A program made the translations under genes and the position numbers. Shown here one piece after another: positions 1 through 64,000 of a stretch of 64,000 nt of DNA (the first letter of the stretch is position 1; every line of letters begins with the position of its first letter). Source of the stretch: an uncultured virus (IMG/VR IMGVR_UViG_3300008113_007374) (Duplodnaviria; Heunggongvirae; Uroviricota; Caudoviricetes); the IMG/VR virus record IMGVR_UViG_3300008113_007374. One strand, given 5' to 3'. Below the pieces are notes generated by a model. That model ran no database searches. It saw only the letters and a list, made by a program, of their open reading frames with translations, and was not told the origin of the DNA.

Positions 1-606
1 TGTTTTCCAATAAGGTGGGTCTAAATAGATATATGTTGATGGTGAATCGTATTTAGTAATTACGTCCGCAAAATCCATATTTTCAACATCAGTTATCTTT
101 AGAAAATGCTCAACCCAATCAGGTTTTAATAACTTATCTCTAAAGGTAAGAAATTTTGATTTATATTTTCCTTTAAGGTCAATAAAATTAGATGTTTCAG
201 GTTTTGACCCACTAAATACTTGCGTAAGGATATAAACATATTTAGCGGCGGTTTCATAATCGCCAGGTTCTAAGCTGAAACCTTGATTGAAAATTTCAGC
301 CTGAAAGCTTACAAATTGCTCACGATAAATTTCAGGAGTAATATCAACACCTTGTTTTTGACAATCAATTGAGTTGATTGCTCGTAGTAATTCGTTAGGG
401 TTTTGGACACACTTAAACAAATTGTAATTTAGTGGATTAAAGTCGTTATAAACAACTTTATTTAGTTTTGGGAACTGTTTTAGGTCCATGTTATAGAAAC
501 ACCAAAACATCCCACCAAAAGTCTCTAAATAGACTTCCATATCTTTATCATAGAAAGGGACTATCCACTTTCCAATTTTACTCTTACCTCCTATATAACT
601 TAACAT
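1..606 (-). CDS. dam: DNA adenine methyltransferase (Dam/D12 class), runs off the window edge
   Basis: Not in the ORF track. Manual translation from ATG at 606: MLSYIGGKSKIGKWIVPFYDKDMEVYLETFGGMFW...YIYLDPPYWKT, containing the YxGGK motif, a motif I-like ExFxG and the catalytic DPPY. Confidence 0.92.
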   Translation of the reverse strand, partial: MLSYIGGKSKIGKWIVPFYDKDMEVYLETFGGMFWCFYNMDLKQFPKLNKVVYNDFNPLNYNLFKCVQNPNELLRAINSIDCQKQGVDITPEIYREQFVSFQAEIFNQGFSLEPGDYETAAKYVYILTQVFSGSKPETSNFIDLKGKYKSKFLTFRDKLLKPDWVEHFLKITDVENMDFADVITKYDSPSTYIYLDPPYWKT

Positions 607-610
607 ATTA

Positions 611-642
611 CAAATATAGTTTTTTTGATATTTATTTTCAAC
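611..642 (-). promoter_or_regulatory. Bacteroidota-type promoter (-33/-7) for dam
   Basis: Minus strand reads GTTG-N20-TATATTTG, 4 nt before the ATG (nearly leaderless). Confidence 0.6.
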
Positions 643-665
643 TAACAGTTAATTAAATTATAGTT

Positions 666-824
666 ATGGAAAAGAAAAAAGCAACAGAAGTTGGGTGTCA
701 AACTTGTAAAAAAGGATTAAATGGTGGTCAAAATGCGATGATAGTTTTTGGTTTTTATATTCTATTTGCTAGCATTATCGGTACTATTGAAATTTTCAAT
801 TATCTAATGAGCATGTTCAATTAA
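666..824 (+). CDS. Small membrane protein with CxxC (52 aa)
   Basis: Manual translation MEKKKATEVGCQTCKKGLNGGQNAMIVFGFYILFASIIGTIEIFNYLMSMFN*; one TM helix; fills the dam-dnaJ gap. Confidence 0.65.
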   Translation: MEKKKATEVGCQTCKKGLNGGQNAMIVFGFYILFASIIGTIEIFNYLMSMFN

Positions 825-1799
825 TTCTTTAATTTTATTTAAAGTTTCATCAGGTAGTTCGATGTCGTTTGTTATGTTCATTTTAACATAAAAGTCCCCA
901 CTATTTGAATCTCCCCTATATCCCTTTTTAACTAACCTTAATGGTTTATCTGAATTAATATTTTTTGGTAAATTTATTAATAAATCACCTTCAGGGTGCG
1001 GTATTTTAACTTGTTTTTGTAACAACACATCCACCACATTAAGTTTTAAGTAATAAATTAAATCTTCTCCATTTTTTTCAAAACTGTCTTTATTGGTTAA
1101 GTTAACTTGTAAAATCAAATCTCCTCTTAACTTTATACCTTGATTAAAGTCTCCCTTGGCTGGAATTCTCATAAAATTACCATTATCAACATTTTTAGGA
1201 ATTGTTACCATTAGAGTTTCATTTCTCATAATAGAACCTTGCCCATAACATGAATTACATGGATTAACAATTATTTTACCTTTACCAAAACACGAAGGAC
1301 ATTGACTTTGTATTAATTGGGTAAACATTCCATTTCCAATCTTTTGTGTTATTGTCCCCACACCTCTACATGTATTACAAACTGAAGTATTACCACCGTC
1401 ACCATTACACGGTTTACACATATCTAAAAAATCGTATTTGATTTCTTTTTTGACACCTAAATACGATTCAACGGGTGATATCTCAACACCCATAACTTTA
1501 TCAGGTGCTCTTCTTGGTCTTTGTTGTCTATAACCACCCATCATCTCTTCAAAGGCAGCTGAAAAATCAAAGTTACCACCACCAAAATTACCAAATGGGT
1601 TATTACGTCTACTGTCGTAGTTAGCCCTTTTTGACTCATCGCCAATATTTTCATAAGCCTCAGATACTTCTTTAAACTTTTCTTCACCAGATGGGTTTAC
1701 ATCAGGATGATATTGTTTACTTAATTGTCTATATGCCTTTTTGATTTCGTCTTGCGATGCTGTTTCAGAAACGCCTAAAATGTCATAATAATTTTTCAT
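804..1799 (-). CDS. dnaJ: DnaJ co-chaperone (class A)
   Basis: J domain with HPD, G/F-rich linker, four CxxCxGxG repeats, C-terminal substrate-binding domain. Confidence 0.95.
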   Translation of the reverse strand: MKNYYDILGVSETASQDEIKKAYRQLSKQYHPDVNPSGEEKFKEVSEAYENIGDESKRANYDSRRNNPFGNFGGGNFDFSAAFEEMMGGYRQQRPRRAPDKVMGVEISPVESYLGVKKEIKYDFLDMCKPCNGDGGNTSVCNTCRGVGTITQKIGNGMFTQLIQSQCPSCFGKGKIIVNPCNSCYGQGSIMRNETLMVTIPKNVDNGNFMRIPAKGDFNQGIKLRGDLILQVNLTNKDSFEKNGEDLIYYLKLNVVDVLLQKQVKIPHPEGDLLINLPKNINSDKPLRLVKKGYRGDSNSGDFYVKMNITNDIELPDETLNKIKELIEHAH

Positions 1800-2439
1800 G
1801 AAAGATAACTACATAATTGTTCTTTTTAAAAATAAAAAAAGAAAAAAAATTATCAAACGTTACGCAACAGAAAAGCAAGCTTTATCCTTTTTTAATAAGA
1901 CTATTAATGAAAATAACGTAATCTTTGAAAAGAAAATTGAAAATGCTGAGGAAGTTGACTATGAAATAGGACTTTTAAGTAAGAATCAATCATTTCAACC
2001 AAGTTTATTTATAACGGATGATTATGGTAGAAACAATCCAGTAAACTTAGAAAACCCCGAATATGTATTTTTAAATATAAAAAAATATAAGGTTGAAGAA
2101 CTAATATTTGATTGGCAAAAACAAAGTAAAATTAGTTTTATAGATTTTATTAAAATTTATTGTAAAACTAATGAGTTAAAAAACATATTTACATTGAACA
2201 ATAAAATATGTGTTCAGATTGACGATGATGTTAATGTTTTCTCATTAAAAGATATAAATGAGTCTGAAAGGTTTTTAGATACTTTACAGAAGTATTTCTA
2301 TGAAAATAATAGAAAGGACTCTATCTTAGTAAAAGATATATCAATAGCTCAAAGGAAATGGTTATATGATATGATGGTAAAAAAGGGATTTGATAAGAAA
2401 AGGCTTTATCGTTTAAAAACTACTTTTTCAAAAAGGTAA
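1798..2439 (+). CDS. Hypothetical protein
   Basis: 213-aa ORF with no long competing ORF; fills the gap between minus-strand genes. Confidence 0.8.
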   Translation: MKDNYIIVLFKNKKRKKIIKRYATEKQALSFFNKTINENNVIFEKKIENAEEVDYEIGLLSKNQSFQPSLFITDDYGRNNPVNLENPEYVFLNIKKYKVEELIFDWQKQSKISFIDFIKIYCKTNELKNIFTLNNKICVQIDDDVNVFSLKDINESERFLDTLQKYFYENNRKDSILVKDISIAQRKWLYDMMVKKGFDKKRLYRLKTTFSKR

Positions 2440-2641
2440 AGTTTACATTACCTATTGAAATAATGCACTTTTCATCTGTGGTGTTATAATTAAGATACCT
2501 TAGTATTTCTGTAAATTTTTTTTGGTCTACGGTTATAATGATTTCGGTTTCATTGGATGCGAAAAAACTATTGTCTAAAATTTCGACAACTTCTGCTAAT
2601 TTCGCTATTTCGGTCCCAAGACCATCATTATTCTTTTCCAT
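2420..2641 (-). CDS. Hypothetical protein
   Basis: 73-aa ORF in a tightly overlapping minus-strand gene string. Confidence 0.65.
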   Translation of the reverse strand: MEKNNDGLGTEIAKLAEVVEILDNSFFASNETEIIITVDQKKFTEILRYLNYNTTDEKCIISIGNVNFTFLKK

Positions 2642-2811
2642 AAAGAATACTTTTCTTCTTTTTGAATTGTGTTTGAAACTTGTGTTTTATCAACTGATTT
2701 TAGCTGAGAGTATAAGTTTAATTTATACTCTTCAGCCTCTTTCATCAGTCTTTCTCTTTCCTCATTTAGCTGTCTCAACTCTTTCTCTATCTGAGGTGTC
2801 ATTTTGTTCAT
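2605..2811 (-). CDS. Hypothetical coiled-coil protein
   Basis: 68-aa ORF, helical and charged, overlaps its neighbours. Confidence 0.6.
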   Translation of the reverse strand: MNKMTPQIEKELRQLNEERERLMKEAEEYKLNLYSQLKSVDKTQVSNTIQKEEKYSLWKRIMMVLGPK

Positions 2812-3199
2812 CGGTGTTTGTAATTAAATTTGCGAATTCTTCTAAATCAAACTTTAAACCTTTAAGGTTTTCTAAGTTTTCTTTTTCAAAAATTTGTTTT
2901 AACTCACTTACTTTATTTTTAAATAATCTTTCCTTCTCTTCCCTTTCAATATTTGTTTTGATTACTCTTTCTATTGTTTCCTCAACAACATTAATAAGTG
3001 TCACATTACTCACACACACAAAAGAAGTAACAATTGAACCGTCTTTATCTTGGTTTTGTAAAATTTCTACATTTTCAGGTGCTTTTTTAGGTATCATCCA
3101 TGTTTGTGGAAAAACCATATCAAAAGTGACATAATCCTTAATAATCCTTACAGACTTAAGGTATTTTGATGTTGCGGTAATAAATTGACTATAAATCAT
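2762..3199 (-). CDS. Hypothetical protein with C-terminal coiled coil
   Basis: 145-aa ORF; ATGA overlap with the upstream gene. Confidence 0.8.
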   Translation of the reverse strand: MIYSQFITATSKYLKSVRIIKDYVTFDMVFPQTWMIPKKAPENVEILQNQDKDGSIVTSFVCVSNVTLINVVEETIERVIKTNIEREEKERLFKNKVSELKQIFEKENLENLKGLKFDLEEFANLITNTDEQNDTSDRERVETAK

Positions 3200-3393
3200 G
3201 CAAAAAGGTATATGATGTATGTTATTATATATGAAATGAAAAAACCGTTCATTACAAGTTGGTTTGTGGTCATTTCAAAAGGTTTTGGTGGTGTAGACAA
3301 CAATGAACTAACAAAGTTAAAAATTAATCTACCGCAACCTAGAATTGAAAAAACAAAAATAAAGATTAAAAGAAAGTTCAAAAAATTATGCAT
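3196..3393 (-). CDS. Small two-TM membrane protein
   Basis: Two hydrophobic segments; translationally coupled to both neighbours. Confidence 0.7.
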   Translation of the reverse strand: MHNFLNFLLIFIFVFSILGCGRLIFNFVSSLLSTPPKPFEMTTNQLVMNGFFISYIITYIIYLFA

Positions 3394-3568
3394 CTTTTGA
3401 TTCTTTTGTGTGATTTAGAATTTCTGTTCTTAATTGTTGAACCGCAGCTTTAAGTTCTTGTGATACTTTTCTAGCTCTAATTCCCGCTGATTTGTTACCC
3501 GTATAAAATTTAGTAGTATCTACTGATAAAGTTTCAACGAGTGCTTTAATTTGTTCTAAAGTTTCCAT
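3386..3568 (-). CDS. Histone H1-like (Hc1 family) nucleoid protein
   Basis: GNKSAGIRARKVSQELK matches the GNKAAGxRARKxSxEL signature of the short Hc1-family proteins common in Bacteroidota. Confidence 0.8.
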   Translation of the reverse strand: METLEQIKALVETLSVDTTKFYTGNKSAGIRARKVSQELKAAVQQLRTEILNHTKESKDA

Positions 3569-3618
3569 TTTAAATTGTTATTCTAAAAATTTATTTTATT
3601 AAAAAATACACACCTATT

Positions 3619-4128
3619 CTAGTATGTAAAGTTTTCAGGCTCTATTTTAAGTGACCTTTCTAATAGTTTATATATATCTGTAAAAATTTCAATATCAGAT
3701 TTTGATTTTTTTGTATTTCTATTGAATATTTGTTCTAAGAAATTTTGAATGTTGTCTTTTATTTTTTGGTCTGTCTGTTGGTAAAATATTTCAAAAAAGA
3801 ATGATTCAAAAAAAGACATGTCAGATTCATTAAAAATAAAATGAATAGATTCTTTTTTAAAATTTTCGATTGTTTTTTTCCAACACCAATTGAAATGGTC
3901 TTTTTTTTGTTGCGTTGTCATACCTACTTTAGTTTCGGTAACCGCATCAACGTCATCACCTAAGTAAGTATCAAGTATTAGGTAATAGAATGACAAACAA
4001 AAATCTCTAAATAATTCGGTGTGTTCTATTGTGATGTTATTTGCCAAATACCAAGCGTTAATGTCTTCTTCATTCATTGGTTTGGCTAACCAATCAAAAA
4101 AACGACCCATGTTATTATTGTATTCCAT
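3619..4128 (-). CDS. Hypothetical protein
   Basis: 169-aa ORF, rich in aromatic residues. Confidence 0.8.
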   Translation of the reverse strand: MEYNNNMGRFFDWLAKPMNEEDINAWYLANNITIEHTELFRDFCLSFYYLILDTYLGDDVDAVTETKVGMTTQQKKDHFNWCWKKTIENFKKESIHFIFNESDMSFFESFFFEIFYQQTDQKIKDNIQNFLEQIFNRNTKKSKSDIEIFTDIYKLLERSLKIEPENFTY

Positions 4129-4169
4129 AGGTCAATAATAACATGAGTCGAAATAAATTGTAGATTAAA

Positions 4170-5498
4170 TTATTGTGTTTTTTGATTGTAACCTATCAGA
4201 TTTTTCATCTTTGTGATTTCTGATAAAACTTTTTTATCTTCAGTAGATTCCAATTTAATTTTAATACCCTCACCTTTTTCTTGTCCTGATTTTTCATTGA
4301 ATACAGGTTGTGGTGATTTATTATATGATTGTTTTTTAAGTTTGTCTAAAGTTTGATTTTTTCTAAATTTATTAAATCTAGAATTAGCTTTTGACTCAAG
4401 GGCATTACCACCAGGAGCATTACCTGTCTCAGAAGACCCTTCATAATATTTATCCATTCTATCATCGTTGAACTCAATAGCATCAGGAACGGGTATATTT
4501 AAACCGGCAATTTGATAATTAAAATCTTCATTGTCGTCAGTTAGTGAAAATGCCATTTTTTCCATTTCTTCCAACTCACCATTCCCAACCGGAAAGTGTT
4601 TTGGATTCATTTCATATTTTCCTTTTGAACCATCTTTTAGATATTCTTTCATTTTTTTGGTAACCATATCAATATAATCACTTTCTTCTTTACCTGATTT
4701 GTTTAAAGATGATTTTAATACGTTTGATGTTGAAACTTTACCTTTTTCGTATTTTTGATTTTCGTTGATAATTTTTTCAATAATATCAATCATTTCGTTT
4801 TCAGTAAAAATGGTTCCATCTTGATTGTCTATTGTGTAATAAGTTTCTTCTACTTTAGACTTATTACCTCTTCTTAACATTGCAAAATCTTCAGCATCAA
4901 TTTTGTTGTTTTTATTTTTGTCAATTCTACGTTGGTTACCGTAAAGTCTTTCGTCAAGTTCAGTTTCATTTTTACTTTTTCTCAACATTGCGAAATCTTC
5001 TTTATCTAATCTACCATTCTTATTTTTATCTAATTTGTGTTGATTACCATAAAGTTTTTCTTCTAACTCATCTTCATACATATCACCACATTCCATACAT
5101 TCATCTTCATCGATTTCTTCAAAATCAATACTCATATCTCTATCTCTTCGTGGTTTTAATTTATCTAAATCCATATCAACATCATCTAATGGTTCAAATT
5201 TTTCAGTATCCATATCCTCATCATCACCTCTAAGTAATCTTTCAATATCTTCTATAGACATTGGGCTTTTGAATCTTTTTTTACCGAATCTTGGGTGTCC
5301 GTCATCCATACCACCTAATTCTTGGATTTCTCCTTCATACATAGAACCACATTCCATACATTCACCTTCATACATTTTTCCTCCACATTCGGAACACATA
5401 CCAGCGTTTTCATTGATTCTATTTTTAATTCTATTTGAGGATTTTTTAATTTCTTCAGATAAAATTCTATCTACGATATTTTTTATTTCTCTTTCCAT
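4170..5498 (-). CDS. Acidic protein with CxxC motifs and two EF-hand-like repeats (possible head core/scaffold protein)
   Basis: Three CxECG motifs; repeats LYGNQHKLDKNKNGRLDKEDFAMLR and LYGNQRRIDKNKNNKIDAEDFAMLR; TATTTAT motif just upstream. Confidence 0.8.
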   Translation of the reverse strand: MEREIKNIVDRILSEEIKKSSNRIKNRINENAGMCSECGGKMYEGECMECGSMYEGEIQELGGMDDGHPRFGKKRFKSPMSIEDIERLLRGDDEDMDTEKFEPLDDVDMDLDKLKPRRDRDMSIDFEEIDEDECMECGDMYEDELEEKLYGNQHKLDKNKNGRLDKEDFAMLRKSKNETELDERLYGNQRRIDKNKNNKIDAEDFAMLRRGNKSKVEETYYTIDNQDGTIFTENEMIDIIEKIINENQKYEKGKVSTSNVLKSSLNKSGKEESDYIDMVTKKMKEYLKDGSKGKYEMNPKHFPVGNGELEEMEKMAFSLTDDNEDFNYQIAGLNIPVPDAIEFNDDRMDKYYEGSSETGNAPGGNALESKANSRFNKFRKNQTLDKLKKQSYNKSPQPVFNEKSGQEKGEGIKIKLESTEDKKVLSEITKMKNLIGYNQKTQ

Positions 5499-5519
5499 AC
5501 TTAATAAATATCTATTATT

Positions 5520-6095
5520 TTATAAATTACTACCTAAATGGTCGATAAGTATATTTTTTATTTCTTCTTCAGTAAGACCTGTTTTTAATGAAACGTTTTT
5601 AATCGCTTCATACATTGCGTTTTTCTTTGGTTTTTTTGATATATTCAATGCCTTAATGTCACCTTGATTACAATAAGGGAATGTTTTACATTCTTTTTTT
5701 ACGGATACAAAATTACCTCCAGGTATTTGTGTTTTTTTCCACGAACGACCTTGTCCTTTTGTTGTATTACCTTTCATATTTTTATCTTGGAAGCTATTAG
5801 CGTCATACGCACCGACGGAAGACGAATCTGTCATTTCATTGGCTTCTACTTTTTTAGGGCAAACACACTTGGATTTAACCCTGTCGCAACTATCACAATA
5901 TTCTTCATCTTCTGTTACTTCTTTTACCTTTGGTCTTTTGTACTCACTTCTTGCTACGTCATCATTAGCAAACAGAGCTAATGCTGGTGTATAACCATAA
6001 CCACCGCCAGTCATGGTAGCTTCTTTTGGTTCTTCTTTTTTCTTTTTTAACGCTTCAGAAATAAGTTTGTCTAAATAATTCTTATCTATTTTCAT
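5520..6095 (-). CDS. Hypothetical protein (Cys motifs)
   Basis: 191-aa ORF containing CDSC..CVC and CKTFPYCNQG. Confidence 0.8.
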   Translation of the reverse strand: MKIDKNYLDKLISEALKKKKEEPKEATMTGGGYGYTPALALFANDDVARSEYKRPKVKEVTEDEEYCDSCDRVKSKCVCPKKVEANEMTDSSSVGAYDANSFQDKNMKGNTTKGQGRSWKKTQIPGGNFVSVKKECKTFPYCNQGDIKALNISKKPKKNAMYEAIKNVSLKTGLTEEEIKNILIDHLGSNL

Positions 6096-6340
6096 TTTTT
6101 ATTTTTTAAACTTGATTGCCATTGATTTTTCTTTGACCATAAGTGGTAGTAAAACTCAGTTGTTAATTCTACAACAATGTCATTAATATCTCCTCTTAAT
6201 TTACCTTTCTTTAATTCTTTTGATAAAGTATCAATAAGGTGATTCTCGTATTGTTTAACGGTGTCAGCCTTCATGAAAGATTTAATTTCTTTCTTGACGA
6301 TGTTTTCTATTTCTTTTTTCTCTGTACTTGAAAGTGCCAT
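6092..6340 (-). CDS. Hypothetical protein
   Basis: 82-aa ORF coupled to both neighbours. Confidence 0.75.
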   Translation of the reverse strand: MALSSTEKKEIENIVKKEIKSFMKADTVKQYENHLIDTLSKELKKGKLRGDINDIVVELTTEFYYHLWSKKNQWQSSLKNKK

Positions 6341-6756
6341 TATTTCATAATACTAAATACTGTTAATGTAGAAAGGACTGCACCACTAATAATACTTATA
6401 AAGGTATTTTTAACCTTCAACTTTTTTACTTCTTTTCTTAATTCGTCGTTTTGGTCTGAAATTATTTTAAATTTTTCTTCGGTCTTTGTAACAATTTCTT
6501 TACTTAAAGAATCTTTTTGTTCCCAAGTATTAATTGATTTTTCAAGATAAATTATCTTGTTATTTAATTGTTTGATTTCTTCCTTGTCTAATTTTGATAA
6601 TTCTTTTAGTCTATCATAATCATTTAAATCTAACAACATCTTTTGTGCTACACTATAAGGAATACACATTTCTGATGTATCAATATTTGGTTTCTTTTGT
6701 GAAAAAGATAAGTTAGACACTAAAAGAAAAATAAGGATGGTTAAAAACTTTTTCAT
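6340..6756 (-). CDS. Exported coiled-coil protein, spanin-like
   Basis: Signal peptide MKKFLTILIFLLVSNLSFS|Q, coiled coil, C-terminal hydrophobic helix; near the amidase-like gene. Confidence 0.55.
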   Translation of the reverse strand: MKKFLTILIFLLVSNLSFSQKKPNIDTSEMCIPYSVAQKMLLDLNDYDRLKELSKLDKEEIKQLNNKIIYLEKSINTWEQKDSLSKEIVTKTEEKFKIISDQNDELRKEVKKLKVKNTFISIISGAVLSTLTVFSIMK

Positions 6757-6757
6757 A

Positions 6758-7108
6758 TTAAAAATTATATCTACTTCTTAACAAACTATCTATTTGTCGT
6801 TTATCTGCATTTTTTATTTCTTCTTTCTTCTGTGTGTAGTAGTTATTAACTTCTTTACGTTCCACTTTTATGTGGGAAATCTTTACATCAATTTCATTGA
6901 TTTTTTTCTCATACACACTTAAAGAGTCATTCAAATTTTCTTGTAACTTTTTAAGTTGTTCGATGTGTTTATCTATTTGTTCTAACTTATATTTGTCTAA
7001 TTCAGACATTTGTGGTTTTGGAGTTGCCAAATATACCACCAAATACAATAGTCCCACACCTAGTAGGACCATTATAGAAGTTTTCCAATATTTTTTTATT
7101 AATTCCAT
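6758..7108 (-). CDS. N-terminal TM plus coiled-coil protein, i-spanin (Rz)-like
   Basis: Single N-terminal TM followed by heptad repeats. Confidence 0.55.
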   Translation of the reverse strand: MELIKKYWKTSIMVLLGVGLLYLVVYLATPKPQMSELDKYKLEQIDKHIEQLKKLQENLNDSLSVYEKKINEIDVKISHIKVERKEVNNYYTQKKEEIKNADKRQIDSLLRSRYNF

Positions 7109-7659
7109 TATTCTTCAGTTTTGATTTGTGTTTTCTTTCTTTGTGAGATTACTTTAGCCCATTTAGCTTTGAACTTATCATAAAAAGTTGTGAGCTTTGT
7201 AATTAACTCTGTTAAGGTTTCATCCAACTTAATCATATCACCATTTATATACACCCCGTTGTTTTCACCAATAGAGTAGAAAAATTCAATGTCCAAATCG
7301 ATTACTTTACCACTCCACTGAACTTCATTGGGATATAAATTTAAAACCCCAAAATCAGAAAGGTCTGACACCTCATTAACAAACTCATCCATGGTTTCTT
7401 GAAATGCTGTCTTTTCTTCAGTGGTAAGTTCCAAATCTTTTTTATCTTTTCCATGCATAGTAAAAAGACCTCCTGAAATACGATAAGTCTTACTTTTATC
7501 TTTTTTTACTTTTTCAACGTCAATTTCCTCACCATCTTTTTGTTTGTCAGCGTTGATTTCGTTTTCAATACTTCTTGCAAGATTAGTTGGTTCTGGTTGC
7601 TCCATCAACATTCTTGACCTTTTAAGTAAGGCTTTTATTTCATCATATTCATTTATCAT
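7108..7659 (-). CDS. Hypothetical protein
   Basis: 183-aa ORF. Confidence 0.8.
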   Translation of the reverse strand: MINEYDEIKALLKRSRMLMEQPEPTNLARSIENEINADKQKDGEEIDVEKVKKDKSKTYRISGGLFTMHGKDKKDLELTTEEKTAFQETMDEFVNEVSDLSDFGVLNLYPNEVQWSGKVIDLDIEFFYSIGENNGVYINGDMIKLDETLTELITKLTTFYDKFKAKWAKVISQRKKTQIKTEE

Positions 7660-8248
7660 CTTTCAATATTTTTTCTAATAATTTAAAATCAAAGGCCGGA
7701 TTCACATCTTTAAAGTTTACATCGTAATTACTTCTTGTTGCAATACCTTTGAAATTTTCAACACCATCTTGTCTTACGTTATGACCTATTGTTATTTTTG
7801 GTATGTTAAATTTATCACATAACTCAACAACTAAATCTCCCGTAACCTCAAGTTGTTTTTTCTCATAGTTATCCCAAAAAAAACAATCCCTCCACTTTCT
7901 TTCAAAAGCCTTCTTTTTATAAATATCACCAATCCAACTTACATAAGAGTCTTCCAAAGTATTTTTTTTCAAACACCCAAAGTTTTCTAATGAAATGATG
8001 ATGGACTTTTTATCGTAGGTTTCGTTTTCAAGATAATTTGAATACATATTTGGTTCCATTATCTTATAAATCTCACCTTTTTTTGATATTACAAAATGAG
8101 GTAGATATGGGTTTTTTTTATTGTATCTATACCTTAATGATTGAATATAATTTTTAACATCACGTTTTGTGTCTGTGAGTATTATTTGTGTTTTTCTTTC
8201 ACTAACACCAATAGGATTAAAATCTGTTAATTCGTACATTACTTCCAT
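7649..8248 (-). CDS. N-acetylmuramoyl-L-alanine amidase (Amidase_2/PGRP)-like protein, degenerate active site
   Basis: KTQIIL..T, HFVISKKGEIY, SIIISLEN, ELCDKFNIP and KDVNPAFDF match the Amidase_2 pattern, but the usual Zn-binding His residues appear substituted. Confidence 0.75.
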   Translation of the reverse strand: MEVMYELTDFNPIGVSERKTQIILTDTKRDVKNYIQSLRYRYNKKNPYLPHFVISKKGEIYKIMEPNMYSNYLENETYDKKSIIISLENFGCLKKNTLEDSYVSWIGDIYKKKAFERKWRDCFFWDNYEKKQLEVTGDLVVELCDKFNIPKITIGHNVRQDGVENFKGIATRSNYDVNFKDVNPAFDFKLLEKILKDDK

Positions 8249-9368
8249 TTGAACTTCGATTTGAATAAGATAATCTTCTTAATTGTTTAGGTTCTTCAAC
8301 TATAACGGGTTCCTCCTCTTTAATTGGTTGTTCTTCAATTATCTCTTCAATAGGTTCTTCTTCAACGATTTCTTCAACTATAGGTTCTTCTTCTTCTTTT
8401 TTTTCTTCTGTAATACCAGTCAAATCCCACTCAAAATTTTCAGCAAAAGTTAATAAATTTTCAGGAACAACAACTTCTTCATGTTTTGGTTCTTCTTCCT
8501 GTGGAATCTCAACTATCTCTTCAACTTGGGGGGTAACTTGGGGGGTAACTTGGGGGGTCTCCTCTTCTTTTTTATTTGGTTTAAATGCTTGATTTGTTGC
8601 AATTACCAAAGTGATTGCAAGAGGGTCAAAAACAAATATCAAAATAAGAATGAATATGTTTGCTGTTTTTTTGACCCCCCAACCAGTAAGTTCGCTAATA
8701 TATTTAATGGTTCCAAGTTCATTACCTGAAATTTCAGCAGATTCTTTATTCAATATTTCAATATCTAATTTTGTAATACTATCATTCAAGGCATCTATTT
8801 TCAAAGACATCTTATCACGATTTTCAATAGCCATTGTTAATTGTGTTTCAAATGACTTTCTATTTGCATTGTTTGCTCTTGTTATCAACTGACCTGTTTG
8901 TCTATCAACACTTTGAGTTGTTGTATTGCTTGATAACGCATCTCTTAACTTTGAAATGTCTTTATCTAATGTTTGTTTTTCTTTTTGGTATTCTCCTTTG
9001 ATTTCTTCAAACCTTTGTTTTTTTACTTCAATATTTTTTACCTCCTTTTGTCCAATCTCAAGTTTTGCAATATTGGAAGAAAACCCTGTACTTAATAATC
9101 CATAGATACCAAGGGAAGTGATTAAAGACAAAGTTACCAAGGCGATTGTCATGTATATTTTTAAAACACCATAAGTTTCTTTCCACTTATCGTGTAGATA
9201 TGTTGCTATTGCTAGTTTTGAAATCTCTAAAAAAGACCCCATGACGATTACTGGTAATGATACTCCAACGAACACAACGGACAAACCTACAACACTATAA
9301 TAGGCTGCGGTTCCTGATAGTCCAAGTGCACAAAATAATAGAAACCACGGTAATAATTTATCTTTCAT
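8217..9368 (-). CDS. Multi-TM membrane protein with long coiled coil and acidic tail
   Basis: Three N-terminal TMs, a coiled coil, a fourth TM (FILILIFVFDPLAI) and an E/P-rich tail with (TPQV)x3. Confidence 0.85.
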   Translation of the reverse strand: MKDKLLPWFLLFCALGLSGTAAYYSVVGLSVVFVGVSLPVIVMGSFLEISKLAIATYLHDKWKETYGVLKIYMTIALVTLSLITSLGIYGLLSTGFSSNIAKLEIGQKEVKNIEVKKQRFEEIKGEYQKEKQTLDKDISKLRDALSSNTTTQSVDRQTGQLITRANNANRKSFETQLTMAIENRDKMSLKIDALNDSITKLDIEILNKESAEISGNELGTIKYISELTGWGVKKTANIFILILIFVFDPLAITLVIATNQAFKPNKKEEETPQVTPQVTPQVEEIVEIPQEEEPKHEEVVVPENLLTFAENFEWDLTGITEEKKEEEEPIVEEIVEEEPIEEIIEEQPIKEEEPVIVEEPKQLRRLSYSNRSSNGSNVRINRF

Positions 9369-9404
9369 AATAATAACTATAATAGATAAATATTAAAGAT
9401 AAAG

Positions 9405-9533
9405 AAAAACCCCCACTGGTACCGGCGGGGGAGTGTAGTTTCATCTTATCACTTAGATAAGATTGAGGAGTCTCACCTTGGTGACTTCAGGCACCTTCTG
9501 CCGAGTTGTAAGGGTAATCTCGGTTCAACCCTA
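9405..9533 (-). ncRNA. Putative structured RNA element ending in an intrinsic terminator
   Basis: GC-rich island with several stems: CCGAG/CTCGG plus AGGGT/ACCCT (pseudoknot), TCACC/GGTGA, ATCTTATC/GATAAGAT, and CCCCC..GGGGG followed by a T-run. Confidence 0.5.
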
Positions 9534-10067
9534 TAAGTAAATAACTAATATGTTATTGTTTTTACGAACTTCTAATCTAACTCTATTTGATTTTTTTTCT
9601 TCAACATTAGTCATTAAAAACTTTCCGTCTTTTGAGAATGCTGAAGTTATTATATAGAAAAAATTACCTTCTTTTTTTAATAACACTTCAATGTAAGAAA
9701 AAACTTCATCATCTTCATTATCTTTTCTCTTTTTTACAAATATCATTTGTTTGTTTTTTGGATTTTCATCTTCAAAAGAATAATAAATTTTCATTAGATT
9801 ACTTTCAAAAAAATCCCTCACCATCATATCAGGAACTGCTATTCTTGGTGGTTTTTGAAATTTAGACTTTCTAGTTTCTATAAATTCATTGTACATGTCA
9901 ACCAAATCATTATAAGTTTGGTTTCCAAATCTTTCAACTCGTTGATGTCTTGTTGATAGTAGTTGAACCAACCTATTATCAATCATTTTAGAAAATAAAA
10001 CCGTAGGTCTGTATTCTTTACCTCTATTCTCCAATATAACTTTTACTAGTTGGTTTAATAGTTTCAT
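9531..10067 (-). CDS. Orphan protein (start re-assigned to MKLLNQ...)
   Basis: The ORF-track start at 10103 lies inside a terminator hairpin; the ATG at 10067 follows a TATTTAT motif. Confidence 0.75.
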   Translation of the reverse strand: MKLLNQLVKVILENRGKEYRPTVLFSKMIDNRLVQLLSTRHQRVERFGNQTYNDLVDMYNEFIETRKSKFQKPPRIAVPDMMVRDFFESNLMKIYYSFEDENPKNKQMIFVKKRKDNEDDEVFSYIEVLLKKEGNFFYIITSAFSKDGKFLMTNVEEKKSNRVRLEVRKNNNILVIYL

Positions 10068-10080
10068 ATCATATAAATAC

Positions 10081-10109
10081 AAAAAGGGTGAGAAAACTCT
10101 CACCCTTTT
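10081..10109 (-). terminator. Intrinsic (probably bidirectional) terminator
   Basis: AAAAGGGTGAGA-aaac-TCTCACCCTTTT perfect hairpin with A/T tails. Confidence 0.85.
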
Positions 10110-10220
10110 AATTTTTCGGTCCGATTCGAGGAATTTAAACCCGACACACTAACCGCGGTGTCACGACGACTTACGACCCAAGGAGTAAGCTTCCCGTTCT
10201 TTGTGTTAATCACATTGACA
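10110..10220 (-). ncRNA. Putative small RNA with its own promoter and terminator
   Basis: GC-rich, no ATG-initiated ORF; stems GCTTAC/GTAAGT and GACAC/GTGTC; bounded by a consensus promoter and a hairpin terminator. Confidence 0.55.
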
Positions 10221-10223
10221 ATA

Positions 10224-10254
10224 CAAAGATATGTCTTTTTTTTAATCTGCCAAA
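10224..10254 (-). promoter_or_regulatory. Bacteroidota primary-sigma promoter
   Basis: Minus strand TTTG-N19-TATCTTTG, an exact match to the -33 TTTG / -7 TAnnTTTG consensus. Confidence 0.8.
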
Positions 10255-10261
10255 ACTTTTA

Positions 10262-11077
10262 TCATAAATATTCAAATAAATCTGAACATTCGTTACGAAG
10301 TTTTCTAAGTGCCTTCTCTTTAATCTGACGAACACGTTCTTTTGTTAAAGAAAAATCTGAACCTATGTCTTCCAAAGTGCGAGGAGTTCCTGTAATTCCA
10401 TAATAGTCTTCAACAATAACTCTTTCACGTTCATCTAATACGGACATAATATCCATCATCTTTCGTTTCAAAACATCTTTAGTGTTGAATACCTCATCAG
10501 GTGATTCCACGTTATCATTTTTGATGATGTCAATTAAAGTGTCACCGTCTTCGTTGATGTGCATGTCAAGGTCAATCATACGAGGTAGTGTTGCAAACTT
10601 ACTTGAAAGTTCCTTGTTAGTCTTCTCGTTTTCTTTCTTTTCTTTTTGCATTTCCTGAACAACATTAACAGGTAGACGAATAGTTCGAGAATTATCGTTT
10701 AGAGATTGTAAGATTGATTGTTTAATCCACCAAACCGCATATGATATAAATCGGTTGTTTTTGGTCCAATCAAAGTTTTTAATAGCTTTCATCAAACCGT
10801 AGTTTCCTTCAGCAATTAAGTCTGATAAATCAATTCCTTGATTTTGGTACTGTTTTGCCACTGTGATTACAAAACGTAAATTACCTTCGAGCATTTCTTT
10901 TTGAATTGCATCTTTCTCACGGTCACTACAATCCGTTGATGAAATTCGTTCGGCTAAAAATCTTTCCCTTTCAGGGGTCATGACTTTTAGTTTTCGAATG
11001 TCTTTAAGGTAAATTTGAATTTCATCCTGATTTAGGGGGTTTGACGATTTAACGTCCTCCATTTTCTCTCTTTCCAT
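10262..11077 (-). CDS. RNA polymerase sigma-70 factor, Bacteroidota RpoD-like
   Basis: Region 1.2 YLKDI, region 2 NLRFVITVAKQYQNQG..DLIAEGNYGL..FISYAVWWIKQSI, region 4 TLEDIG..LTKERVRQIKEKALRKLR; no region 1.1 and a short region 3. Confidence 0.93.
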   Translation of the reverse strand: MEREKMEDVKSSNPLNQDEIQIYLKDIRKLKVMTPERERFLAERISSTDCSDREKDAIQKEMLEGNLRFVITVAKQYQNQGIDLSDLIAEGNYGLMKAIKNFDWTKNNRFISYAVWWIKQSILQSLNDNSRTIRLPVNVVQEMQKEKKENEKTNKELSSKFATLPRMIDLDMHINEDGDTLIDIIKNDNVESPDEVFNTKDVLKRKMMDIMSVLDERERVIVEDYYGITGTPRTLEDIGSDFSLTKERVRQIKEKALRKLRNECSDLFEYL

Positions 11078-11642
11078 AATTGTCTAAAATTTGTTTCTCT
11101 TCTTCTGTTAATGACTCGATTCCTTTCTCTGATATTTTATCTAAAATTTGGTCCGCTGTTGGTTTAGGTGACTCAGGTCTTTTAAACTTCATCGGAAACT
11201 CAAGGATATCTTCCGACAAAGGTATAATAAAATCCATCATATTACCTAATCTTTTCTTTTTTTCTTCACTTAATTTTTCTACGTCTACTTCTTTGTTCTT
11301 GTTTTCTTTTTTTACTCCATCAATGTTTAAAAAATCTTTCTTCAATTTTCTCTCCATTTTGATGTCCACGTTTTCTGTTGCTTCCATCAAAAAATACTGT
11401 TCTACTTGCCCCTCTAAGCACATATCGATATATTCCTTCAGTTCTTCAAAAGTTTCTTTGGTTCTAAAGTGTAAAACCATTCCAAACTCTCCGTAATTAA
11501 ACTTCAAGTATTCACTAGAAACTACCGTAATTAGCTGATACGAAATTTCATCAATAAATGTTTCCATTTCAGTGAAATCACCAAAAATAAAAAGCATATA
11601 TCTTTTGTCTAGTGATTCCATTTTTTCTTTTTTCTTTCTCAT
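11049..11642 (-). CDS. Hypothetical protein with C-terminal DUF6576-like motif
   Basis: C-terminus DQILDKISEKGIESLTEEEKQIL resembles the tail domain of Bacteroidota rhomboid proteins. Confidence 0.75.
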   Translation of the reverse strand: MRKKKEKMESLDKRYMLFIFGDFTEMETFIDEISYQLITVVSSEYLKFNYGEFGMVLHFRTKETFEELKEYIDMCLEGQVEQYFLMEATENVDIKMERKLKKDFLNIDGVKKENKNKEVDVEKLSEEKKKRLGNMMDFIIPLSEDILEFPMKFKRPESPKPTADQILDKISEKGIESLTEEEKQILDNYGKRENGGR

Positions 11643-11664
11643 AAATATCTTTTTGTTTATTTTA

Positions 11665-11693
11665 CAAAGATAGTGAAATTTTGATTCTACAAA
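11665..11693 (-). promoter_or_regulatory. Bacteroidota-type promoter upstream of the sigma operon
   Basis: TATCTTTG -7 element with TTTG 17 nt upstream (short spacer). Confidence 0.5.
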
Positions 11694-13775
11694 ACTTTTG
11701 ACACGTTATTTTCTTTTTTTATTTTTACAACGCTATCACTCCATTGATTTACAAGGGGATTATGGGTTATAACAAATATTTTATCAAAATATTCTTTAAT
11801 TTTAATGAAAAACTCAGCAACCATCTCAAGGTTATCATTACTAATTTTTCCAAACACCTCATCAAACACAATCACGTTGGGTTTTGGCAAACTACATATC
11901 TTACTTAATACTGAACGAAGAGCGAGTGCTGCTATTGTTCTCTCAAATCCTGAACCAGAAACCATTAGTTTTTCAATTCCTGTTCCATTATCAATCATCA
12001 CAAACTCAACTTCATTTTTATCTGAGATTCTAATTTCAAGTTTAAAGTATGAACTATCTTCCATTAACCTTTGAAGTTCTGAGTTGATTAGTGGCATCAT
12101 AGTTTTCATTATCATTTTAGAAATACCGTTTTTACCAAAAAGTTCTAAGTATACTTTATAAATTTTTTCTCTTTCTTCCTCTTCTTGGATTTTAACAATC
12201 ATTTTTTGATTGTTCTCAATCTTTTCTTTTAAAGATGTGATTGAAAATTCATTAGTTGAAATTGTATTGTTGATTGTTCTTTTTTGTCCGTCAAGTTCGT
12301 CTAATCTCAAATCAGCTTTAATCAACATCGAATCAATCTTTTGGTTTTCTTGGATTTTATCTTGAATTTCTTCCCACCTTTTGATTTTATCTTTCAAAGA
12401 AATTATTTTCAAATCGCAACTCTCAATACTTACCTCATACTTTTCTTTGATTAGTTTATTTTTCTCATACTCATCAAAGTCCTTTTTTAAATCAACAAAA
12501 GTTTCTTCTGTGTGGGATAAAACCGTCATTGCCGCTTCATTTGACTGTTTTTGCAGGATATATCCATCAAGTTCAGCAATCTTTGCATTTGTGATTGCTG
12601 CATTCATTAGTTCAATCCCACAATGTTCACATTTGATTCCACCCTCAACAGATGACTTCAATTTATTTATTGAAGATATTTCAGTATCAATTCTAACTAT
12701 CTCTTTATAAAGTTCTTTTATTTCTTCTTTAACTTTATCATGTAATTCTTCGTTGTAAAATTCTTTTGGTTCAACAACTTTTAACTCATTAATTTTAGAA
12801 ACAAAGCCTTTCTTTTCAAAATCAATCGTGTTGATTTCTTCTTGTGTCTTTTGCTATTTCCTCTTTTGTTTTTAAAAACTCTAATCCCATGAATCTTGAA
12901 AGGACCTGACCTCTCGCCGTTGGTTTTGCTTCCAATAGTTCTTCAAGGTTTGATGCCGTTGTAAGAATGGTCATTAAGAAGTCCTCTTTTGTTCCAATAG
13001 AAGTTTTAATAAACGCTTCAGTTTCTCTTCTTTGTTCCCCTGTAAAGTTTTGTAAACTACCGTCAGACAACTTCTTAAAAAAGTCCAACTCAGTTTTAAC
13101 GTTCCATTCTCCCTTTTTAGATAACTTACGTTCAATAGTTCTAATTATGATGTAATCTTCACCATCTATTGAAACTTCACCTTTAACATAAACTTTGTCT
13201 TTATCTGTAAAACGATTGAATATTTCTTCAGCCTTTGTTGTCTTAGTCGTTTCATTAAAGAATAAGAACATTAAAAGGTCCACAGATAAAACGGTCTTCC
13301 CACCAAAGTTTGGTGGGTCTGACTCAACTACTACAATTCCATTTAGTTTCTCAAAATCCAATTTTTGATTTTCACCATAAGAAAGGAAATTTGAGAACTC
13401 AATGTTTTTGATATACCACTTTTTAAATTGAGCGGTTTCCTCTTGTTTTTCAGCAATCTTATTTTCAACCATTCGGTTAATAGATAATACTGACTCCAAG
13501 TAGTCGTTATAACCTTTTGTTTCCAAGTATTGTTTAATTAACCCCAATTGGTAGTTTGTATCGGTTATATTCATCGATACATCAATACTCTGTGTTTCTT
13601 CAGTGTTGGTAACTTTTGCCTTTGTTAAAACGTTTACATTGGTCGTGTTATACTTTTTTGAAAAGTAGTGTTTAACCGACTTTATTTTATCTTGTGTAAA
13701 GTTTTCCGGCAAGTCTTCCCAAACTACCTGAATGGTAGGATTAGTAAACTTTGAAAAATCAAGGTCTTTTATCAT
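11687..13775 (-). pseudogene. sbcC: SbcC/Rad50 (T4 gp46-like) ATPase, split by a frameshift at ~12850
   Basis: N-half: IEFSNFLSYG and Walker A-like NFGGKT. C-half: zinc hook CEHC, signature SGSGFE, Walker B VIVFDE, H-loop VITHN. The two halves are in different frames that overlap at 12822-12853. Confidence 0.85.
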
Positions 13776-13794
13776 TATATCGTAATTGTATTGT

Positions 13795-14034
13795 TTAGTT
13801 GGCTGAAACAGGTTCAGCTGATTGTGGTTCTTCCGTAATGGTCGCTTCATCAGTTGTTTCAGTGGTTATGTTATTTTCAGTTTCTGCTGACATTTTTGCA
13901 AACTCTTCTCTTAATTTATCCATTTGTTCTTTCATGGCATCATTCCATTCTTTTGAGATTTTGTTTTGAGTGTGCTTTAGTCTATTATTCCTTTTTTGAA
14001 CTTTTAGTCTGTGTGCTTTTGCTGCTTTTCCCAT
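13795..14034 (-). CDS. Small protein with basic N-terminus and acidic C-terminus
   Basis: 79-aa ORF starting MGKAAKAHRLKVQKRNNRLK. Confidence 0.7.
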   Translation of the reverse strand: MGKAAKAHRLKVQKRNNRLKHTQNKISKEWNDAMKEQMDKLREEFAKMSAETENNITTETTDEATITEEPQSAEPVSAN

Positions 14035-14051
14035 TTTATTTTATTTAGTTA

Positions 14052-14399
14052 TTATTTATTATTTGGTCTATTTTCTTCAAACCACTCGATTACTCCGTTA
14101 ATTGCCCATACAAATCCAGCACTTAACATACCATCAAAGAATACGGATAAAATTTCATTTTGTCCAACATATTCTGCGTTTGGTGAAAAGTAAGCTAAAG
14201 ATAAGAAGAACCCTACCCATGTTCCTGTACATAACATACATGAAATTAATCCAGATAAGAACTTACCTAAAAAGTTAAATGGTGCGTATTTGTTATTACC
14301 CCATTTATGAATTCCATTTCTTAGTCCATTAAAAATTGAACCGTATACTAAAATTGTCGTCATTCCATAGGCGACGAAAGCCCACATTAAAAGATTCAT
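14052..14399 (-). CDS. Membrane protein, DUF1360-like
   Basis: Three hydrophobic segments and a CMLCTGTW (CxxCxxxW) motif. Confidence 0.65.
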   Translation of the reverse strand: MNLLMWAFVAYGMTTILVYGSIFNGLRNGIHKWGNNKYAPFNFLGKFLSGLISCMLCTGTWVGFFLSLAYFSPNAEYVGQNEILSVFFDGMLSAGFVWAINGVIEWFEENRPNNK

Positions 14400-14401
14400 A
14401 G

Positions 14402-15100
14402 TTATTTATATAATCCATCGTTTAGGTTAGAACTCCCATGAAAACGTGCTCTTGTGAAATCACTATCTTTTGGTTGTTCTAACAGTTTATTTTCTAATTC
14501 TTTGTTTTTTGTCTTCAAATCTCTAATCTCAACATTTAAGTTTGTGATAGTCTGTTGTAACATTTGAAGTTTGTTGTTGTCCGTATTTTGGAAATTATTT
14601 TCCATTTCTTGTGTTTTAGTGGAAAATTCTTGTCTAATTGTATTGATTTCGGTAGTTTTAGTGGAAATTTCTTGTTCCAACTGTTGTATTTTTAACAACA
14701 GTTCATTTAGTTGGGTATCGTCAGTTATATAGATTTCTTTTTCAATAACTCTATCTATCGGAACTTCTTTGATTACCTCTTGAATTACAACTTTTTCTAC
14801 CGGTATTTCTTTAATTACTTCAACAGGAACCTCAACCAGTTTTTCAACTTCTTTAATTACTTCAACCGGTACTTCCACCCGTTTTTCAACAATTACCTCC
14901 TTAATTAAGTCTTTTTCACCTTCATTAAGTGTTTTTCCCAAAAAACCATATTTTTCAATATCGAAACCTTGTCTAAAACATTTATAGATAAAGTCATCAA
15001 CATTTTCAATATTGTTCGCTAAACAATATGCAGACACCGTCTGCATAATCTTGTCGTTAAGCATTTTGGAGTTTTTCTGTTCCATTTTCAATATCTTCAA
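14402..15100 (-). CDS. Protein with EVPVEVIK repeats and coiled coil
   Basis: Repeats KRVEVPVEVIKEVEKLVEVPVEVIKEIPVEKVV; true start may be 15082. Confidence 0.8.
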   Translation of the reverse strand: MKILKMEQKNSKMLNDKIMQTVSAYCLANNIENVDDFIYKCFRQGFDIEKYGFLGKTLNEGEKDLIKEVIVEKRVEVPVEVIKEVEKLVEVPVEVIKEIPVEKVVIQEVIKEVPIDRVIEKEIYITDDTQLNELLLKIQQLEQEISTKTTEINTIRQEFSTKTQEMENNFQNTDNNKLQMLQQTITNLNVEIRDLKTKNKELENKLLEQPKDSDFTRARFHGSSNLNDGLYK

Positions 15101-15836
15101 AAGATTTAATTGAGAACTTCAAAAAAGGTTTTGGATTGAATAAATCAACGTAAGAGTATTCTTTCGTTTCAACATCATAGATTCCATATCCATGTCTTTG
15201 AATACTTTCACCGATGTTTTGTTGTATTGGACTTCCAATCATAAACCCTTTACCTGTTTTGAATTTGAACTCCTGACGTTTATGAATATCACCACATAAT
15301 ACCGCTTCAAGACCATCAAACTTTTCAACATCATATGCCTCCTCACCAAAGTCAAAACCAAGGTCTGTTTTCATACCTTGTATTGGTCCGTGAAACAATC
15401 CAATACGTTTACCTTTTGATTCGGTAATATCTGGTGGGATGTTTCCTTGATATTGTGAGTAAACGCACCAACTGATATTTTCATCTTCGTAAACACCTCT
15501 GTCTTTATAATAAACAATATTTTTACTATTAAGTGAATTGATGATTGGTGTAAGGGCATCTAATCTTTCTGTATTATTAACCAAAAAGTCGTGATTACCG
15601 GGGATAATGATTGTTTTTGCAATATATGAACATTCGGTCAAAATCCAACTAACCATCTCAATAAGTTCAGGTGTCATTTGATTTTTAGAATGAACTAAAT
15701 CACCCGTAAATATAATACGGTCAGGCTCTAATTCTCTCCATTGTTCAATTGCCGTGTCTAATATTGATTTATACAAATCATGGTCTTTAAAAAGACGAAT
15801 ATGTAAATCTGAAAAGTGTATAAGTTTCTTAATCAT
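15057..15836 (-). CDS. sbcD: SbcD/Mre11 (gp47-like) metallophosphoesterase nuclease
   Basis: Motifs SDLH, GDLVH, GNHD, FHG and GDIH; near sbcC. Confidence 0.9.
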   Translation of the reverse strand: MIKKLIHFSDLHIRLFKDHDLYKSILDTAIEQWRELEPDRIIFTGDLVHSKNQMTPELIEMVSWILTECSYIAKTIIIPGNHDFLVNNTERLDALTPIINSLNSKNIVYYKDRGVYEDENISWCVYSQYQGNIPPDITESKGKRIGLFHGPIQGMKTDLGFDFGEEAYDVEKFDGLEAVLCGDIHKRQEFKFKTGKGFMIGSPIQQNIGESIQRHGYGIYDVETKEYSYVDLFNPKPFLKFSIKSFEDIENGTEKLQNA

Positions 15837-16077
15837 TTAATTGTGTTTTGTCTTCGCAATATACTTCATAAGGTTTATAAAAAGGGTCATCCATAGGAAT
15901 TGGGAAAGGGTTAATTGGCATTGGAACTCGGTATGGTTCAGCAATACCAATCTTTGGTTCATCTTTAACCTCTTTCATTTTTTCTTGGATGGTTTCAATA
16001 TCAATTTGTTTGATATCAACCCAAAGTCTGTTAGTCATAAATCCTTCTAACCAAATATAAAATTCTTTGTGTGTCAT
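15829..16077 (-). CDS. Hypothetical protein
   Basis: 82-aa ORF (F.IWLEGF motif), coupled to its neighbours. Confidence 0.7.
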   Translation of the reverse strand: MTHKEFYIWLEGFMTNRLWVDIKQIDIETIQEKMKEVKDEPKIGIAEPYRVPMPINPFPIPMDDPFYKPYEVYCEDKTQLND

Positions 16078-16220
16078 ACTAATTCTCTACTATAAAGGTT
16101 TGCTAATATAATTCTTGCGAATTTAAAATCTTTAGCTCTGTTTAATTTTAATCCATAAGCTAGTGCCACAGTTTTAAGATATGGGTATGCTTCAGATAAT
16201 GTCATTTTTCCTATTTCCAT
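16074..16220 (-). CDS. Small hypothetical protein (48 aa)
   Basis: Manual translation MEIGKMTLSEAYPYLKTVALAYGLKLNRAKDFKFARIILANLYSRELV*; start and stop overlap the flanking genes. Confidence 0.7.
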   Translation of the reverse strand: MEIGKMTLSEAYPYLKTVALAYGLKLNRAKDFKFARIILANLYSRELV

Positions 16221-16438
16221 TATTCATCAAAAAGTTGAAATTCCTCATTCACGAATCCACATTTATTACACATGTAAGTTGGAAAAGGGACAATAGTATC
16301 TTCAGAAGCCCCTGTTAAAAGTTTTGATACTTTTTTTAACATAGTAACTTCTTTAAAGTATATACTTCCACAATCACCACAAACAATAGTCGGTTGGTCT
16401 TTTAAATTGATTCTTGGTTTAATAATATCTTCACTCAT
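16220..16438 (-). CDS. Zinc-ribbon protein
   Basis: CGDC...CNKC pair. Confidence 0.8.
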   Translation of the reverse strand: MSEDIIKPRINLKDQPTIVCGDCGSIYFKEVTMLKKVSKLLTGASEDTIVPFPTYMCNKCGFVNEEFQLFDE

Positions 16439-16527
16439 TTTATAATATAATTTACGTTTATTTTAAAAGGTAATAATCGGTCCCAACTTGTTGTTGTTAC
16501 CCATGTGGGTGTAATTGTTAGTTGCAT
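16435..16527 (-). CDS. Small hypothetical peptide (30 aa)
   Basis: Manual translation MQLTITPTWVTTTSWDRLLPFKINVNYIIK*; ATGA overlap with the next gene. Confidence 0.5.
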   Translation of the reverse strand: MQLTITPTWVTTTSWDRLLPFKINVNYIIK

Positions 16528-16549
16528 AATACAATATAATTTATTAGTT

Positions 16550-17410
16550 TTATTTAGTCAAATATTCTGACATATCCATATTCAAAATAGTATCCACCAC
16601 ATCTCTTGGTATTCTATATTCTTTAAATTCAGTATCTTCAGTTAAGTGGACTATTACACCACCAAGTAATGGTATGTTCCCATACTTTGTCCCTTCCAAC
16701 ATTTTTAAGAGTAGTTTACCATAAAAAGGTAATTGTGTATTGTAGTGACCAAGAGCGTTGTTAGGAAGGTTTTCAAAAGGTTTTTTCATGGGTTTTGTAA
16801 AATTATTAACTTCCATATTTTTTTCCTTGTTTGTTTTCCAGTCTGTAATCACAAACCCAAATCCTGTCTTATTTTTATTAAACATAATCCAAACCTTATC
16901 GGGCTGTCCTGTATAACCAAGTTCGGGATGACCTAAAACAATCTCGGTGTCGAGTAATACCGCACCTCTTTCTTCCATAAGTGATAAAAACTTTTTACCA
17001 CCTTTTATCATTCTATCCCCTTTCATGACAAGTTCCAAGTCACATTCAAAAAGTGGTTGTCGAACTTCTTTATCGATTTTGAATTTGTTTATTGTTTCCA
17101 ATTCCAACTCATAGTGAACTCTACTTCCCATATTAGTTGATATTAAACCGCTCTGCTTCCACTCTTCTAAATAGGTATGAGTTAAATAAGGGTCACCCTT
17201 CGCCATTCTTCTTGCAACTTCTTCTGATGGAAATTCATCATAAAACAACTTCATAACTTTCGATACAGATGGAAAGTCGTCTCTTACTTCACCATTAACA
17301 TCCAACATAGTATATCTATGTTTATCTTCTTCAAAAGTTAATTGAAATTCATTTTGTTTTTGTGATATAATATCTCTTATTTCTTTTGCTACTTCTCTTA
17401 AATCTATCAT
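16550..17410 (-). CDS. PD-(D/E)XK exonuclease
   Basis: PSVS, GSRVH, E..GQPD, DWKT and YxxQLxxY motifs. Confidence 0.85.
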   Translation of the reverse strand: MIDLREVAKEIRDIISQKQNEFQLTFEEDKHRYTMLDVNGEVRDDFPSVSKVMKLFYDEFPSEEVARRMAKGDPYLTHTYLEEWKQSGLISTNMGSRVHYELELETINKFKIDKEVRQPLFECDLELVMKGDRMIKGGKKFLSLMEERGAVLLDTEIVLGHPELGYTGQPDKVWIMFNKNKTGFGFVITDWKTNKEKNMEVNNFTKPMKKPFENLPNNALGHYNTQLPFYGKLLLKMLEGTKYGNIPLLGGVIVHLTEDTEFKEYRIPRDVVDTILNMDMSEYLTK

Positions 17411-18324
17411 TTGAATTCTACGTAATATTTTTCAATGTCACCTTTAAGGTCACATACATCTTTATCTTTTGGTAGTTTCACCAACTTTACTCTATTGTAA
17501 AGGGCACCACCATTTAATTTATCATATAAGTTTTTGGCATCGGTGTAAGCATCACCATCCAAACAAACTATTATATTCTTTTTTGCTTTGGAATACAATT
17601 TTTCCCATAAGTTGTCAGTTAAGAACTTACCCAATAGACATATTGAGTTATCCAAAAAGAAACTATCAAAGACACCTTCAACTAAGTATACGTCTTTTTT
17701 CCAATCAATTAAACTCTCGTTGAAGATTAGAAAGTCCTTTGACGCTTCGGGGTTTTTGTATTTCAATTTACTTCGTGGGTTCCAAGACCTTGATACAAAA
17801 AAGTTTAACTCACCTTTTTTATCAAATGATGGGACTATTATTCTACCCGCATATTCACCTTCCAAACATATTCCGATTTGATATTTCTCAATAATATCAT
17901 CAGTAATACCTCTTTTTTTAAGGTAGTTTAACGCTTCCTTTCTTGGTATATGTAGTGGGTGAACCTCATCAAACTTTTTATATTCTTTTGGTAGTTCAAG
18001 TTTTTTATAAACCTTTTCTTTTTTTTCAAACTCATCAGGTCTGATTAACTTATAAATCTTCTTGTCTTTTTTATTTCCAAACTTATCAATAAGTTTTCCT
18101 AAATGTCCGTGAGTTCCGTGTGTCTCAGCACATGCCCAACACTTGTAAACATGTTGTTGGTAATTGATTTCAAGATTACCCTTTCCGTCAGGCTTATCTC
18201 TACCTTTTATTTCGTATGAACATACGGGGCAATCGACAGATATTTGTCCTCTGATTTCATTTATCATCTTTGGTTCTCCAAAAATGTTTCCGATAAGGTC
18301 TATGATTAATTCTTCCGCTTCCAC
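17407..18324 (-). CDS. DNA primase (Zn-binding domain plus TOPRIM)
   Basis: CPVC..CWAC, YLKKRGI, RIIVP, KYKNP, VEGVFD and CLDGDA; GTG start. Confidence 0.92.
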   Translation of the reverse strand: MEAEELIIDLIGNIFGEPKMINEIRGQISVDCPVCSYEIKGRDKPDGKGNLEINYQQHVYKCWACAETHGTHGHLGKLIDKFGNKKDKKIYKLIRPDEFEKKEKVYKKLELPKEYKKFDEVHPLHIPRKEALNYLKKRGITDDIIEKYQIGICLEGEYAGRIIVPSFDKKGELNFFVSRSWNPRSKLKYKNPEASKDFLIFNESLIDWKKDVYLVEGVFDSFFLDNSICLLGKFLTDNLWEKLYSKAKKNIIVCLDGDAYTDAKNLYDKLNGGALYNRVKLVKLPKDKDVCDLKGDIEKYYVEFK

Positions 18325-18363
18325 CCTTTAAAGATAAGAAATATAAGGGGATTGTCAATTAAC

Positions 18364-18391
18364 AAAAAACCCACCTTTATGGGGTGGGTTT
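18364..18391 (-). terminator. Intrinsic terminator
   Basis: AAACCCACC-N7-GGTGGGTTT hairpin with a T-run on the minus strand. Confidence 0.75.
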
Positions 18392-18411
18392 AAAAATAAT
18401 GTTTTATTATT

Positions 18412-19104
18412 TTATGCCATATTTTGGTCACCTCTATTATTTGTTGACGCAAAATTTGCTTTAGGGACTGCTCTACCTGACTTATTATTACTACAAAGAA
18501 AATCTTGGATGTATTTAATCATTTCAACTCCGTTTTGGTCCATTCCTCCCTCAACTAAAGGTCTTGGTGAATTTTTTGCCAAATTTCTAAAATCTTCTCC
18601 CATTTTTTTATTTAAATCCGACCCTACTAAGTTTGTTGTTCTATTTTTTTTGTTAACATACCCTTTCAATAATTTTCTCCATTTGTCGTCAATACCCACA
18701 TCATAAGTTTTCCAAAATGCACCTAAAGTCGCGTTTAAGAAGTTATTTTCAAATCTTTGGATATCAACACTAAAAATATTAGTTCCGTCACAAACATATG
18801 TTAACTTTATAATTCCAATGTCTTTTGATTTACCATCCAAATAAATTTCAGTACCATCACTATTGAAAGTTACCTTATTACACATAAATTTTGAAATTAT
18901 TGGTAATGAGTTATCTCCAGGTAAATAAAAATTCATTTCTTTTCCTTGAAATTTTTTCATGAACTCTCCTGCCGATTTAGCAAAATCTAAAGTCTCAGGT
19001 TCTATTTGTTCATTTACTAAATAATGATTTTTTGTTGACTTTTTATGCATTTCAAGAATTCTATTTTTTTCTTGACTTGACATTTCAAATAAGATATTTT
19101 TCAT
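18412..19104 (-). CDS. Hypothetical protein (possible head-packaged protein)
   Basis: Stand-alone unit with TATTTAT motif and terminator; N-terminus EKNRILEMH...YLVNEQ. Confidence 0.8.
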   Translation of the reverse strand: MKNILFEMSSQEKNRILEMHKKSTKNHYLVNEQIEPETLDFAKSAGEFMKKFQGKEMNFYLPGDNSLPIISKFMCNKVTFNSDGTEIYLDGKSKDIGIIKLTYVCDGTNIFSVDIQRFENNFLNATLGAFWKTYDVGIDDKWRKLLKGYVNKKNRTTNLVGSDLNKKMGEDFRNLAKNSPRPLVEGGMDQNGVEMIKYIQDFLCSNNKSGRAVPKANFASTNNRGDQNMA

Positions 19105-19154
19105 ATTGATAATTTTATATATAAATATACTGTAAAATTAAAAAAAGGGGGGGG

Positions 19155-19760
19155 TTACCAAATTTTTTGTTCTTTCATATAACCAAGAACACAAGTATAT
19201 GAGTCAGCCATATCAAAACATTCTTTTTTCAAAGTATTGTTTTTAGTATAGTGCCAAGTAATTTGTGGTTCTTTTTTAGATACGTGTTTCCAAATGATTT
19301 CTTTTTTATCAATGTCTTTTGGTAATCCACCAAATAAAACATACTTATCCTTATCATTTTTTTGAATTAAATCTGGCCAAGCATATTTTCTTGAGTTATA
19401 TGTCGATATAAAGTTTGGAACTATTCCTAAAATATCATAAATAGATTTTGTAATCATTGAATTGTATCTTAATAGTGTTCCAACCGTCCAAACATTATTA
19501 GAATTTAATAATGGTTCTTCAATTACAACTTTAGCAATCCCTAAATTTTGATACCCTCGTAATTTTTCTTCAAAACCAATTACCTTCATAAGTAACTCTT
19601 CAATTTTATCTTCAGGTTTTGGTTTTATTACCGGTGAGAAATGTGTTAATTCTAACAACTCTTGTGTTTGAATGTCAAATAAACTCCACCCAATGGTTTT
19701 TGTGGAAATGTCTAAACCAAGAACTTTCGGTGAGTTCTTCAAATCATGTTTTTCGCTCAT
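19155..19760 (-). CDS. RuvC-like Holliday junction resolvase
   Basis: VLGLDISTKTIG, VVIEEP and DMADS acidic motifs. Confidence 0.85.
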   Translation of the reverse strand: MSEKHDLKNSPKVLGLDISTKTIGWSLFDIQTQELLELTHFSPVIKPKPEDKIEELLMKVIGFEEKLRGYQNLGIAKVVIEEPLLNSNNVWTVGTLLRYNSMITKSIYDILGIVPNFISTYNSRKYAWPDLIQKNDKDKYVLFGGLPKDIDKKEIIWKHVSKKEPQITWHYTKNNTLKKECFDMADSYTCVLGYMKEQKIW

Positions 19761-19766
19761 AAAAGA

Positions 19767-21974
19767 TTAAAAATCTAACTTAATCGGATACTGTTGAATA
19801 CCTTGTCGTTTTTCAGGTGATTGTATCTTCGATATAACCATAAGTTCTTTATCTGCATTGTAAAGTCCAACTTCGGTTACATATGGGTTGGACCCAGTCC
19901 AAGTCGGGTTAGATGAATCAAAGAATTGTGTTTGACCTAAATTACATAAAAAGTTCATTACGTATATTGTTGCTTGAATATCTGTTTGAATATTACCAAA
20001 AAAGAAGTATTCTCCACCAAAATTCAAAGTTAATCCTGAATCATTAAGTGCAGGTAAATTGATATAATTATCTAACCTATATGTTGATGCTGTATCATAC
20101 ATATTTTTAGTTAATTGTAATGTTGTTCCCGTCATTCCTGATTGTGTCATGTAACCACCAATCGTTGTTGCTGAAATTTGTGATGTTACATCGATTTCTT
20201 TCCAAGCGGATGCTGTAGGTCTTGTGGTCCCACTTGAAACTTTTTGTGCAATTAACTTTATACGATTTGCAGTAAATCCACTTGGTGATGTATATGTGTT
20301 TCTTAAGAATGGAAACTCATTACCGAATCTTATAATAATGTCTGAAGCACCTGGTAATAGACTTTGGTCATTTCCTGTAATTGTTGTGTAATAATTACAA
20401 TGTAAAGAATTTGTAAATCCTGTATTTTCAAAGATATACGTTAAAAATAAAGTTTCAGAACTTCCCGTTAATAAACCACTTGTTCCACCTAAAACCCCAC
20501 TAAATGTATTTGGAGTTACCAATCCTAATTTAGGTGCTGGTAATGTCCAAGACCTATTTGATTTGTAATTAAGTGCCGCAACAATTTCATCATCATCAAA
20601 TATAATCATTTTGTAGTCAGGGAATACTTTACCTACTCTATTAGGATAACCATTAGTATTAGGGTTAGTATCCCATAAGTGATAATATCTTAAACCGGGG
20701 TCATTAAAATTAGGGTCTTTTTTAGATTCAATATAATGTGGTTCAAATAAATTAAGACTTGTAAATCCTGATGGGTCTGTATAAAATTCTTGACCTACAG
20801 TTGCTCCTGAATTTTTATGCCACATTAACCAAGGAATACTAATTCTTAAATTTCTTGCTTGACCTGTCCCGCCAGGGTTATTTGGGTCGTATTCTTCTTG
20901 TGCAAATTTTTCTCCATAAAAATTATCGATAGCTTGGTTTGTATAGTGAACAATCGCGATTGATTTTTGGTCTGATGGTGAAAGAATTATTTTATCAGCA
21001 AATGAATTATAATAATATGTTGAGTCGGTGTCTACTTGACCGGTGTTTGAGTTATATCCAAAATATTCTTTTGAACCGGTATATCCTGTTGATTTATAAA
21101 AATTATAATCTTGGTTTGTATTACTGAATACCCCTGCCGGCGATTCAGTCCACGGAATATTCATATTCCAAATATTTACGTTTCTTGCAGAAACATCACA
21201 GTTTGTTTCAAAATTAATTACATCATTTTCCCAATATGGTTCAGGTGTTGTTGTATCATATATTACAGTCATACCACTTGGATAAAATAAAGTTTGGGAT
21301 GTTCCTGTAAGTCCCATTGTTCCTAAGTTAGGTAATTGTCTATCTACTTGTATTGTAACTGTTCCTCCCGTAGAGGTATCACCAGTGACACCAACTACTA
21401 AATAAGTGAATAGAGGTCCCGCATTTTGAACGGGTGAAATCTGACCATTTGTAAATAATGTCATAAACATACCAGGTGTTACTGTTCCTGATACTGAAGG
21501 AGCTAATGATGTCCCCGATATTGTTAAAGTAGTTCCTGAAGTAATACCACTATTTTGCGCAATAAAGTTAGGATTGATTGTATATGCTGAAGTTGTGTAA
21601 GCACTATAAGTGTAAGGTGTCCCTGTACTTGGATTAAAGAATCCTCTTGGTGCCGCACTATTATAAACACTATCAATATATGATGCATCAAATGGGACGC
21701 CATATGTGCTACCCGATGTTGAGTCCAAATAGATTGGATATTTAATTTCCATTCTATTTTTTTGTGGGACTGGCGCTAAATTTTGTGTGTTATATTGTGG
21801 CATTAACACATTTAAATTAACCGGGTCTAAATTGTTTATACAATTATAACAAGCTTCACTATCACCAACTTGGAAGTATGATATATCAAATTTACCTTGT
21901 GATATCTTTTTTCTTCCTGCATCGGTAACAAGTGTGTTAATTAACGCTGCGGTATCTTTAATTATGTATGACAT
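19767..21974 (-). CDS. Virion structural protein (baseplate/tail-fibre attachment)
   Basis: N-terminal VTDAGRKKISQG..FQVGDSE and C-terminal VTEVGLYNADKELMVISK motifs typical of tail-collar/fibre attachment domains. Confidence 0.65.
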   Translation of the reverse strand: MSYIIKDTAALINTLVTDAGRKKISQGKFDISYFQVGDSEACYNCINNLDPVNLNVLMPQYNTQNLAPVPQKNRMEIKYPIYLDSTSGSTYGVPFDASYIDSVYNSAAPRGFFNPSTGTPYTYSAYTTSAYTINPNFIAQNSGITSGTTLTISGTSLAPSVSGTVTPGMFMTLFTNGQISPVQNAGPLFTYLVVGVTGDTSTGGTVTIQVDRQLPNLGTMGLTGTSQTLFYPSGMTVIYDTTTPEPYWENDVINFETNCDVSARNVNIWNMNIPWTESPAGVFSNTNQDYNFYKSTGYTGSKEYFGYNSNTGQVDTDSTYYYNSFADKIILSPSDQKSIAIVHYTNQAIDNFYGEKFAQEEYDPNNPGGTGQARNLRISIPWLMWHKNSGATVGQEFYTDPSGFTSLNLFEPHYIESKKDPNFNDPGLRYYHLWDTNPNTNGYPNRVGKVFPDYKMIIFDDDEIVAALNYKSNRSWTLPAPKLGLVTPNTFSGVLGGTSGLLTGSSETLFLTYIFENTGFTNSLHCNYYTTITGNDQSLLPGASDIIIRFGNEFPFLRNTYTSPSGFTANRIKLIAQKVSSGTTRPTASAWKEIDVTSQISATTIGGYMTQSGMTGTTLQLTKNMYDTASTYRLDNYINLPALNDSGLTLNFGGEYFFFGNIQTDIQATIYVMNFLCNLGQTQFFDSSNPTWTGSNPYVTEVGLYNADKELMVISKIQSPEKRQGIQQYPIKLDF

Positions 21975-22004
21975 ATTTTATAAATATCGTTTTTTATTTT
22001 TTTA

Positions 22005-23603
22005 TCATAATGATGGTGATGCTGGACAAATTGTTCCTGTTTTATTAAGTTGTGTTTTTTGTGGTGTAATGTTTTTATTAATACTTCTACATAAAGATGG
22101 TGTAATAGAAATATTCTGTATTGAAACACTATCAACTATAAATCCATTTAATGGACAACCAGTGGCAACACATGGTGTATTCACATATTGAACTATTGTT
22201 CCTGACGCAACTCCGTTATTTGTTAATTGAACAGTATAAGTTTGAGATGATGCGCTTGTGTTAATAAATCCACCTGAACAACTTGGTCTTGCAGTACTTG
22301 TTCCTGTCACTAAACTTGAACTAATTGGTGTTATAACAGTATTTGGTGATGTTATAGCTGTTATTGAATTTGTTATTGTAGGAACCACAGAAGCGGTATT
22401 AGTACTTGCAGTATAGTTTATATTGAATGTTACTGTCATATTGACCGTAACTCCTGTTGGAAGTGCCGGTGAAACCCCTATAGACCAATTTGTTGTCTTA
22501 CTTGTTGCATTACCATAAGACTGTGGTGTTTGTTCATTTAAATTCAAACTTACCACATAATTTTGTACACTTTGTTGAGGTGTCAGTGTGGTAGTTGTTG
22601 AGTAAACATTACCTACAGAATCTTTGATATAAACAGTGTATGTCCCTACACCTAGACTTGAAAATATGTTTGATGCTTGGTAATTTACCCCATTTAACGA
22701 GTAAGTATATGAAGGGACACCTCCACTACCAGTTAAAACCATAGACCCATTTGTTTGATTTGCACATATTGGATTTGTTGAATTTACTTTAACTTTCAAT
22801 AGTGCGGAAGAACAATTACCCGACAACACCGTTATTGATGTTGTAAATGCACTAGGACCTGTTACTGTCCAATTTCCTGTTGGTGGTGATGTTGGTGATT
22901 GTTTGAAAACGGAACCGTTCGTCCATCCACTTAATAACCATTTTGTTGTTCCTGAACTATAGTATATTTTGTAACTTGGTGTTACACTTGTCCACGACAT
23001 CATACCATTCATTGTTCCCGCAGAATAGAAATTAATTAAAGTTGGTACTGAGTTTACAGTTTGTGTTAAACATAATCCACTTGGTATTACAGGTGGCGGT
23101 GTAACCGGAGGTAAACATTGGCTACAACCCGTATATGGTCCGGCAGATGAAACGGCAAAAAAGTCATAATAAGTTTGACCTGTATGTAATGTAGTTCCAC
23201 TACTTGTCCAACATCCTGTTTGAGTTGTCAATCTGTATACTGAAGATGCACTAAACGGATTATATAAGTCTGCCAAATAATAAACAAAACTACCTGAATT
23301 AGAACAATCTTCAAATTTCTCCAAATAGAAACTATCATAATCGACAGTACAAGTTGTTGTTCCTGTAAAGTCACCATAGTAATCAACTACCGTTGCGGTA
23401 TACTCACCAGGTCCAAGATTTGTTAATAAACTACCTTGTTGACCTCCATTCCATATCACATTATAAGGTGCAGTCCCTCCTGTTATATAAAGAGAAATTA
23501 AACCATTAGTTGTTTGAGGTGTGGAACTATTAATAACATTACACTCAACACCCAAAGGGAAGAGAGTTATTATATTACAACTATTACCACTTAATTGACC
23601 CAT
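22005..23603 (-). CDS. SprB-repeat, Cys/Thr/Ser-rich putative tail appendage protein
   Basis: GGTAPYNVIWN..LGPGEYTATVVD and GGVPSYTYSLNG..LGVGTYTVYIKD repeats. Confidence 0.75.
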   Translation of the reverse strand: MGQLSGNSCNIITLFPLGVECNVINSSTPQTTNGLISLYITGGTAPYNVIWNGGQQGSLLTNLGPGEYTATVVDYYGDFTGTTTCTVDYDSFYLEKFEDCSNSGSFVYYLADLYNPFSASSVYRLTTQTGCWTSSGTTLHTGQTYYDFFAVSSAGPYTGCSQCLPPVTPPPVIPSGLCLTQTVNSVPTLINFYSAGTMNGMMSWTSVTPSYKIYYSSGTTKWLLSGWTNGSVFKQSPTSPPTGNWTVTGPSAFTTSITVLSGNCSSALLKVKVNSTNPICANQTNGSMVLTGSGGVPSYTYSLNGVNYQASNIFSSLGVGTYTVYIKDSVGNVYSTTTTLTPQQSVQNYVVSLNLNEQTPQSYGNATSKTTNWSIGVSPALPTGVTVNMTVTFNINYTASTNTASVVPTITNSITAITSPNTVITPISSSLVTGTSTARPSCSGGFINTSASSQTYTVQLTNNGVASGTIVQYVNTPCVATGCPLNGFIVDSVSIQNISITPSLCRSINKNITPQKTQLNKTGTICPASPSL

Positions 23604-23604
23604 T

Positions 23605-24543
23605 TTATGTGAATTTTTGTGTTATACAACCATATCTTTGGGATGTTCTTCCAAAACCAATAGGTGTTGTTGATGTTTTTTCAAACGTTATTAAATATGG
23701 TGCCGTCAAATTAATTTGATAGACTTCATTTGAATTATTCAATATATAAAATTGGTCGTTTGATTCAACAAATGAACCAACATTAGTTATTCCTGATAAA
23801 TTTATTTCAACTTCTAAAGTTCCTCCTGAAACGTAATCATATTGTTGTAAATAAGTTGAACCTGTATTTGTACCAATAACAATTACTTTATTTTCTGTTG
23901 AAAGTTTCATGTCTCTGATACCAGGACTACCCGATAGAGAACCAACAATTTCAAGAATATTTGTTGTGGACGCAGTTGTCCCTGTAATTACAGCGTTATA
24001 AATATGAGTAGTTGATGTCCCCGTATTTGTCGCCAAGACTAATAAGTTATTGTTATCAATAGCAAAAATTTCTTTATTATCATCTAAATTAATTGCAATT
24101 TCTCTATTATATGTGTTTGAGAAAGGGTCTATTGTTATATCTAATTCTGTAACTCCAGTGGATGATAAGAACCACATTTTATCTTCGGTATTTGCCATCG
24201 GACTGTTGTCTCCTGATGGGGTAATTACTAATGATAATGGTCCTTCTGAGGTATCACTAATAACATTATATTTGTAATAACTGTTTCCATCCCAATAACC
24301 AACAAAAATATTACATCCAACTAAATCAGGTGAAACACAATAACTACATCCATTGGCATCAATAACTTTTACATAATATGTTGTATAACTTTCATATATT
24401 GTAGGTAATGTAAATGTATATGCACTTGTAGAAAACGTATCTATATATTGAGAAGTTCCCCCAACACCACAACTATCACAAACCCACACATTATATGGTG
24501 ATGTTCCTGATACTATTGAACTTACGGTTACATTTATAGCCAT
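23605..24543 (-). CDS. Putative virion appendage protein (small Ig/SprB-like N-domain plus beta-rich C-domain)
   Basis: N-terminus SGTSPYNVWVCD..VKVIDANGC is paralogous to the two ORFs at 29753-30325. Confidence 0.7.
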   Translation of the reverse strand: MAINVTVSSIVSGTSPYNVWVCDSCGVGGTSQYIDTFSTSAYTFTLPTIYESYTTYYVKVIDANGCSYCVSPDLVGCNIFVGYWDGNSYYKYNVISDTSEGPLSLVITPSGDNSPMANTEDKMWFLSSTGVTELDITIDPFSNTYNREIAINLDDNKEIFAIDNNNLLVLATNTGTSTTHIYNAVITGTTASTTNILEIVGSLSGSPGIRDMKLSTENKVIVIGTNTGSTYLQQYDYVSGGTLEVEINLSGITNVGSFVESNDQFYILNNSNEVYQINLTAPYLITFEKTSTTPIGFGRTSQRYGCITQKFT

Positions 24544-26147
24544 TATTTACAGTTTCCGTTTACAGTACAGAATTGTGTTAATTTACCACTTACATCAACT
24601 TTATAGATAAAGTTTCCGTATTGTAAGTAATCTTCTGTTATTGGTTTAGTTAATGATGAATCACTAAAGACATAAACATCCGTAGCAATTTCACTTATTA
24701 AGTTAGAGGTATAGAAAGTATTTTTCTTACCAAAGTCAGTTATTTGACAAACAGGACAGTTCAAGGCGAATCCAAAACTTCCTCTCCATGTGTTATAAGT
24801 TGTAGTAGCAGCAGTCACAGTTAAACAATCTACGCAATCGGTGTATGTCGTGGCAGTAGTTGCTGTAAACTCATTTACGTTTGCAACCACATAACCTGAC
24901 GGAGCAACATATCCAACATAATTTCCAACATAACTATAACAATCACCTGACAATGTTTTTAACACATTACCAATAGTTAAATTTGTTGGTGGATAAGCCG
25001 TTTGTGTTATCATACTATTAGAAGTACAAGATGTAAATACAAACACAGTTCCAGGTGCAAATGTAGGTGTAGGTGTAGGAGTCGGTGTAGGAGTCGGTGT
25101 AGGAGTTGGCGTCGGTGTAGGTGTTGGTGTTGGAGTAACACATGAAACCGAACAATATCCTGTATATGCTGAAATTATGTATTGAATTGATGCGTTTGCA
25201 CTTCCGTTAACATTTTGTGTATATGTAGCACATCTAATGTCATTATTTATTACACCATAGATTGTTGTTCCTGTTGTTGTAACAGTTGTTGCTGTTGAAC
25301 CTGTTAATAATAATGGTCCTGCAACATAATATTTCGTTCCATCATAACAATCAACCAATTCTTTAACCGTCGCACAAACAAAGTTTCCATTATCTACAAT
25401 AAACGTCACGGTATCTGCAGATGGTGTAACAGTTGGTGTAGGGGTTGGGGTTGGTGTCGGTGTTGGAGTAGGAGTTGGTGTTGCTGTCTGATATGTGATA
25501 TTTGCAGTAAAAGCACTACATATATTCGCAGTTGGAGTAGGTGTCGGTGTAGGTGTTGGGGTTGGAGTAGGTGTCGGTGTAGGTGTTGGGGTTGGGATAT
25601 TACACTCCAATAACACATCAAAATCTAAAACTGAACAAGGGTCATATGGTGTTGGTGTTGGAATACAAGCACCTGTTGTCATTACCGTTTCATCTAAATC
25701 AGGACATACTGAAAAAGTTGGATTGGACCCAAAAAATATACAAGAACCACCTAATGAACTACTTAAACACCAATAAGTTCCGTTATAATGTAAATATCCA
25801 GTGCTAGATGTTCCTCCAGTCCAATATGGGTAAGAATTATACCCTCCTTGTATTATATAAGTTCCTCCGTATCCACTATATAAAGTTGTTGGTGCACTAA
25901 TACATAACGTACTTGAACAACATTCTAAACATGATGGATGCGTGCATCCGGTTACTAATGTACCTATTGCAGATATCCCAAATGTTATAGATGTGCCCGT
26001 AACTCCACTGACCACGGTATAACAACCATTTGGCATATTTGGGTCATTTTCAATAGAGTATACCTCATTAACTGAAGCACTAACGGGAAAACTTGTAGCA
26101 CTATATACAAGGTTATAACAACAACTACTAAAAATTACATCAGCCAT
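24543..26147 (-). CDS. Cys-rich virion protein with three mucin-like (Pro-Thr)n linkers
   Basis: PT tracts at ~25062-25137, ~25424-25483 and ~25531-25597; about 28 Cys by hand count. Confidence 0.8.
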   Translation of the reverse strand: MADVIFSSCCYNLVYSATSFPVSASVNEVYSIENDPNMPNGCYTVVSGVTGTSITFGISAIGTLVTGCTHPSCLECCSSTLCISAPTTLYSGYGGTYIIQGGYNSYPYWTGGTSSTGYLHYNGTYWCLSSSLGGSCIFFGSNPTFSVCPDLDETVMTTGACIPTPTPYDPCSVLDFDVLLECNIPTPTPTPTPTPTPTPTPTPTPTANICSAFTANITYQTATPTPTPTPTPTPTPTPTVTPSADTVTFIVDNGNFVCATVKELVDCYDGTKYYVAGPLLLTGSTATTVTTTGTTIYGVINNDIRCATYTQNVNGSANASIQYIISAYTGYCSVSCVTPTPTPTPTPTPTPTPTPTPTPTPTFAPGTVFVFTSCTSNSMITQTAYPPTNLTIGNVLKTLSGDCYSYVGNYVGYVAPSGYVVANVNEFTATTATTYTDCVDCLTVTAATTTYNTWRGSFGFALNCPVCQITDFGKKNTFYTSNLISEIATDVYVFSDSSLTKPITEDYLQYGNFIYKVDVSGKLTQFCTVNGNCK

Positions 26148-26226
26148 TTATGTGTGAAACTTTATTATATAAATAATCAAAAATCTATTTTATTATATGA
26201 TGTTTTATAAAAATAAAATATCTTGT

Positions 26227-27381
26227 CTATTTCCCCATTCTCCGTTTATTATAAGGTTTACTAAAACTTTCCATTTTTACATTTATTTTTGAAACATATG
26301 ATGTTAAATCTTGTCTATGAATTACATTACCTAACTCATCTTCAATACCAATATAAATGAAACTAAAATTTTCAACATAAGGGATTTCAAGTTCTAAGTC
26401 GTATGTATTTTTAGTTTTTAAATACCATTCAGTTTCATCATTAACAGGTGGATTAATTCCCTTGATTGTGTTTTCATGTAAAACTCTTTCTTTAAAATTA
26501 ATTCCAGCGTAAAGTTCATAATCTTTATGTGACCTTACATCACCTAACCCATACTCACCAAGGTCAATATTGTTATCTTCCTCTTGTAACATATGTCTTA
26601 ATCTTCTTTTAGATTCATTATCCATAATCCACCAAGGTTTTTCAACTACACCTTTATTTTTATTTTCGTCGTTGAAATCTGTCCAATGTTTTGTTCTACC
26701 TTCTCTTGTGTATTCATGCCACACAACAGTTTTATGTGGGTGAAATAAATCATAACCTAATGTATATGAACGAATTGATAAACTAATTTCATCACCAGCA
26801 AAGTATATATTTGGGTCATATTTATACTCTTCACAGTGTTTTCCTATAGTAAAAAAGAAATGTCCGCTAACAAATCTTGCGGGAATTGGTTTATCTAAGT
26901 TCTCCCAATTTTCAATAGTGTGGGGTCTAAAAAGAATAGTTCCACCTGGCGTAAAGTTTGAAGCAACCATTTTGTATGGTTCGACATTTAGTAACTTATT
27001 ATCAGATGGTCTATACATGCCAGCATATGCTGTGATGATTGGTTTTTCTGAACCTGTTTGATTCATCATATTAATTAACTCAACATCCCAATCTTGTAAG
27101 AACCTGTGATGTGAATCTAATTGCATGGTATATTCTTCACCTTCCCATAGTTTTTGAATTTCAGAACGAGCCCAACAAAGTCCTTTACTCTTTGACCAAT
27201 GATAATCTAAAACTTTAAATCTTGGGTCATTTGTAAATTCTTCCATTGACTCCGTTTCATCACGTTGCCAACAAATACCAAATGTTAAATTTTCTGGGTA
27301 TTTTGCAGTATTAATACAATCTCTAATAGTTGGTAAAAGTTCGGGGTCTCGATAAGACGCGATTTGTACAAATATTTTCAT
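26227..27381 (-). CDS. Glycosyltransferase, GT60-like (GlcNAc transferase family, Skp1/mucin-type alpha-GlcNAc-T)
   Basis: IFVQIASYRDPE, GLCWARS, QLDSHHRF (DxH), FVSGHFFF, YDPNIYFAGDEI..SIRSYTLGYDLFHP. Confidence 0.85.
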   Translation of the reverse strand: MKIFVQIASYRDPELLPTIRDCINTAKYPENLTFGICWQRDETESMEEFTNDPRFKVLDYHWSKSKGLCWARSEIQKLWEGEEYTMQLDSHHRFLQDWDVELINMMNQTGSEKPIITAYAGMYRPSDNKLLNVEPYKMVASNFTPGGTILFRPHTIENWENLDKPIPARFVSGHFFFTIGKHCEEYKYDPNIYFAGDEISLSIRSYTLGYDLFHPHKTVVWHEYTREGRTKHWTDFNDENKNKGVVEKPWWIMDNESKRRLRHMLQEEDNNIDLGEYGLGDVRSHKDYELYAGINFKERVLHENTIKGINPPVNDETEWYLKTKNTYDLELEIPYVENFSFIYIGIEDELGNVIHRQDLTSYVSKINVKMESFSKPYNKRRMGK

Positions 27382-27427
27382 TATCTTCTTTTGTTAGAAG
27401 ATATGTAATCTATCACGTAAATAAATA

Positions 27428-29725
27428 TTAAGCAATCTCATATGAACCATTCCATACAAAATAATCCCCATCCCCCCAAGCGAATGGTAAAGTCGCATCC
27501 AAACCTGAGCTTTTACCTATGGATGCTGTCGATGGGGCGAGTATTGAACTTTTAGTTGTAAAACCTCCGTAAGCCCCATTCATTAATCCTTGATACCAAT
27601 CAATACCTTGGTCCAAAATTGAAACAGGTAATTGAACTCCTTCCGCAGATGCCGCAACAAAAGGTAATGAGATTTCCCAAGCGCCAGTTCCTCCTGATGT
27701 TGTCGTTCCAAATAATAATTTACCTCTATAAAAACAAGTTTTACCAATAACTTGGTATGCTCCTGTAATAGAACCATTACCTATTGTTGGTTGTGTTCCA
27801 CCATTAGATGACCAAGATGGTGTGAATGATGTCCACGATGATGTTATATTAGTACCACTTAAAACTATTGTTGTAGCAGAAATAGTTGTTGAGGATATCG
27901 TTGGTGATGTTACTGTTGTTGCCGAAAATGTCGTTGCACTTAAACCTGAACTTATGATAGTATTTCCACTCACATGTAAAAGAGCTAATGGACTTTCTGT
28001 ACCAATACCAACATAACCTCTTGTACTACCCGAACCTTTAATAAATAAATCTGAACTATTGGTTGCAGCACTTCCAACCTTAAATTTAACATCTTTTGTA
28101 CCTGTTGTTCCTGATAGTGTAATAATTTGTAAACTATTGTTATTTACACTATTAGTTATAAAGGTATCTCCTGAGACAAAACCCCCACCAGTTGGGTATT
28201 GTTCCCCGTAAGTACCAATACTTAATGATGTATTACCCGCAACAAAAACTTTGGATGTAAATTGTGTACTAGTGCCTGAAATTTGCATCGCACTGTTAAA
28301 AACGGATGGTTTGAATGCAAAAGTTCCATTTGTGGAGGCAAAATCAAATGCAAAACTCGGCACTTTGTTAAACCCTACATATTTGTTTGTTAAGTCAAGT
28401 ACCATTTGATTACTCTGACCAAATATTACGTTTCCTTCATTAAATGGATTAATATATAATGGTGAACATGAATGTATGTTCGTTACATACAAATCAGTGA
28501 CGCAATTTGCAGAAGCTCCGATTGTGTTTGTTGAAATTGTATTTGCAGTAATCCCACTTAAAAATGTTGTAGTTGCTGAAATTGTTCCACCACTAAAAAT
28601 ACCATCCATACCACTCGACCCTGAAGAACCGCTTGTCCCACTACTACCAGATGTACCATTTGTACCACTAGTACCATTTGTTCCCGATGTTCCATCAATA
28701 CCTGATGAACCTGAACTACCACTTGTACCATTAGTTCCTGATAAACCTGAACTACCACTAGAACCATCAGTACCATTTGTTCCCGATGTTCCTGTGACAC
28801 CAGTTATAGGGGACCAACTTGCATAACCACTTGCATCTGATGTTAAAACATATCCTGCGGTGGCCCCTGAAGTCATTTGAAAGTTTTCAGTTTTAAGTCT
28901 ACCTATAACATCAACTTTTTCCGTAGGATTTATTGTACCAAATCCAACAAAACCTCTTGTTGTTCCACTACCTTGTATGTGAACATCAGGTGTTGTTCCA
29001 TTAGCATCTTGACCTGCATAAAATCTGACATAATCTTGTGTGGAACTTCCTTGTCTATTTATTATATTCAAACCATTTGCATCATTGGATGCATACAAAT
29101 GTCCATCTCCGACTGCTCCGTATCCCGGATATGTAACATCTGTCCAAGCCCTCATACCAAACCCCACAGATGCATCAGGGTTGGCTCCCGATGGAGAAAT
29201 TGTTGCAGACATTCTTGGCAAGTTGGTTGAACCTGAAATATCCAAAACACCTCCAACAGAGTTTCTATAATTCAAAACTGATGCACCATTATACAACTCC
29301 AAAGTGTTTGATGGTGAGGTAGTTCCAATACCAATCCTGGCGTTTCCTTGGTCTAAAGTAATACCTGATAATATTCCAAAAAATGTGTTTCCTGTTACAG
29401 TACCTCCTGATAAAGGAAGATATTCACCACTTCCACCTCCACTAGTACCACTTGTGCCATTAGTACCTGAAGAACCACTACTCCCACTTGAACCTGAAGA
29501 ACCACTACTCCCACTTGAACCTGAGGTTCCGTTTGACCCGCTTGTACCGGATGAACCACTACCTGTTGCTCCTGTAATTGCGTTTGCTAATTGTTGAATT
29601 GTTGCTTTGTATGAAGAGCCAGCGGCGTTTTGTGAGGTATCACCTGTTATTACTATGTGAATTAAATCACTAAGAGTTACTCCTGTGGCTAAGGACCTGT
29701 CGGTTAATCTATTATAAGTTGGCAT
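27428..29725 (-). CDS. Tail fibre-like protein with Gly-Ser/Thr triplet repeats
   Basis: Two (GSS/GTS/GTN)n tracts, repeated G(I/F)GT..P motifs, C-terminal WTSFTP..GNGSITGAY..IGK..LPF fibre-tip-like domain. Confidence 0.8.
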   Translation of the reverse strand: MPTYNRLTDRSLATGVTLSDLIHIVITGDTSQNAAGSSYKATIQQLANAITGATGSGSSGTSGSNGTSGSSGSSGSSGSSGSSGSSGTNGTSGTSGGGSGEYLPLSGGTVTGNTFFGILSGITLDQGNARIGIGTTSPSNTLELYNGASVLNYRNSVGGVLDISGSTNLPRMSATISPSGANPDASVGFGMRAWTDVTYPGYGAVGDGHLYASNDANGLNIINRQGSSTQDYVRFYAGQDANGTTPDVHIQGSGTTRGFVGFGTINPTEKVDVIGRLKTENFQMTSGATAGYVLTSDASGYASWSPITGVTGTSGTNGTDGSSGSSGLSGTNGTSGSSGSSGIDGTSGTNGTSGTNGTSGSSGTSGSSGSSGMDGIFSGGTISATTTFLSGITANTISTNTIGASANCVTDLYVTNIHSCSPLYINPFNEGNVIFGQSNQMVLDLTNKYVGFNKVPSFAFDFASTNGTFAFKPSVFNSAMQISGTSTQFTSKVFVAGNTSLSIGTYGEQYPTGGGFVSGDTFITNSVNNNSLQIITLSGTTGTKDVKFKVGSAATNSSDLFIKGSGSTRGYVGIGTESPLALLHVSGNTIISSGLSATTFSATTVTSPTISSTTISATTIVLSGTNITSSWTSFTPSWSSNGGTQPTIGNGSITGAYQVIGKTCFYRGKLLFGTTTSGGTGAWEISLPFVAASAEGVQLPVSILDQGIDWYQGLMNGAYGGFTTKSSILAPSTASIGKSSGLDATLPFAWGDGDYFVWNGSYEIA

Positions 29726-29752
29726 ATCACTTTATAAATATTGTAGAAATAA

Positions 29753-30037
29753 TTATTGAAACACATTAATGTCCCCATCCATGAAAATAAACACATTCCC
29801 ATCTTGGAAACTATAAACTCCACATTCTAATAAATATAATTTCTCACATAAAGTGCCATCTAAAATTTTAAGATAAACCGCAGGAGCATTTGGAAAAAAG
29901 TTATCTGTGTTTATTACCACTGTGGGTGAAAAAGAAGTGACCGCAGTAATAAAAAAACACCCAATATTATTTGAATCACACACATAAATGTTGTATGGGC
30001 TTGTTCCACTAGTTACTCCTGTTACTTCTATTAACAT
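29753..30037 (-). CDS. Small virion protein, paralogue family A
   Basis: SGTSPYNIYVCD..LKILDGTLC. Confidence 0.75.
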   Translation of the reverse strand: MLIEVTGVTSGTSPYNIYVCDSNNIGCFFITAVTSFSPTVVINTDNFFPNAPAVYLKILDGTLCEKLYLLECGVYSFQDGNVFIFMDGDINVFQ

Positions 30038-30325
30038 TTATATCCAAACTAATCTATCCCCACTTTCTGTGGTTATTATGAGTGCCGTCTCAGTTAATAT
30101 AAAAAACGTATCTGAAGGACAATAAACGTATTTAAAAATTAAACATCCCGTACTATCAACAAGTTTAATCAACAATACTTGTGCAGATGAGAAAAATGAA
30201 TTAAGCGTATACGTCGTTCCTGTTGACCCTAACAAAAAACAATTATTCATGTATTGGTCACAAACATAAAACTGATAGGGTGGTGTACCTCCTGTTTCTC
30301 CTGATATGATTAATTGTGATGGCAT
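30038..30325 (-). CDS. Small virion protein, paralogue family A
   Basis: GGTPPYQFYVCD..IKLVDSTGC. Confidence 0.75.
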   Translation of the reverse strand: MPSQLIISGETGGTPPYQFYVCDQYMNNCFLLGSTGTTYTLNSFFSSAQVLLIKLVDSTGCLIFKYVYCPSDTFFILTETALIITTESGDRLVWI

Positions 30326-32619
30326 TAAACGTAGCAGACAACATCATAAACAATACTCAACCCTAAACTAAAATCAGCATCAGATAGTGGGTCTTCATCC
30401 CCATCACAATTTGAATAAATTGTAAGAGTATTATTCAATAGGTTTATTTCATAACTTTGTATTTGAGGGATACCTGATAAAATATTTTCTATTGTTGATT
30501 GCCAAACACTATCTTGTGGAACATCATTTAATGTTGTTGCTGTGTAAAATGTTTGAGTATATGCGGTTCCATTAATATCAACCTCACAAATTAATTCAGC
30601 AGAATTAAATGAACAACCAGTGTACCCTGAAATAATATCTAAATAACCTTCATTCAACATTTCAATTAATCCTCTTTGATTTCCTGATGATGTTGTAAAT
30701 GTGTTAGTACACAAATTAAATGTTTGGTAAGACGTAACTAAATTACCTATACAAGTTATAGTAAAATTTTGAGTTTGGGTACATCCTGATGAATCTGTAA
30801 TTGTTACATCATAAGTCCCTCCACTTAAATTAGTCACAGTTGAACCTGTTTGTCCGTTTGACCAACTATATATGAATGGGGGTGCCCCATCATATATATT
30901 AACAGTCGCTGTTCCGTTATTAGTCCCGTCACAATTGGTGGTTGAAAGTCCTGTTATCAGACTTCCACCTGTTGTTATAGTAAATCCTGTACTTACTACA
31001 CACCCATCAGCATCTGTAACGCTTATTGTGTAACTTCCTGCAGCCAAATCAGTATAAGTAATTGCCGATAATGGTGAATCTATTAGTGTGTCCCCATTAC
31101 TTAAAATGTAATCTAAAGGTGATGTGTATCCCGAACTTACTTGAATAACTGCAGTTCCATTTAATTGACCACAAGTTGAGCCGGTTGTTGTTGCACTAAC
31201 GCTAAATTTAGGTGTTGACGTAACACTCACTTGTTGTTGGTAAACACAACTACTCCCACTACCTGAAATTGTTATCAAATAGTTGTCAGTAACTAAATTG
31301 CTAAAAGTATATGTTTGACTTTGACTTACATTTGATTGTACGTTTCCTGAAGTTTGCCCTGATAACGTATAGTTATAAGATTGGTTAGCTCCTCCAATTG
31401 AAATTTGAATTGAGCCTCCATTGATATTACAAACAGGGTTTGTGACTGATACACCCACAAGGTCAAAACTACCAGGAGTTAAAAGATTACCACTCACTAA
31501 GGTCTGACAATAACTCGCATCTCTAACCAACACTTGGTAATTACCCGCACTTAAACCTGATATTGTGAATTCATCATCTAATGTATATCCAACTAAACCT
31601 GTAGTTGCCGAATAGTAAAGAGGTGAAGTTCCTCCACTTATGGTAAAACTTAATGAACCGTTATTTTGAAAACAACTTGGTTGAATTGCTGTCTGAAATG
31701 CTAACCCTAATGGTAGAGCAACTCCTATTGTTTCTGTTTTTGTTGTCTGACACCCTAAACTATCTGTAACCGTACAACTGTATGTTCCTTGTGTTAGTCC
31801 CGTTATAATTTGTGTTGTTTGCCCATTACTCCATAAGTAAGTATACGGACCTGTACCCGTCATACCAGTTACAGCTAACTTACCCCAATTTAAATCACAA
31901 TTAGATGTATCAACTTTCCAAAATCCAAAATCAACAGCAGTACTAGCACTAACTACAGTATTTTCTGTATAGGCGGTCGCCAATGCGTTATCAACAACAA
32001 TCGCATAATAGATACCATTTGGTAAATTATTAAACGTCTGAGGTAATGTTGCGACACCTACCGTTGAGTCGTAAATACCATCTTTATAAAGTAAAATAGT
32101 AAAAGGTGAGCCCGATGTTGCGGCACTTACTTCGAAATAACCATTATCTATTCCACAAGTTGTACCACTTGTATTAATAATCTTAGCATCAAAACACCCA
32201 CTTATTGTTACATTTATAAAAAGTTCATTGTTTTGAATACCTTGACTATCATTTAACCTAAAAACGTAAGTTCCACCAGTAAGGCCAGTGAAAGTTATTT
32301 GCGTGGTTCCTGTTTGGGCACTTATGGATGGGTCAAAAGTATTATCAATAGTATATGGTGAAATTCCTCCTGTTGGATAAAAAACAATTGTTCCTGTCGC
32401 CGCTGAACAAACTCCAGTTACTGAAAAACTAACGTCTAAAGGACCTTGGTTACAGTTTTGAGTACAGGTCTGACCCGTAGCAATATATACACCAAAAGAT
32501 GTTCCTGTAAATGTTTCGTCTAAACAAATACTTTGACCTACGGAAACACCTGTTTGGGTATTACCACAACAATCCACATAACTAAAAACACCATTCGTTA
32601 AACCTGAAACACAAGCCAT
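30325..32619 (-). CDS. Multi-SprB-repeat adhesin-like virion protein
   Basis: About seven repeats such as GTGPYTYLWSNGQTTQIITGLTQGTYSCTVTDSLGC and GAPPFIYSWSNGQTGSTVTNLSGGTYDVTITDSSGC. Confidence 0.85.
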   Translation of the reverse strand: MACVSGLTNGVFSYVDCCGNTQTGVSVGQSICLDETFTGTSFGVYIATGQTCTQNCNQGPLDVSFSVTGVCSAATGTIVFYPTGGISPYTIDNTFDPSISAQTGTTQITFTGLTGGTYVFRLNDSQGIQNNELFINVTISGCFDAKIINTSGTTCGIDNGYFEVSAATSGSPFTILLYKDGIYDSTVGVATLPQTFNNLPNGIYYAIVVDNALATAYTENTVVSASTAVDFGFWKVDTSNCDLNWGKLAVTGMTGTGPYTYLWSNGQTTQIITGLTQGTYSCTVTDSLGCQTTKTETIGVALPLGLAFQTAIQPSCFQNNGSLSFTISGGTSPLYYSATTGLVGYTLDDEFTISGLSAGNYQVLVRDASYCQTLVSGNLLTPGSFDLVGVSVTNPVCNINGGSIQISIGGANQSYNYTLSGQTSGNVQSNVSQSQTYTFSNLVTDNYLITISGSGSSCVYQQQVSVTSTPKFSVSATTTGSTCGQLNGTAVIQVSSGYTSPLDYILSNGDTLIDSPLSAITYTDLAAGSYTISVTDADGCVVSTGFTITTGGSLITGLSTTNCDGTNNGTATVNIYDGAPPFIYSWSNGQTGSTVTNLSGGTYDVTITDSSGCTQTQNFTITCIGNLVTSYQTFNLCTNTFTTSSGNQRGLIEMLNEGYLDIISGYTGCSFNSAELICEVDINGTAYTQTFYTATTLNDVPQDSVWQSTIENILSGIPQIQSYEINLLNNTLTIYSNCDGDEDPLSDADFSLGLSIVYDVVCYV

Positions 32620-32627
32620 TTTTTATC

Positions 32628-35600
32628 TTAACATATTACGTATCCACTACCAGTGTCTTGGATGTTTATGTAAATACTATTTACACCGCTTACTACAGTA
32701 TAAGTATAGTATGAACTAATTCCACAGTAACCTGTGTATGTACCACTATTATTTCCAGTTCCAAATCTTATATTAAACCCACCTGAATTTAAAACACCAA
32801 TATCTATCACATCACCAATTAAATTAGATGTTGAATAAGTTTGGTAATTTTGTAAAGTCAAAGGTTTATTACCAACTCCTTGATTTGGTATTGTAATCCA
32901 TGCACCTCCATTTATCCTATAAATTAATGTTAATGGTAATGGGAGTAAAACCGGAGACCCTAAGTACATGTTAACAGTTGCGTACGCAGGTGTTGGGGTT
33001 GGTGTAGGTGTTGGGGTTGGTGTTGGGGTTGGTGTAGGTGTTGATGCCGGTGGTGTACAATTAATATCAATATCAACACCGATGTTTAAATATAATGTAC
33101 TAATTGAGAAATTATCATAACAAGATGTATTACTCACTATTAAAGTGTTCCCCGCAAAGTAGTAATTTAACCCATAATTATATAAACCGACTAACTCAGT
33201 ATCAATAGCATTAATTAGTTGAGTTTGAGTTGGGTAATCGTTTATACCATAACCTGTATAAAATTGTTCTTGAACTAATATTTGAGAGTCTAATCTACAA
33301 TCAACATACCAGTTAGAAACAATACTATTTAAATCGCACATGTTTTGTGTAAACCCACTTTGAGACAACAAACTTGCAACTAATGTTTGTAATATTTGAG
33401 AAGGTGTCCCATCAATACTACATTGTAATGTTTGGTCAATACAGTCATAAGCAAATGGTTGTCCCATATACTTACATGGAATACAAGCCACAGGAATAAT
33501 CTGACACCCTCTTTGTCTTCTCCAAACGTATTTTTGTCTATGGAAAATAGAGTTTTCCATTTTTTGACCTGTTAACCATAAAGATGTACCAGGAACAACT
33601 TGTTCCAATAGTCTTTGCCAATAATCACCCAAACCTAAAGTATAATCAATCATTTTTTGGTATGAGAAATTATTTGATGGTATTCCTACCGTTTGTTCTG
33701 AATTTAAATAATTCCAAAAAACAGATTGTAGTGTTGGATAACCTCCTGTTTTACCATCAGTAATTGTTTGTCTGTTTCTTACATTAATAAAATTGTTATA
33801 GAAACTTTGTGCGAACTCAAAGAAAGTTTTTTGTTTTGGTTTTGGGTCAATGTGTGTCCAATCAATATTTCCAGGGTATGGGTATGGTGATGTTAAACCT
33901 GAATTTGGTATTGGGTAATCATACTTAACAGACATGTCCCATATATCATATGTAATACCTTGTCCCATGTTCATATAAAGTTCCAAATTCTTAGAATTGA
34001 TTACCAATTTGTCATTACCAACTGAATAATCAACACCATTAAAGTTATCATTATTTTTTCTTACACCTACATCACTTACTACCCATGATTTTTGGTTGTC
34101 CGAAACACGTCTTAAAGTATAACCCACATTCATGTCAGGGAATTTTCTAAGACTATCCATATACTCCTGACCAAAATTAAATGGTTGAATTTTTGTAATT
34201 AAATAAGGGTTTGAACCACTAAGTGATGAATTTTCGTTATCAGCAATCTCTATTGACCTATGTTTTGGTGTTTGTTCGAACCATCCCGCACCTTTTTGAA
34301 AAAAATTGTCACTTGTTTGTGCAGGGCTTTTAGGGTAACCATCACTATCCACTCCATAGTCATCTAATGTTGTGGTAATACGTCTTATAAACCCACTACT
34401 CGCATAACCTGTATATGTTACACCCTGAACTTTAAAGGTGTTCGTAGGGTCTAAAGCTGGTGCCGTTACAAATTTTGTTCCACCTGATATTGTTGCATAT
34501 TGTTCGGTGAAATTATTAACATTAATTCTAGCATCCGCAACATAAACTATTTCGTTAAATTCCATTAAAGCCTCAGGAGCACCAATAAATCTCATAACAT
34601 ACTCCATAGACCTTCTTGTCCCTTTAGTTTTGTACATGTAAGCAGAATTCAAAATTAAATTCCTATAATATTGATAATTTAATTCTGTTGGTGTCGGGCT
34701 ATTAGTTTGACCTGCATAAATTTGTTGAGATTTTGAACTAAAAACAGAATCTAAAAAATTCTCATTCGTTATTGGTGAAATATTAGGATTAATCCCTAAA
34801 GTTTGAGCCAAATTAAATAATAGTTGCGATGGTATATCATTACCGACTTGGTAATTAACCGAATTCATATATGCTAAACTATCTATAAATTTTTTAACTT
34901 CATCAAAACTTCTACCATAAAGTTGTAAAACCTTTTCAATTTTTTGGTCTTGTGTATCAAATTCTTTGAATGAACCTGTTATTAAAAACCTACTAATTAG
35001 ATTTGTTTTATATTCATCAAGTCTTTCGGCAACTAATTGTAAATTATCCAAATATTTGTTAAATAATGAACTTGTAATATCTAAGTTCCAAAATTTATTA
35101 ATAGGCCAAGTTACACTCTTATTATATAGTGTGTATTTACCTGTTGTGCCATCATATTCGGGATATGAAAAAACGGCTTTATACTTTGGTAAGGTATTTT
35201 GATTAAGTAAGAATTTTTCAACCTCATCAAAGGCATCTCCAAATATTTCTTGAGTTTTACTATTGTTTGGTTTTAAAATTAAAGATTTTGTTGTTGCAGT
35301 TGCGCCACTAAATAAATCACCACTAACACTAACGGTAACCGTACCACCACTCATACTTTGAGTTGGTTCAAAAAATGTTAAATTATATTCTTTATTTAAA
35401 TCTTCAAAATAGATTGAATACTTTTCATATTCAGTAGTCAAAGCCCTTATTGGGTGAACAGGAAACGGTTGGACCGCGATGTTTCTTTCAGCATTAACAG
35501 AAAAATCAATACTAAATGGATTTCTAAATAATCCAGAATCCATATCAAAAGTTGTTTCGTTATTAACTGAATTATAAACAATATTATAAGCAGTAAATCC

Positions 35601-35990
35601 GGAGTATAATCCTGATTGGTGTAAAGCGATTATTTCAATAGCCGCAGGGAAATTATTAATTATTTTAATCGCCGACGCTGAAAGTCTTTTGGTTAATGAA
35701 CCATAAAGAGAAAAACTTGTTATTTCTGATAAATCATAGTTTGGATAAACTTTAAAGTTTTTTTCAATTATTCTTCTTGCCTCATCAATATTAGTGACAT
35801 TTATATTATCTAAAGTATATGGTTCAGAAAAAACCCCAGTATCGAAAGTTCTGTTAGACTTTTCGTATATCGCTGAGGTAAATTGGAAATTTCCTTGCGT
35901 TAATCCACCTGCATCAGTAATCTGAACTCCGACAAGATTATCTGCAAAAGTATTTGTTCCAATAGGTGGGAAGAAAATCTTATTAGCCAT
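32628..35990 (-). CDS. Baseplate wedge-type protein (P2 gpI/T4 gp7-like motif) with C-terminal PT linker
   Basis: LLFNLAQTLG...YMYKTKGTRRSMEYVMRFIG motif; (TP)n tract at ~32988-33043 followed by a small beta domain. Confidence 0.65.
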   Translation of the reverse strand: MANKIFFPPIGTNTFADNLVGVQITDAGGLTQGNFQFTSAIYEKSNRTFDTGVFSEPYTLDNINVTNIDEARRIIEKNFKVYPNYDLSEITSFSLYGSLTKRLSASAIKIINNFPAAIEIIALHQSGLYSGFTAYNIVYNSVNNETTFDMDSGLFRNPFSIDFSVNAERNIAVQPFPVHPIRALTTEYEKYSIYFEDLNKEYNLTFFEPTQSMSGGTVTVSVSGDLFSGATATTKSLILKPNNSKTQEIFGDAFDEVEKFLLNQNTLPKYKAVFSYPEYDGTTGKYTLYNKSVTWPINKFWNLDITSSLFNKYLDNLQLVAERLDEYKTNLISRFLITGSFKEFDTQDQKIEKVLQLYGRSFDEVKKFIDSLAYMNSVNYQVGNDIPSQLLFNLAQTLGINPNISPITNENFLDSVFSSKSQQIYAGQTNSPTPTELNYQYYRNLILNSAYMYKTKGTRRSMEYVMRFIGAPEALMEFNEIVYVADARINVNNFTEQYATISGGTKFVTAPALDPTNTFKVQGVTYTGYASSGFIRRITTTLDDYGVDSDGYPKSPAQTSDNFFQKGAGWFEQTPKHRSIEIADNENSSLSGSNPYLITKIQPFNFGQEYMDSLRKFPDMNVGYTLRRVSDNQKSWVVSDVGVRKNNDNFNGVDYSVGNDKLVINSKNLELYMNMGQGITYDIWDMSVKYDYPIPNSGLTSPYPYPGNIDWTHIDPKPKQKTFFEFAQSFYNNFINVRNRQTITDGKTGGYPTLQSVFWNYLNSEQTVGIPSNNFSYQKMIDYTLGLGDYWQRLLEQVVPGTSLWLTGQKMENSIFHRQKYVWRRQRGCQIIPVACIPCKYMGQPFAYDCIDQTLQCSIDGTPSQILQTLVASLLSQSGFTQNMCDLNSIVSNWYVDCRLDSQILVQEQFYTGYGINDYPTQTQLINAIDTELVGLYNYGLNYYFAGNTLIVSNTSCYDNFSISTLYLNIGVDIDINCTPPASTPTPTPTPTPTPTPTPTPAYATVNMYLGSPVLLPLPLTLIYRINGGAWITIPNQGVGNKPLTLQNYQTYSTSNLIGDVIDIGVLNSGGFNIRFGTGNNSGTYTGYCGISSYYTYTVVSGVNSIYINIQDTGSGYVIC

Positions 35991-36898
35991 TAAGTAATAA
36001 TATTTGTGAAGTTTTTACTGAAGTCTATATTAGCACCCCTATCTTGTCTAACTTCGTATAACAACTCATTAAAGTTATCTCTAACCTCAAACAAGTTGTA
36101 TTGTTTATAGATGTTGTTATTACTATCATATAATGTGTAAATACCGTCTTCCATACTCTTAGTTTGATTACCGTAAAGAGCTATTGCAATCGTATCCAAA
36201 TCGTAATCAGCCATTTGTATATCAATGGTGATTGGATTAAAGAAAGTATTAGATACAATAATTTTTTGATTTGGTTGACCTATAAAAGGTGTTGCTGTTG
36301 GTTTGTTTGTTGGTGAAGAGGATGGTGATAAAGTACAAAATACTAAGTCACTCCCGCCATCAACGTAACGATATCTGATGGTTTTTTGTGATGAATTAAC
36401 TTGTTCATTTGTAATAGGTTCACAAAAAAATGATGAAGTTACTATTCTATAAAAATTTGGTATTTTACTCCCATCTAAATTTAGGTATTCAACTCTAAAC
36501 CCAACTAACCCTTGGTTTGTAAATTTATTTCTGTATTGTGATGGAACATCATTAATATTAATAATAATACCTTTTACATTTGGAAGTGCCGATAATACCC
36601 CACAATCAGTGATAGTTGTTCTTATTTCAGCAGGTTTAATATACAATGTGTAGATTCCTTTTTTGTTAAACTCACTAGCAGGTAATTTTAAATTATATAA
36701 ACCTCCTAAAATTTCTACACCCGAATTACCTCCAGTATCAGCGTTATGGTAATATGGTGTTAAAATACTTTGCGAATTTAACTTTTTAAGAAGAAAATTA
36801 TCCGTTACGTCTCTACTCGGTGTGTAGTGTAATATGATATCAACATCCGCTGGTGATACATCTGAAGGTCTTACAATACCATATGTTCCTAATGCCAT
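35990..36898 (-). CDS. Putative structural protein
   Basis: 302-aa ORF in the structural module, preceded by TATTTATA. Confidence 0.75.
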   Translation of the reverse strand: MALGTYGIVRPSDVSPADVDIILHYTPSRDVTDNFLLKKLNSQSILTPYYHNADTGGNSGVEILGGLYNLKLPASEFNKKGIYTLYIKPAEIRTTITDCGVLSALPNVKGIIININDVPSQYRNKFTNQGLVGFRVEYLNLDGSKIPNFYRIVTSSFFCEPITNEQVNSSQKTIRYRYVDGGSDLVFCTLSPSSSPTNKPTATPFIGQPNQKIIVSNTFFNPITIDIQMADYDLDTIAIALYGNQTKSMEDGIYTLYDSNNNIYKQYNLFEVRDNFNELLYEVRQDRGANIDFSKNFTNIIT

Positions 36899-36930
36899 TT
36901 TTTATTTTATAAATAGTTTATCTGTATTTT

Positions 36931-38073
36931 TTATGCTTCATTAATTTTGAAGAATCCATATCCATACCTTTCTAAATCACCCATGTTATCAACTTCACCT
37001 AATCTTTCAATGGCTTCAAAGGCACTATATTTACCTCTTTCAACATAAATGTCAGTTTGCACTTGTGGAGCCATTACAAAATCTAAAAGTTGTTCGTTTT
37101 TAGTAATTATTGTTGGGTCTAAATCATTTGGAGTTAGTCCATTACTACTTACAACATAGAATGTTTTTCCGTCAGGTAAATCGTAGTAGTCAATATTATC
37201 TATTGTATACCCTGTTATCCCACTATTAATTGAATTTATTTTTCCATAAAATTGATTGTTTTTTGTAAAAACATATCCAACAGTATACGGGTTAGACCCA
37301 TATCTTTTTAAATCTAATATTTTTGATTTTGTATATCCTGAAACAATAAAAGGTGTTTGAGTCCAGTTGGATGAAGATTGGTATGTTAAGTTATTAATAG
37401 AATCTAAAGGGTATATGTAATTTAAATTTAATTGAACCCCGTTCCAACTTCCCCCACTAGGTGTAAATGTTATGTTCCCATTTGGATTTGGAACACCAGC
37501 ATTCATAAATGGTATTGTTATTGGTTTTGATACGGTAGTTACGCCCCAAGGATTAGCACCTGAAAGTGTTATTATATATTTTCCAGGAAACTGATAAACG
37601 TGGTTTTGTTGAGTTGATGTTAATTGCTGTATAGTACTCCCATCATTCCAATCAACACTAAACGTTGTAAAATCTAAATAACTTGTTGTATAGTCTCCCG
37701 ATGTGTTATACAAACTAATTGAGAAGAGATTACTTGTATTATCTCCCGATACCAAAAAATTTGTAATAATATCTTGTTGTGCAATTAATCCATCAAATTC
37801 GGAGTAATATCCAATATCATTATATGTTTGAGTTAACATAATTGGTATTGTTAATCCTGTTAGTAATGATGTTCCGTTTGTTCCTCCACTTAATATCTGA
37901 GACATTCCTGAATAAACGAAGAAGTTTTGAGTCGTTGCAGTAAATGCGGTTGCATTTGTTGGGACTCCGTTTGCTGGTAGGTCGTAGTATGTTTTAGCGG
38001 TATATACTAATGCAAAAACATCTGAATTTAAAACTTCAGGTGAAATAAGTAGACTAAATTTTTCTGATTCCAT
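36931..38073 (-). CDS. Structural protein with PKD-like domain
   Basis: FSVDWNDGS...NHVYQFPGKYIITLSGANPWG. Confidence 0.7.
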   Translation of the reverse strand: MESEKFSLLISPEVLNSDVFALVYTAKTYYDLPANGVPTNATAFTATTQNFFVYSGMSQILSGGTNGTSLLTGLTIPIMLTQTYNDIGYYSEFDGLIAQQDIITNFLVSGDNTSNLFSISLYNTSGDYTTSYLDFTTFSVDWNDGSTIQQLTSTQQNHVYQFPGKYIITLSGANPWGVTTVSKPITIPFMNAGVPNPNGNITFTPSGGSWNGVQLNLNYIYPLDSINNLTYQSSSNWTQTPFIVSGYTKSKILDLKRYGSNPYTVGYVFTKNNQFYGKINSINSGITGYTIDNIDYYDLPDGKTFYVVSSNGLTPNDLDPTIITKNEQLLDFVMAPQVQTDIYVERGKYSAFEAIERLGEVDNMGDLERYGYGFFKINEA

Positions 38074-38924
38074 TATGGGTTAACATATTCATACCAAGTT
38101 ATAGCACTATTTGCTGTTTGACCTTCACCAACTCTAACCTGTGATGGAGATTCTTTATATACCTTATATTCATAACTATTGTTATCCATCACAACTTTGT
38201 AATAGAAATATTTTTCTTTATCAAAATTAAATTTAACGGGTCCCGCAAATCCGGATTGTGGTTCATTTACCATTCTTATAAATTGTCCTTTTTTAGCGTT
38301 GAAGAATTTACAAGACATATAAAAAAAACTTTGAGCGATGTATGAATCACCTTTCAACCAATAAAAGAAAAACCCTTCTTTATCTGCCCCCGTATAATCT
38401 AAAATATATTTTGGTTTTTTAACCATAACATTTGTTGGATTCAAAGCAGGACCTATTGTTCCTGGTTCTTTTACCCCTTGTTGAGTTGGTAAAATAACAC
38501 TAAAAAGTAATTTTTGACTTTCTTGTATTTTACTATCGTAAAAATCTAATTTAAAGAATGAACCTTTAAATGAATTTGAAAAATAATATATTTCGGAATC
38601 CGTAAAAGTCGCGTATTGGTAGTCATCTAACCAGTCTCCAATTGAAGGTGGGTTATTTACAAATGTTGTTGGTAGGTTTGGATTAAAGAAATTAAATATA
38701 TAATTAATTTCAGTCTTATCGGGGTCATTATCCCAAGGGGCATGTGCAAATCTACCTATTTCAAAATCTTCAATACCATTAATTAAAGTTTGTAAAGCAT
38801 TAGTTTCAAACTGTTCAACCGCCTGTTCTCTACCTTCCATATCAAAAGTTATTTCGATTGGAATATTAATTTCAGTATCGTTAGGATTTATCGTAAGTCT
38901 ATAATGGTTATTCACAATCGTCAT
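38073..38924 (-). CDS. Putative structural protein
   Basis: 283-aa ORF in the structural operon. Confidence 0.75.
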   Translation of the reverse strand: MTIVNNHYRLTINPNDTEINIPIEITFDMEGREQAVEQFETNALQTLINGIEDFEIGRFAHAPWDNDPDKTEINYIFNFFNPNLPTTFVNNPPSIGDWLDDYQYATFTDSEIYYFSNSFKGSFFKLDFYDSKIQESQKLLFSVILPTQQGVKEPGTIGPALNPTNVMVKKPKYILDYTGADKEGFFFYWLKGDSYIAQSFFYMSCKFFNAKKGQFIRMVNEPQSGFAGPVKFNFDKEKYFYYKVVMDNNSYEYKVYKESPSQVRVGEGQTANSAITWYEYVNP

Positions 38925-40659
38925 TTATTGGTTGGTTTATGATAGTTGTTGATATATCTGTCGTTCTTTGTATTGGTTTTTGTAAAAATAAAACTTGTTT
39001 AAATGGGTAGTGAGCACCATTCGTAAAAGGATAATCAACCCCAAGTCCTTCGGCATCTATAAATCCATATGTGTAGATGTCTCTCCACACAAAAGTTTGT
39101 TCATATTCTGAGAACCATGCATATGTTGGGACGTTACTCGTATTAGTTTTTAAACCATATTCTAAATAGTTACTAAAAATTCTGATTGGTATAGAATAAT
39201 GTGGTTCATAAACATAACCACTAGGTAAATTCAAAGCCGAGTTATCTGAAAAATATAAACTATTAAATGAATATTTGTGATAAGCCGGTGATATCACATA
39301 TTCTTTTTGTTCTATATAGTTATATTCACAAAAGTCACCTTTAAGTATTGTTCCTGTTGGTATAAAATCATTATAATAAAAATACTGCCCGCTACCTGCG
39401 GGTTGTTCATAAAACGCTAAAGGAATATTATCTTTATTATTAAGTGATGTGTGGTCCCACCAAGGGTCAATAGAATTTTTTAGAAAATTAAACCCCCATC
39501 CAACATCTATTGCAGTTTTAATACCTGATGAGTTTGTTATAGGTGGATTAAACCAACCCATATAACCCTTTTGTATTGTCGTTAAAAAAAGCTCAGTTAC
39601 CGGTTTTCCATTATTATCTTTTAAACCTTCTATTGAAATATCTTTATTTAAAACAAAATTAAAAGTTTTTGAACCTTCTTTAACCGATACTCTTTGTTCA
39701 TTATTTGGTGTTAATGCGGAATATTCTAATTTACTCTTAGTACTGAAAGGGCCGTTTTCAAAACCAGCTTGAGTAATATTAAACTCTGAATGAGTTGCAA
39801 TCACATTATGTAATCTTACATAATATATTGATTTTGTTTCACCACTATTTACAATATTTTTAATTCTTTTGAACGTACCAACCGTTCCATTTGTAGTTTG
39901 GTTTGGTGGAAATTTTAAATCAAAAGTTGAAAATACGGTTTCTTCTGACCTATAATTTTCACTACCCAAAGAAAAAACTTGAAATATTTTTTTACCTCCT
40001 AATCCACTCGGGTTTGTTGGGATGTTTATCTCAACCCATTCACCTATTCTTAAATTATGTTTGGTTCCACAGTTGAAGTACACAACTCTTTTACCATTAA
40101 TGTTTCCTGTAGAAATAACAAAAGGTATTCCGTCTCCAGCCGTAAAATTTACACTAACATTAAACTGCTCACTTTTATACGACATCGGGTGTGTCGTATC
40201 ACTACTAAATGGATATGTTAAATATAACATCCAATTATAAGATGTAGCACTTTTTGCTACATAATTTCTATGTCCCGCAACTGCAGAATATCTTGCAAAA
40301 GTAAATTCATCAAACTGTGGGTAACCTTCCCACGGAACATTAGGGTTTGGTGGAGTATTTAAAGTTGCATTTGCAACAGCATTGGTGTAATAAAGAATAT
40401 TTCTAAACGGTGTATAAGTTGTTTTACCGGATACCGTATTGTTAAATATATTTGTTATTTTACCTGATATTCTAAATTTATTACTTTCCTGTCTTTCCGT
40501 ATCAAATTGGTCCGCAAGGTTTAATGTTAAAGACCTATCACCTTCAACCATAGTTCGTCTATCACCAAACAATGGTGGTTGTATCCAAATGTCCTTGTCC
40601 GTGTTACCAGCAAATTGCTGAGAACCTAAAACTATTCTTATATTGTTTTCGTTAGGCAT
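38908..40659 (-). CDS. Putative structural protein
   Basis: 583-aa ORF in the structural operon. Confidence 0.75.
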   Translation of the reverse strand: MPNENNIRIVLGSQQFAGNTDKDIWIQPPLFGDRRTMVEGDRSLTLNLADQFDTERQESNKFRISGKITNIFNNTVSGKTTYTPFRNILYYTNAVANATLNTPPNPNVPWEGYPQFDEFTFARYSAVAGHRNYVAKSATSYNWMLYLTYPFSSDTTHPMSYKSEQFNVSVNFTAGDGIPFVISTGNINGKRVVYFNCGTKHNLRIGEWVEINIPTNPSGLGGKKIFQVFSLGSENYRSEETVFSTFDLKFPPNQTTNGTVGTFKRIKNIVNSGETKSIYYVRLHNVIATHSEFNITQAGFENGPFSTKSKLEYSALTPNNEQRVSVKEGSKTFNFVLNKDISIEGLKDNNGKPVTELFLTTIQKGYMGWFNPPITNSSGIKTAIDVGWGFNFLKNSIDPWWDHTSLNNKDNIPLAFYEQPAGSGQYFYYNDFIPTGTILKGDFCEYNYIEQKEYVISPAYHKYSFNSLYFSDNSALNLPSGYVYEPHYSIPIRIFSNYLEYGLKTNTSNVPTYAWFSEYEQTFVWRDIYTYGFIDAEGLGVDYPFTNGAHYPFKQVLFLQKPIQRTTDISTTIINQPINDDCE

Positions 40660-43600
40660 CTTGATTCAAAATATATTTTGTTATGTATCTGTTCATTGCA
40701 GTTTTTCCTTTACCTAACCCAAAATAGAAATGATATGGAGCGCCAACAACAAAACTACTATTTTGACCAGGTGGGAATGATTCCGTATACCCATTGCTAT
40801 CGGTATTATAGATATATCCTTTTTTACCATAGTTTGTTGAATTAAAGTAATTTGAGAATGGAGCTTGGTAAAAACTCATGGTTTGGTATTTTTGTTTATA
40901 AAATCCTGAACCTTGTAAACCTGTTGACCAGTCGTTTTTATCGTCACCAAAAATTGTGTTTGTCGTATTTAATTTCCATAGATAAAATGGAACTTCTTGA
41001 GTTTTAGGGTATCCGAAATAATTTGTCAATGTCGGTGTGAATGTTGTAATCCCCGGCGTTAACTTAATTCTATTTTCAGTGCTACCCGTAAAGAAAACAC
41101 CTACCAAAGCATCTCCTGAACCTGAGACATATAAAGTATCATCATCATATGCATCATCACTAAATCCTTCAACACCATATTCTGAATTAATACTAAATAG
41201 TTGTGCTACATCACCATCAATTCTATCTTCACTTCTCGAAAACATTCTATTAATTGATGCGTCTCCAATACCTAATATTTGAGTCCAAAAATTACTATTA
41301 ATTAATCTTGAAATGATAAATAATTGAAGTAAATCTGATGTATCATTATATGATGTTGATTTCATCGTCTCTAACATATAACCCTCAAATTGTGGATTCA
41401 CACATATTTCTTTTGTAAATTGGTCTCTTGGTCCCAAATCCATAATGGTTGTTGGAAAGAATATGTTTCTAGTATTAATTCCTTTATATCCAACAGGAAC
41501 TAAATTTGTTATTGGTGTTTTACTTTGTGGAACTTGTCCTATAAAGTTCGTTCCATTAAATGGTGTTGACCTATAGAATAAAGAATTTGTGGTTCCTTCA
41601 GTATAAAAAACGGGACCTTGTCCAGGTCTAAATGAACTATCATAACTACCACAGAATAAATATTTTTTAGGTTGCCCTGTTACGTTAAAAATTGTTTTCT
41701 TTTTAAATGAAAACATATAAAGAGTTCCATTAACCCAATTGTTTTGGAAAACTTGTGAGAACACCCCTCTACAAGCGGCAAACATCATTCTAAATCTTGA
41801 CTTCCATTCAATAAAATATTTAATGTCTTTAGGAATTGAAACTATCAATGTTTTATCAACAAAATAATAACATCCACCTTTTACTCTTTTATCATCTAAA
41901 TTTGCATCACATGGTTCACTAACACCAAAACTAGTTCCATTACCACTATAACACTCAAGTAATGTTAAATTATTACATTGTAATGAACTAATAACCGCAT
42001 CAGTAATACCATTAGAAGTGTCACCTGTAAGGTCATCTAAATTATTAGTAGTGTCAGTTGCCGCCAATGGAACAAAAGGAGTTGTCATACCATTACCTTG
42101 TTCAGTAACGTTATAAATTGCAAAATTGTCATTTAAATGTAAGGAATAAGAAGAATTACCACTAATTTGAACTGTGGTTGAGGTTGGTAATCTGTCGGAC
42201 CTAAATACAAGTCTATTATTGTTTGTAATTGTAACATTAGTAAACTGTTGTAAATGATATGCCGGTGACATTGCCCTAACTTCTAATGAAGTATTTAGAG
42301 TTGGGTCTAATAGACCACCTAATGGGGCATTAGATGTTATTATAGTTCCACCCTCAACATTTCCTTGACCGGTGTAGGATGAACTGACCGGATTGTACTG
42401 AAAACGTATTTGGTTAACGGAACCGTTATCAATAGTTCCTGTGTTATTTGTATAGAACCCTAAACTCTTTGTGTCAAAAGGAAATGGTTTAAAAGATATT
42501 GCCTGACTTTTATCTGTTGAGTTATAATAGTAAAGTGAATTATTTGTGAATGAACTAAATTTAGTATTATCTACGGTAAAACCGTAGGGTTGGTGATAAA
42601 GGGATGTGTTGGTGTTATCTGTAATTTTATGCGTTTCTGGTGTAATATATGAACTATGCCAAGGGTAAAAAGAAAAACTTGTTGCAGGCCCTGTGTTTGG
42701 CTTAATTGGGATATTAAGATAATATGAACCCTCAATTACCGGTCCTGAACCAAAAGAATAACCAAACAATCTTGATAAGTCGTATCTAATGTTTTGTTTT
42801 TGGGTGTATGGGTCAACTCCTCTTGATAGGATTATTATTTCTAAATCTTCAAATCCATCTAAAAATTTAATCGGGAAAACATATTCATTCACTGCGGGAA
42901 ATGATAAATATCCACCGTATGTATATGCTTGTGTTTTTTGAAATAAATACTTATTAAGTAGTCCACCTGTGGTGTTTGTAATTCCTGAGAATTGTTGTAT
43001 TGTTCCTCCTGTTAAAACTTGGAAGTATTCCACACCTCCTTTAAATTTATACTCTTTACCATTTTCAGTGATACTTAATTTTAATATACCATTTTGAACA
43101 GTCCCTCCTGTTCCAATCCAATTAATTTGTTTATTAACTAATCCCGTTGCGTTATACGGTGTTGAACCCGTTACATTGTTTGTATTAAATTGGTTTGTTG
43201 TTGATAAACCAGAAACGTTAGGGTCATTAATGGTTGTTAAATCTGTGAATGTTACTAACTGTGAATTTGGTAAATTTGCAATGGTTCCTGAATCACATAA
43301 AATAATCAACACACTATCATCAAAAGTAGTTGATGGGTCGACAAGATTTGTTGATGGGTTAATATTTCTAACCGTTGTTTTAATGTGGTTTTCACCATCA
43401 AAATACCTTTGTCTAACATTAGCTAAGTTCATTGACTGAGCCAATTGAACATCAAATCCAGCCCATGTAACGGCACCTTGAACTGGAAATTGAGTAATTG
43501 GGGTTTTTATTAATTTATCAAAATTATTATTTAATGATTGGTATTGATACCCCGCAAATACTTGTCTTATTCCATTATTAAAAGATTCAGGATTTGACGA

Positions 43601-45529
43601 ATTTACCGATTGAGCACTATTGTATGATGTAAATGATGCAATAGAACTTAAATCAGATAATGGACTAAAGTTATTTGCCGATATTGTTATAGTTGCACTC
43701 TCTTGGAATCCCGTATCTCCTTCAGCTAACTCCACATCCTCACAAGGACAAGCTTCACAGTCAGGATATGACATCATCGGCAATGAAATTCTTTTGAATG
43801 GATTATCCTTACTTAATGGTTGGATATTTTGTTTTTTACAATCTTCCTTTTTAAGTTTTTTACTAAGTGCCGCTACAACAATACATATCGCATAAACTAA
43901 AGTATTAACTATCCATAAAATCAAATTAATAACAACTCTAAGAACAGGATATAATACGGCTAAGACGTGTAATATTACGATAAGACTAACAAATTGTGGT
44001 GTTAAAATTGTGATTAATAGGTTCATAATAAAAACCAAAAAATCAAAATTTCTTACACCATCATTAACAGGAAACTTATTAACAGTATTAGTACAAGTTC
44101 TATCAGTAATATCTTTAATACCTAAATGTTTTAATCTATTTGCTCCCCATTTCCATCTATCAATAAAGTTTGAAATTGTATAAACCTTATTGTAATTAAA
44201 CTCATAGAATCTATCTTCACAATCAATAGCCTCTTGTATCATTTGTTGACCAATAGTTGTGGTATCATCACCATAATCATTCCAATCTAAACTAAAAGCA
44301 TATGAATATAGTTGGGCATTTAAATCTGTTGGTTCGTCATCGTTATTTAACGACCATCCCCATTCTTTTACGTTAGGGACCAAGTAGTCACCTCTCATTA
44401 TGGAATTTGCCATACCAGATTCATTTTGGTATTGAATTCTAAAACGATATTTACCTTTTGTTGGTATACCTACATTTGGGTCATTAGATATTACTTGTTC
44501 ACCAAATTCATTTGTGGTAACATAGTCCAAGTTCATAGGAACTTCAACCAACCATGTTCCTTCATCATCAATAACTTTTCCTCCGTCAGGTAACGTGTAT
44601 CTTTCAAGAATAGGTCTTCCATCCGCATCGTAATCAATAGTTTGTCTAACGGCTAATATACTACCAGGTGCCGTTACCAAATCACATAGTTTACCCGTGT
44701 CTTTTCCTGGTTTACAATTTGTTTTTAAGAAGTCTTCATCGGATGAAGAAAATAATGACCCCATAAAAATAGCATGTGGTTTAATTTCAATTCCAAAATC
44801 ACGAAGGTCAAAGTCCGCTCTTGTAATACCAATATTACATATTTCATTCTCACCCCAAAAAGAGCTAACTTCAATATCTTGTCTTATGTTGACTAATTGT
44901 GGTAACGAACTTAAATCTGTTGACGATTTAAATTGGTCTCCATTAAATTGTTCGGGAGTTCCCAAACCCGCTCTAATTAAATCGGCGGGCCTTAAAGAAA
45001 AACAACCTATATTTGATAGGTCTAAATCTAAAGTTAATGTTTGCAAACCAAGAGGTGCTCCAATAATCATGAAGTCACCACTTTCATTTGTTTTTACGGT
45101 ATACTTGTAATATTTTTCATAAACTTCTAAAACTTCAGTTCTTGTCAAAATATCTTCTCTATCGGGAAATGTTCCTGTTGGTGTATGCCCGTCATATTCT
45201 TTTCTATATGGTAAAAGATTATATCTATAACCATCTTCATTTTTTTGGTCTACATTCCTATAAGGGTAAAGTGTGGAAATTACTGGGTCATTTTCATCAA
45301 CACTATCTAAAGGAACAAAAATTGATACATTGGCGTTTGGGACACCGTATCCACCATTTACAATGACCCTACCTGTTACAACACCATAGTCAGCACAGAA
45401 TCTAGTATAAACATCTTCTTGTCTTAATTTTAATGATAAAATTTCCAAGAAGTCAAAATCTTGGTTGATATTAACTCTTATGTTTTTGTCAGTTCCAGGT
45501 GCTGTTCTTATCCTATAGCTTTTGGTCAT
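40652..45529 (-). CDS. Large virion protein with carboxypeptidase-regulatory-like N-domain and internal hydrophobic segment
   Basis: GVVTGRVIVNGGYGVPNANVSIF...TNESGDFMIIG; ~60-aa hydrophobic stretch near 43870-44050. Confidence 0.75.
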   Translation of the reverse strand: MTKSYRIRTAPGTDKNIRVNINQDFDFLEILSLKLRQEDVYTRFCADYGVVTGRVIVNGGYGVPNANVSIFVPLDSVDENDPVISTLYPYRNVDQKNEDGYRYNLLPYRKEYDGHTPTGTFPDREDILTRTEVLEVYEKYYKYTVKTNESGDFMIIGAPLGLQTLTLDLDLSNIGCFSLRPADLIRAGLGTPEQFNGDQFKSSTDLSSLPQLVNIRQDIEVSSFWGENEICNIGITRADFDLRDFGIEIKPHAIFMGSLFSSSDEDFLKTNCKPGKDTGKLCDLVTAPGSILAVRQTIDYDADGRPILERYTLPDGGKVIDDEGTWLVEVPMNLDYVTTNEFGEQVISNDPNVGIPTKGKYRFRIQYQNESGMANSIMRGDYLVPNVKEWGWSLNNDDEPTDLNAQLYSYAFSLDWNDYGDDTTTIGQQMIQEAIDCEDRFYEFNYNKVYTISNFIDRWKWGANRLKHLGIKDITDRTCTNTVNKFPVNDGVRNFDFLVFIMNLLITILTPQFVSLIVILHVLAVLYPVLRVVINLILWIVNTLVYAICIVVAALSKKLKKEDCKKQNIQPLSKDNPFKRISLPMMSYPDCEACPCEDVELAEGDTGFQESATITISANNFSPLSDLSSIASFTSYNSAQSVNSSNPESFNNGIRQVFAGYQYQSLNNNFDKLIKTPITQFPVQGAVTWAGFDVQLAQSMNLANVRQRYFDGENHIKTTVRNINPSTNLVDPSTTFDDSVLIILCDSGTIANLPNSQLVTFTDLTTINDPNVSGLSTTNQFNTNNVTGSTPYNATGLVNKQINWIGTGGTVQNGILKLSITENGKEYKFKGGVEYFQVLTGGTIQQFSGITNTTGGLLNKYLFQKTQAYTYGGYLSFPAVNEYVFPIKFLDGFEDLEIIILSRGVDPYTQKQNIRYDLSRLFGYSFGSGPVIEGSYYLNIPIKPNTGPATSFSFYPWHSSYITPETHKITDNTNTSLYHQPYGFTVDNTKFSSFTNNSLYYYNSTDKSQAISFKPFPFDTKSLGFYTNNTGTIDNGSVNQIRFQYNPVSSSYTGQGNVEGGTIITSNAPLGGLLDPTLNTSLEVRAMSPAYHLQQFTNVTITNNNRLVFRSDRLPTSTTVQISGNSSYSLHLNDNFAIYNVTEQGNGMTTPFVPLAATDTTNNLDDLTGDTSNGITDAVISSLQCNNLTLLECYSGNGTSFGVSEPCDANLDDKRVKGGCYYFVDKTLIVSIPKDIKYFIEWKSRFRMMFAACRGVFSQVFQNNWVNGTLYMFSFKKKTIFNVTGQPKKYLFCGSYDSSFRPGQGPVFYTEGTTNSLFYRSTPFNGTNFIGQVPQSKTPITNLVPVGYKGINTRNIFFPTTIMDLGPRDQFTKEICVNPQFEGYMLETMKSTSYNDTSDLLQLFIISRLINSNFWTQILGIGDASINRMFSRSEDRIDGDVAQLFSINSEYGVEGFSDDAYDDDTLYVSGSGDALVGVFFTGSTENRIKLTPGITTFTPTLTNYFGYPKTQEVPFYLWKLNTTNTIFGDDKNDWSTGLQGSGFYKQKYQTMSFYQAPFSNYFNSTNYGKKGYIYNTDSNGYTESFPPGQNSSFVVGAPYHFYFGLGKGKTAMNRYITKYILNQDA

Positions 45530-45603
45530 TAGTCTTTTAAAAATAAATAGTTATTTTGCCCATTTTAAAAAAAATAGGTAAGACATTACGGAAATAAATA
45601 ATC

Positions 45604-47442
45604 TTATGTAAAATCTACTGAGGTTAGATTTTTAACAAAAACCCTAATGTCTTTATTATCAAATCTAACTTGATATATTTGTGTTGGTTCTGCAAATATA
45701 TTATCATCAATTAATTCTATTTCTTTTGTCGCTTTATTAAGATATCTTTGAGATGTCTCAGAAGTCGAGTATTGTCCCCCAACTTTATTAAACACTTGTA
45801 ATTTACTTAAACTTATAACACCAGCGGTGTTTTGAATTAATCTTCTTATATCCGAAATATTAACATTTTCACCCATATCTCTATTTTCGGGTGACATGTA
45901 ATTTGAAACTTGGTTAATTAGTTCAGTAATAACCTGACCTCTATTAACGCTTGACTCCACAACCACATAGATATCAAAAGCTAAATCAATAACCTTTGCC
46001 ACATCAATTTGTATATAGTCGTTTATCATTCTAAATTTAGAAAGATATGTTGCCAAATTTGTTTTTAAATTGTTTGATACTATTTGTGTTAATTTACCTG
46101 TTTGGTCATAAGACAATATTTGAACTGTTATTTTATTATTGTTTTCTGTAATTGCAACCTTTGCAGGTGCTCCAAATTTTCCTGGCATCGTATCAATTAA
46201 CGATTTATAATCATTAACGGTAACTGCCCTTCTTTGTGCCGCAAAATTAAATGCGACCATGTTTCTAACTTCTTCAGTTGAGGGTGGGTTGGCTCCTCCA
46301 ATTGCTGCAGTTACATTATTCACCACTAAAGAGTTTAACACATTAGAGTTAATAGAATCTGAAGGTCCATTAACCGCAAAATCAATAGTTCCTACTTGAT
46401 TGATTACCCCTACACCAACATTAGACGCTAAACCACCTCCAGTTCTATACTGAACAAATATTGTGGTATTTGGTTGGACGGTAAGTCCAAGTCCAATATT
46501 GTTTTGGTAATTAGCCAAATCTAAATTAATACCTTGTTTTGCAAAATTAGCAAGTTGTATATTAGGTGTTGTTGTTCCTCCACCAAATTGTATTTTTAAA
46601 AAACCTTCAGGTGTGTATTCGGTAATAAATCTGTTTTCAGTTTTAATATATTTACCAACTTTTATACCCGCATTATCTACAGGTTTAGTCGGGTCTTCAA
46701 TAAAAACAGTGTCTTCTGCCAATGCGTCAACTTCATACCATTTATTATTAGCGGTTAAAAACTCTCCATAATTTGGTACATTAGGGTAACTTGTTCCGTC
46801 TCTTTGTATTATCGCATTTACCCCCAATACGTTTCTTTCGGGTAAAAAGAAATTAAAGAATGGGACAACATCGGTTGCGTTTATAACTCTTTTAAAAACT
46901 TTTGTAGTTCCATTAACAACAACCTCTCTTTTGGTAATAATGTAATTTATAATTTTATTATTAGCGTCAAAAGTTGGAACTTTCGTTCTATTAACTTCAC
47001 CTTCTTGATTGTATTGTGTTGAAAAATCAATATCATATACCGTTTCAAATGTAGTTCCTCCACCATTAAATTGCGACCCTGCCCTTAAAATCCCTAAATA
47101 TCTATAATCTTCAGCATCCCCTAAAGGTGGAACTGTAATTGAAATATCTACCACAGCAACAGATGGTCTATACCCCGGTATTTTTAAACCATAAGTTCTT
47201 GCAATATTATAAATTGAAGATTTTTGTTGAGCATATTGTAATACCGTTTCTTGTATACTTCTATCAATATGGTAATGTAAGTTATCTGCGACCGCAGCAT
47301 TCAAATCCATCAAAACCGAAAACACAGATGCGTCGTTAAAGTTTTGAATAAGTTCGGGGTAATACTGTTTAGTGTAATTTATTAACCCGTCTCTTATGGA
47401 TTCAAAATCCCTATCCGTGTAATTAATTTTGTTATTTGCCAT
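45604..47442 (-). CDS. Baseplate wedge subunit (T4 gp6 / baseplate J-like)
   Basis: YTDRDFESIRDGLINY, YRTGGGLASNV and GGANPPSTEEVR..QRRAVTVNDY. Confidence 0.9.
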   Translation of the reverse strand: MANNKINYTDRDFESIRDGLINYTKQYYPELIQNFNDASVFSVLMDLNAAVADNLHYHIDRSIQETVLQYAQQKSSIYNIARTYGLKIPGYRPSVAVVDISITVPPLGDAEDYRYLGILRAGSQFNGGGTTFETVYDIDFSTQYNQEGEVNRTKVPTFDANNKIINYIITKREVVVNGTTKVFKRVINATDVVPFFNFFLPERNVLGVNAIIQRDGTSYPNVPNYGEFLTANNKWYEVDALAEDTVFIEDPTKPVDNAGIKVGKYIKTENRFITEYTPEGFLKIQFGGGTTTPNIQLANFAKQGINLDLANYQNNIGLGLTVQPNTTIFVQYRTGGGLASNVGVGVINQVGTIDFAVNGPSDSINSNVLNSLVVNNVTAAIGGANPPSTEEVRNMVAFNFAAQRRAVTVNDYKSLIDTMPGKFGAPAKVAITENNNKITVQILSYDQTGKLTQIVSNNLKTNLATYLSKFRMINDYIQIDVAKVIDLAFDIYVVVESSVNRGQVITELINQVSNYMSPENRDMGENVNISDIRRLIQNTAGVISLSKLQVFNKVGGQYSTSETSQRYLNKATKEIELIDDNIFAEPTQIYQVRFDNKDIRVFVKNLTSVDFT

Positions 47443-47443
47443 A

Positions 47444-47908
47444 TTATATGTTGATTATCACAAACTGTCTACTACCAAAAGCCCTTGCGTCATTTGTATA
47501 GTCAATTTTTATTTTTGCACTGTACTCTGCAGTATTCGCTCCCGGTATGCGATAAATACTCGCTTGCCCCAATAATTCATAATCCAATTGTCCTGCAACA
47601 TCACCACTATCGTTATATGATTCAACAGTAATACTATTAATTGTAAGGTTAGGAATGTATTTATCAACCTGTTCTTGGATTTCAGCCCTAATTTCTTCAA
47701 AGGTTGCGCCATCTAAAGGTTCAAAAATATATTCATACAATCTTGTTCCAAAATCAGGTAAAAAATATCTTGTTCCTCTTCGGGTCATAAGCAAATGTAT
47801 TAGGTCGGTCCTGATTTCTTCATCAGTCGTTTCCGTCAACTTTAAGTAATTTCCCTTTTCGCTTTGTAAAAATGGAAAATGTATACCATATGTTATTCCG
47901 TTTGCCAT
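47444..47908 (-). CDS. Baseplate wedge subunit gp25-like
   Basis: LIHLLMTRRGTRYFLPDFGTRLYEYIFEP. Confidence 0.9.
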   Translation of the reverse strand: MANGITYGIHFPFLQSEKGNYLKLTETTDEEIRTDLIHLLMTRRGTRYFLPDFGTRLYEYIFEPLDGATFEEIRAEIQEQVDKYIPNLTINSITVESYNDSGDVAGQLDYELLGQASIYRIPGANTAEYSAKIKIDYTNDARAFGSRQFVIINI

Positions 47909-47920
47909 ATTAGATAAATA

Positions 47921-47994
47921 TAGTGTCGTGATATTTTCAATAAATAGTTATTAAATAAAAAATCCCGACATAGTGTCGGGATTAGTGTCGTGAT
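47921..47994. repeat. Three 12-bp direct repeats TAGTGTCG(T/G)GAT overlapping the nrdA terminator
   Basis: Copies at 47921, 47971 and 47983; hairpin AATCCCGACA-TAG-TGTCGGGATT with a T-run on the minus strand. Confidence 0.75.
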
Positions 47995-50423
47995 TAAGAA
48001 GAACAACCAAAACAATCGAAATCTGAATTTTCAGGTTTTGGTGGTAAATTTATATTTGAATAATCTACCGTTGGTGTTTCGAATTTAACTTTTGGTTTTT
48101 CTTTTTTTGACATATCCAAAGCTAAATGTTTTGCTCCCGTTGAAATAGCCTTCGTTCTAACATAATAACAAAGTGTTTTTAATCCTCTTTCCCATGCATG
48201 AAAGTGAGATGAGGTAATCTTTGATAATGTTGGGTTAGCCATGTAAATATTCATCGATTGGGATTGGTCGATAAATGGTGCTCTGTCGGCTGCCATATCA
48301 ATAAGTTGTTTTTGTGAAATCTCCCAAATAGTTTTGTATTTAGGTATTAAATGTTCAATTCGTTTAACTTTTTTATTGTAATTTTTATCTTCACTATCTA
48401 AGTAATTATTGAAGTTGATATTCTGAATTGACCCTTCGTTGATGATTATTTCATTTTTCAAATCCTCACACCAAATACCAATTTTTTCAAAGTCATTAAT
48501 AAGGTATTTGTTAACAATCATAATTTCACCACCCACAACTCTTCTATTAAATAACGCCGAGTGTGCAGGTTCGGTCATTTCAAATGAACCTGTAATCTTA
48601 GCAGAAGACGCTACCGGCATTTGAGCGGTGAATAATGAATTACAAATTCCATGTTCTTTAACATTTTCTTTTAACTTATCCCAATCCCACATTCCTGAAA
48701 GATTGTCTTCATTTAATCCCCACATATCATATTGGAAAATACCTTTTGACATTGGTGAATTATTGAAGTATGTGTATTGTTGATACTTACCTTCTTTACA
48801 AAGTTGGTTACTTTCAAAAATAGCGGCATAATAGATAGTTTCAAAAATATCTTTATTTAATTTTTTAGCTTCCTCTGATGTGAATATATAATCCATTAAA
48901 TAGAATACATCGGCTAAACCTTGAGTTCCAATCGCGATTGCTCTTTGTTCTAAACCACCCTTTCTACCTTTTTCAGTTGAATAGTTATTAATATCAACAA
49001 CTTTATTCAAAGCTCTAACAACTTTTCTAACTTCGTTAAATAACAACTCAAAGTTAAATTTACCGCCCTCAACAAAGTTTTTAAGGACCATAGATGAAAG
49101 AGTACAAATCGCTGTCGTCTTTTCGTCGGTATATTGGTAAATCTCATTACAAAGATTGGATTGTTTAATTACACCAATATTTTGATGATTGGTTTTTTTA
49201 TTAGCATTATCTTTAGAACATAAATAAGGAACACCAGTTTCAATTTGTGATTCAATAATTTTACTCCAAATAGTTTGAGCAGATACTTTTTTACCTAACC
49301 CCATTTGAACTGCTCTATTATACATTTCTTCATATTCCTCTCCGTAACATTCTTGTAAAGGTTTTAAACCGGCCTTAATGATGTCATTAGGGCAAAACAA
49401 ATACCAATCTGAATTATTTTTTACCGCTCTCATAAAGTTATCGGGAATCCAAATTGCTGTAAATAAATCACGAGCTCTTAATTCTTCAGCACCTGTGTTC
49501 TTTTTAATATCTAATAAATCAATAATGTCTTTGTGCCATGGTTCGATGTATATCGCAGCACTTCCCGGTCTTCTTCCTTGTTGGTTAAAGTATCTTAATG
49601 ACTCATTAACAATTTTTAAATATTTTAACAATCCTCCTGCATAACCACCTGATGATGAAATTCTACTTTCTTTACTTCTGATGTTAGACATGGATAAACC
49701 AATACCTGCAGCGTCTGATGAGAATGTTGATATATCATTAAGTGTTCCAAGTAAACCGTCTCTTGAATCTGAATTATTATAATGTAATACACAAGAAGCA
49801 AGTTGGGGAACCTTAGTTCCAGCATTAATCATGATTGGGGTTGCCTTTGAAATCAATTGGTTGGACAACGATTTATAATATTCAGCGGCAGCCTCAAAAG
49901 AATCCGTAACCCATAAAGCAACTCTCATATACATATGTTGAGGTCTTTCAATTACTTGTCCGTTTGGTCTTTTTAACAAATACATTTCTTGTAATGAACG
50001 CCAAGCAAAGTAATCAAAATTATAGTCATTTTCATGGTTGATAACTGCGTCAATAGTGTCTTCACCATATTCTTTAATTGTTTCAATTAATTTTTCATTA
50101 ACAACACCATCCTCATATAGTAACATCATAGTTTGTGAAAAACTATCATTTGTTTCTTTATGATATGATGAAATAGCAACTGATGATGCCAATCTGGAAT
50201 AGTCGTGGTGACTACCAGTATATGATGCAGCGATTTCATATATCAATTTATCCAACTCTTTTGTTGTAATCTCACCCTCAGTTGGTACTGACGTTATCAC
50301 TTTGATGAATATTTCATCGGAGTTTACGCTAAGGCTTTTTGCCGCACGTTTTACTCTATTGTAAATTTTTTGTGGGTTAAATGAAGCACTTTCCCCTCCT
50401 CTTTTATTAATTTTTAATGACAT
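47994..50423 (-). CDS. nrdA: Ribonucleotide reductase class Ia alpha subunit
   Basis: ATP cone, ATP..NAG, SCVL, QSNLCNEI, MPVASS, DQSQS, CYYVR, C-terminal CFGCSS. Confidence 0.97.
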   Translation of the reverse strand: MSLKINKRGGESASFNPQKIYNRVKRAAKSLSVNSDEIFIKVITSVPTEGEITTKELDKLIYEIAASYTGSHHDYSRLASSVAISSYHKETNDSFSQTMMLLYEDGVVNEKLIETIKEYGEDTIDAVINHENDYNFDYFAWRSLQEMYLLKRPNGQVIERPQHMYMRVALWVTDSFEAAAEYYKSLSNQLISKATPIMINAGTKVPQLASCVLHYNNSDSRDGLLGTLNDISTFSSDAAGIGLSMSNIRSKESRISSSGGYAGGLLKYLKIVNESLRYFNQQGRRPGSAAIYIEPWHKDIIDLLDIKKNTGAEELRARDLFTAIWIPDNFMRAVKNNSDWYLFCPNDIIKAGLKPLQECYGEEYEEMYNRAVQMGLGKKVSAQTIWSKIIESQIETGVPYLCSKDNANKKTNHQNIGVIKQSNLCNEIYQYTDEKTTAICTLSSMVLKNFVEGGKFNFELLFNEVRKVVRALNKVVDINNYSTEKGRKGGLEQRAIAIGTQGLADVFYLMDYIFTSEEAKKLNKDIFETIYYAAIFESNQLCKEGKYQQYTYFNNSPMSKGIFQYDMWGLNEDNLSGMWDWDKLKENVKEHGICNSLFTAQMPVASSAKITGSFEMTEPAHSALFNRRVVGGEIMIVNKYLINDFEKIGIWCEDLKNEIIINEGSIQNINFNNYLDSEDKNYNKKVKRIEHLIPKYKTIWEISQKQLIDMAADRAPFIDQSQSMNIYMANPTLSKITSSHFHAWERGLKTLCYYVRTKAISTGAKHLALDMSKKEKPKVKFETPTVDYSNINLPPKPENSDFDCFGCSS

Positions 50424-50433
50424 AGTTTATAAT

Positions 50434-51381
50434 TTAAAAATCGTCTGTAAATGTTATGGTTTCGTTTAACTTCGCTTTTTGGTATTCAACTGTTCTAGAC
50501 TCAAAGAAATTACCTTTTGTTTCCACAGCGATTTGTTCCATGAATTTAAACGGTTGTTCAACGTTAAATTCTTTAGAACAACCTAACTTAACTAATAATC
50601 CATCAACAACAAATTCCAAATATTGTTTCATTAAATTAGAATTCATACCAATTAAAGAAACAGGTAGAGATTCTGTGATAAATTCTTTTTCAATTTCTAA
50701 AGCTGACAAAATAATTTCTTTTATTCTTTTTTCTGATGGTCTTTTTTCTACGTGATTATTCAATAAGTGAATTGCAAAATCACAATGTAAATTTTCATCT
50801 TTAAAAATAAGTGAGTTAGCGTTACATAGTCCTTGCATAATACCTCTTGATTTCAACCAAAAGATTGAACAGAATGAACCTGAAAAAAAGATACCTTCAA
50901 CCGCGGCGAACGCAACTAATCTTTCAGCAAACGAAGCATTTTCAATCCACTCTAAAGCCCACTTAGCTTTCTTTTGAACTGCAGGTAATCTATCAATCGC
51001 GTTAAAACATTCATCCTTTTCTTTTGGATTATTGATGTAAGTGTCAATCAATAATGAATACATAAGTGAGTGAATGTTTTCCATTGCTAATTGCATCCCA
51101 TAAAAGAATTTAGCCTCAGGGTATTGAACCTCTCTATAAAAGTTTTCGGCTAAATTTTCATTTACGATACCATCAGATGCCGCAAAAAATGATAAAACAT
51201 TTTTAACAAAATATTGTTCATTCTCAGTAAGAGATTCCCAATCTCTGATGTCATTTGTTAAATCGATTTCTTCAGCGGTCCAAAACGCTGCTTGGTGTTG
51301 TTTGTAAAATTCCCATATATCATTGTGTTCAATTGGGAAGATAACGAACCGACCAGGATTTTCTGTTAATATTTTTTCCAT
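50434..51381 (-). CDS. nrdB: Ribonucleotide reductase class Ia beta subunit
   Basis: [48 protein letters not shown]. Confidence 0.97.
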
Positions 51382-51394
51382 AATAAAATTTAAA

Positions 51395-52783
51395 TTAATT
51401 ACTTTTTGATTCTTGTTCTTTCTGCTTTTTCTTTTCTAAAAGCTCTCGAACTCTATTTCTATTTTTTTCTTCTTTTTGTTCTTCTAAACCTAAGAACGTT
51501 ACACTTTGTTCTGTGTCTATATCAAGCATTGCATTATCAAACTTACAGTTTTCAAAGACAATACCGTCTTTTCCAATTCTTGATTTTGTAATTGCTATCG
51601 TCGCTAAGTTCATTTCTTTTTGTTGTAAACTTTTAGCGACAGTTATAATTACGTGACCCACTTGTGCCTTTTTAATTGACCCACCCATTTGGTCTGTAGT
51701 AACAACTTCAGATGATATTGAATTTCTATTACCCTGAGTTGCAGTCCAACCGGCAATATCTAATTCATGACACATAGCCTCAAATGCTCTCATTACTGAA
51801 CCTTCACTTTTCCACTCATCACTTAACATTTTATCAGGAACCACACAATCAATATAGTCTAAAATGATAACATCAATCTTTGTTCCTTCGGCTATCATTT
51901 TTCTAACTTGATTTTTTATTTGGTTCATTGTTACCGTATCCGAAGGTAACTTTTTCAATATCAACTTATTTTTCATAGTTGATTGAATGTGTCTAACTTT
52001 TTCTACTACATCATCTCTGTTTTCAGTTAAATCATCAGGATGCATTCCAGTCCAAAGTGTAATATGTTTTCTTTGTATGATTTTTGGGTTATCCTCAAAA
52101 AACACTTGTAAAACATTATAACCTAAATTAAATGCATGGTTAGCAATTTTTGTAGTGAAAGTTGATTTACCTACACCTGTGGGTGCTAAGATAACACCAA
52201 TTTCTCCTTTTGCCAAACCGCCACGAAGAAGATTGTCAATACCTGGAACTCCAATTGGAATGGGGTGTCTATAATCGTCATCTAAAACCTCATCAAGGTT
52301 GAAGAAAACATCGGTTGTCCCTTTATCTACTTCACCAACTTGTAACGCTCCTCTAACCATTTCTTCTAAGTGGTCATAACTTTCAAATTCACCTTTATCA
52401 ATAATTGATTGGGCTTTAGTCATAACTTTCTGTAGTTCTTGTTGTTTACAGAATTTAAGTGACTTTTCTTGAACAAACATTGAACCTTCGTCTGATACGT
52501 TTTTTACTTGGTCTAAGGTATCTAAAATACTTTTTTGAGCCATTGGTGATGAAACCTCCGATTTTGTTAACTGCTCTAATGTATCAAAGGTTGGGGTATG
52601 TTCATATTTGGAATAATATTCCTTAATCATTTGACAAATAATTCTAAAATATTGGTTGTCAAAATAGTGTGGGTCGATAACTTCAAGGATGGAATTTGAG
52701 AAATCTTTATATAGTATAATGTTATTCAATAATTGAATTTGAAAAGTGTTTCCCAGGTATCCAAAGCTTTTTTTATCTGACAT
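51395..52783 (-). CDS. Replicative DnaB/gp41-like helicase
   Basis: Walker A APTGVGKS, Walker B IILDYID, TATQGNR and KSR. Confidence 0.93.
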
Positions 52784-52823
52784 ATTTTTTGATTTTTTTA
52801 ATTGTTGTATATGATAAATATGA

Positions 52824-53276
52824 TTAGATTAACGAATAATTCATATAGTTGTAAGATAAATTTTTAGCTGAAAAAATGTCAGTAAGGTTCTTCAATATGT
52901 TTTTTATTGATGGTCTTACATCCAGCGTATATCTTACCTTTGGGGGGTATAATTTAGCGTCAATAATATAATGACAAATTGTCTCATTTCCGATTCTTAA
53001 AATAATGTTAAATCTTTCAGGACCGTCTGTATTTGATGTTTCTAAAACACTTGAGTCTTCTTCAATTTGAAATCTATTTTCCAACATATAAACCGCACAT
53101 TTGTTGCGAAGTTGGTTTTTTAAATCTTCTCTTAGCCCATACATGTAGTTTATCAATTCTACACTTCCTTTTGTTTTAGGATTATAACCTTTAACGTTAA
53201 AAAATCTTTGAACCACGAAATTATCATTTAGTGTTATAAGAAATTCAACTTTTGTTACGTCGTTTTGTTCTTTCAT
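52824..53276 (-). CDS. Hypothetical protein in the replication cluster
   Basis: 150-aa ORF. Confidence 0.8.
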   Translation of the reverse strand: MKEQNDVTKVEFLITLNDNFVVQRFFNVKGYNPKTKGSVELINYMYGLREDLKNQLRNKCAVYMLENRFQIEEDSSVLETSNTDGPERFNIILRIGNETICHYIIDAKLYPPKVRYTLDVRPSIKNILKNLTDIFSAKNLSYNYMNYSLI

Positions 53277-53280
53277 AATT

Positions 53281-54288
53281 TTACTTTTTGTTTTTGAATT
53301 TTGACTTTTCTTTTCTTGTTAACTTTAAAAATGGTTTTAAAAAATAAACCCAACTATCATCACTCTTTGGTAAGTATTTGAATAATCCATCTTCCATCAT
53401 CATTCGAATAAGATTCTTATAACCTCTCCCATCAGGGTCTAATGATTCTGAATAATACGATTGAACAAGTTCTTTACCCTCTTCATTTATCAAAGGTTCA
53501 CTTAGGTCTACAAGTTTTTTGTTAATGACATAAAACTCTTCACCAAAAACACCTTCTTTTGTCTTTCCCGATAAAAGATTTTGTAATGATTTGTTATCTT
53601 TATTTTCTTTAAGTAACTCTTCTCCTTTAGACAAAATATCGGACAATTCAACGTGATTTTCAAGTAACTCAGGAAAAAACTTGAATAATGTTTTTTCACC
53701 CAAATAGAAAATACCGTCAATGTTGTCTGAACTATCTCCAGTAAGAATTTTGATTGTTTTGACATTATAATGGGGAACTTCAAAATCACTCATTTTAATA
53801 GTGTCCCCCATCTTATAATATCTTTTTGTGGATGGTGAATAGATAGATACCTTTTCAGAAATTAATTGTGTAAGGTCTCTATCACTTGAGAATATAGTTT
53901 TATCCTCGTCTTCAGAAATCTGACAATAATAAGCAATTAAATCATCGGCCTCAGAATGTTCAACTTGAACTTGTCTTACAAACATCTCTTCAAGATATTG
54001 TTTAACTCGTTGTTTTTGACCTTCACAAGATTCTTCTTTATACTCATTAGATGGTTCACGTCGATTTAACTTATATTTAGGGTATATAAGTCTTCTTTGT
54101 GACGAATTAGTTTCACTATCCCAAAATACAACTACTTTGTTATAGTTATTTTCATCTATGAACTTTCTTAAAGTATTTAAAAAGTGCCAAATAGCACCAA
54201 TATGTTGCCCGTTGTGAAAGTAATCTTTCACACCATGAAAACCAATTTTAATTAAATTGTTTCCATCAACCAATAAGGTTTTTGTCAC
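53281..54288 (-). CDS. 5'-3' exonuclease / flap endonuclease (PolI N-domain, T4 RNase H-like)
   Basis: LLVDGNN, YKLNR, EADDLIA, SSDRDL and GDSSDNIDG. Confidence 0.93.
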   Translation of the reverse strand: MTKTLLVDGNNLIKIGFHGVKDYFHNGQHIGAIWHFLNTLRKFIDENNYNKVVVFWDSETNSSQRRLIYPKYKLNRREPSNEYKEESCEGQKQRVKQYLEEMFVRQVQVEHSEADDLIAYYCQISEDEDKTIFSSDRDLTQLISEKVSIYSPSTKRYYKMGDTIKMSDFEVPHYNVKTIKILTGDSSDNIDGIFYLGEKTLFKFFPELLENHVELSDILSKGEELLKENKDNKSLQNLLSGKTKEGVFGEEFYVINKKLVDLSEPLINEEGKELVQSYYSESLDPDGRGYKNLIRMMMEDGLFKYLPKSDDSWVYFLKPFLKLTRKEKSKFKNKK

Positions 54289-54309
54289 TTTTTTGTTTTT
54301 TAATTGTTA

Positions 54310-55317
54310 CTACTCTACTTCTTCTTTTTCTGTTTTCAAATCAAAGTCACCATCAACTCCGATTATTTCCTTCCAATACTCAGCATATTCTTTCTTATAC
54401 TTTTCTACGGAAGCTTTCTCCTCTGTAGTATCTTTACCCGGTAAGAACCCGTGTGGCGTTACGATAATTCTACCATCTTCAAACCCAAGTCCGTTGATGT
54501 GGTTTTTCATAACAGATACTTTTGTTCTTGTAGCAAACTTAACTGTTCGTTTGTCTTTAGTTGCTGTAATCTTAGTTGTGCCCGCACCTTTTTGATTTCC
54601 GAACAAGAACACTAACGATGAGTTTAACCAAATTGCTTCACCACCTTTTGCTTTAATTTTGGGTTGACCGAACGGATTGTCAGGTAATTCCACCCATGGT
54701 TGATTAACAATGATTAAGGTATTTTCGTATTTAGAATCTGATTTACGAGACCCCGAAATACGTTGGTTGATACCCATACCAATTTTGTCGGCCAATGTTG
54801 ATGCGTTGTGTTGTTTACCACCTTTACCTTCATAAGTCATCTTACAAGGAACAGACCCTACTGAATCCCATAAGAAACATAATGAATATTCTAATTCACC
54901 CTTTTCTTGAGCATCTAACAAACTATTAATATAATCTGTAATTTGTTCGATGTATTCAAAATTGTTGTTGAATATAAAAAATCCGTCCCAATCAAGTTCA
55001 CCCGTTTCTTCGTCAACCACTTCTTCACATTCAAACCCCATTAGTTTTGCGTGTTCAAAAGACCACTTCTGTTCTGTAATAATGAATACAGGTAGAATAC
55101 CTTTCTTTTGTGCATCAACCGCAGTTTTAACTAATGCTGTAGTTTTTCCTGTGTCAGAGTGACCTAACAACATATTAAGGTGTCCAATAGCGGGACCTGG
55201 TAAACCAACCGCATCCAAGAAGTCAGAACCCAAATCAAAAAATCTTTGTGGTTTATACTTCGCCGATGTGGAGAATTTTTTCTTTAATGAACCGAAATCG
55301 TTTTTCTTAATGGCCAT
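54310..55317 (-). CDS. RecA/UvsX-like recombinase
   Basis: Walker A GHSDTGKT, Walker B LWDSVG, IVNQ, KGGEA and KNH. Confidence 0.88.
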   Translation of the reverse strand: MAIKKNDFGSLKKKFSTSAKYKPQRFFDLGSDFLDAVGLPGPAIGHLNMLLGHSDTGKTTALVKTAVDAQKKGILPVFIITEQKWSFEHAKLMGFECEEVVDEETGELDWDGFFIFNNNFEYIEQITDYINSLLDAQEKGELEYSLCFLWDSVGSVPCKMTYEGKGGKQHNASTLADKIGMGINQRISGSRKSDSKYENTLIIVNQPWVELPDNPFGQPKIKAKGGEAIWLNSSLVFLFGNQKGAGTTKITATKDKRTVKFATRTKVSVMKNHINGLGFEDGRIIVTPHGFLPGKDTTEEKASVEKYKKEYAEYWKEIIGVDGDFDLKTEKEEVE

Positions 55318-55318
55318 A

Positions 55319-55540
55319 TTATAATTCGTATAATTTAAATTCTGTTATGGTTTCTAACTTATCTTTTGCGTCGGTAAGTTGTCCAACCAAATTGTCCATT
55401 TCTTCTGTGTGTTGTGGATGTTCTCCAATTCCAACAGGGTTTGTAAAATAAACATATAAACGTGCTTCAGCGTCAGCAATCTCTGCTTCATACTTTTTGA
55501 TTAAAGCGTCTTTTAGTTTTTCTGCAATAATTGGTTTCAT
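55319..55540 (-). CDS. Small phage protein (GIGEHP motif)
   Basis: 73-aa ORF containing NPVGIGEHPQ. Confidence 0.75.
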   Translation of the reverse strand: MKPIIAEKLKDALIKKYEAEIADAEARLYVYFTNPVGIGEHPQHTEEMDNLVGQLTDAKDKLETITEFKLYEL

Positions 55541-55562
55541 GTTTTTGTTTTAATTAGTTAAT

Positions 55563-55599
55563 AAAAAAAGCATGGACACTTGCAAGGTATCCATGCTTT
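55563..55599 (-). terminator. Intrinsic terminator after SSB
   Basis: AAAGCATGGA..TCCATGCTTT hairpin with a T-run on the minus strand. Confidence 0.75.
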
Positions 55600-55607
55600 G
55601 ATAAAAT

Positions 55608-56462
55608 TTAGAATGGCAAATCTTCTGCAGGTTCGTCATTTGCTTGTGGGTCTGCAGGAGCAGGTGTTTCTTGTTTTGTCCCCCCAAGTGAGATTTCTGC
55701 TTCTTCTCCGTATACATACTTTTTAAGTTCAGAAGACCAAATTGGAGTTTCGCCAACTGCAACTGCCTCTAAGTATTCTACAGGTTTTTTTGAATACGCA
55801 TCATTCCACGTAAGTTCATCTTGGAGCCATCCTTCCATAATTCCTTTATCTTCGTGAAGTGGTTGAGGGTCATCATACATGATTGTTTGAATAACCGTGT
55901 ATTCTTTTCCTTGTGGTGTTTTTGCCTTTGTAAGTTCGATGATTAAATCACGTCCTTTTTCAGCATCTGTAACGTCACCTTTAGCTTTCCAAATTGGTAA
56001 GATTTTATCTAACACTCCTTCTTGTTTGTAGTTGTGTTTGAATCTCCAAAATTTAACACCGTCTTGTTCGTTGTCACGGTCAATTACTTTTACAATGTAA
56101 AATAAACGTGAACGGTACTGAGATGCCAATTCTTTATCCTCTTTCTTACCTGTCGAAATTAGTTCATTATAAACTTCAGTCAATGGTGAACGTTGGTTGT
56201 CATTTTTATCGGGGTCATACAACTTAACCCATTGTCCGTTTACTTGAATTTCGTGATACCACACTTCAACAAATGGTGAAGAACCATCTTTTGTAGGTAA
56301 GATACGGATTCTACGAGATGCGGATTTTTCATTCTTTTGAAGAATAGCTGAAAAATACTTTTTCAATCTGTCTTCTTGTGAGATGTTTGATTTTTGCGAA
56401 CTTGATGTGGTCGCGTTCTTTTCGTACTGTGCTAGTACTGAATCTAATACTGAATTTGCCAT
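55608..56462 (-). CDS. Single-stranded DNA-binding protein (T4 gp32-like); start re-assigned to MANSVLD
   Basis: RIRILP, VIDRD, GRDLII and acidic tail ending EDLPF; the ORF-track start at 56543 lies upstream of the promoter. Confidence 0.85.
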   Translation of the reverse strand: MANSVLDSVLAQYEKNATTSSSQKSNISQEDRLKKYFSAILQKNEKSASRRIRILPTKDGSSPFVEVWYHEIQVNGQWVKLYDPDKNDNQRSPLTEVYNELISTGKKEDKELASQYRSRLFYIVKVIDRDNEQDGVKFWRFKHNYKQEGVLDKILPIWKAKGDVTDAEKGRDLIIELTKAKTPQGKEYTVIQTIMYDDPQPLHEDKGIMEGWLQDELTWNDAYSKKPVEYLEAVAVGETPIWSSELKKYVYGEEAEISLGGTKQETPAPADPQANDEPAEDLPF

Positions 56463-56497
56463 AAATAAATTTTTAATTATTACTCTTTTATCTACAA

Positions 56498-56528
56498 CAA
56501 ATATAGGTGAATATTCAAGTTTGTCAAA
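56498..56528 (-). promoter_or_regulatory. Bacteroidota primary-sigma promoter for the SSB/replication cluster
   Basis: Minus strand TTTG-N19-TATATTTG. Confidence 0.8.
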
Positions 56529-56530
56529 TA

Positions 56531-56554
56531 AAAAAGGGGACAAACGCCCCCTTT
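56531..56554 (-). terminator. Intrinsic terminator
   Basis: AAAGGGG-N-CCCCTTT hairpin with a T-run on the minus strand. Confidence 0.6.
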
Positions 56555-56580
56555 ATTTATATTAAAAATTATGTGTAAAA

Positions 56581-57270
56581 TTACATATTGTCTTCTTCAT
56601 TATCGTAAATGTTAAATGTTTTTTTAACTTCGTTAGGTGAAAAATTCTCAACCTCATCTGAAGTTAATACATATTCATTTTTTCCTGTTTCTTCCATTTC
56701 ATCTTTTTTGTCATCAAAAAAATCAGTTAGTTTTTGATTATATGGATAAGAGTCCAAAGAACGTAACATCAATTTTTCTTCAGGTGTTTTTTCTCTGTAT
56801 TTATCAAATTTAGATTCCAAATCATTTATCTTATTCATTATTTGGTCCATGTTCTCTAACTTAGATGCTAAATCATCAAGTTTAGAAAACATACTATCCA
56901 TGAACTCATCTTGTTTAGCTTGTATTTCTTGTTGTGATGTTACAAGGTCCGTAATATCAATTTCTTCTGATTCTTCATCTTCACCACCTTTTGCTTCTCC
57001 ACCCACTTCTTCAACATCAGGGTCATTTTCAATATCAACAGGTTCAGGAATAGCCTCTCCCCCTGCTGGTGCTGCTCCCGCATCAGGTGCCGGTGCCGCC
57101 CCTGCATCAGGTGCCGGTGCTGCTCCTGCATCAGGTGCCGGTGCTCCCGCTTCGGGCGCTGGTGGTAAATCACCTTCAGGTGCCGGTGGTTCGGGTTGTT
57201 CATTAAGAATGTATGAATTAATTTGGTTAAAACGTTTTAATTCTTCTAAAATTTTTCTTTCTATACTCAT
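56581..57270 (-). CDS. Acidic protein with (PAPDAGAA)n repeats and coiled coil
   Basis: 24-bp tandem repeats at ~57065-57160; N-terminus KILEELKRFNQINSYILNEQ. Confidence 0.85.
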   Translation of the reverse strand: MSIERKILEELKRFNQINSYILNEQPEPPAPEGDLPPAPEAGAPAPDAGAAPAPDAGAAPAPDAGAAPAGGEAIPEPVDIENDPDVEEVGGEAKGGEDEESEEIDITDLVTSQQEIQAKQDEFMDSMFSKLDDLASKLENMDQIMNKINDLESKFDKYREKTPEEKLMLRSLDSYPYNQKLTDFFDDKKDEMEETGKNEYVLTSDEVENFSPNEVKKTFNIYDNEEDNM

Positions 57271-57280
57271 TTTTATATTC

Positions 57281-57508
57281 TTAACCGTTTAGTAATGTTT
57301 TAACTCCTTGTGGAGTTTCGACTCTTAATGTTCTATTTGTTTTCATGGTATTATCCACTCTTTCAATTAAACCATCTTTCATTCTGATAGTATAACAATC
57401 GCCTGTGTCTAAGTCACAAACTTCCTGATACCCATTACCCGCATCTTTTTGAGTAACTCTTGTATCTTTTTTTAAATAATCGTCTAATAGTGCTTTCATA
57501 TTATTCAT
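57281..57508 (-). CDS. Small hypothetical protein
   Basis: VCDLDTGDCYTI motif; TATTTATA upstream. Confidence 0.75.
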   Translation of the reverse strand: MNNMKALLDDYLKKDTRVTQKDAGNGYQEVCDLDTGDCYTIRMKDGLIERVDNTMKTNRTLRVETPQGVKTLLNG

Positions 57509-57532
57509 AGCATTTTATTATATAAATATATC

Positions 57533-60500
57533 TTAATTTGGGTTTTGTTTAAAATATTCATAAGCATTAGTAAATACGCTAACAAAAAGGTTATAAGTGT
57601 TCACACTATAGTCTCCATTTGGTTCTGAAAAATCATTTACAGTGGTATCTTTAATTCCTTCAGAATTTAATGAATTGGTAAACGCCAATGGTGTTAACCA
57701 CGTAGTATAAGCTATTTGGAATAAAGCTTTACCGTAACTTTTATTTATATCTGTATCAACATTTAACGTTTTAAGTGGTTCGACATTATTTTTTACAACT
57801 TCATTCATAAAAGAAGCCATAAATGCAATTGATTCTGAAAGATTATCAAATTTTACTAATCTTAATGAATTGTTGGCAATTTTAACGCATGATTGTTTTT
57901 TAATATATGAATTTAAATTTCCAGGCCATGAGCTCTCAGTGTTAATCTCGAATGGATTATTATTAATACAATTATAAACGTCATTATTTAATGTAGTACC
58001 AGTCATAATTTGAGCAATACCCCAAATAAGTGCCCTCATATTAGTGTCAGTTGTTGCTTGTTTTATTAAAGGATAAATGTCTTCTGTAGTAAAAGTTGTT
58101 TGTGTGAGGTCTTCAAAAGGTATATTTATATATGGTGTTGGGATATTATCTTTACAATCTGAATCATTTCCCGCTAAAGTATTTATTGTTGGATTTTCAC
58201 TTAACAATTTTTCCTCATCTAATCTTTGTTGTGTTTTTGGTTTTTTATCTTTTGCCGCAATTTCTTTAATTTTACTTATAACATCTTTATTAACTGACGC
58301 CAATAAATTATCAACTTGTGGTAATGCATATTTAGGAATTCTTGTTCCTTTAAAATCAGTATCAAAACCTCTTTCTGTCACATTATGGTTTACTTCTGTA
58401 ATCCAATAAGGTCCATAAAACATAGGAACGTGTCTTAAAATAAAATACATAGTTGGTTGTATCATGGCATTACCCATAGATGTTACCCCACAAGCATATG
58501 ACCTAGATTTATATATACTATATAATGATTGTGATTGTTGACCAACTTTATCCCCTGCAACTGAGCTACCCATATCAGCGTAAACTTTAAATGACTCTGA
58601 AGTATTTTTCATTTCTGACATGTCTAAACTCAAACTTTTAAATATGTTTTGGTTTCTAATTCCAAAATCTACCGCAAATCCAACAACACGATTACTTAGT
58701 GAGTAATTTGTATTTGGGTCTGACCTTCTTACTGGATTATCAGGAACTCTTAAATCAAAACTATCGTCACCAAATCTATTAAAAGTGTTTTCTTTTGGTT
58801 TAGGATATTCTGAAGGGTTACCAATATATAGACATAAAAATTTTGGACTTGATTTGGTATAATCCACTTCTAAATAAGTCCCAAATAAACTATTACCAAT
58901 TTCACTATCCCTTAACGCCTCTGGTTTTTTTGCGGCTTGTTGGATTCCATAAAAATTAATGTAAGCGGGCATTGCCATAAAAATAAAAAAATTATCTTCC
59001 AAAATTGAACTAACCAATGACATTAAACTTTGATTTTGATTAGTGTCTATGGATAATCTACTTACCACTTTTTCAACATCTAAAACAAAACTATCTCCTA
59101 AATCACTATTTGCTCTATCCATAAATAAGAAATCCTCAAATAATGTATTTGTTTTTAAATCAGAACCCGCAATCCATTTATCATTAAAACCTTTTAATGT
59201 ATTATATGTTGATAATTTTGTTGTATCTCCATTCATTGCAGTTTTAGGTAAACCTAAATCAACCTCAATATTTTTTAATATTTTATTTAAATTACTAAAA
59301 GTTTCATTTACCATCTTATTTTGTAAATCATACCTGTCTAAAAGAAAGTCATTAATATAAGTTGTAAATTTGTTTTTATCAAAAGTTTTATCTTCTCGTT
59401 TTAATTCTGAATATAATCTTATTAATGGGTAAAGTGTTTCAATATTTTCTTTTGTAAATTTTATATTGTTATCAAAAAAGAAATCAGAAACAAATGACTT
59501 TTCGGTATTAGGAAATGGTTGTGGAAATGAGAATGGTGTTGTAATAAAAGGATTTGTCGTTTGAATTCCAGGAAATGTTGAGACCGCGGCTATTAATTTT
59601 ATCGGAGTTAATTGAAGTAAGTTTGGTATATACGTAATAACCATTTGGTAATCTCCAGGCGCAATGTCCTGTATTGTTGAAACGTACTGATAATTTGTTG
59701 TAAAATCATTTTCTGTGGTTGAGGGAACCGTATTTGAACTGTCTTCAATATTTGAGTATGGTTGATAGAATTTAATATTTTGAAGTTTGGTTTTGATATC
59801 TTGTGGATTTGCTTCACCTATAATTCTAAAAACTTGATAAGTACCATCTGTTTTTTGGACGTTAATAATATCTGTAGTTCCTGAATTTGCCGGAAATTGA
59901 GTTGAGTAATCTCCAATAAATTGTACTTGTACTGATTGTGTTGCTGCGGTTGTAATACCACTAACTGAAGGAAACGCACTATCAACTTGATTTTGATAAT
60001 CAATCCCATTGATAGATGAAAATCCAACATATTTTCTAAGCGCTTTCCAAGCTTCAGAATTTTTAGCTAAACTTTGTGTCAAAGTAATTGGAGTTCCGTC
60101 CCCTGGTAAATTATTGGCGATATAACTATCAAAAGTTAATTTGTCCACAGTTTGCATTTGAGTCAGGTTACTGAATGAGTCAAATAATTTTCTATCAAAT
60201 TGTGTTGGGTTACCAATTTTTATAACACAATCAAAGTTTAAAAACTCTTTAAGTGTTGTATACATTGTTTGTAATTGGTCATCAATTAACATGTTACCAT
60301 CGTTTTCTTCATTTGTACCATCAAAAAACATGGTTCTATAGGTGAATAAACCACTTATTTGACTTTTTAATAATTTTAAATTTGCATTTGTTAATCCTCC
60401 ACTACTTGTGTAAGATGTTTTGATGTTTTCACTATTTAATATCAAATCATTTGCCGATGGTGTTGGGTTACAAAACGTTAAAAACTTAGCCTCCATCTTA

Positions 60501-63500
60501 TCTAATAAATCAACATCAAATAAATTAAAAATTTCCTCAATCAAAGAATATGTTGATTGGTTATTTGTAATATCAAAATCATTTTGTGAATCGGTATTTG
60601 TTTTGATTACTTTTAGATATTCAGTAGGTTTTGGTTTTTTTATTAAAGAATTATCAAAATAACCAAAATGTGATGCCCCCCAAAGTGTTCTTACAGTCCC
60701 ATTAAACATTGATTTGTTATCATAGATATCTTTTGTTATTTCATTAGTATCGTTAAAACATTCAAAAATTGCTTGGTCAAACGGAACGGCACCCATGGAT
60801 GGGTACATTATTATTTTTTTACCAGGTGTTTTTGTATCACCACTATCGACTCTATATACATATGCATTTGTTTTTATTAGTGTCCTTATATTGTTTTGTT
60901 GGTCAAACCCTTTTGGAAAACTACTTGATGATTTACTTGTAAAACCAATTCTAAACCCTTTCTTTTTATATGCGTTTGAAAAATCATTTGCAGTATATCC
61001 TGTAAATAAATCTTTCCCGTTTAGATAGTACTCAACAGAATTAACCACTTGTGGATAAAACCCCGTATTAAAAATATCGGTTCTTTGTGTGAAATTTGGG
61101 AATGCCCCCAAAAGTTCTACTCTTTGTAATGATATTTGTTTTGGATTTCCACTATAATCAAGAATAGTATAATTTGTATAAGAATTACCACTAACAGGGT
61201 CATATGATTTTGCATAATCAAAATCTTTCCATACATCATCTAAAATATCAATTTTGTTATTAACATAGTTTTTATATCTATGCCAAATTGAGCCGTATTT
61301 TAATACCCAAGCATATGGAACTTGGTGTATTGAAGAAAATTTGTTGAAGGTTGCTGCTAAGTAATCTAAATCAGTAGCAACAACTCCGTTGAAATTTTTT
61401 ATTTTTTCCTTTGTTGTTATAAGTGGTAATGAATTAAGAAACAAATATCCAAGAGCAGCATATGGGTTTGATTTTTTACTTTTTTGTTTTTTTACCCCTT
61501 CAGTCAATGCATTTACAAAATATGGTGTGTTTAATAATGATGTTGTTTGTATAAATGTTCCTAAATTACCGCTATAACTAGAACCATAATCAATGTAAGA
61601 TTCTGTAAGATATAAATCTTTTTGTTTTCTATTTTCAAAATAATTTTTGAGAGCCAATTGTGAATTTATGACTTGTTCGGGATTACTGGAGTTTGTAAAC
61701 TTTTGTTGGTTTTGATTTTCAAAAACAGTTTGACTTGTAAAAAGTTTTAAATTGTTGTAATTATTTTTACTTGTAGTTCTTGCAATTGTTTTTTTATTTT
61801 CTAAAAAAACAAAACTATTAGTTGTATTATTAAAGTCTTCATATTTTTCAATTTTATTACCATTAGACATATTATTTTTTAACCACTTAACATCAGTAAA
61901 TGGGTATGTGTCCAATCTATTTTTTTGAGAAGTCGCACTATCATTTAAAAACTCACCCATATTTTTTATCAAAGGTAAATCCGCGGAAACTTGTGTGGAA
62001 CTACTTTCTATTGTGTCAATTGAATAGATTTCATTAATAGTTTTTAATAAATTTTGTATATACTCGGTTGTAAAAATATCCCTAATATATGTTTGCCAAC
62101 TTTGTCCCTGCCCATTGTTAGATATTACTTTCATATATTCAACAAGTTTTTGCATGTTGAATTTTGAATTCCTAAGGGTTTGATTTAAAGTAATATCTTC
62201 AGGTGCAATTAAACTTAAATTTAAACTTTCTATATCACCATAAAATTTATCTATCTGATTTTTTGTTGCAACATTATTAGGTAAATTTCCGTAATGTGAG
62301 CTTAAATAAGTTCTTTCAAAAATTTCATAAAATATTTTAATCGCATTTAAATCTTGATAAGGTGCGGTTTTGAAAGGGAACTCTAACGCTCCACAAGATA
62401 CGTATTTTGTAACATCTGTTGGGTTATCATATGAATAATTTGATTCGGGTCTTTCTTTTTCTAAAGACGCCTTAATAAAGGCTTCTGTAAACCCAACCTC
62501 AGGCCAAATTCTATAATCGTACGCTTTAGTTTGTCTAATGTATTTTGCATCTCCAGGATACTGTATAGTATACAGGTCAGAACCACTTTCTTGTTTTTCT
62601 AAAGTAAAATATAAAGGCCATGGGTAAACAACATTGTCATCATTTAATTCACCACTAGATTTTTGTATACTCTTTAAAGCGTCTACTGAAAAGTTTTTTT
62701 CTGCAGGTATAACTGCCAATAACCTATCTTTTTCAGTTCTAACATTCCAAGCCTCCTGATGATTATCTTCCATTAATCTGTAAAAGGCATCAGCACCTGC
62801 CATTATTACCGCAAAAATATTTCTTATTGTTGGTTTAAACCCTAATCCACCACCTCCCTTTGTGGGTTGTTTTAATTGTTGTTCAGCATAAAATTTAGTT
62901 AATCTATCTTCAATGATTTTTTGTTTAGCCTCTAAACTAGTTGTCATGCCATCCAGTTTGTCTAAATATGAATTTTTTATAAAAGTTCCGTCTGAAATAA
63001 TTTTATCACCAAAAACAAAGTAATCGGGTTTATCTTCAATCCAATCACCATTTTCATTTTGCACTTTAGTATCTAAAACGGCAGTTAAAGTTTCATCTCT
63101 GACAAACTTTTCATAACCTTCAGTGTCTGTTGATGTTAACGGTTTGTTATACCTTGATTGATAAGTGTTTCTAACATTTTCTTGATTGTCCGACCAAGTT
63201 TTAAAATCTAACTTTCTTAATACGTCTTTTTCATTTTTTACAGTAATGTTGATTTGGTATTCGGCACTTTTTCCTTCCCCAAATGTCGCATTTTCTTTTA
63301 AGTATGAAACATATTTTTGTATTCTATCTTTAATTTTTGTTTTAAAAAGTTCTCTTGATTCAAATGTGATTTCTTTTTTAAATGGGTAATAAATTTCTTG
63401 TCCGACAATGTAGTAACTACTTCTATCTAAGTAATTATTAATTGCATATTCAAATACTTCAGTTTTTAATTTATTTAAATTGTCTGCAAAATCTTGTAAA

Positions 63501-64000
63501 TCATTTAATTTTGTAAAATCTTCTTGTTTAGTTAAGTCAGCCTTTAAACCTGTTTTGTAATTTTCTACCCTATGTACAAAATCTTCTATAGATAAAACCG
63601 GAAAGTCTGAAGAAATTAATCCTTTTCTTTTGTATATATCGTAGACTTCTTTTAGTTTTTGTCTTCCCTTATATGTATTGAAATAACTTTTGTTACCGTT
63701 TGGCTCTGTTACGGTTATCTGTGTATTATACATTTTTGGTGCAGTTATCGCGTAAGACAATGGTGTGTCAAATAAAAGTGCGGTGAACTTACCAATTAAT
63801 TTTAGTGAAATATTATAATTACCAGTATCAGCATCAAAAGAAGCATTAAAAGACATTAAAGATAGTCTATATCTGACCGCCTTACCATAATAACCTTTAA
63901 GGGTTAAATAAAATAATGGATATGGAAAGTTAAAAAATGCAGAATACAATGAATTCTCACCCTGTTCAAATAAAGACCTACCTTGTATGTCAACCATTTC
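57533..64000 (-). CDS. Giant baseplate-hub-like virion protein (>2150 aa; probably begins beyond the window)
   Basis: SYACGVTSMGNAMIQPTMYFILRHVPMFYGPYWITEVNHNV..FDTDFKGTR resembles the gp27/gpD hub C-terminal barrel. Confidence 0.65.
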   Translation of the reverse strand, partial: EMVDIQGRSLFEQGENSLYSAFFNFPYPLFYLTLKGYYGKAVRYRLSLMSFNASFDADTGNYNISLKLIGKFTALLFDTPLSYAITAPKMYNTQITVTEPNGNKSYFNTYKGRQKLKEVYDIYKRKGLISSDFPVLSIEDFVHRVENYKTGLKADLTKQEDFTKLNDLQDFADNLNKLKTEVFEYAINNYLDRSSYYIVGQEIYYPFKKEITFESRELFKTKIKDRIQKYVSYLKENATFGEGKSAEYQINITVKNEKDVLRKLDFKTWSDNQENVRNTYQSRYNKPLTSTDTEGYEKFVRDETLTAVLDTKVQNENGDWIEDKPDYFVFGDKIISDGTFIKNSYLDKLDGMTTSLEAKQKIIEDRLTKFYAEQQLKQPTKGGGGLGFKPTIRNIFAVIMAGADAFYRLMEDNHQEAWNVRTEKDRLLAVIPAEKNFSVDALKSIQKSSGELNDDNVVYPWPLYFTLEKQESGSDLYTIQYPGDAKYIRQTKAYDYRIWPEVGFTEAFIKASLEKERPESNYSYDNPTDVTKYVSCGALEFPFKTAPYQDLNAIKIFYEIFERTYLSSHYGNLPNNVATKNQIDKFYGDIESLNLSLIAPEDITLNQTLRNSKFNMQKLVEYMKVISNNGQGQSWQTYIRDIFTTEYIQNLLKTINEIYSIDTIESSSTQVSADLPLIKNMGEFLNDSATSQKNRLDTYPFTDVKWLKNNMSNGNKIEKYEDFNNTTNSFVFLENKKTIARTTSKNNYNNLKLFTSQTVFENQNQQKFTNSSNPEQVINSQLALKNYFENRKQKDLYLTESYIDYGSSYSGNLGTFIQTTSLLNTPYFVNALTEGVKKQKSKKSNPYAALGYLFLNSLPLITTKEKIKNFNGVVATDLDYLAATFNKFSSIHQVPYAWVLKYGSIWHRYKNYVNNKIDILDDVWKDFDYAKSYDPVSGNSYTNYTILDYSGNPKQISLQRVELLGAFPNFTQRTDIFNTGFYPQVVNSVEYYLNGKDLFTGYTANDFSNAYKKKGFRIGFTSKSSSSFPKGFDQQNNIRTLIKTNAYVYRVDSGDTKTPGKKIIMYPSMGAVPFDQAIFECFNDTNEITKDIYDNKSMFNGTVRTLWGASHFGYFDNSLIKKPKPTEYLKVIKTNTDSQNDFDITNNQSTYSLIEEIFNLFDVDLLDKMEAKFLTFCNPTPSANDLILNSENIKTSYTSSGGLTNANLKLLKSQISGLFTYRTMFFDGTNEENDGNMLIDDQLQTMYTTLKEFLNFDCVIKIGNPTQFDRKLFDSFSNLTQMQTVDKLTFDSYIANNLPGDGTPITLTQSLAKNSEAWKALRKYVGFSSINGIDYQNQVDSAFPSVSGITTAATQSVQVQFIGDYSTQFPANSGTTDIINVQKTDGTYQVFRIIGEANPQDIKTKLQNIKFYQPYSNIEDSSNTVPSTTENDFTTNYQYVSTIQDIAPGDYQMVITYIPNLLQLTPIKLIAAVSTFPGIQTTNPFITTPFSFPQPFPNTEKSFVSDFFFDNNIKFTKENIETLYPLIRLYSELKREDKTFDKNKFTTYINDFLLDRYDLQNKMVNETFSNLNKILKNIEVDLGLPKTAMNGDTTKLSTYNTLKGFNDKWIAGSDLKTNTLFEDFLFMDRANSDLGDSFVLDVEKVVSRLSIDTNQNQSLMSLVSSILEDNFFIFMAMPAYINFYGIQQAAKKPEALRDSEIGNSLFGTYLEVDYTKSSPKFLCLYIGNPSEYPKPKENTFNRFGDDSFDLRVPDNPVRRSDPNTNYSLSNRVVGFAVDFGIRNQNIFKSLSLDMSEMKNTSESFKVYADMGSSVAGDKVGQQSQSLYSIYKSRSYACGVTSMGNAMIQPTMYFILRHVPMFYGPYWITEVNHNVTERGFDTDFKGTRIPKYALPQVDNLLASVNKDVISKIKEIAAKDKKPKTQQRLDEEKLLSENPTINTLAGNDSDCKDNIPTPYINIPFEDLTQTTFTTEDIYPLIKQATTDTNMRALIWGIAQIMTGTTLNNDVYNCINNNPFEINTESSWPGNLNSYIKKQSCVKIANNSLRLVKFDNLSESIAFMASFMNEVVKNNVEPLKTLNVDTDINKSYGKALFQIAYTTWLTPLAFTNSLNSEGIKDTTVNDFSEPNGDYSVNTYNLFVSVFTNAYEYFKQNPN

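Follow-up and report, generated by a model that had tools for sequence, protein, structure and literature searches.

A GT60-type glycosyltransferase beside Pro/Thr-linker proteins in the tail region of an uncultured freshwater phage: a candidate system for phage-encoded O-glycosylation

Glycosylation of phage virions is a known phenomenon; to our knowledge very few cases of phage-made virion glycans have been described, and their initiating chemistry is mostly unknown. A GT60-type initiator of phage virion glycosylation was not found in the literature searched. Among mycobacteriophages, Che8 and its relatives O-glycosylate their virions, and in the available text the phages' own transferases are proposed to coat their structural proteins (Freeman et al. 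2023, as cited in PMC11256854). There the glycan is placed on the major capsid protein, whereas Pro/Thr linkers are the candidate acceptors in the phage considered here, with a putative initiator of GT60 type. The GT60 family of CAZy includes polypeptide alpha-GlcNAc-transferases of Dictyostelium and Trypanosoma cruzi, for which the available portions of two reports propose Thr in mucin-like tracts as the acceptor (PMC8724618, PMC9472816). Bacterial cellulases carry the identical Pro-Thr repeat, and the available text links O-glycosylation of these linkers to stiffness and protease resistance (PMC5939190). Cellulases are secreted and mostly galactosylated, whereas the candidate acceptor proteins of the phage, including the 534-aa protein described below, lack both signal and membrane segments, and their modification would take place in the cytoplasm. 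The Xanthomonas jumbo phage XacN1 encodes a PF11397 enzyme (ORF334) that is 41% identical to ours, with TP tracts in ORF325, ~9 kb away. XacN1 virions contain at least two Schiff-positive proteins, and in the available parts of that report ORF334 is named just 'glycosyltransferase family protein', with no family, sugar, site or acceptor given, and the stained bands are tied neither to an ORF334-type enzyme nor to PT proteins (PMC5852040).

The window analyzed here is a stretch of 64,000 nucleotides from an uncultured virus of the Caudoviricetes (IMG/VR IMGVR_UViG_3300008113_007374). An earlier note, made from its letters alone, had proposed that a GT60-like enzyme within the tail/baseplate module glycosylates the phage's own appendage linkers. 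The observation itself, an enzyme with Pro-Thr neighbors in the tail region of a large uncultured freshwater phage, is confirmed, and the listed reading frames lie where that note had placed them, all on the minus strand (Table 1). In a Pfam search the enzyme matched PF11397 (E 1.7e-67, 228.8 bits against a cut-off of 21), with the domain beginning at residue 3; the GT60 assignment is made via this Pfam profile and not CAZy's own profiles. A PHROG family, phrog_24687, was also matched. The metal motif that the note had described as intact (D89-S90-H91, DxH) is kept in 35/35 aligned sequences. The acidic and His motifs downstream of it, G196-D197-E198 and W221-H222 (GDE and WHE), are equally invariant, and all three motifs are retained in the homologues from Verrucomicrobia and XacN1-type phages. 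We take them to correspond to the catalytic residues of GalNAc-transferases.

The predicted model (pLDDT 83) comprises a GT-A catalytic domain (aa 1 to ~320) followed by a small C-terminal beta domain, and its best matches show a fold related to that of the GT27 ppGalNAc-transferases of animals and Toxoplasma, the closest solved structures. ppGalNAc-transferases take up all of the top 29 places (Z 19.3-22.0, rmsd ~3.4 A over ~275 residues), the next fold follows at Z 17.4, and Foldseek gives the same result. Identity to GT27 enzymes is nevertheless 13-19% with no sequence match, and neither phmmer nor a profile search matched a PDB sequence. The maximum 19-residue hydropathy of 0.66 predicts a soluble protein with no membrane segment, thus lacking the N-terminal anchor typical of Golgi mucin-type ppGlcNAc-transferases, and Pfam finds no ricin lectin domain. 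The enzyme therefore resembles the Dictyostelium and T. cruzi GT60 enzymes in its PF11397 domain, DxH motif, lack of ricin domain and proposed mucin-like Thr acceptor, but it is phage-encoded, soluble and without Golgi anchor, and has its own C-terminal domain.

A fold nearest to peptide transferases also speaks against the idea that the enzyme hypermodifies bases of the phage DNA. In one phage group (L041, L043, L045, L047) it does lie among QueE-like, GTP cyclohydrolase, dCTP-deaminase and DNA polymerase genes, and in XacN1 a carbamoyltransferase gene comes after it. However, the enzyme's annotated neighbors in the window's clade include no hydroxymethylase or TET-like gene, two papers on phage DNA glycosyltransferases mention neither 'GT60' nor 'PF11397', and according to the available text digestion with BssHII, NaeI and SpeI served to map the DNA of XacN1 (PMC5852040). 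We consider DNA as the target very improbable.

The enzyme has 384 aa in the window against 399 aa in the population because the last ~22 codons are out of frame owing to a 23-nt deletion behind position 26248; the catalytic domain is unaffected. Three independent assemblies are intact at this site, and the nearest record (99.2% identical) and contigs from 2/2 covering runs retain the 23 nt and the 399-aa frame; the deletion is therefore private to the window's assembly or strain.

Table 1. Features of the tail-region locus, with positions in the window.
Feature	Position	Strand	Basis
GT60-type (PF11397) glycosyltransferase	26227..27381	-	Pfam, PHROG, alignment, model, hydropathy
Frameshifted C-terminal tail of the enzyme from 23-nt deletion	26227..26248	-	Comparison with relatives' assemblies
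Candidate acceptor of 534 aa, rich in Cys and Ser/Thr, with three Pro-Thr linkers	24543..26147	-	Repeats and position
(Thr-Pro)10 tract, aa 186-205 of 534-aa protein	25533..25592	-	Translation
(Thr-Pro)8 tract, aa 223-238 of 534-aa protein	25434..25481	-	Translation
(Thr-Pro)12 tract, aa 338-361 of 534-aa protein	25065..25136	-	Translation
(Thr-Pro)9 tract, aa 984-1001 of 1120-aa protein (32628-35990)	32988..33041	-	Translation
765-aa fiber-like protein with collagen-like Gly-X-Y (Ser/Thr/Asn) tracts	27428..29725	-	Collagen and tail-fiber matches
TATTTAT motif, 40 nt upstream of enzyme start	27421..27427	-	Sequence
Baseplate_J-like and gp25-like wedge genes; tail/baseplate module markers	45604..47908	-	Pfam, PHROG

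The enzyme gene directly precedes that of the 534-aa protein, and its placement between this three-linker protein and a Gly-Ser/Thr-rich fiber stands as first described, as does the fourth Pro-Thr tract in the 1120-aa protein. Pfam, PHROG and NCBIfam lend no support to a virion role for the 534-aa protein or a baseplate role for the 1120-aa protein; we infer both roles from position near the Baseplate_J/gp25 genes. Single-sequence prediction for the 534-aa protein gave no usable fold (pLDDT 34), and in the structure Atlas it matches only unnamed viral clusters. In both proteins the TP tracts mix synonymous codons; when the 534-aa protein was shuffled 2000 times, TP runs reached at most 3. The (TP)9 tract is missing from many orthologues of the 1120-aa protein and would thus be a dispensable insertion. 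The fiber-like protein, which varies among relatives, contains strict Gly-X-Y repeats of 14 triplets (aa 57-98) and 23 triplets (aa 309-377). The TATTTAT motif is present where reported and also precedes several genes near the enzyme; it may be a weakly conserved late promoter element, and the idea that it is the enzyme's conserved promoter was set aside, the motif being found near the start of only 16/60 orthologues.

The coupling between GT60 and Pro/Thr-repeat genes that the earlier note envisaged is borne out in other genomes. A Pro/Thr-rich gene lies one or two genes from the enzyme in 47/67 enzyme loci, many of them near-duplicates, and is absent within 10 kb in 15/67. When loci were anchored on a structural gene instead, the enzyme was in the block in 54/79 and elsewhere on the record in 13 of the remaining 25. 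Starting from repeats, the enzyme is present in 9/36 records with (TP)8 compared with 1/34 with (E/K-P)8 and 2/42 with (GSS)8 (Fisher p 0.002 for (TP)8 against the pooled controls, a value overstated by the phylogenetic non-independence of the records). In-frame checks failed for 13/78 PT, 27/80 EP/KP and 9/78 GSS loci; one locus (L238) was restored by hand, and L199 was removed from the PT set, its match reading Val-Gly in the true frame. Perfect (TP)4 occurs in 13/21 enzyme-bearing records and 0/9 large enzyme-less ones. Of the eight enzyme-bearing records without it, G025 has imperfect TP tracts in six of its proteins, and two of these lie near the enzyme's cassette. The enzyme is missing from 27/36 (TP)8 records, including 7/9 near-complete ones, so Pro/Thr linkers do not require it. 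The enzyme-less contig G010 (270 kb, 88%) was rejected as a counter-example because it starts and ends inside the fiber block where the enzyme normally sits.

The pairing recurs among tail-fiber genes of the unrelated phages L227, L238 and L257, in XacN1-type jumbo phages and in 6/11 loci of Verrucomicrobia, where its neighbors are RHS proteins and N-terminal PT proteins. One 5.3-Mb genome has three (TP)4 matches, and all of them fall in the gene adjoining the enzyme. Among sister phages the slot holds either of two enzyme lineages that exchange repeatedly, one sharing 73-89% and the other 42-54% identity with the window's enzyme, and the tail-block position is kept through these swaps. Divergent homologues sit on long, unsure branches in our quick tree, and we therefore claim no direction of transfer. 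In five fragmentary sister contigs (7-18% complete) the slot holds a GT29-like gene; these contigs lack any GT60, yet their PT tracts are normal in length. Given this co-occurrence, its recurrence and the exchange of lineages within one slot, Pro/Thr linkers are the likely acceptor as judged from sequence, and the recurrence in unrelated phages and some bacteria indicates that the phage probably sugar-coats its own particle.

The Gly-Ser/Thr tracts, also put forward as acceptors, are not supported: the enzyme lies within 10 kb of GSS tracts in 0/69 loci, and such tracts do not predict its presence. They form part of a broader alternative, in which the enzyme modifies virion proteins elsewhere, at these tracts or at Ser/Thr-Gly/Ala-x-Thr words, with PT tracts serving as mere module linkers. 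This word is enriched ~3-10-fold in ten window proteins of the block (for example 27 against 4.5 and 19 against 2.2 in the comparison), the reversed word is mostly at chance, and the enrichment persists in sister loci. Next to the enzyme in other freshwater phages, in XacN1-type phages, in L197/L227/L238/L257 and in Verrucomicrobia, all of which have PT tracts there, the word shows no such enrichment. In addition, a second, large transferase cluster in relatives could serve these words. We judge this alternative unlikely.

Hydroxyproline was a further suggested acceptor, by a Skp1-type route in which a prolyl 4-hydroxylase would act on the PT tracts before the enzyme glycosylates them. Soluble GT60 members of protists do act on hydroxyproline according to the available text (PMC8724618), and L197, L227 and L257 have 2OG-Fe(II) oxygenases (PF13640) encoded one or two genes away from the enzyme. 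Such linkage is seen only in those other lineages; across the window's clade and XacN1-type phages PF13640 occurs in only 2/16 records, it is missing from two of three near-complete relatives (G003, 99% complete; G031, 96%), and Pfam finds no prolyl hydroxylase in the window. For the window's clade the route is therefore highly unlikely, although the hydroxylase might come from the host.

It has also to be asked whether the enzyme targets the host, acting on lipid-linked precursors of surface glycans or on the host's proteins in superinfection exclusion or takeover. Neighboring genes in relatives (GT2, GT8-like, GT11, GT25, GT29, GT32, GT34, sulfotransferase, UDP-Gal mutase, HtrL/YibB) are typical of surface-glycan loci, O-antigen-type roles have been proposed for jumbo-phage transferase clusters (PMC7824862), and the closest cellular homologues of the enzyme are chromosomal genes of Verrucomicrobia. 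Yet the fold is nearest to enzymes with peptide acceptors, the tail-block position survives lineage swaps, PT genes adjoin the enzyme even in bacteria, and in the window Pfam and hydropathy reveal neither a flippase nor a polymerase nor a membrane anchor next to it. A host target thus appears improbable.

The expectation of a Bacteroidota host is tentatively supported through relatives that carry bS21. Freshwater Bacteroidetes phages encoding this protein are myoviruses of ~293-331 kb and 31-34% GC (PMC9723584); the window has ~31% GC, the relative G003 measures 292 kb, and of five relatives searched for bS21 three encode it, among them the two closest long ones, while the nearest record, 23% complete, gave no match. 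Glycan mimicry specific to Bacteroidota, suggested earlier, is not supported, as Xanthomonas phages and further lineages share the pairing.

Overall, self-glycosylation of appendage linkers agrees with the family, fold and PT synteny, while its Gly-Ser and hydroxyproline variants are not supported. We think it probable that a soluble GT60/GT27-type enzyme starts O-glycosylation of the Pro/Thr linkers of the phage's own outer tail proteins. Produced late in infection in the host cytoplasm, it would use retaining GT-A chemistry with UDP-HexNAc and Mn2+ to attach an initial sugar to Thr (or Ser) in Pro/Thr-rich linkers, chiefly those of the neighboring 534-aa protein. The chain may then be lengthened in relatives by exchangeable transferases acting downstream and by decorating enzymes, and the outcome would be stiff, sugar-coated stalks resistant to proteases. 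More tentatively, this may be one case of a cytoplasmic prokaryotic mucin-type O-glycosylation common to unrelated phages and Verrucomicrobia, with a GT60 initiator, exchangeable elongating and decorating cassettes, variable tail 'glyco-types', and HtrL/YibB and an unclassified 265-aa family as elongating transferases. Candidate cassette members are GT29, GT11, GT32, GT25, a sulfotransferase, an HtrL/YibB-like protein and a carbamoyltransferase.

The proposal is directly testable, since XacN1 is in culture and combines the enzyme and PT tracts with stained bands in its virions, and its raw virion proteomics are deposited (PXD008065, named in PMC5852040). Tryptic cleavage of ORF325 would yield two TP-containing peptides, of 44 and 30 residues, whereas the PT tracts of the 534-aa protein fall in tryptic pieces of 262 and 92 residues. 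If true, it would provide a small soluble enzyme for producing O-HexNAc peptides in bacteria and a function for many orphan phage transferases. The enzyme resembles those that start the mucin sugar coats of animals and protists, here in a phage tail region, and mucin-type O-glycosylation would be extended to the prokaryotic cytoplasm by a protist-type initiator in widespread freshwater phages.

The gene described in the earlier note as GT60-like is indeed matched by PF11397 in a Pfam profile search (E 1.7e-67), and the DSH (89-91), GDE (196-198) and WH (221-222) motifs of its product are invariant in 35/35 aligned sequences. An AlphaFold2 model built from 35 sequences (pLDDT 83, pTM 0.79) is predicted to have a ppGalNAc-transferase-like fold, with the top 29 structural matches all being ppGalNAc-transferases (Z 19.3-22.0, rmsd 3.0-3.8; next fold Z 17.4) and Foldseek in agreement (E 1.6e-11), although a shared fold alone fixes neither donor nor acceptor. 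For characterised GT60 enzymes, two acceptors of alpha-GlcNAc are described: Thr in mucin-like proteins, and hydroxyproline in Skp1 (PMC8724618; PMC9472816). No membrane segment was found in the enzyme, which argues that it works in the cytoplasm. It is 384 aa long in the window vs ~398 in relatives, and a 23-nt deletion behind 26248 shifts its last codons; both were overlooked at first reading. The 23 nt are present in the nearest record (99.2% identical) and in contigs of two other runs, and the population form, judged from sequence, is 399 aa with the catalytic domain untouched by the deletion.

The reading frames and repeats around the enzyme are as originally described. The longest TP run in 2000 shuffles was 3, placing the Pro-Thr (PT) tracts far beyond chance, and these appear to be maintained as protein since their codons are synonymous but mixed. 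Calling the 1120-aa protein "baseplate" and the 534-aa protein "appendage" is based on gene position; profile searches found no family support for either. The Gly-Ser/Thr tracts of the fibre are strict Gly-X-Y and collagen-like. Two paralogues of 94/95 aa with conserved C-terminal motifs lie upstream of the fibre gene; members of this family are present in 40 loci and sometimes carry PT insertions. TATTTAT, a candidate late-promoter element, is found twice as often on the coding strand of the window (30 vs 15) and within 60 nt of 11/46 gene starts.

Viral loci were gathered by repeat alone, using (TP)8, (E/K-P)8 and (G-S/T-S/T)8, with flanks for ~80 each among the matches listed. Once tracts had been confirmed in frame, 7/65 PT loci (6 contigs; a further locus, L238, was added by hand) and 0/53 (E/K-P)8 loci among these matches had the enzyme no more than 10 kb away. 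On contigs of at least 20 kb, it was present in 9/36 (TP)8, 1/34 (E/K-P)8 and 2/42 Gly-Ser records among the matches listed, one of the last two also having (TP)8 (Fisher p 0.002 for pooled counts from samples that are not independent). The enzyme is thus not predicted by Gly-Ser tracts (0/69 loci in frame, among the matches listed), and their proposed role as linked acceptors is not supported. (TP)4 was detected in 13/21 enzyme-bearing records vs 0/9 large records without the enzyme. As records are not independent samples, recurrence in separate lineages is the stronger point.

Among 67 enzyme loci (64 viral contigs and three cultured phages, many being near-duplicates of one clade), a Pro/Thr-rich gene lies 1-2 genes from the enzyme in 47, further off in 5, and none is within 10 kb in 15. 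The enzyme occupies the block at 54/79 loci anchored on an unrelated structural gene; in the other 25 it is elsewhere on the record (13) or missing (12), 11 of these 12 records being 9-22% complete and one (G010) breaking inside the enzyme's own block. A structural-gene tree was built from 60/79 loci plus the window (19 were dropped by a start filter). In it, one enzyme lineage (34 loci) shares 73-89% identity with the window's enzyme and another (20 loci) 42-54%, and the two alternate in one slot among well-supported sister phages. The downstream genes differ between loci as cassettes. A 265-aa family with no Pfam match, whose Atlas neighbours include "putative glycosyltransferase", follows in 35 loci; others encode HtrL/YibB, GT2, GT8-like, GT11, GT25, GT32, GT34, sulfotransferase, UDP-Gal mutase and carbamoyltransferase. 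HtrL/YibB (PF09612, unknown function) recurs 3' of GT60 in unrelated phages, a position that suggests an elongating transferase. The initiator stands alone in the window; relatives have an additional large cluster of transferase and NDP-sugar genes elsewhere. In G003 and G010 this second cluster (GT2, GT10/GT11, GT17, FkbM, DegT, GDP-mannose dehydratase or RmlD-like) adjoins baseplate-region genes.

The co-occurrence and synteny anticipated in the earlier note are supported for most enzyme loci and across lineages; however, the enzyme is missing in 27/36 (TP)8 records, including 7/9 near-complete ones, among the matches listed. Moreover, in five sister contigs, all of them fragmentary, the slot is taken by a GT29-like gene in reverse orientation and no GT60 occurs on the contig; 4/5 show normal PT tracts in the block. 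GT60 may have moved elsewhere in these sisters, their contigs being 7-18% complete. Virion sites other than PT tracts are an unlikely target of the enzyme. The word [ST][GA]xT is enriched ~3-10-fold over shuffles in ten outer-block proteins (its reversed word mostly not) and not in replication proteins; it is clade-specific, with no enrichment beside the enzyme in other lineages, and so is probably served by something else. DNA as the target would fit one different phage group (L041, L043, L045, L047), in which GT60 lies among QueE-like, GTP cyclohydrolase, dCTP deaminase (7-deazaguanine pathway) and DNA polymerase genes, but the DNA-glycosylation papers examined mention neither GT60 nor PF11397 and this reading is extremely unlikely. 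Hydroxyproline is a very unlikely acceptor, a prolyl-hydroxylase family being present in only 2/16 records, although that family adjoins the enzyme in three loci of other lineages.

The enzyme-PT pairing recurs in tail-fibre regions (L227, L238), on a record with WhiB (L197), in the crAss-muzzle-like L257 and in XacN1-type jumbo phages. In two phage types unrelated to each other, Radical SAM/SPASM and 2OG-Fe(II) oxygenase genes lie directly 5' of a divergent GT60 gene and a PT protein. In L199, a (Val-Gly)n protein that has PASTA domains and may begin with a Hint-like segment directly precedes a GT60 homologue; Val-Gly is the reverse-complement reading of PT, and the tract may be a PT tract that was inverted or mis-assembled. 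Homologues on Verrucomicrobia chromosomes (52-67% identical) are accompanied by genes for GT32, sulfotransferase and GT29, and 6/11 loci have a PT-rich frame no more than ~8 kb away. All three (TP)4 matches of a 5.3-Mb genome are in the gene adjoining the enzyme, and the longest tract of an 8.5-Mb genome is 2.6 kb away; two further genomes have perfect (TP)4 tracts elsewhere. Such clusters (L592-L603) adjoin proteins starting with (Pro-Thr)n, several clusters also adjoining RHS-repeat genes, and secreted or RHS proteins are possibly glycosylated there.

Positions of the features discussed
Feature	Record	Position	Strand
GT60-type enzyme	window	26227-27381	-
534-aa protein, three PT tracts	window	24543-26147	-
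Fibre, 765 aa	window	27428-29725	-
94/95-aa paralogues	window	29753-30325	
1120-aa protein, fourth PT tract	window	32628-35990	-
Outer-block proteins with [ST][GA]xT	window	19767-38073	
Baseplate J and gp25 genes (profile matches)	window	45604-47908	
TATTTAT examples	window	21986, 26175, 27427, 29740, 36915, 45549, 47920	minus
GT29 sialyltransferase-like gene in GT60 slot	L097; L098; L110; L676; L677	5222-5824 (L097)	opposite
HtrL/YibB after GT60	L115; L129; L065; L238	5649-6446; 3219-4883; 17306-18946; 2137-2925	
Second cluster	L670 (G003); L656 (G010)	6693-19827; 10108-20000	
Radical SAM/SPASM and oxygenase	L227; L257	7472-9075; 6758-8832	
(Val-Gly)n protein	L199	9496-11703	

The window (GC ~31%) has the gene set of a large T4-like phage in profile searches (RNR, DnaB, RecA/UvsX-like, gp32, primase, SbcCD, sigma-70 factor), near-identical DNA occurs in 18 freshwater metagenome runs, and close relatives are as large as 292 kb (99% complete). 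With bS21 in 3/5 relatives tested, size and bS21 fit freshwater bS21 myoviruses (293-331 kb) with predicted Bacteroidetes hosts (PMC9723584), making such a host plausible, if indirectly. No evidence was found for glycan mimicry aimed at Bacteroidota, an earlier suggestion that cannot be general. Host molecules (compare PMC7824862) are an improbable target.

Virion glycosylation by phage enzymes is already known from mycobacteriophages (cited in PMC11256854) and from XacN1 (PMC5852040). XacN1 encodes a 41% homologue of the enzyme (ORF334), and its virions are reported to contain at least two Schiff-positive proteins for which phage-encoded transferases were suggested; three restriction enzymes served to map its DNA, and its raw proteomics data have been deposited (PMC5852040). 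Given a second transferase (GT9), the stain is not tied to one enzyme. GT60 is listed among viral auxiliary genes in one preprint, and DNA or cell-wall roles have been proposed for unnamed actinophage transferases (PMC10202952). In our literature search, thin on subscription journals, no paper was seen that connects GT60 with phage proteins. Overall, the comparative evidence for a PT-linker glycosylation system is good and its existence well supported, with the chemistry putative. We consider it fairly likely that the enzyme would move HexNAc in the cytoplasm onto Thr of Pro/Thr linkers in outer tail proteins before virion assembly, and that cassette enzymes of relatives would lengthen the glycan, giving stiff stalks resistant to protease, by analogy with glycosylated linkers elsewhere (PMC5939190).
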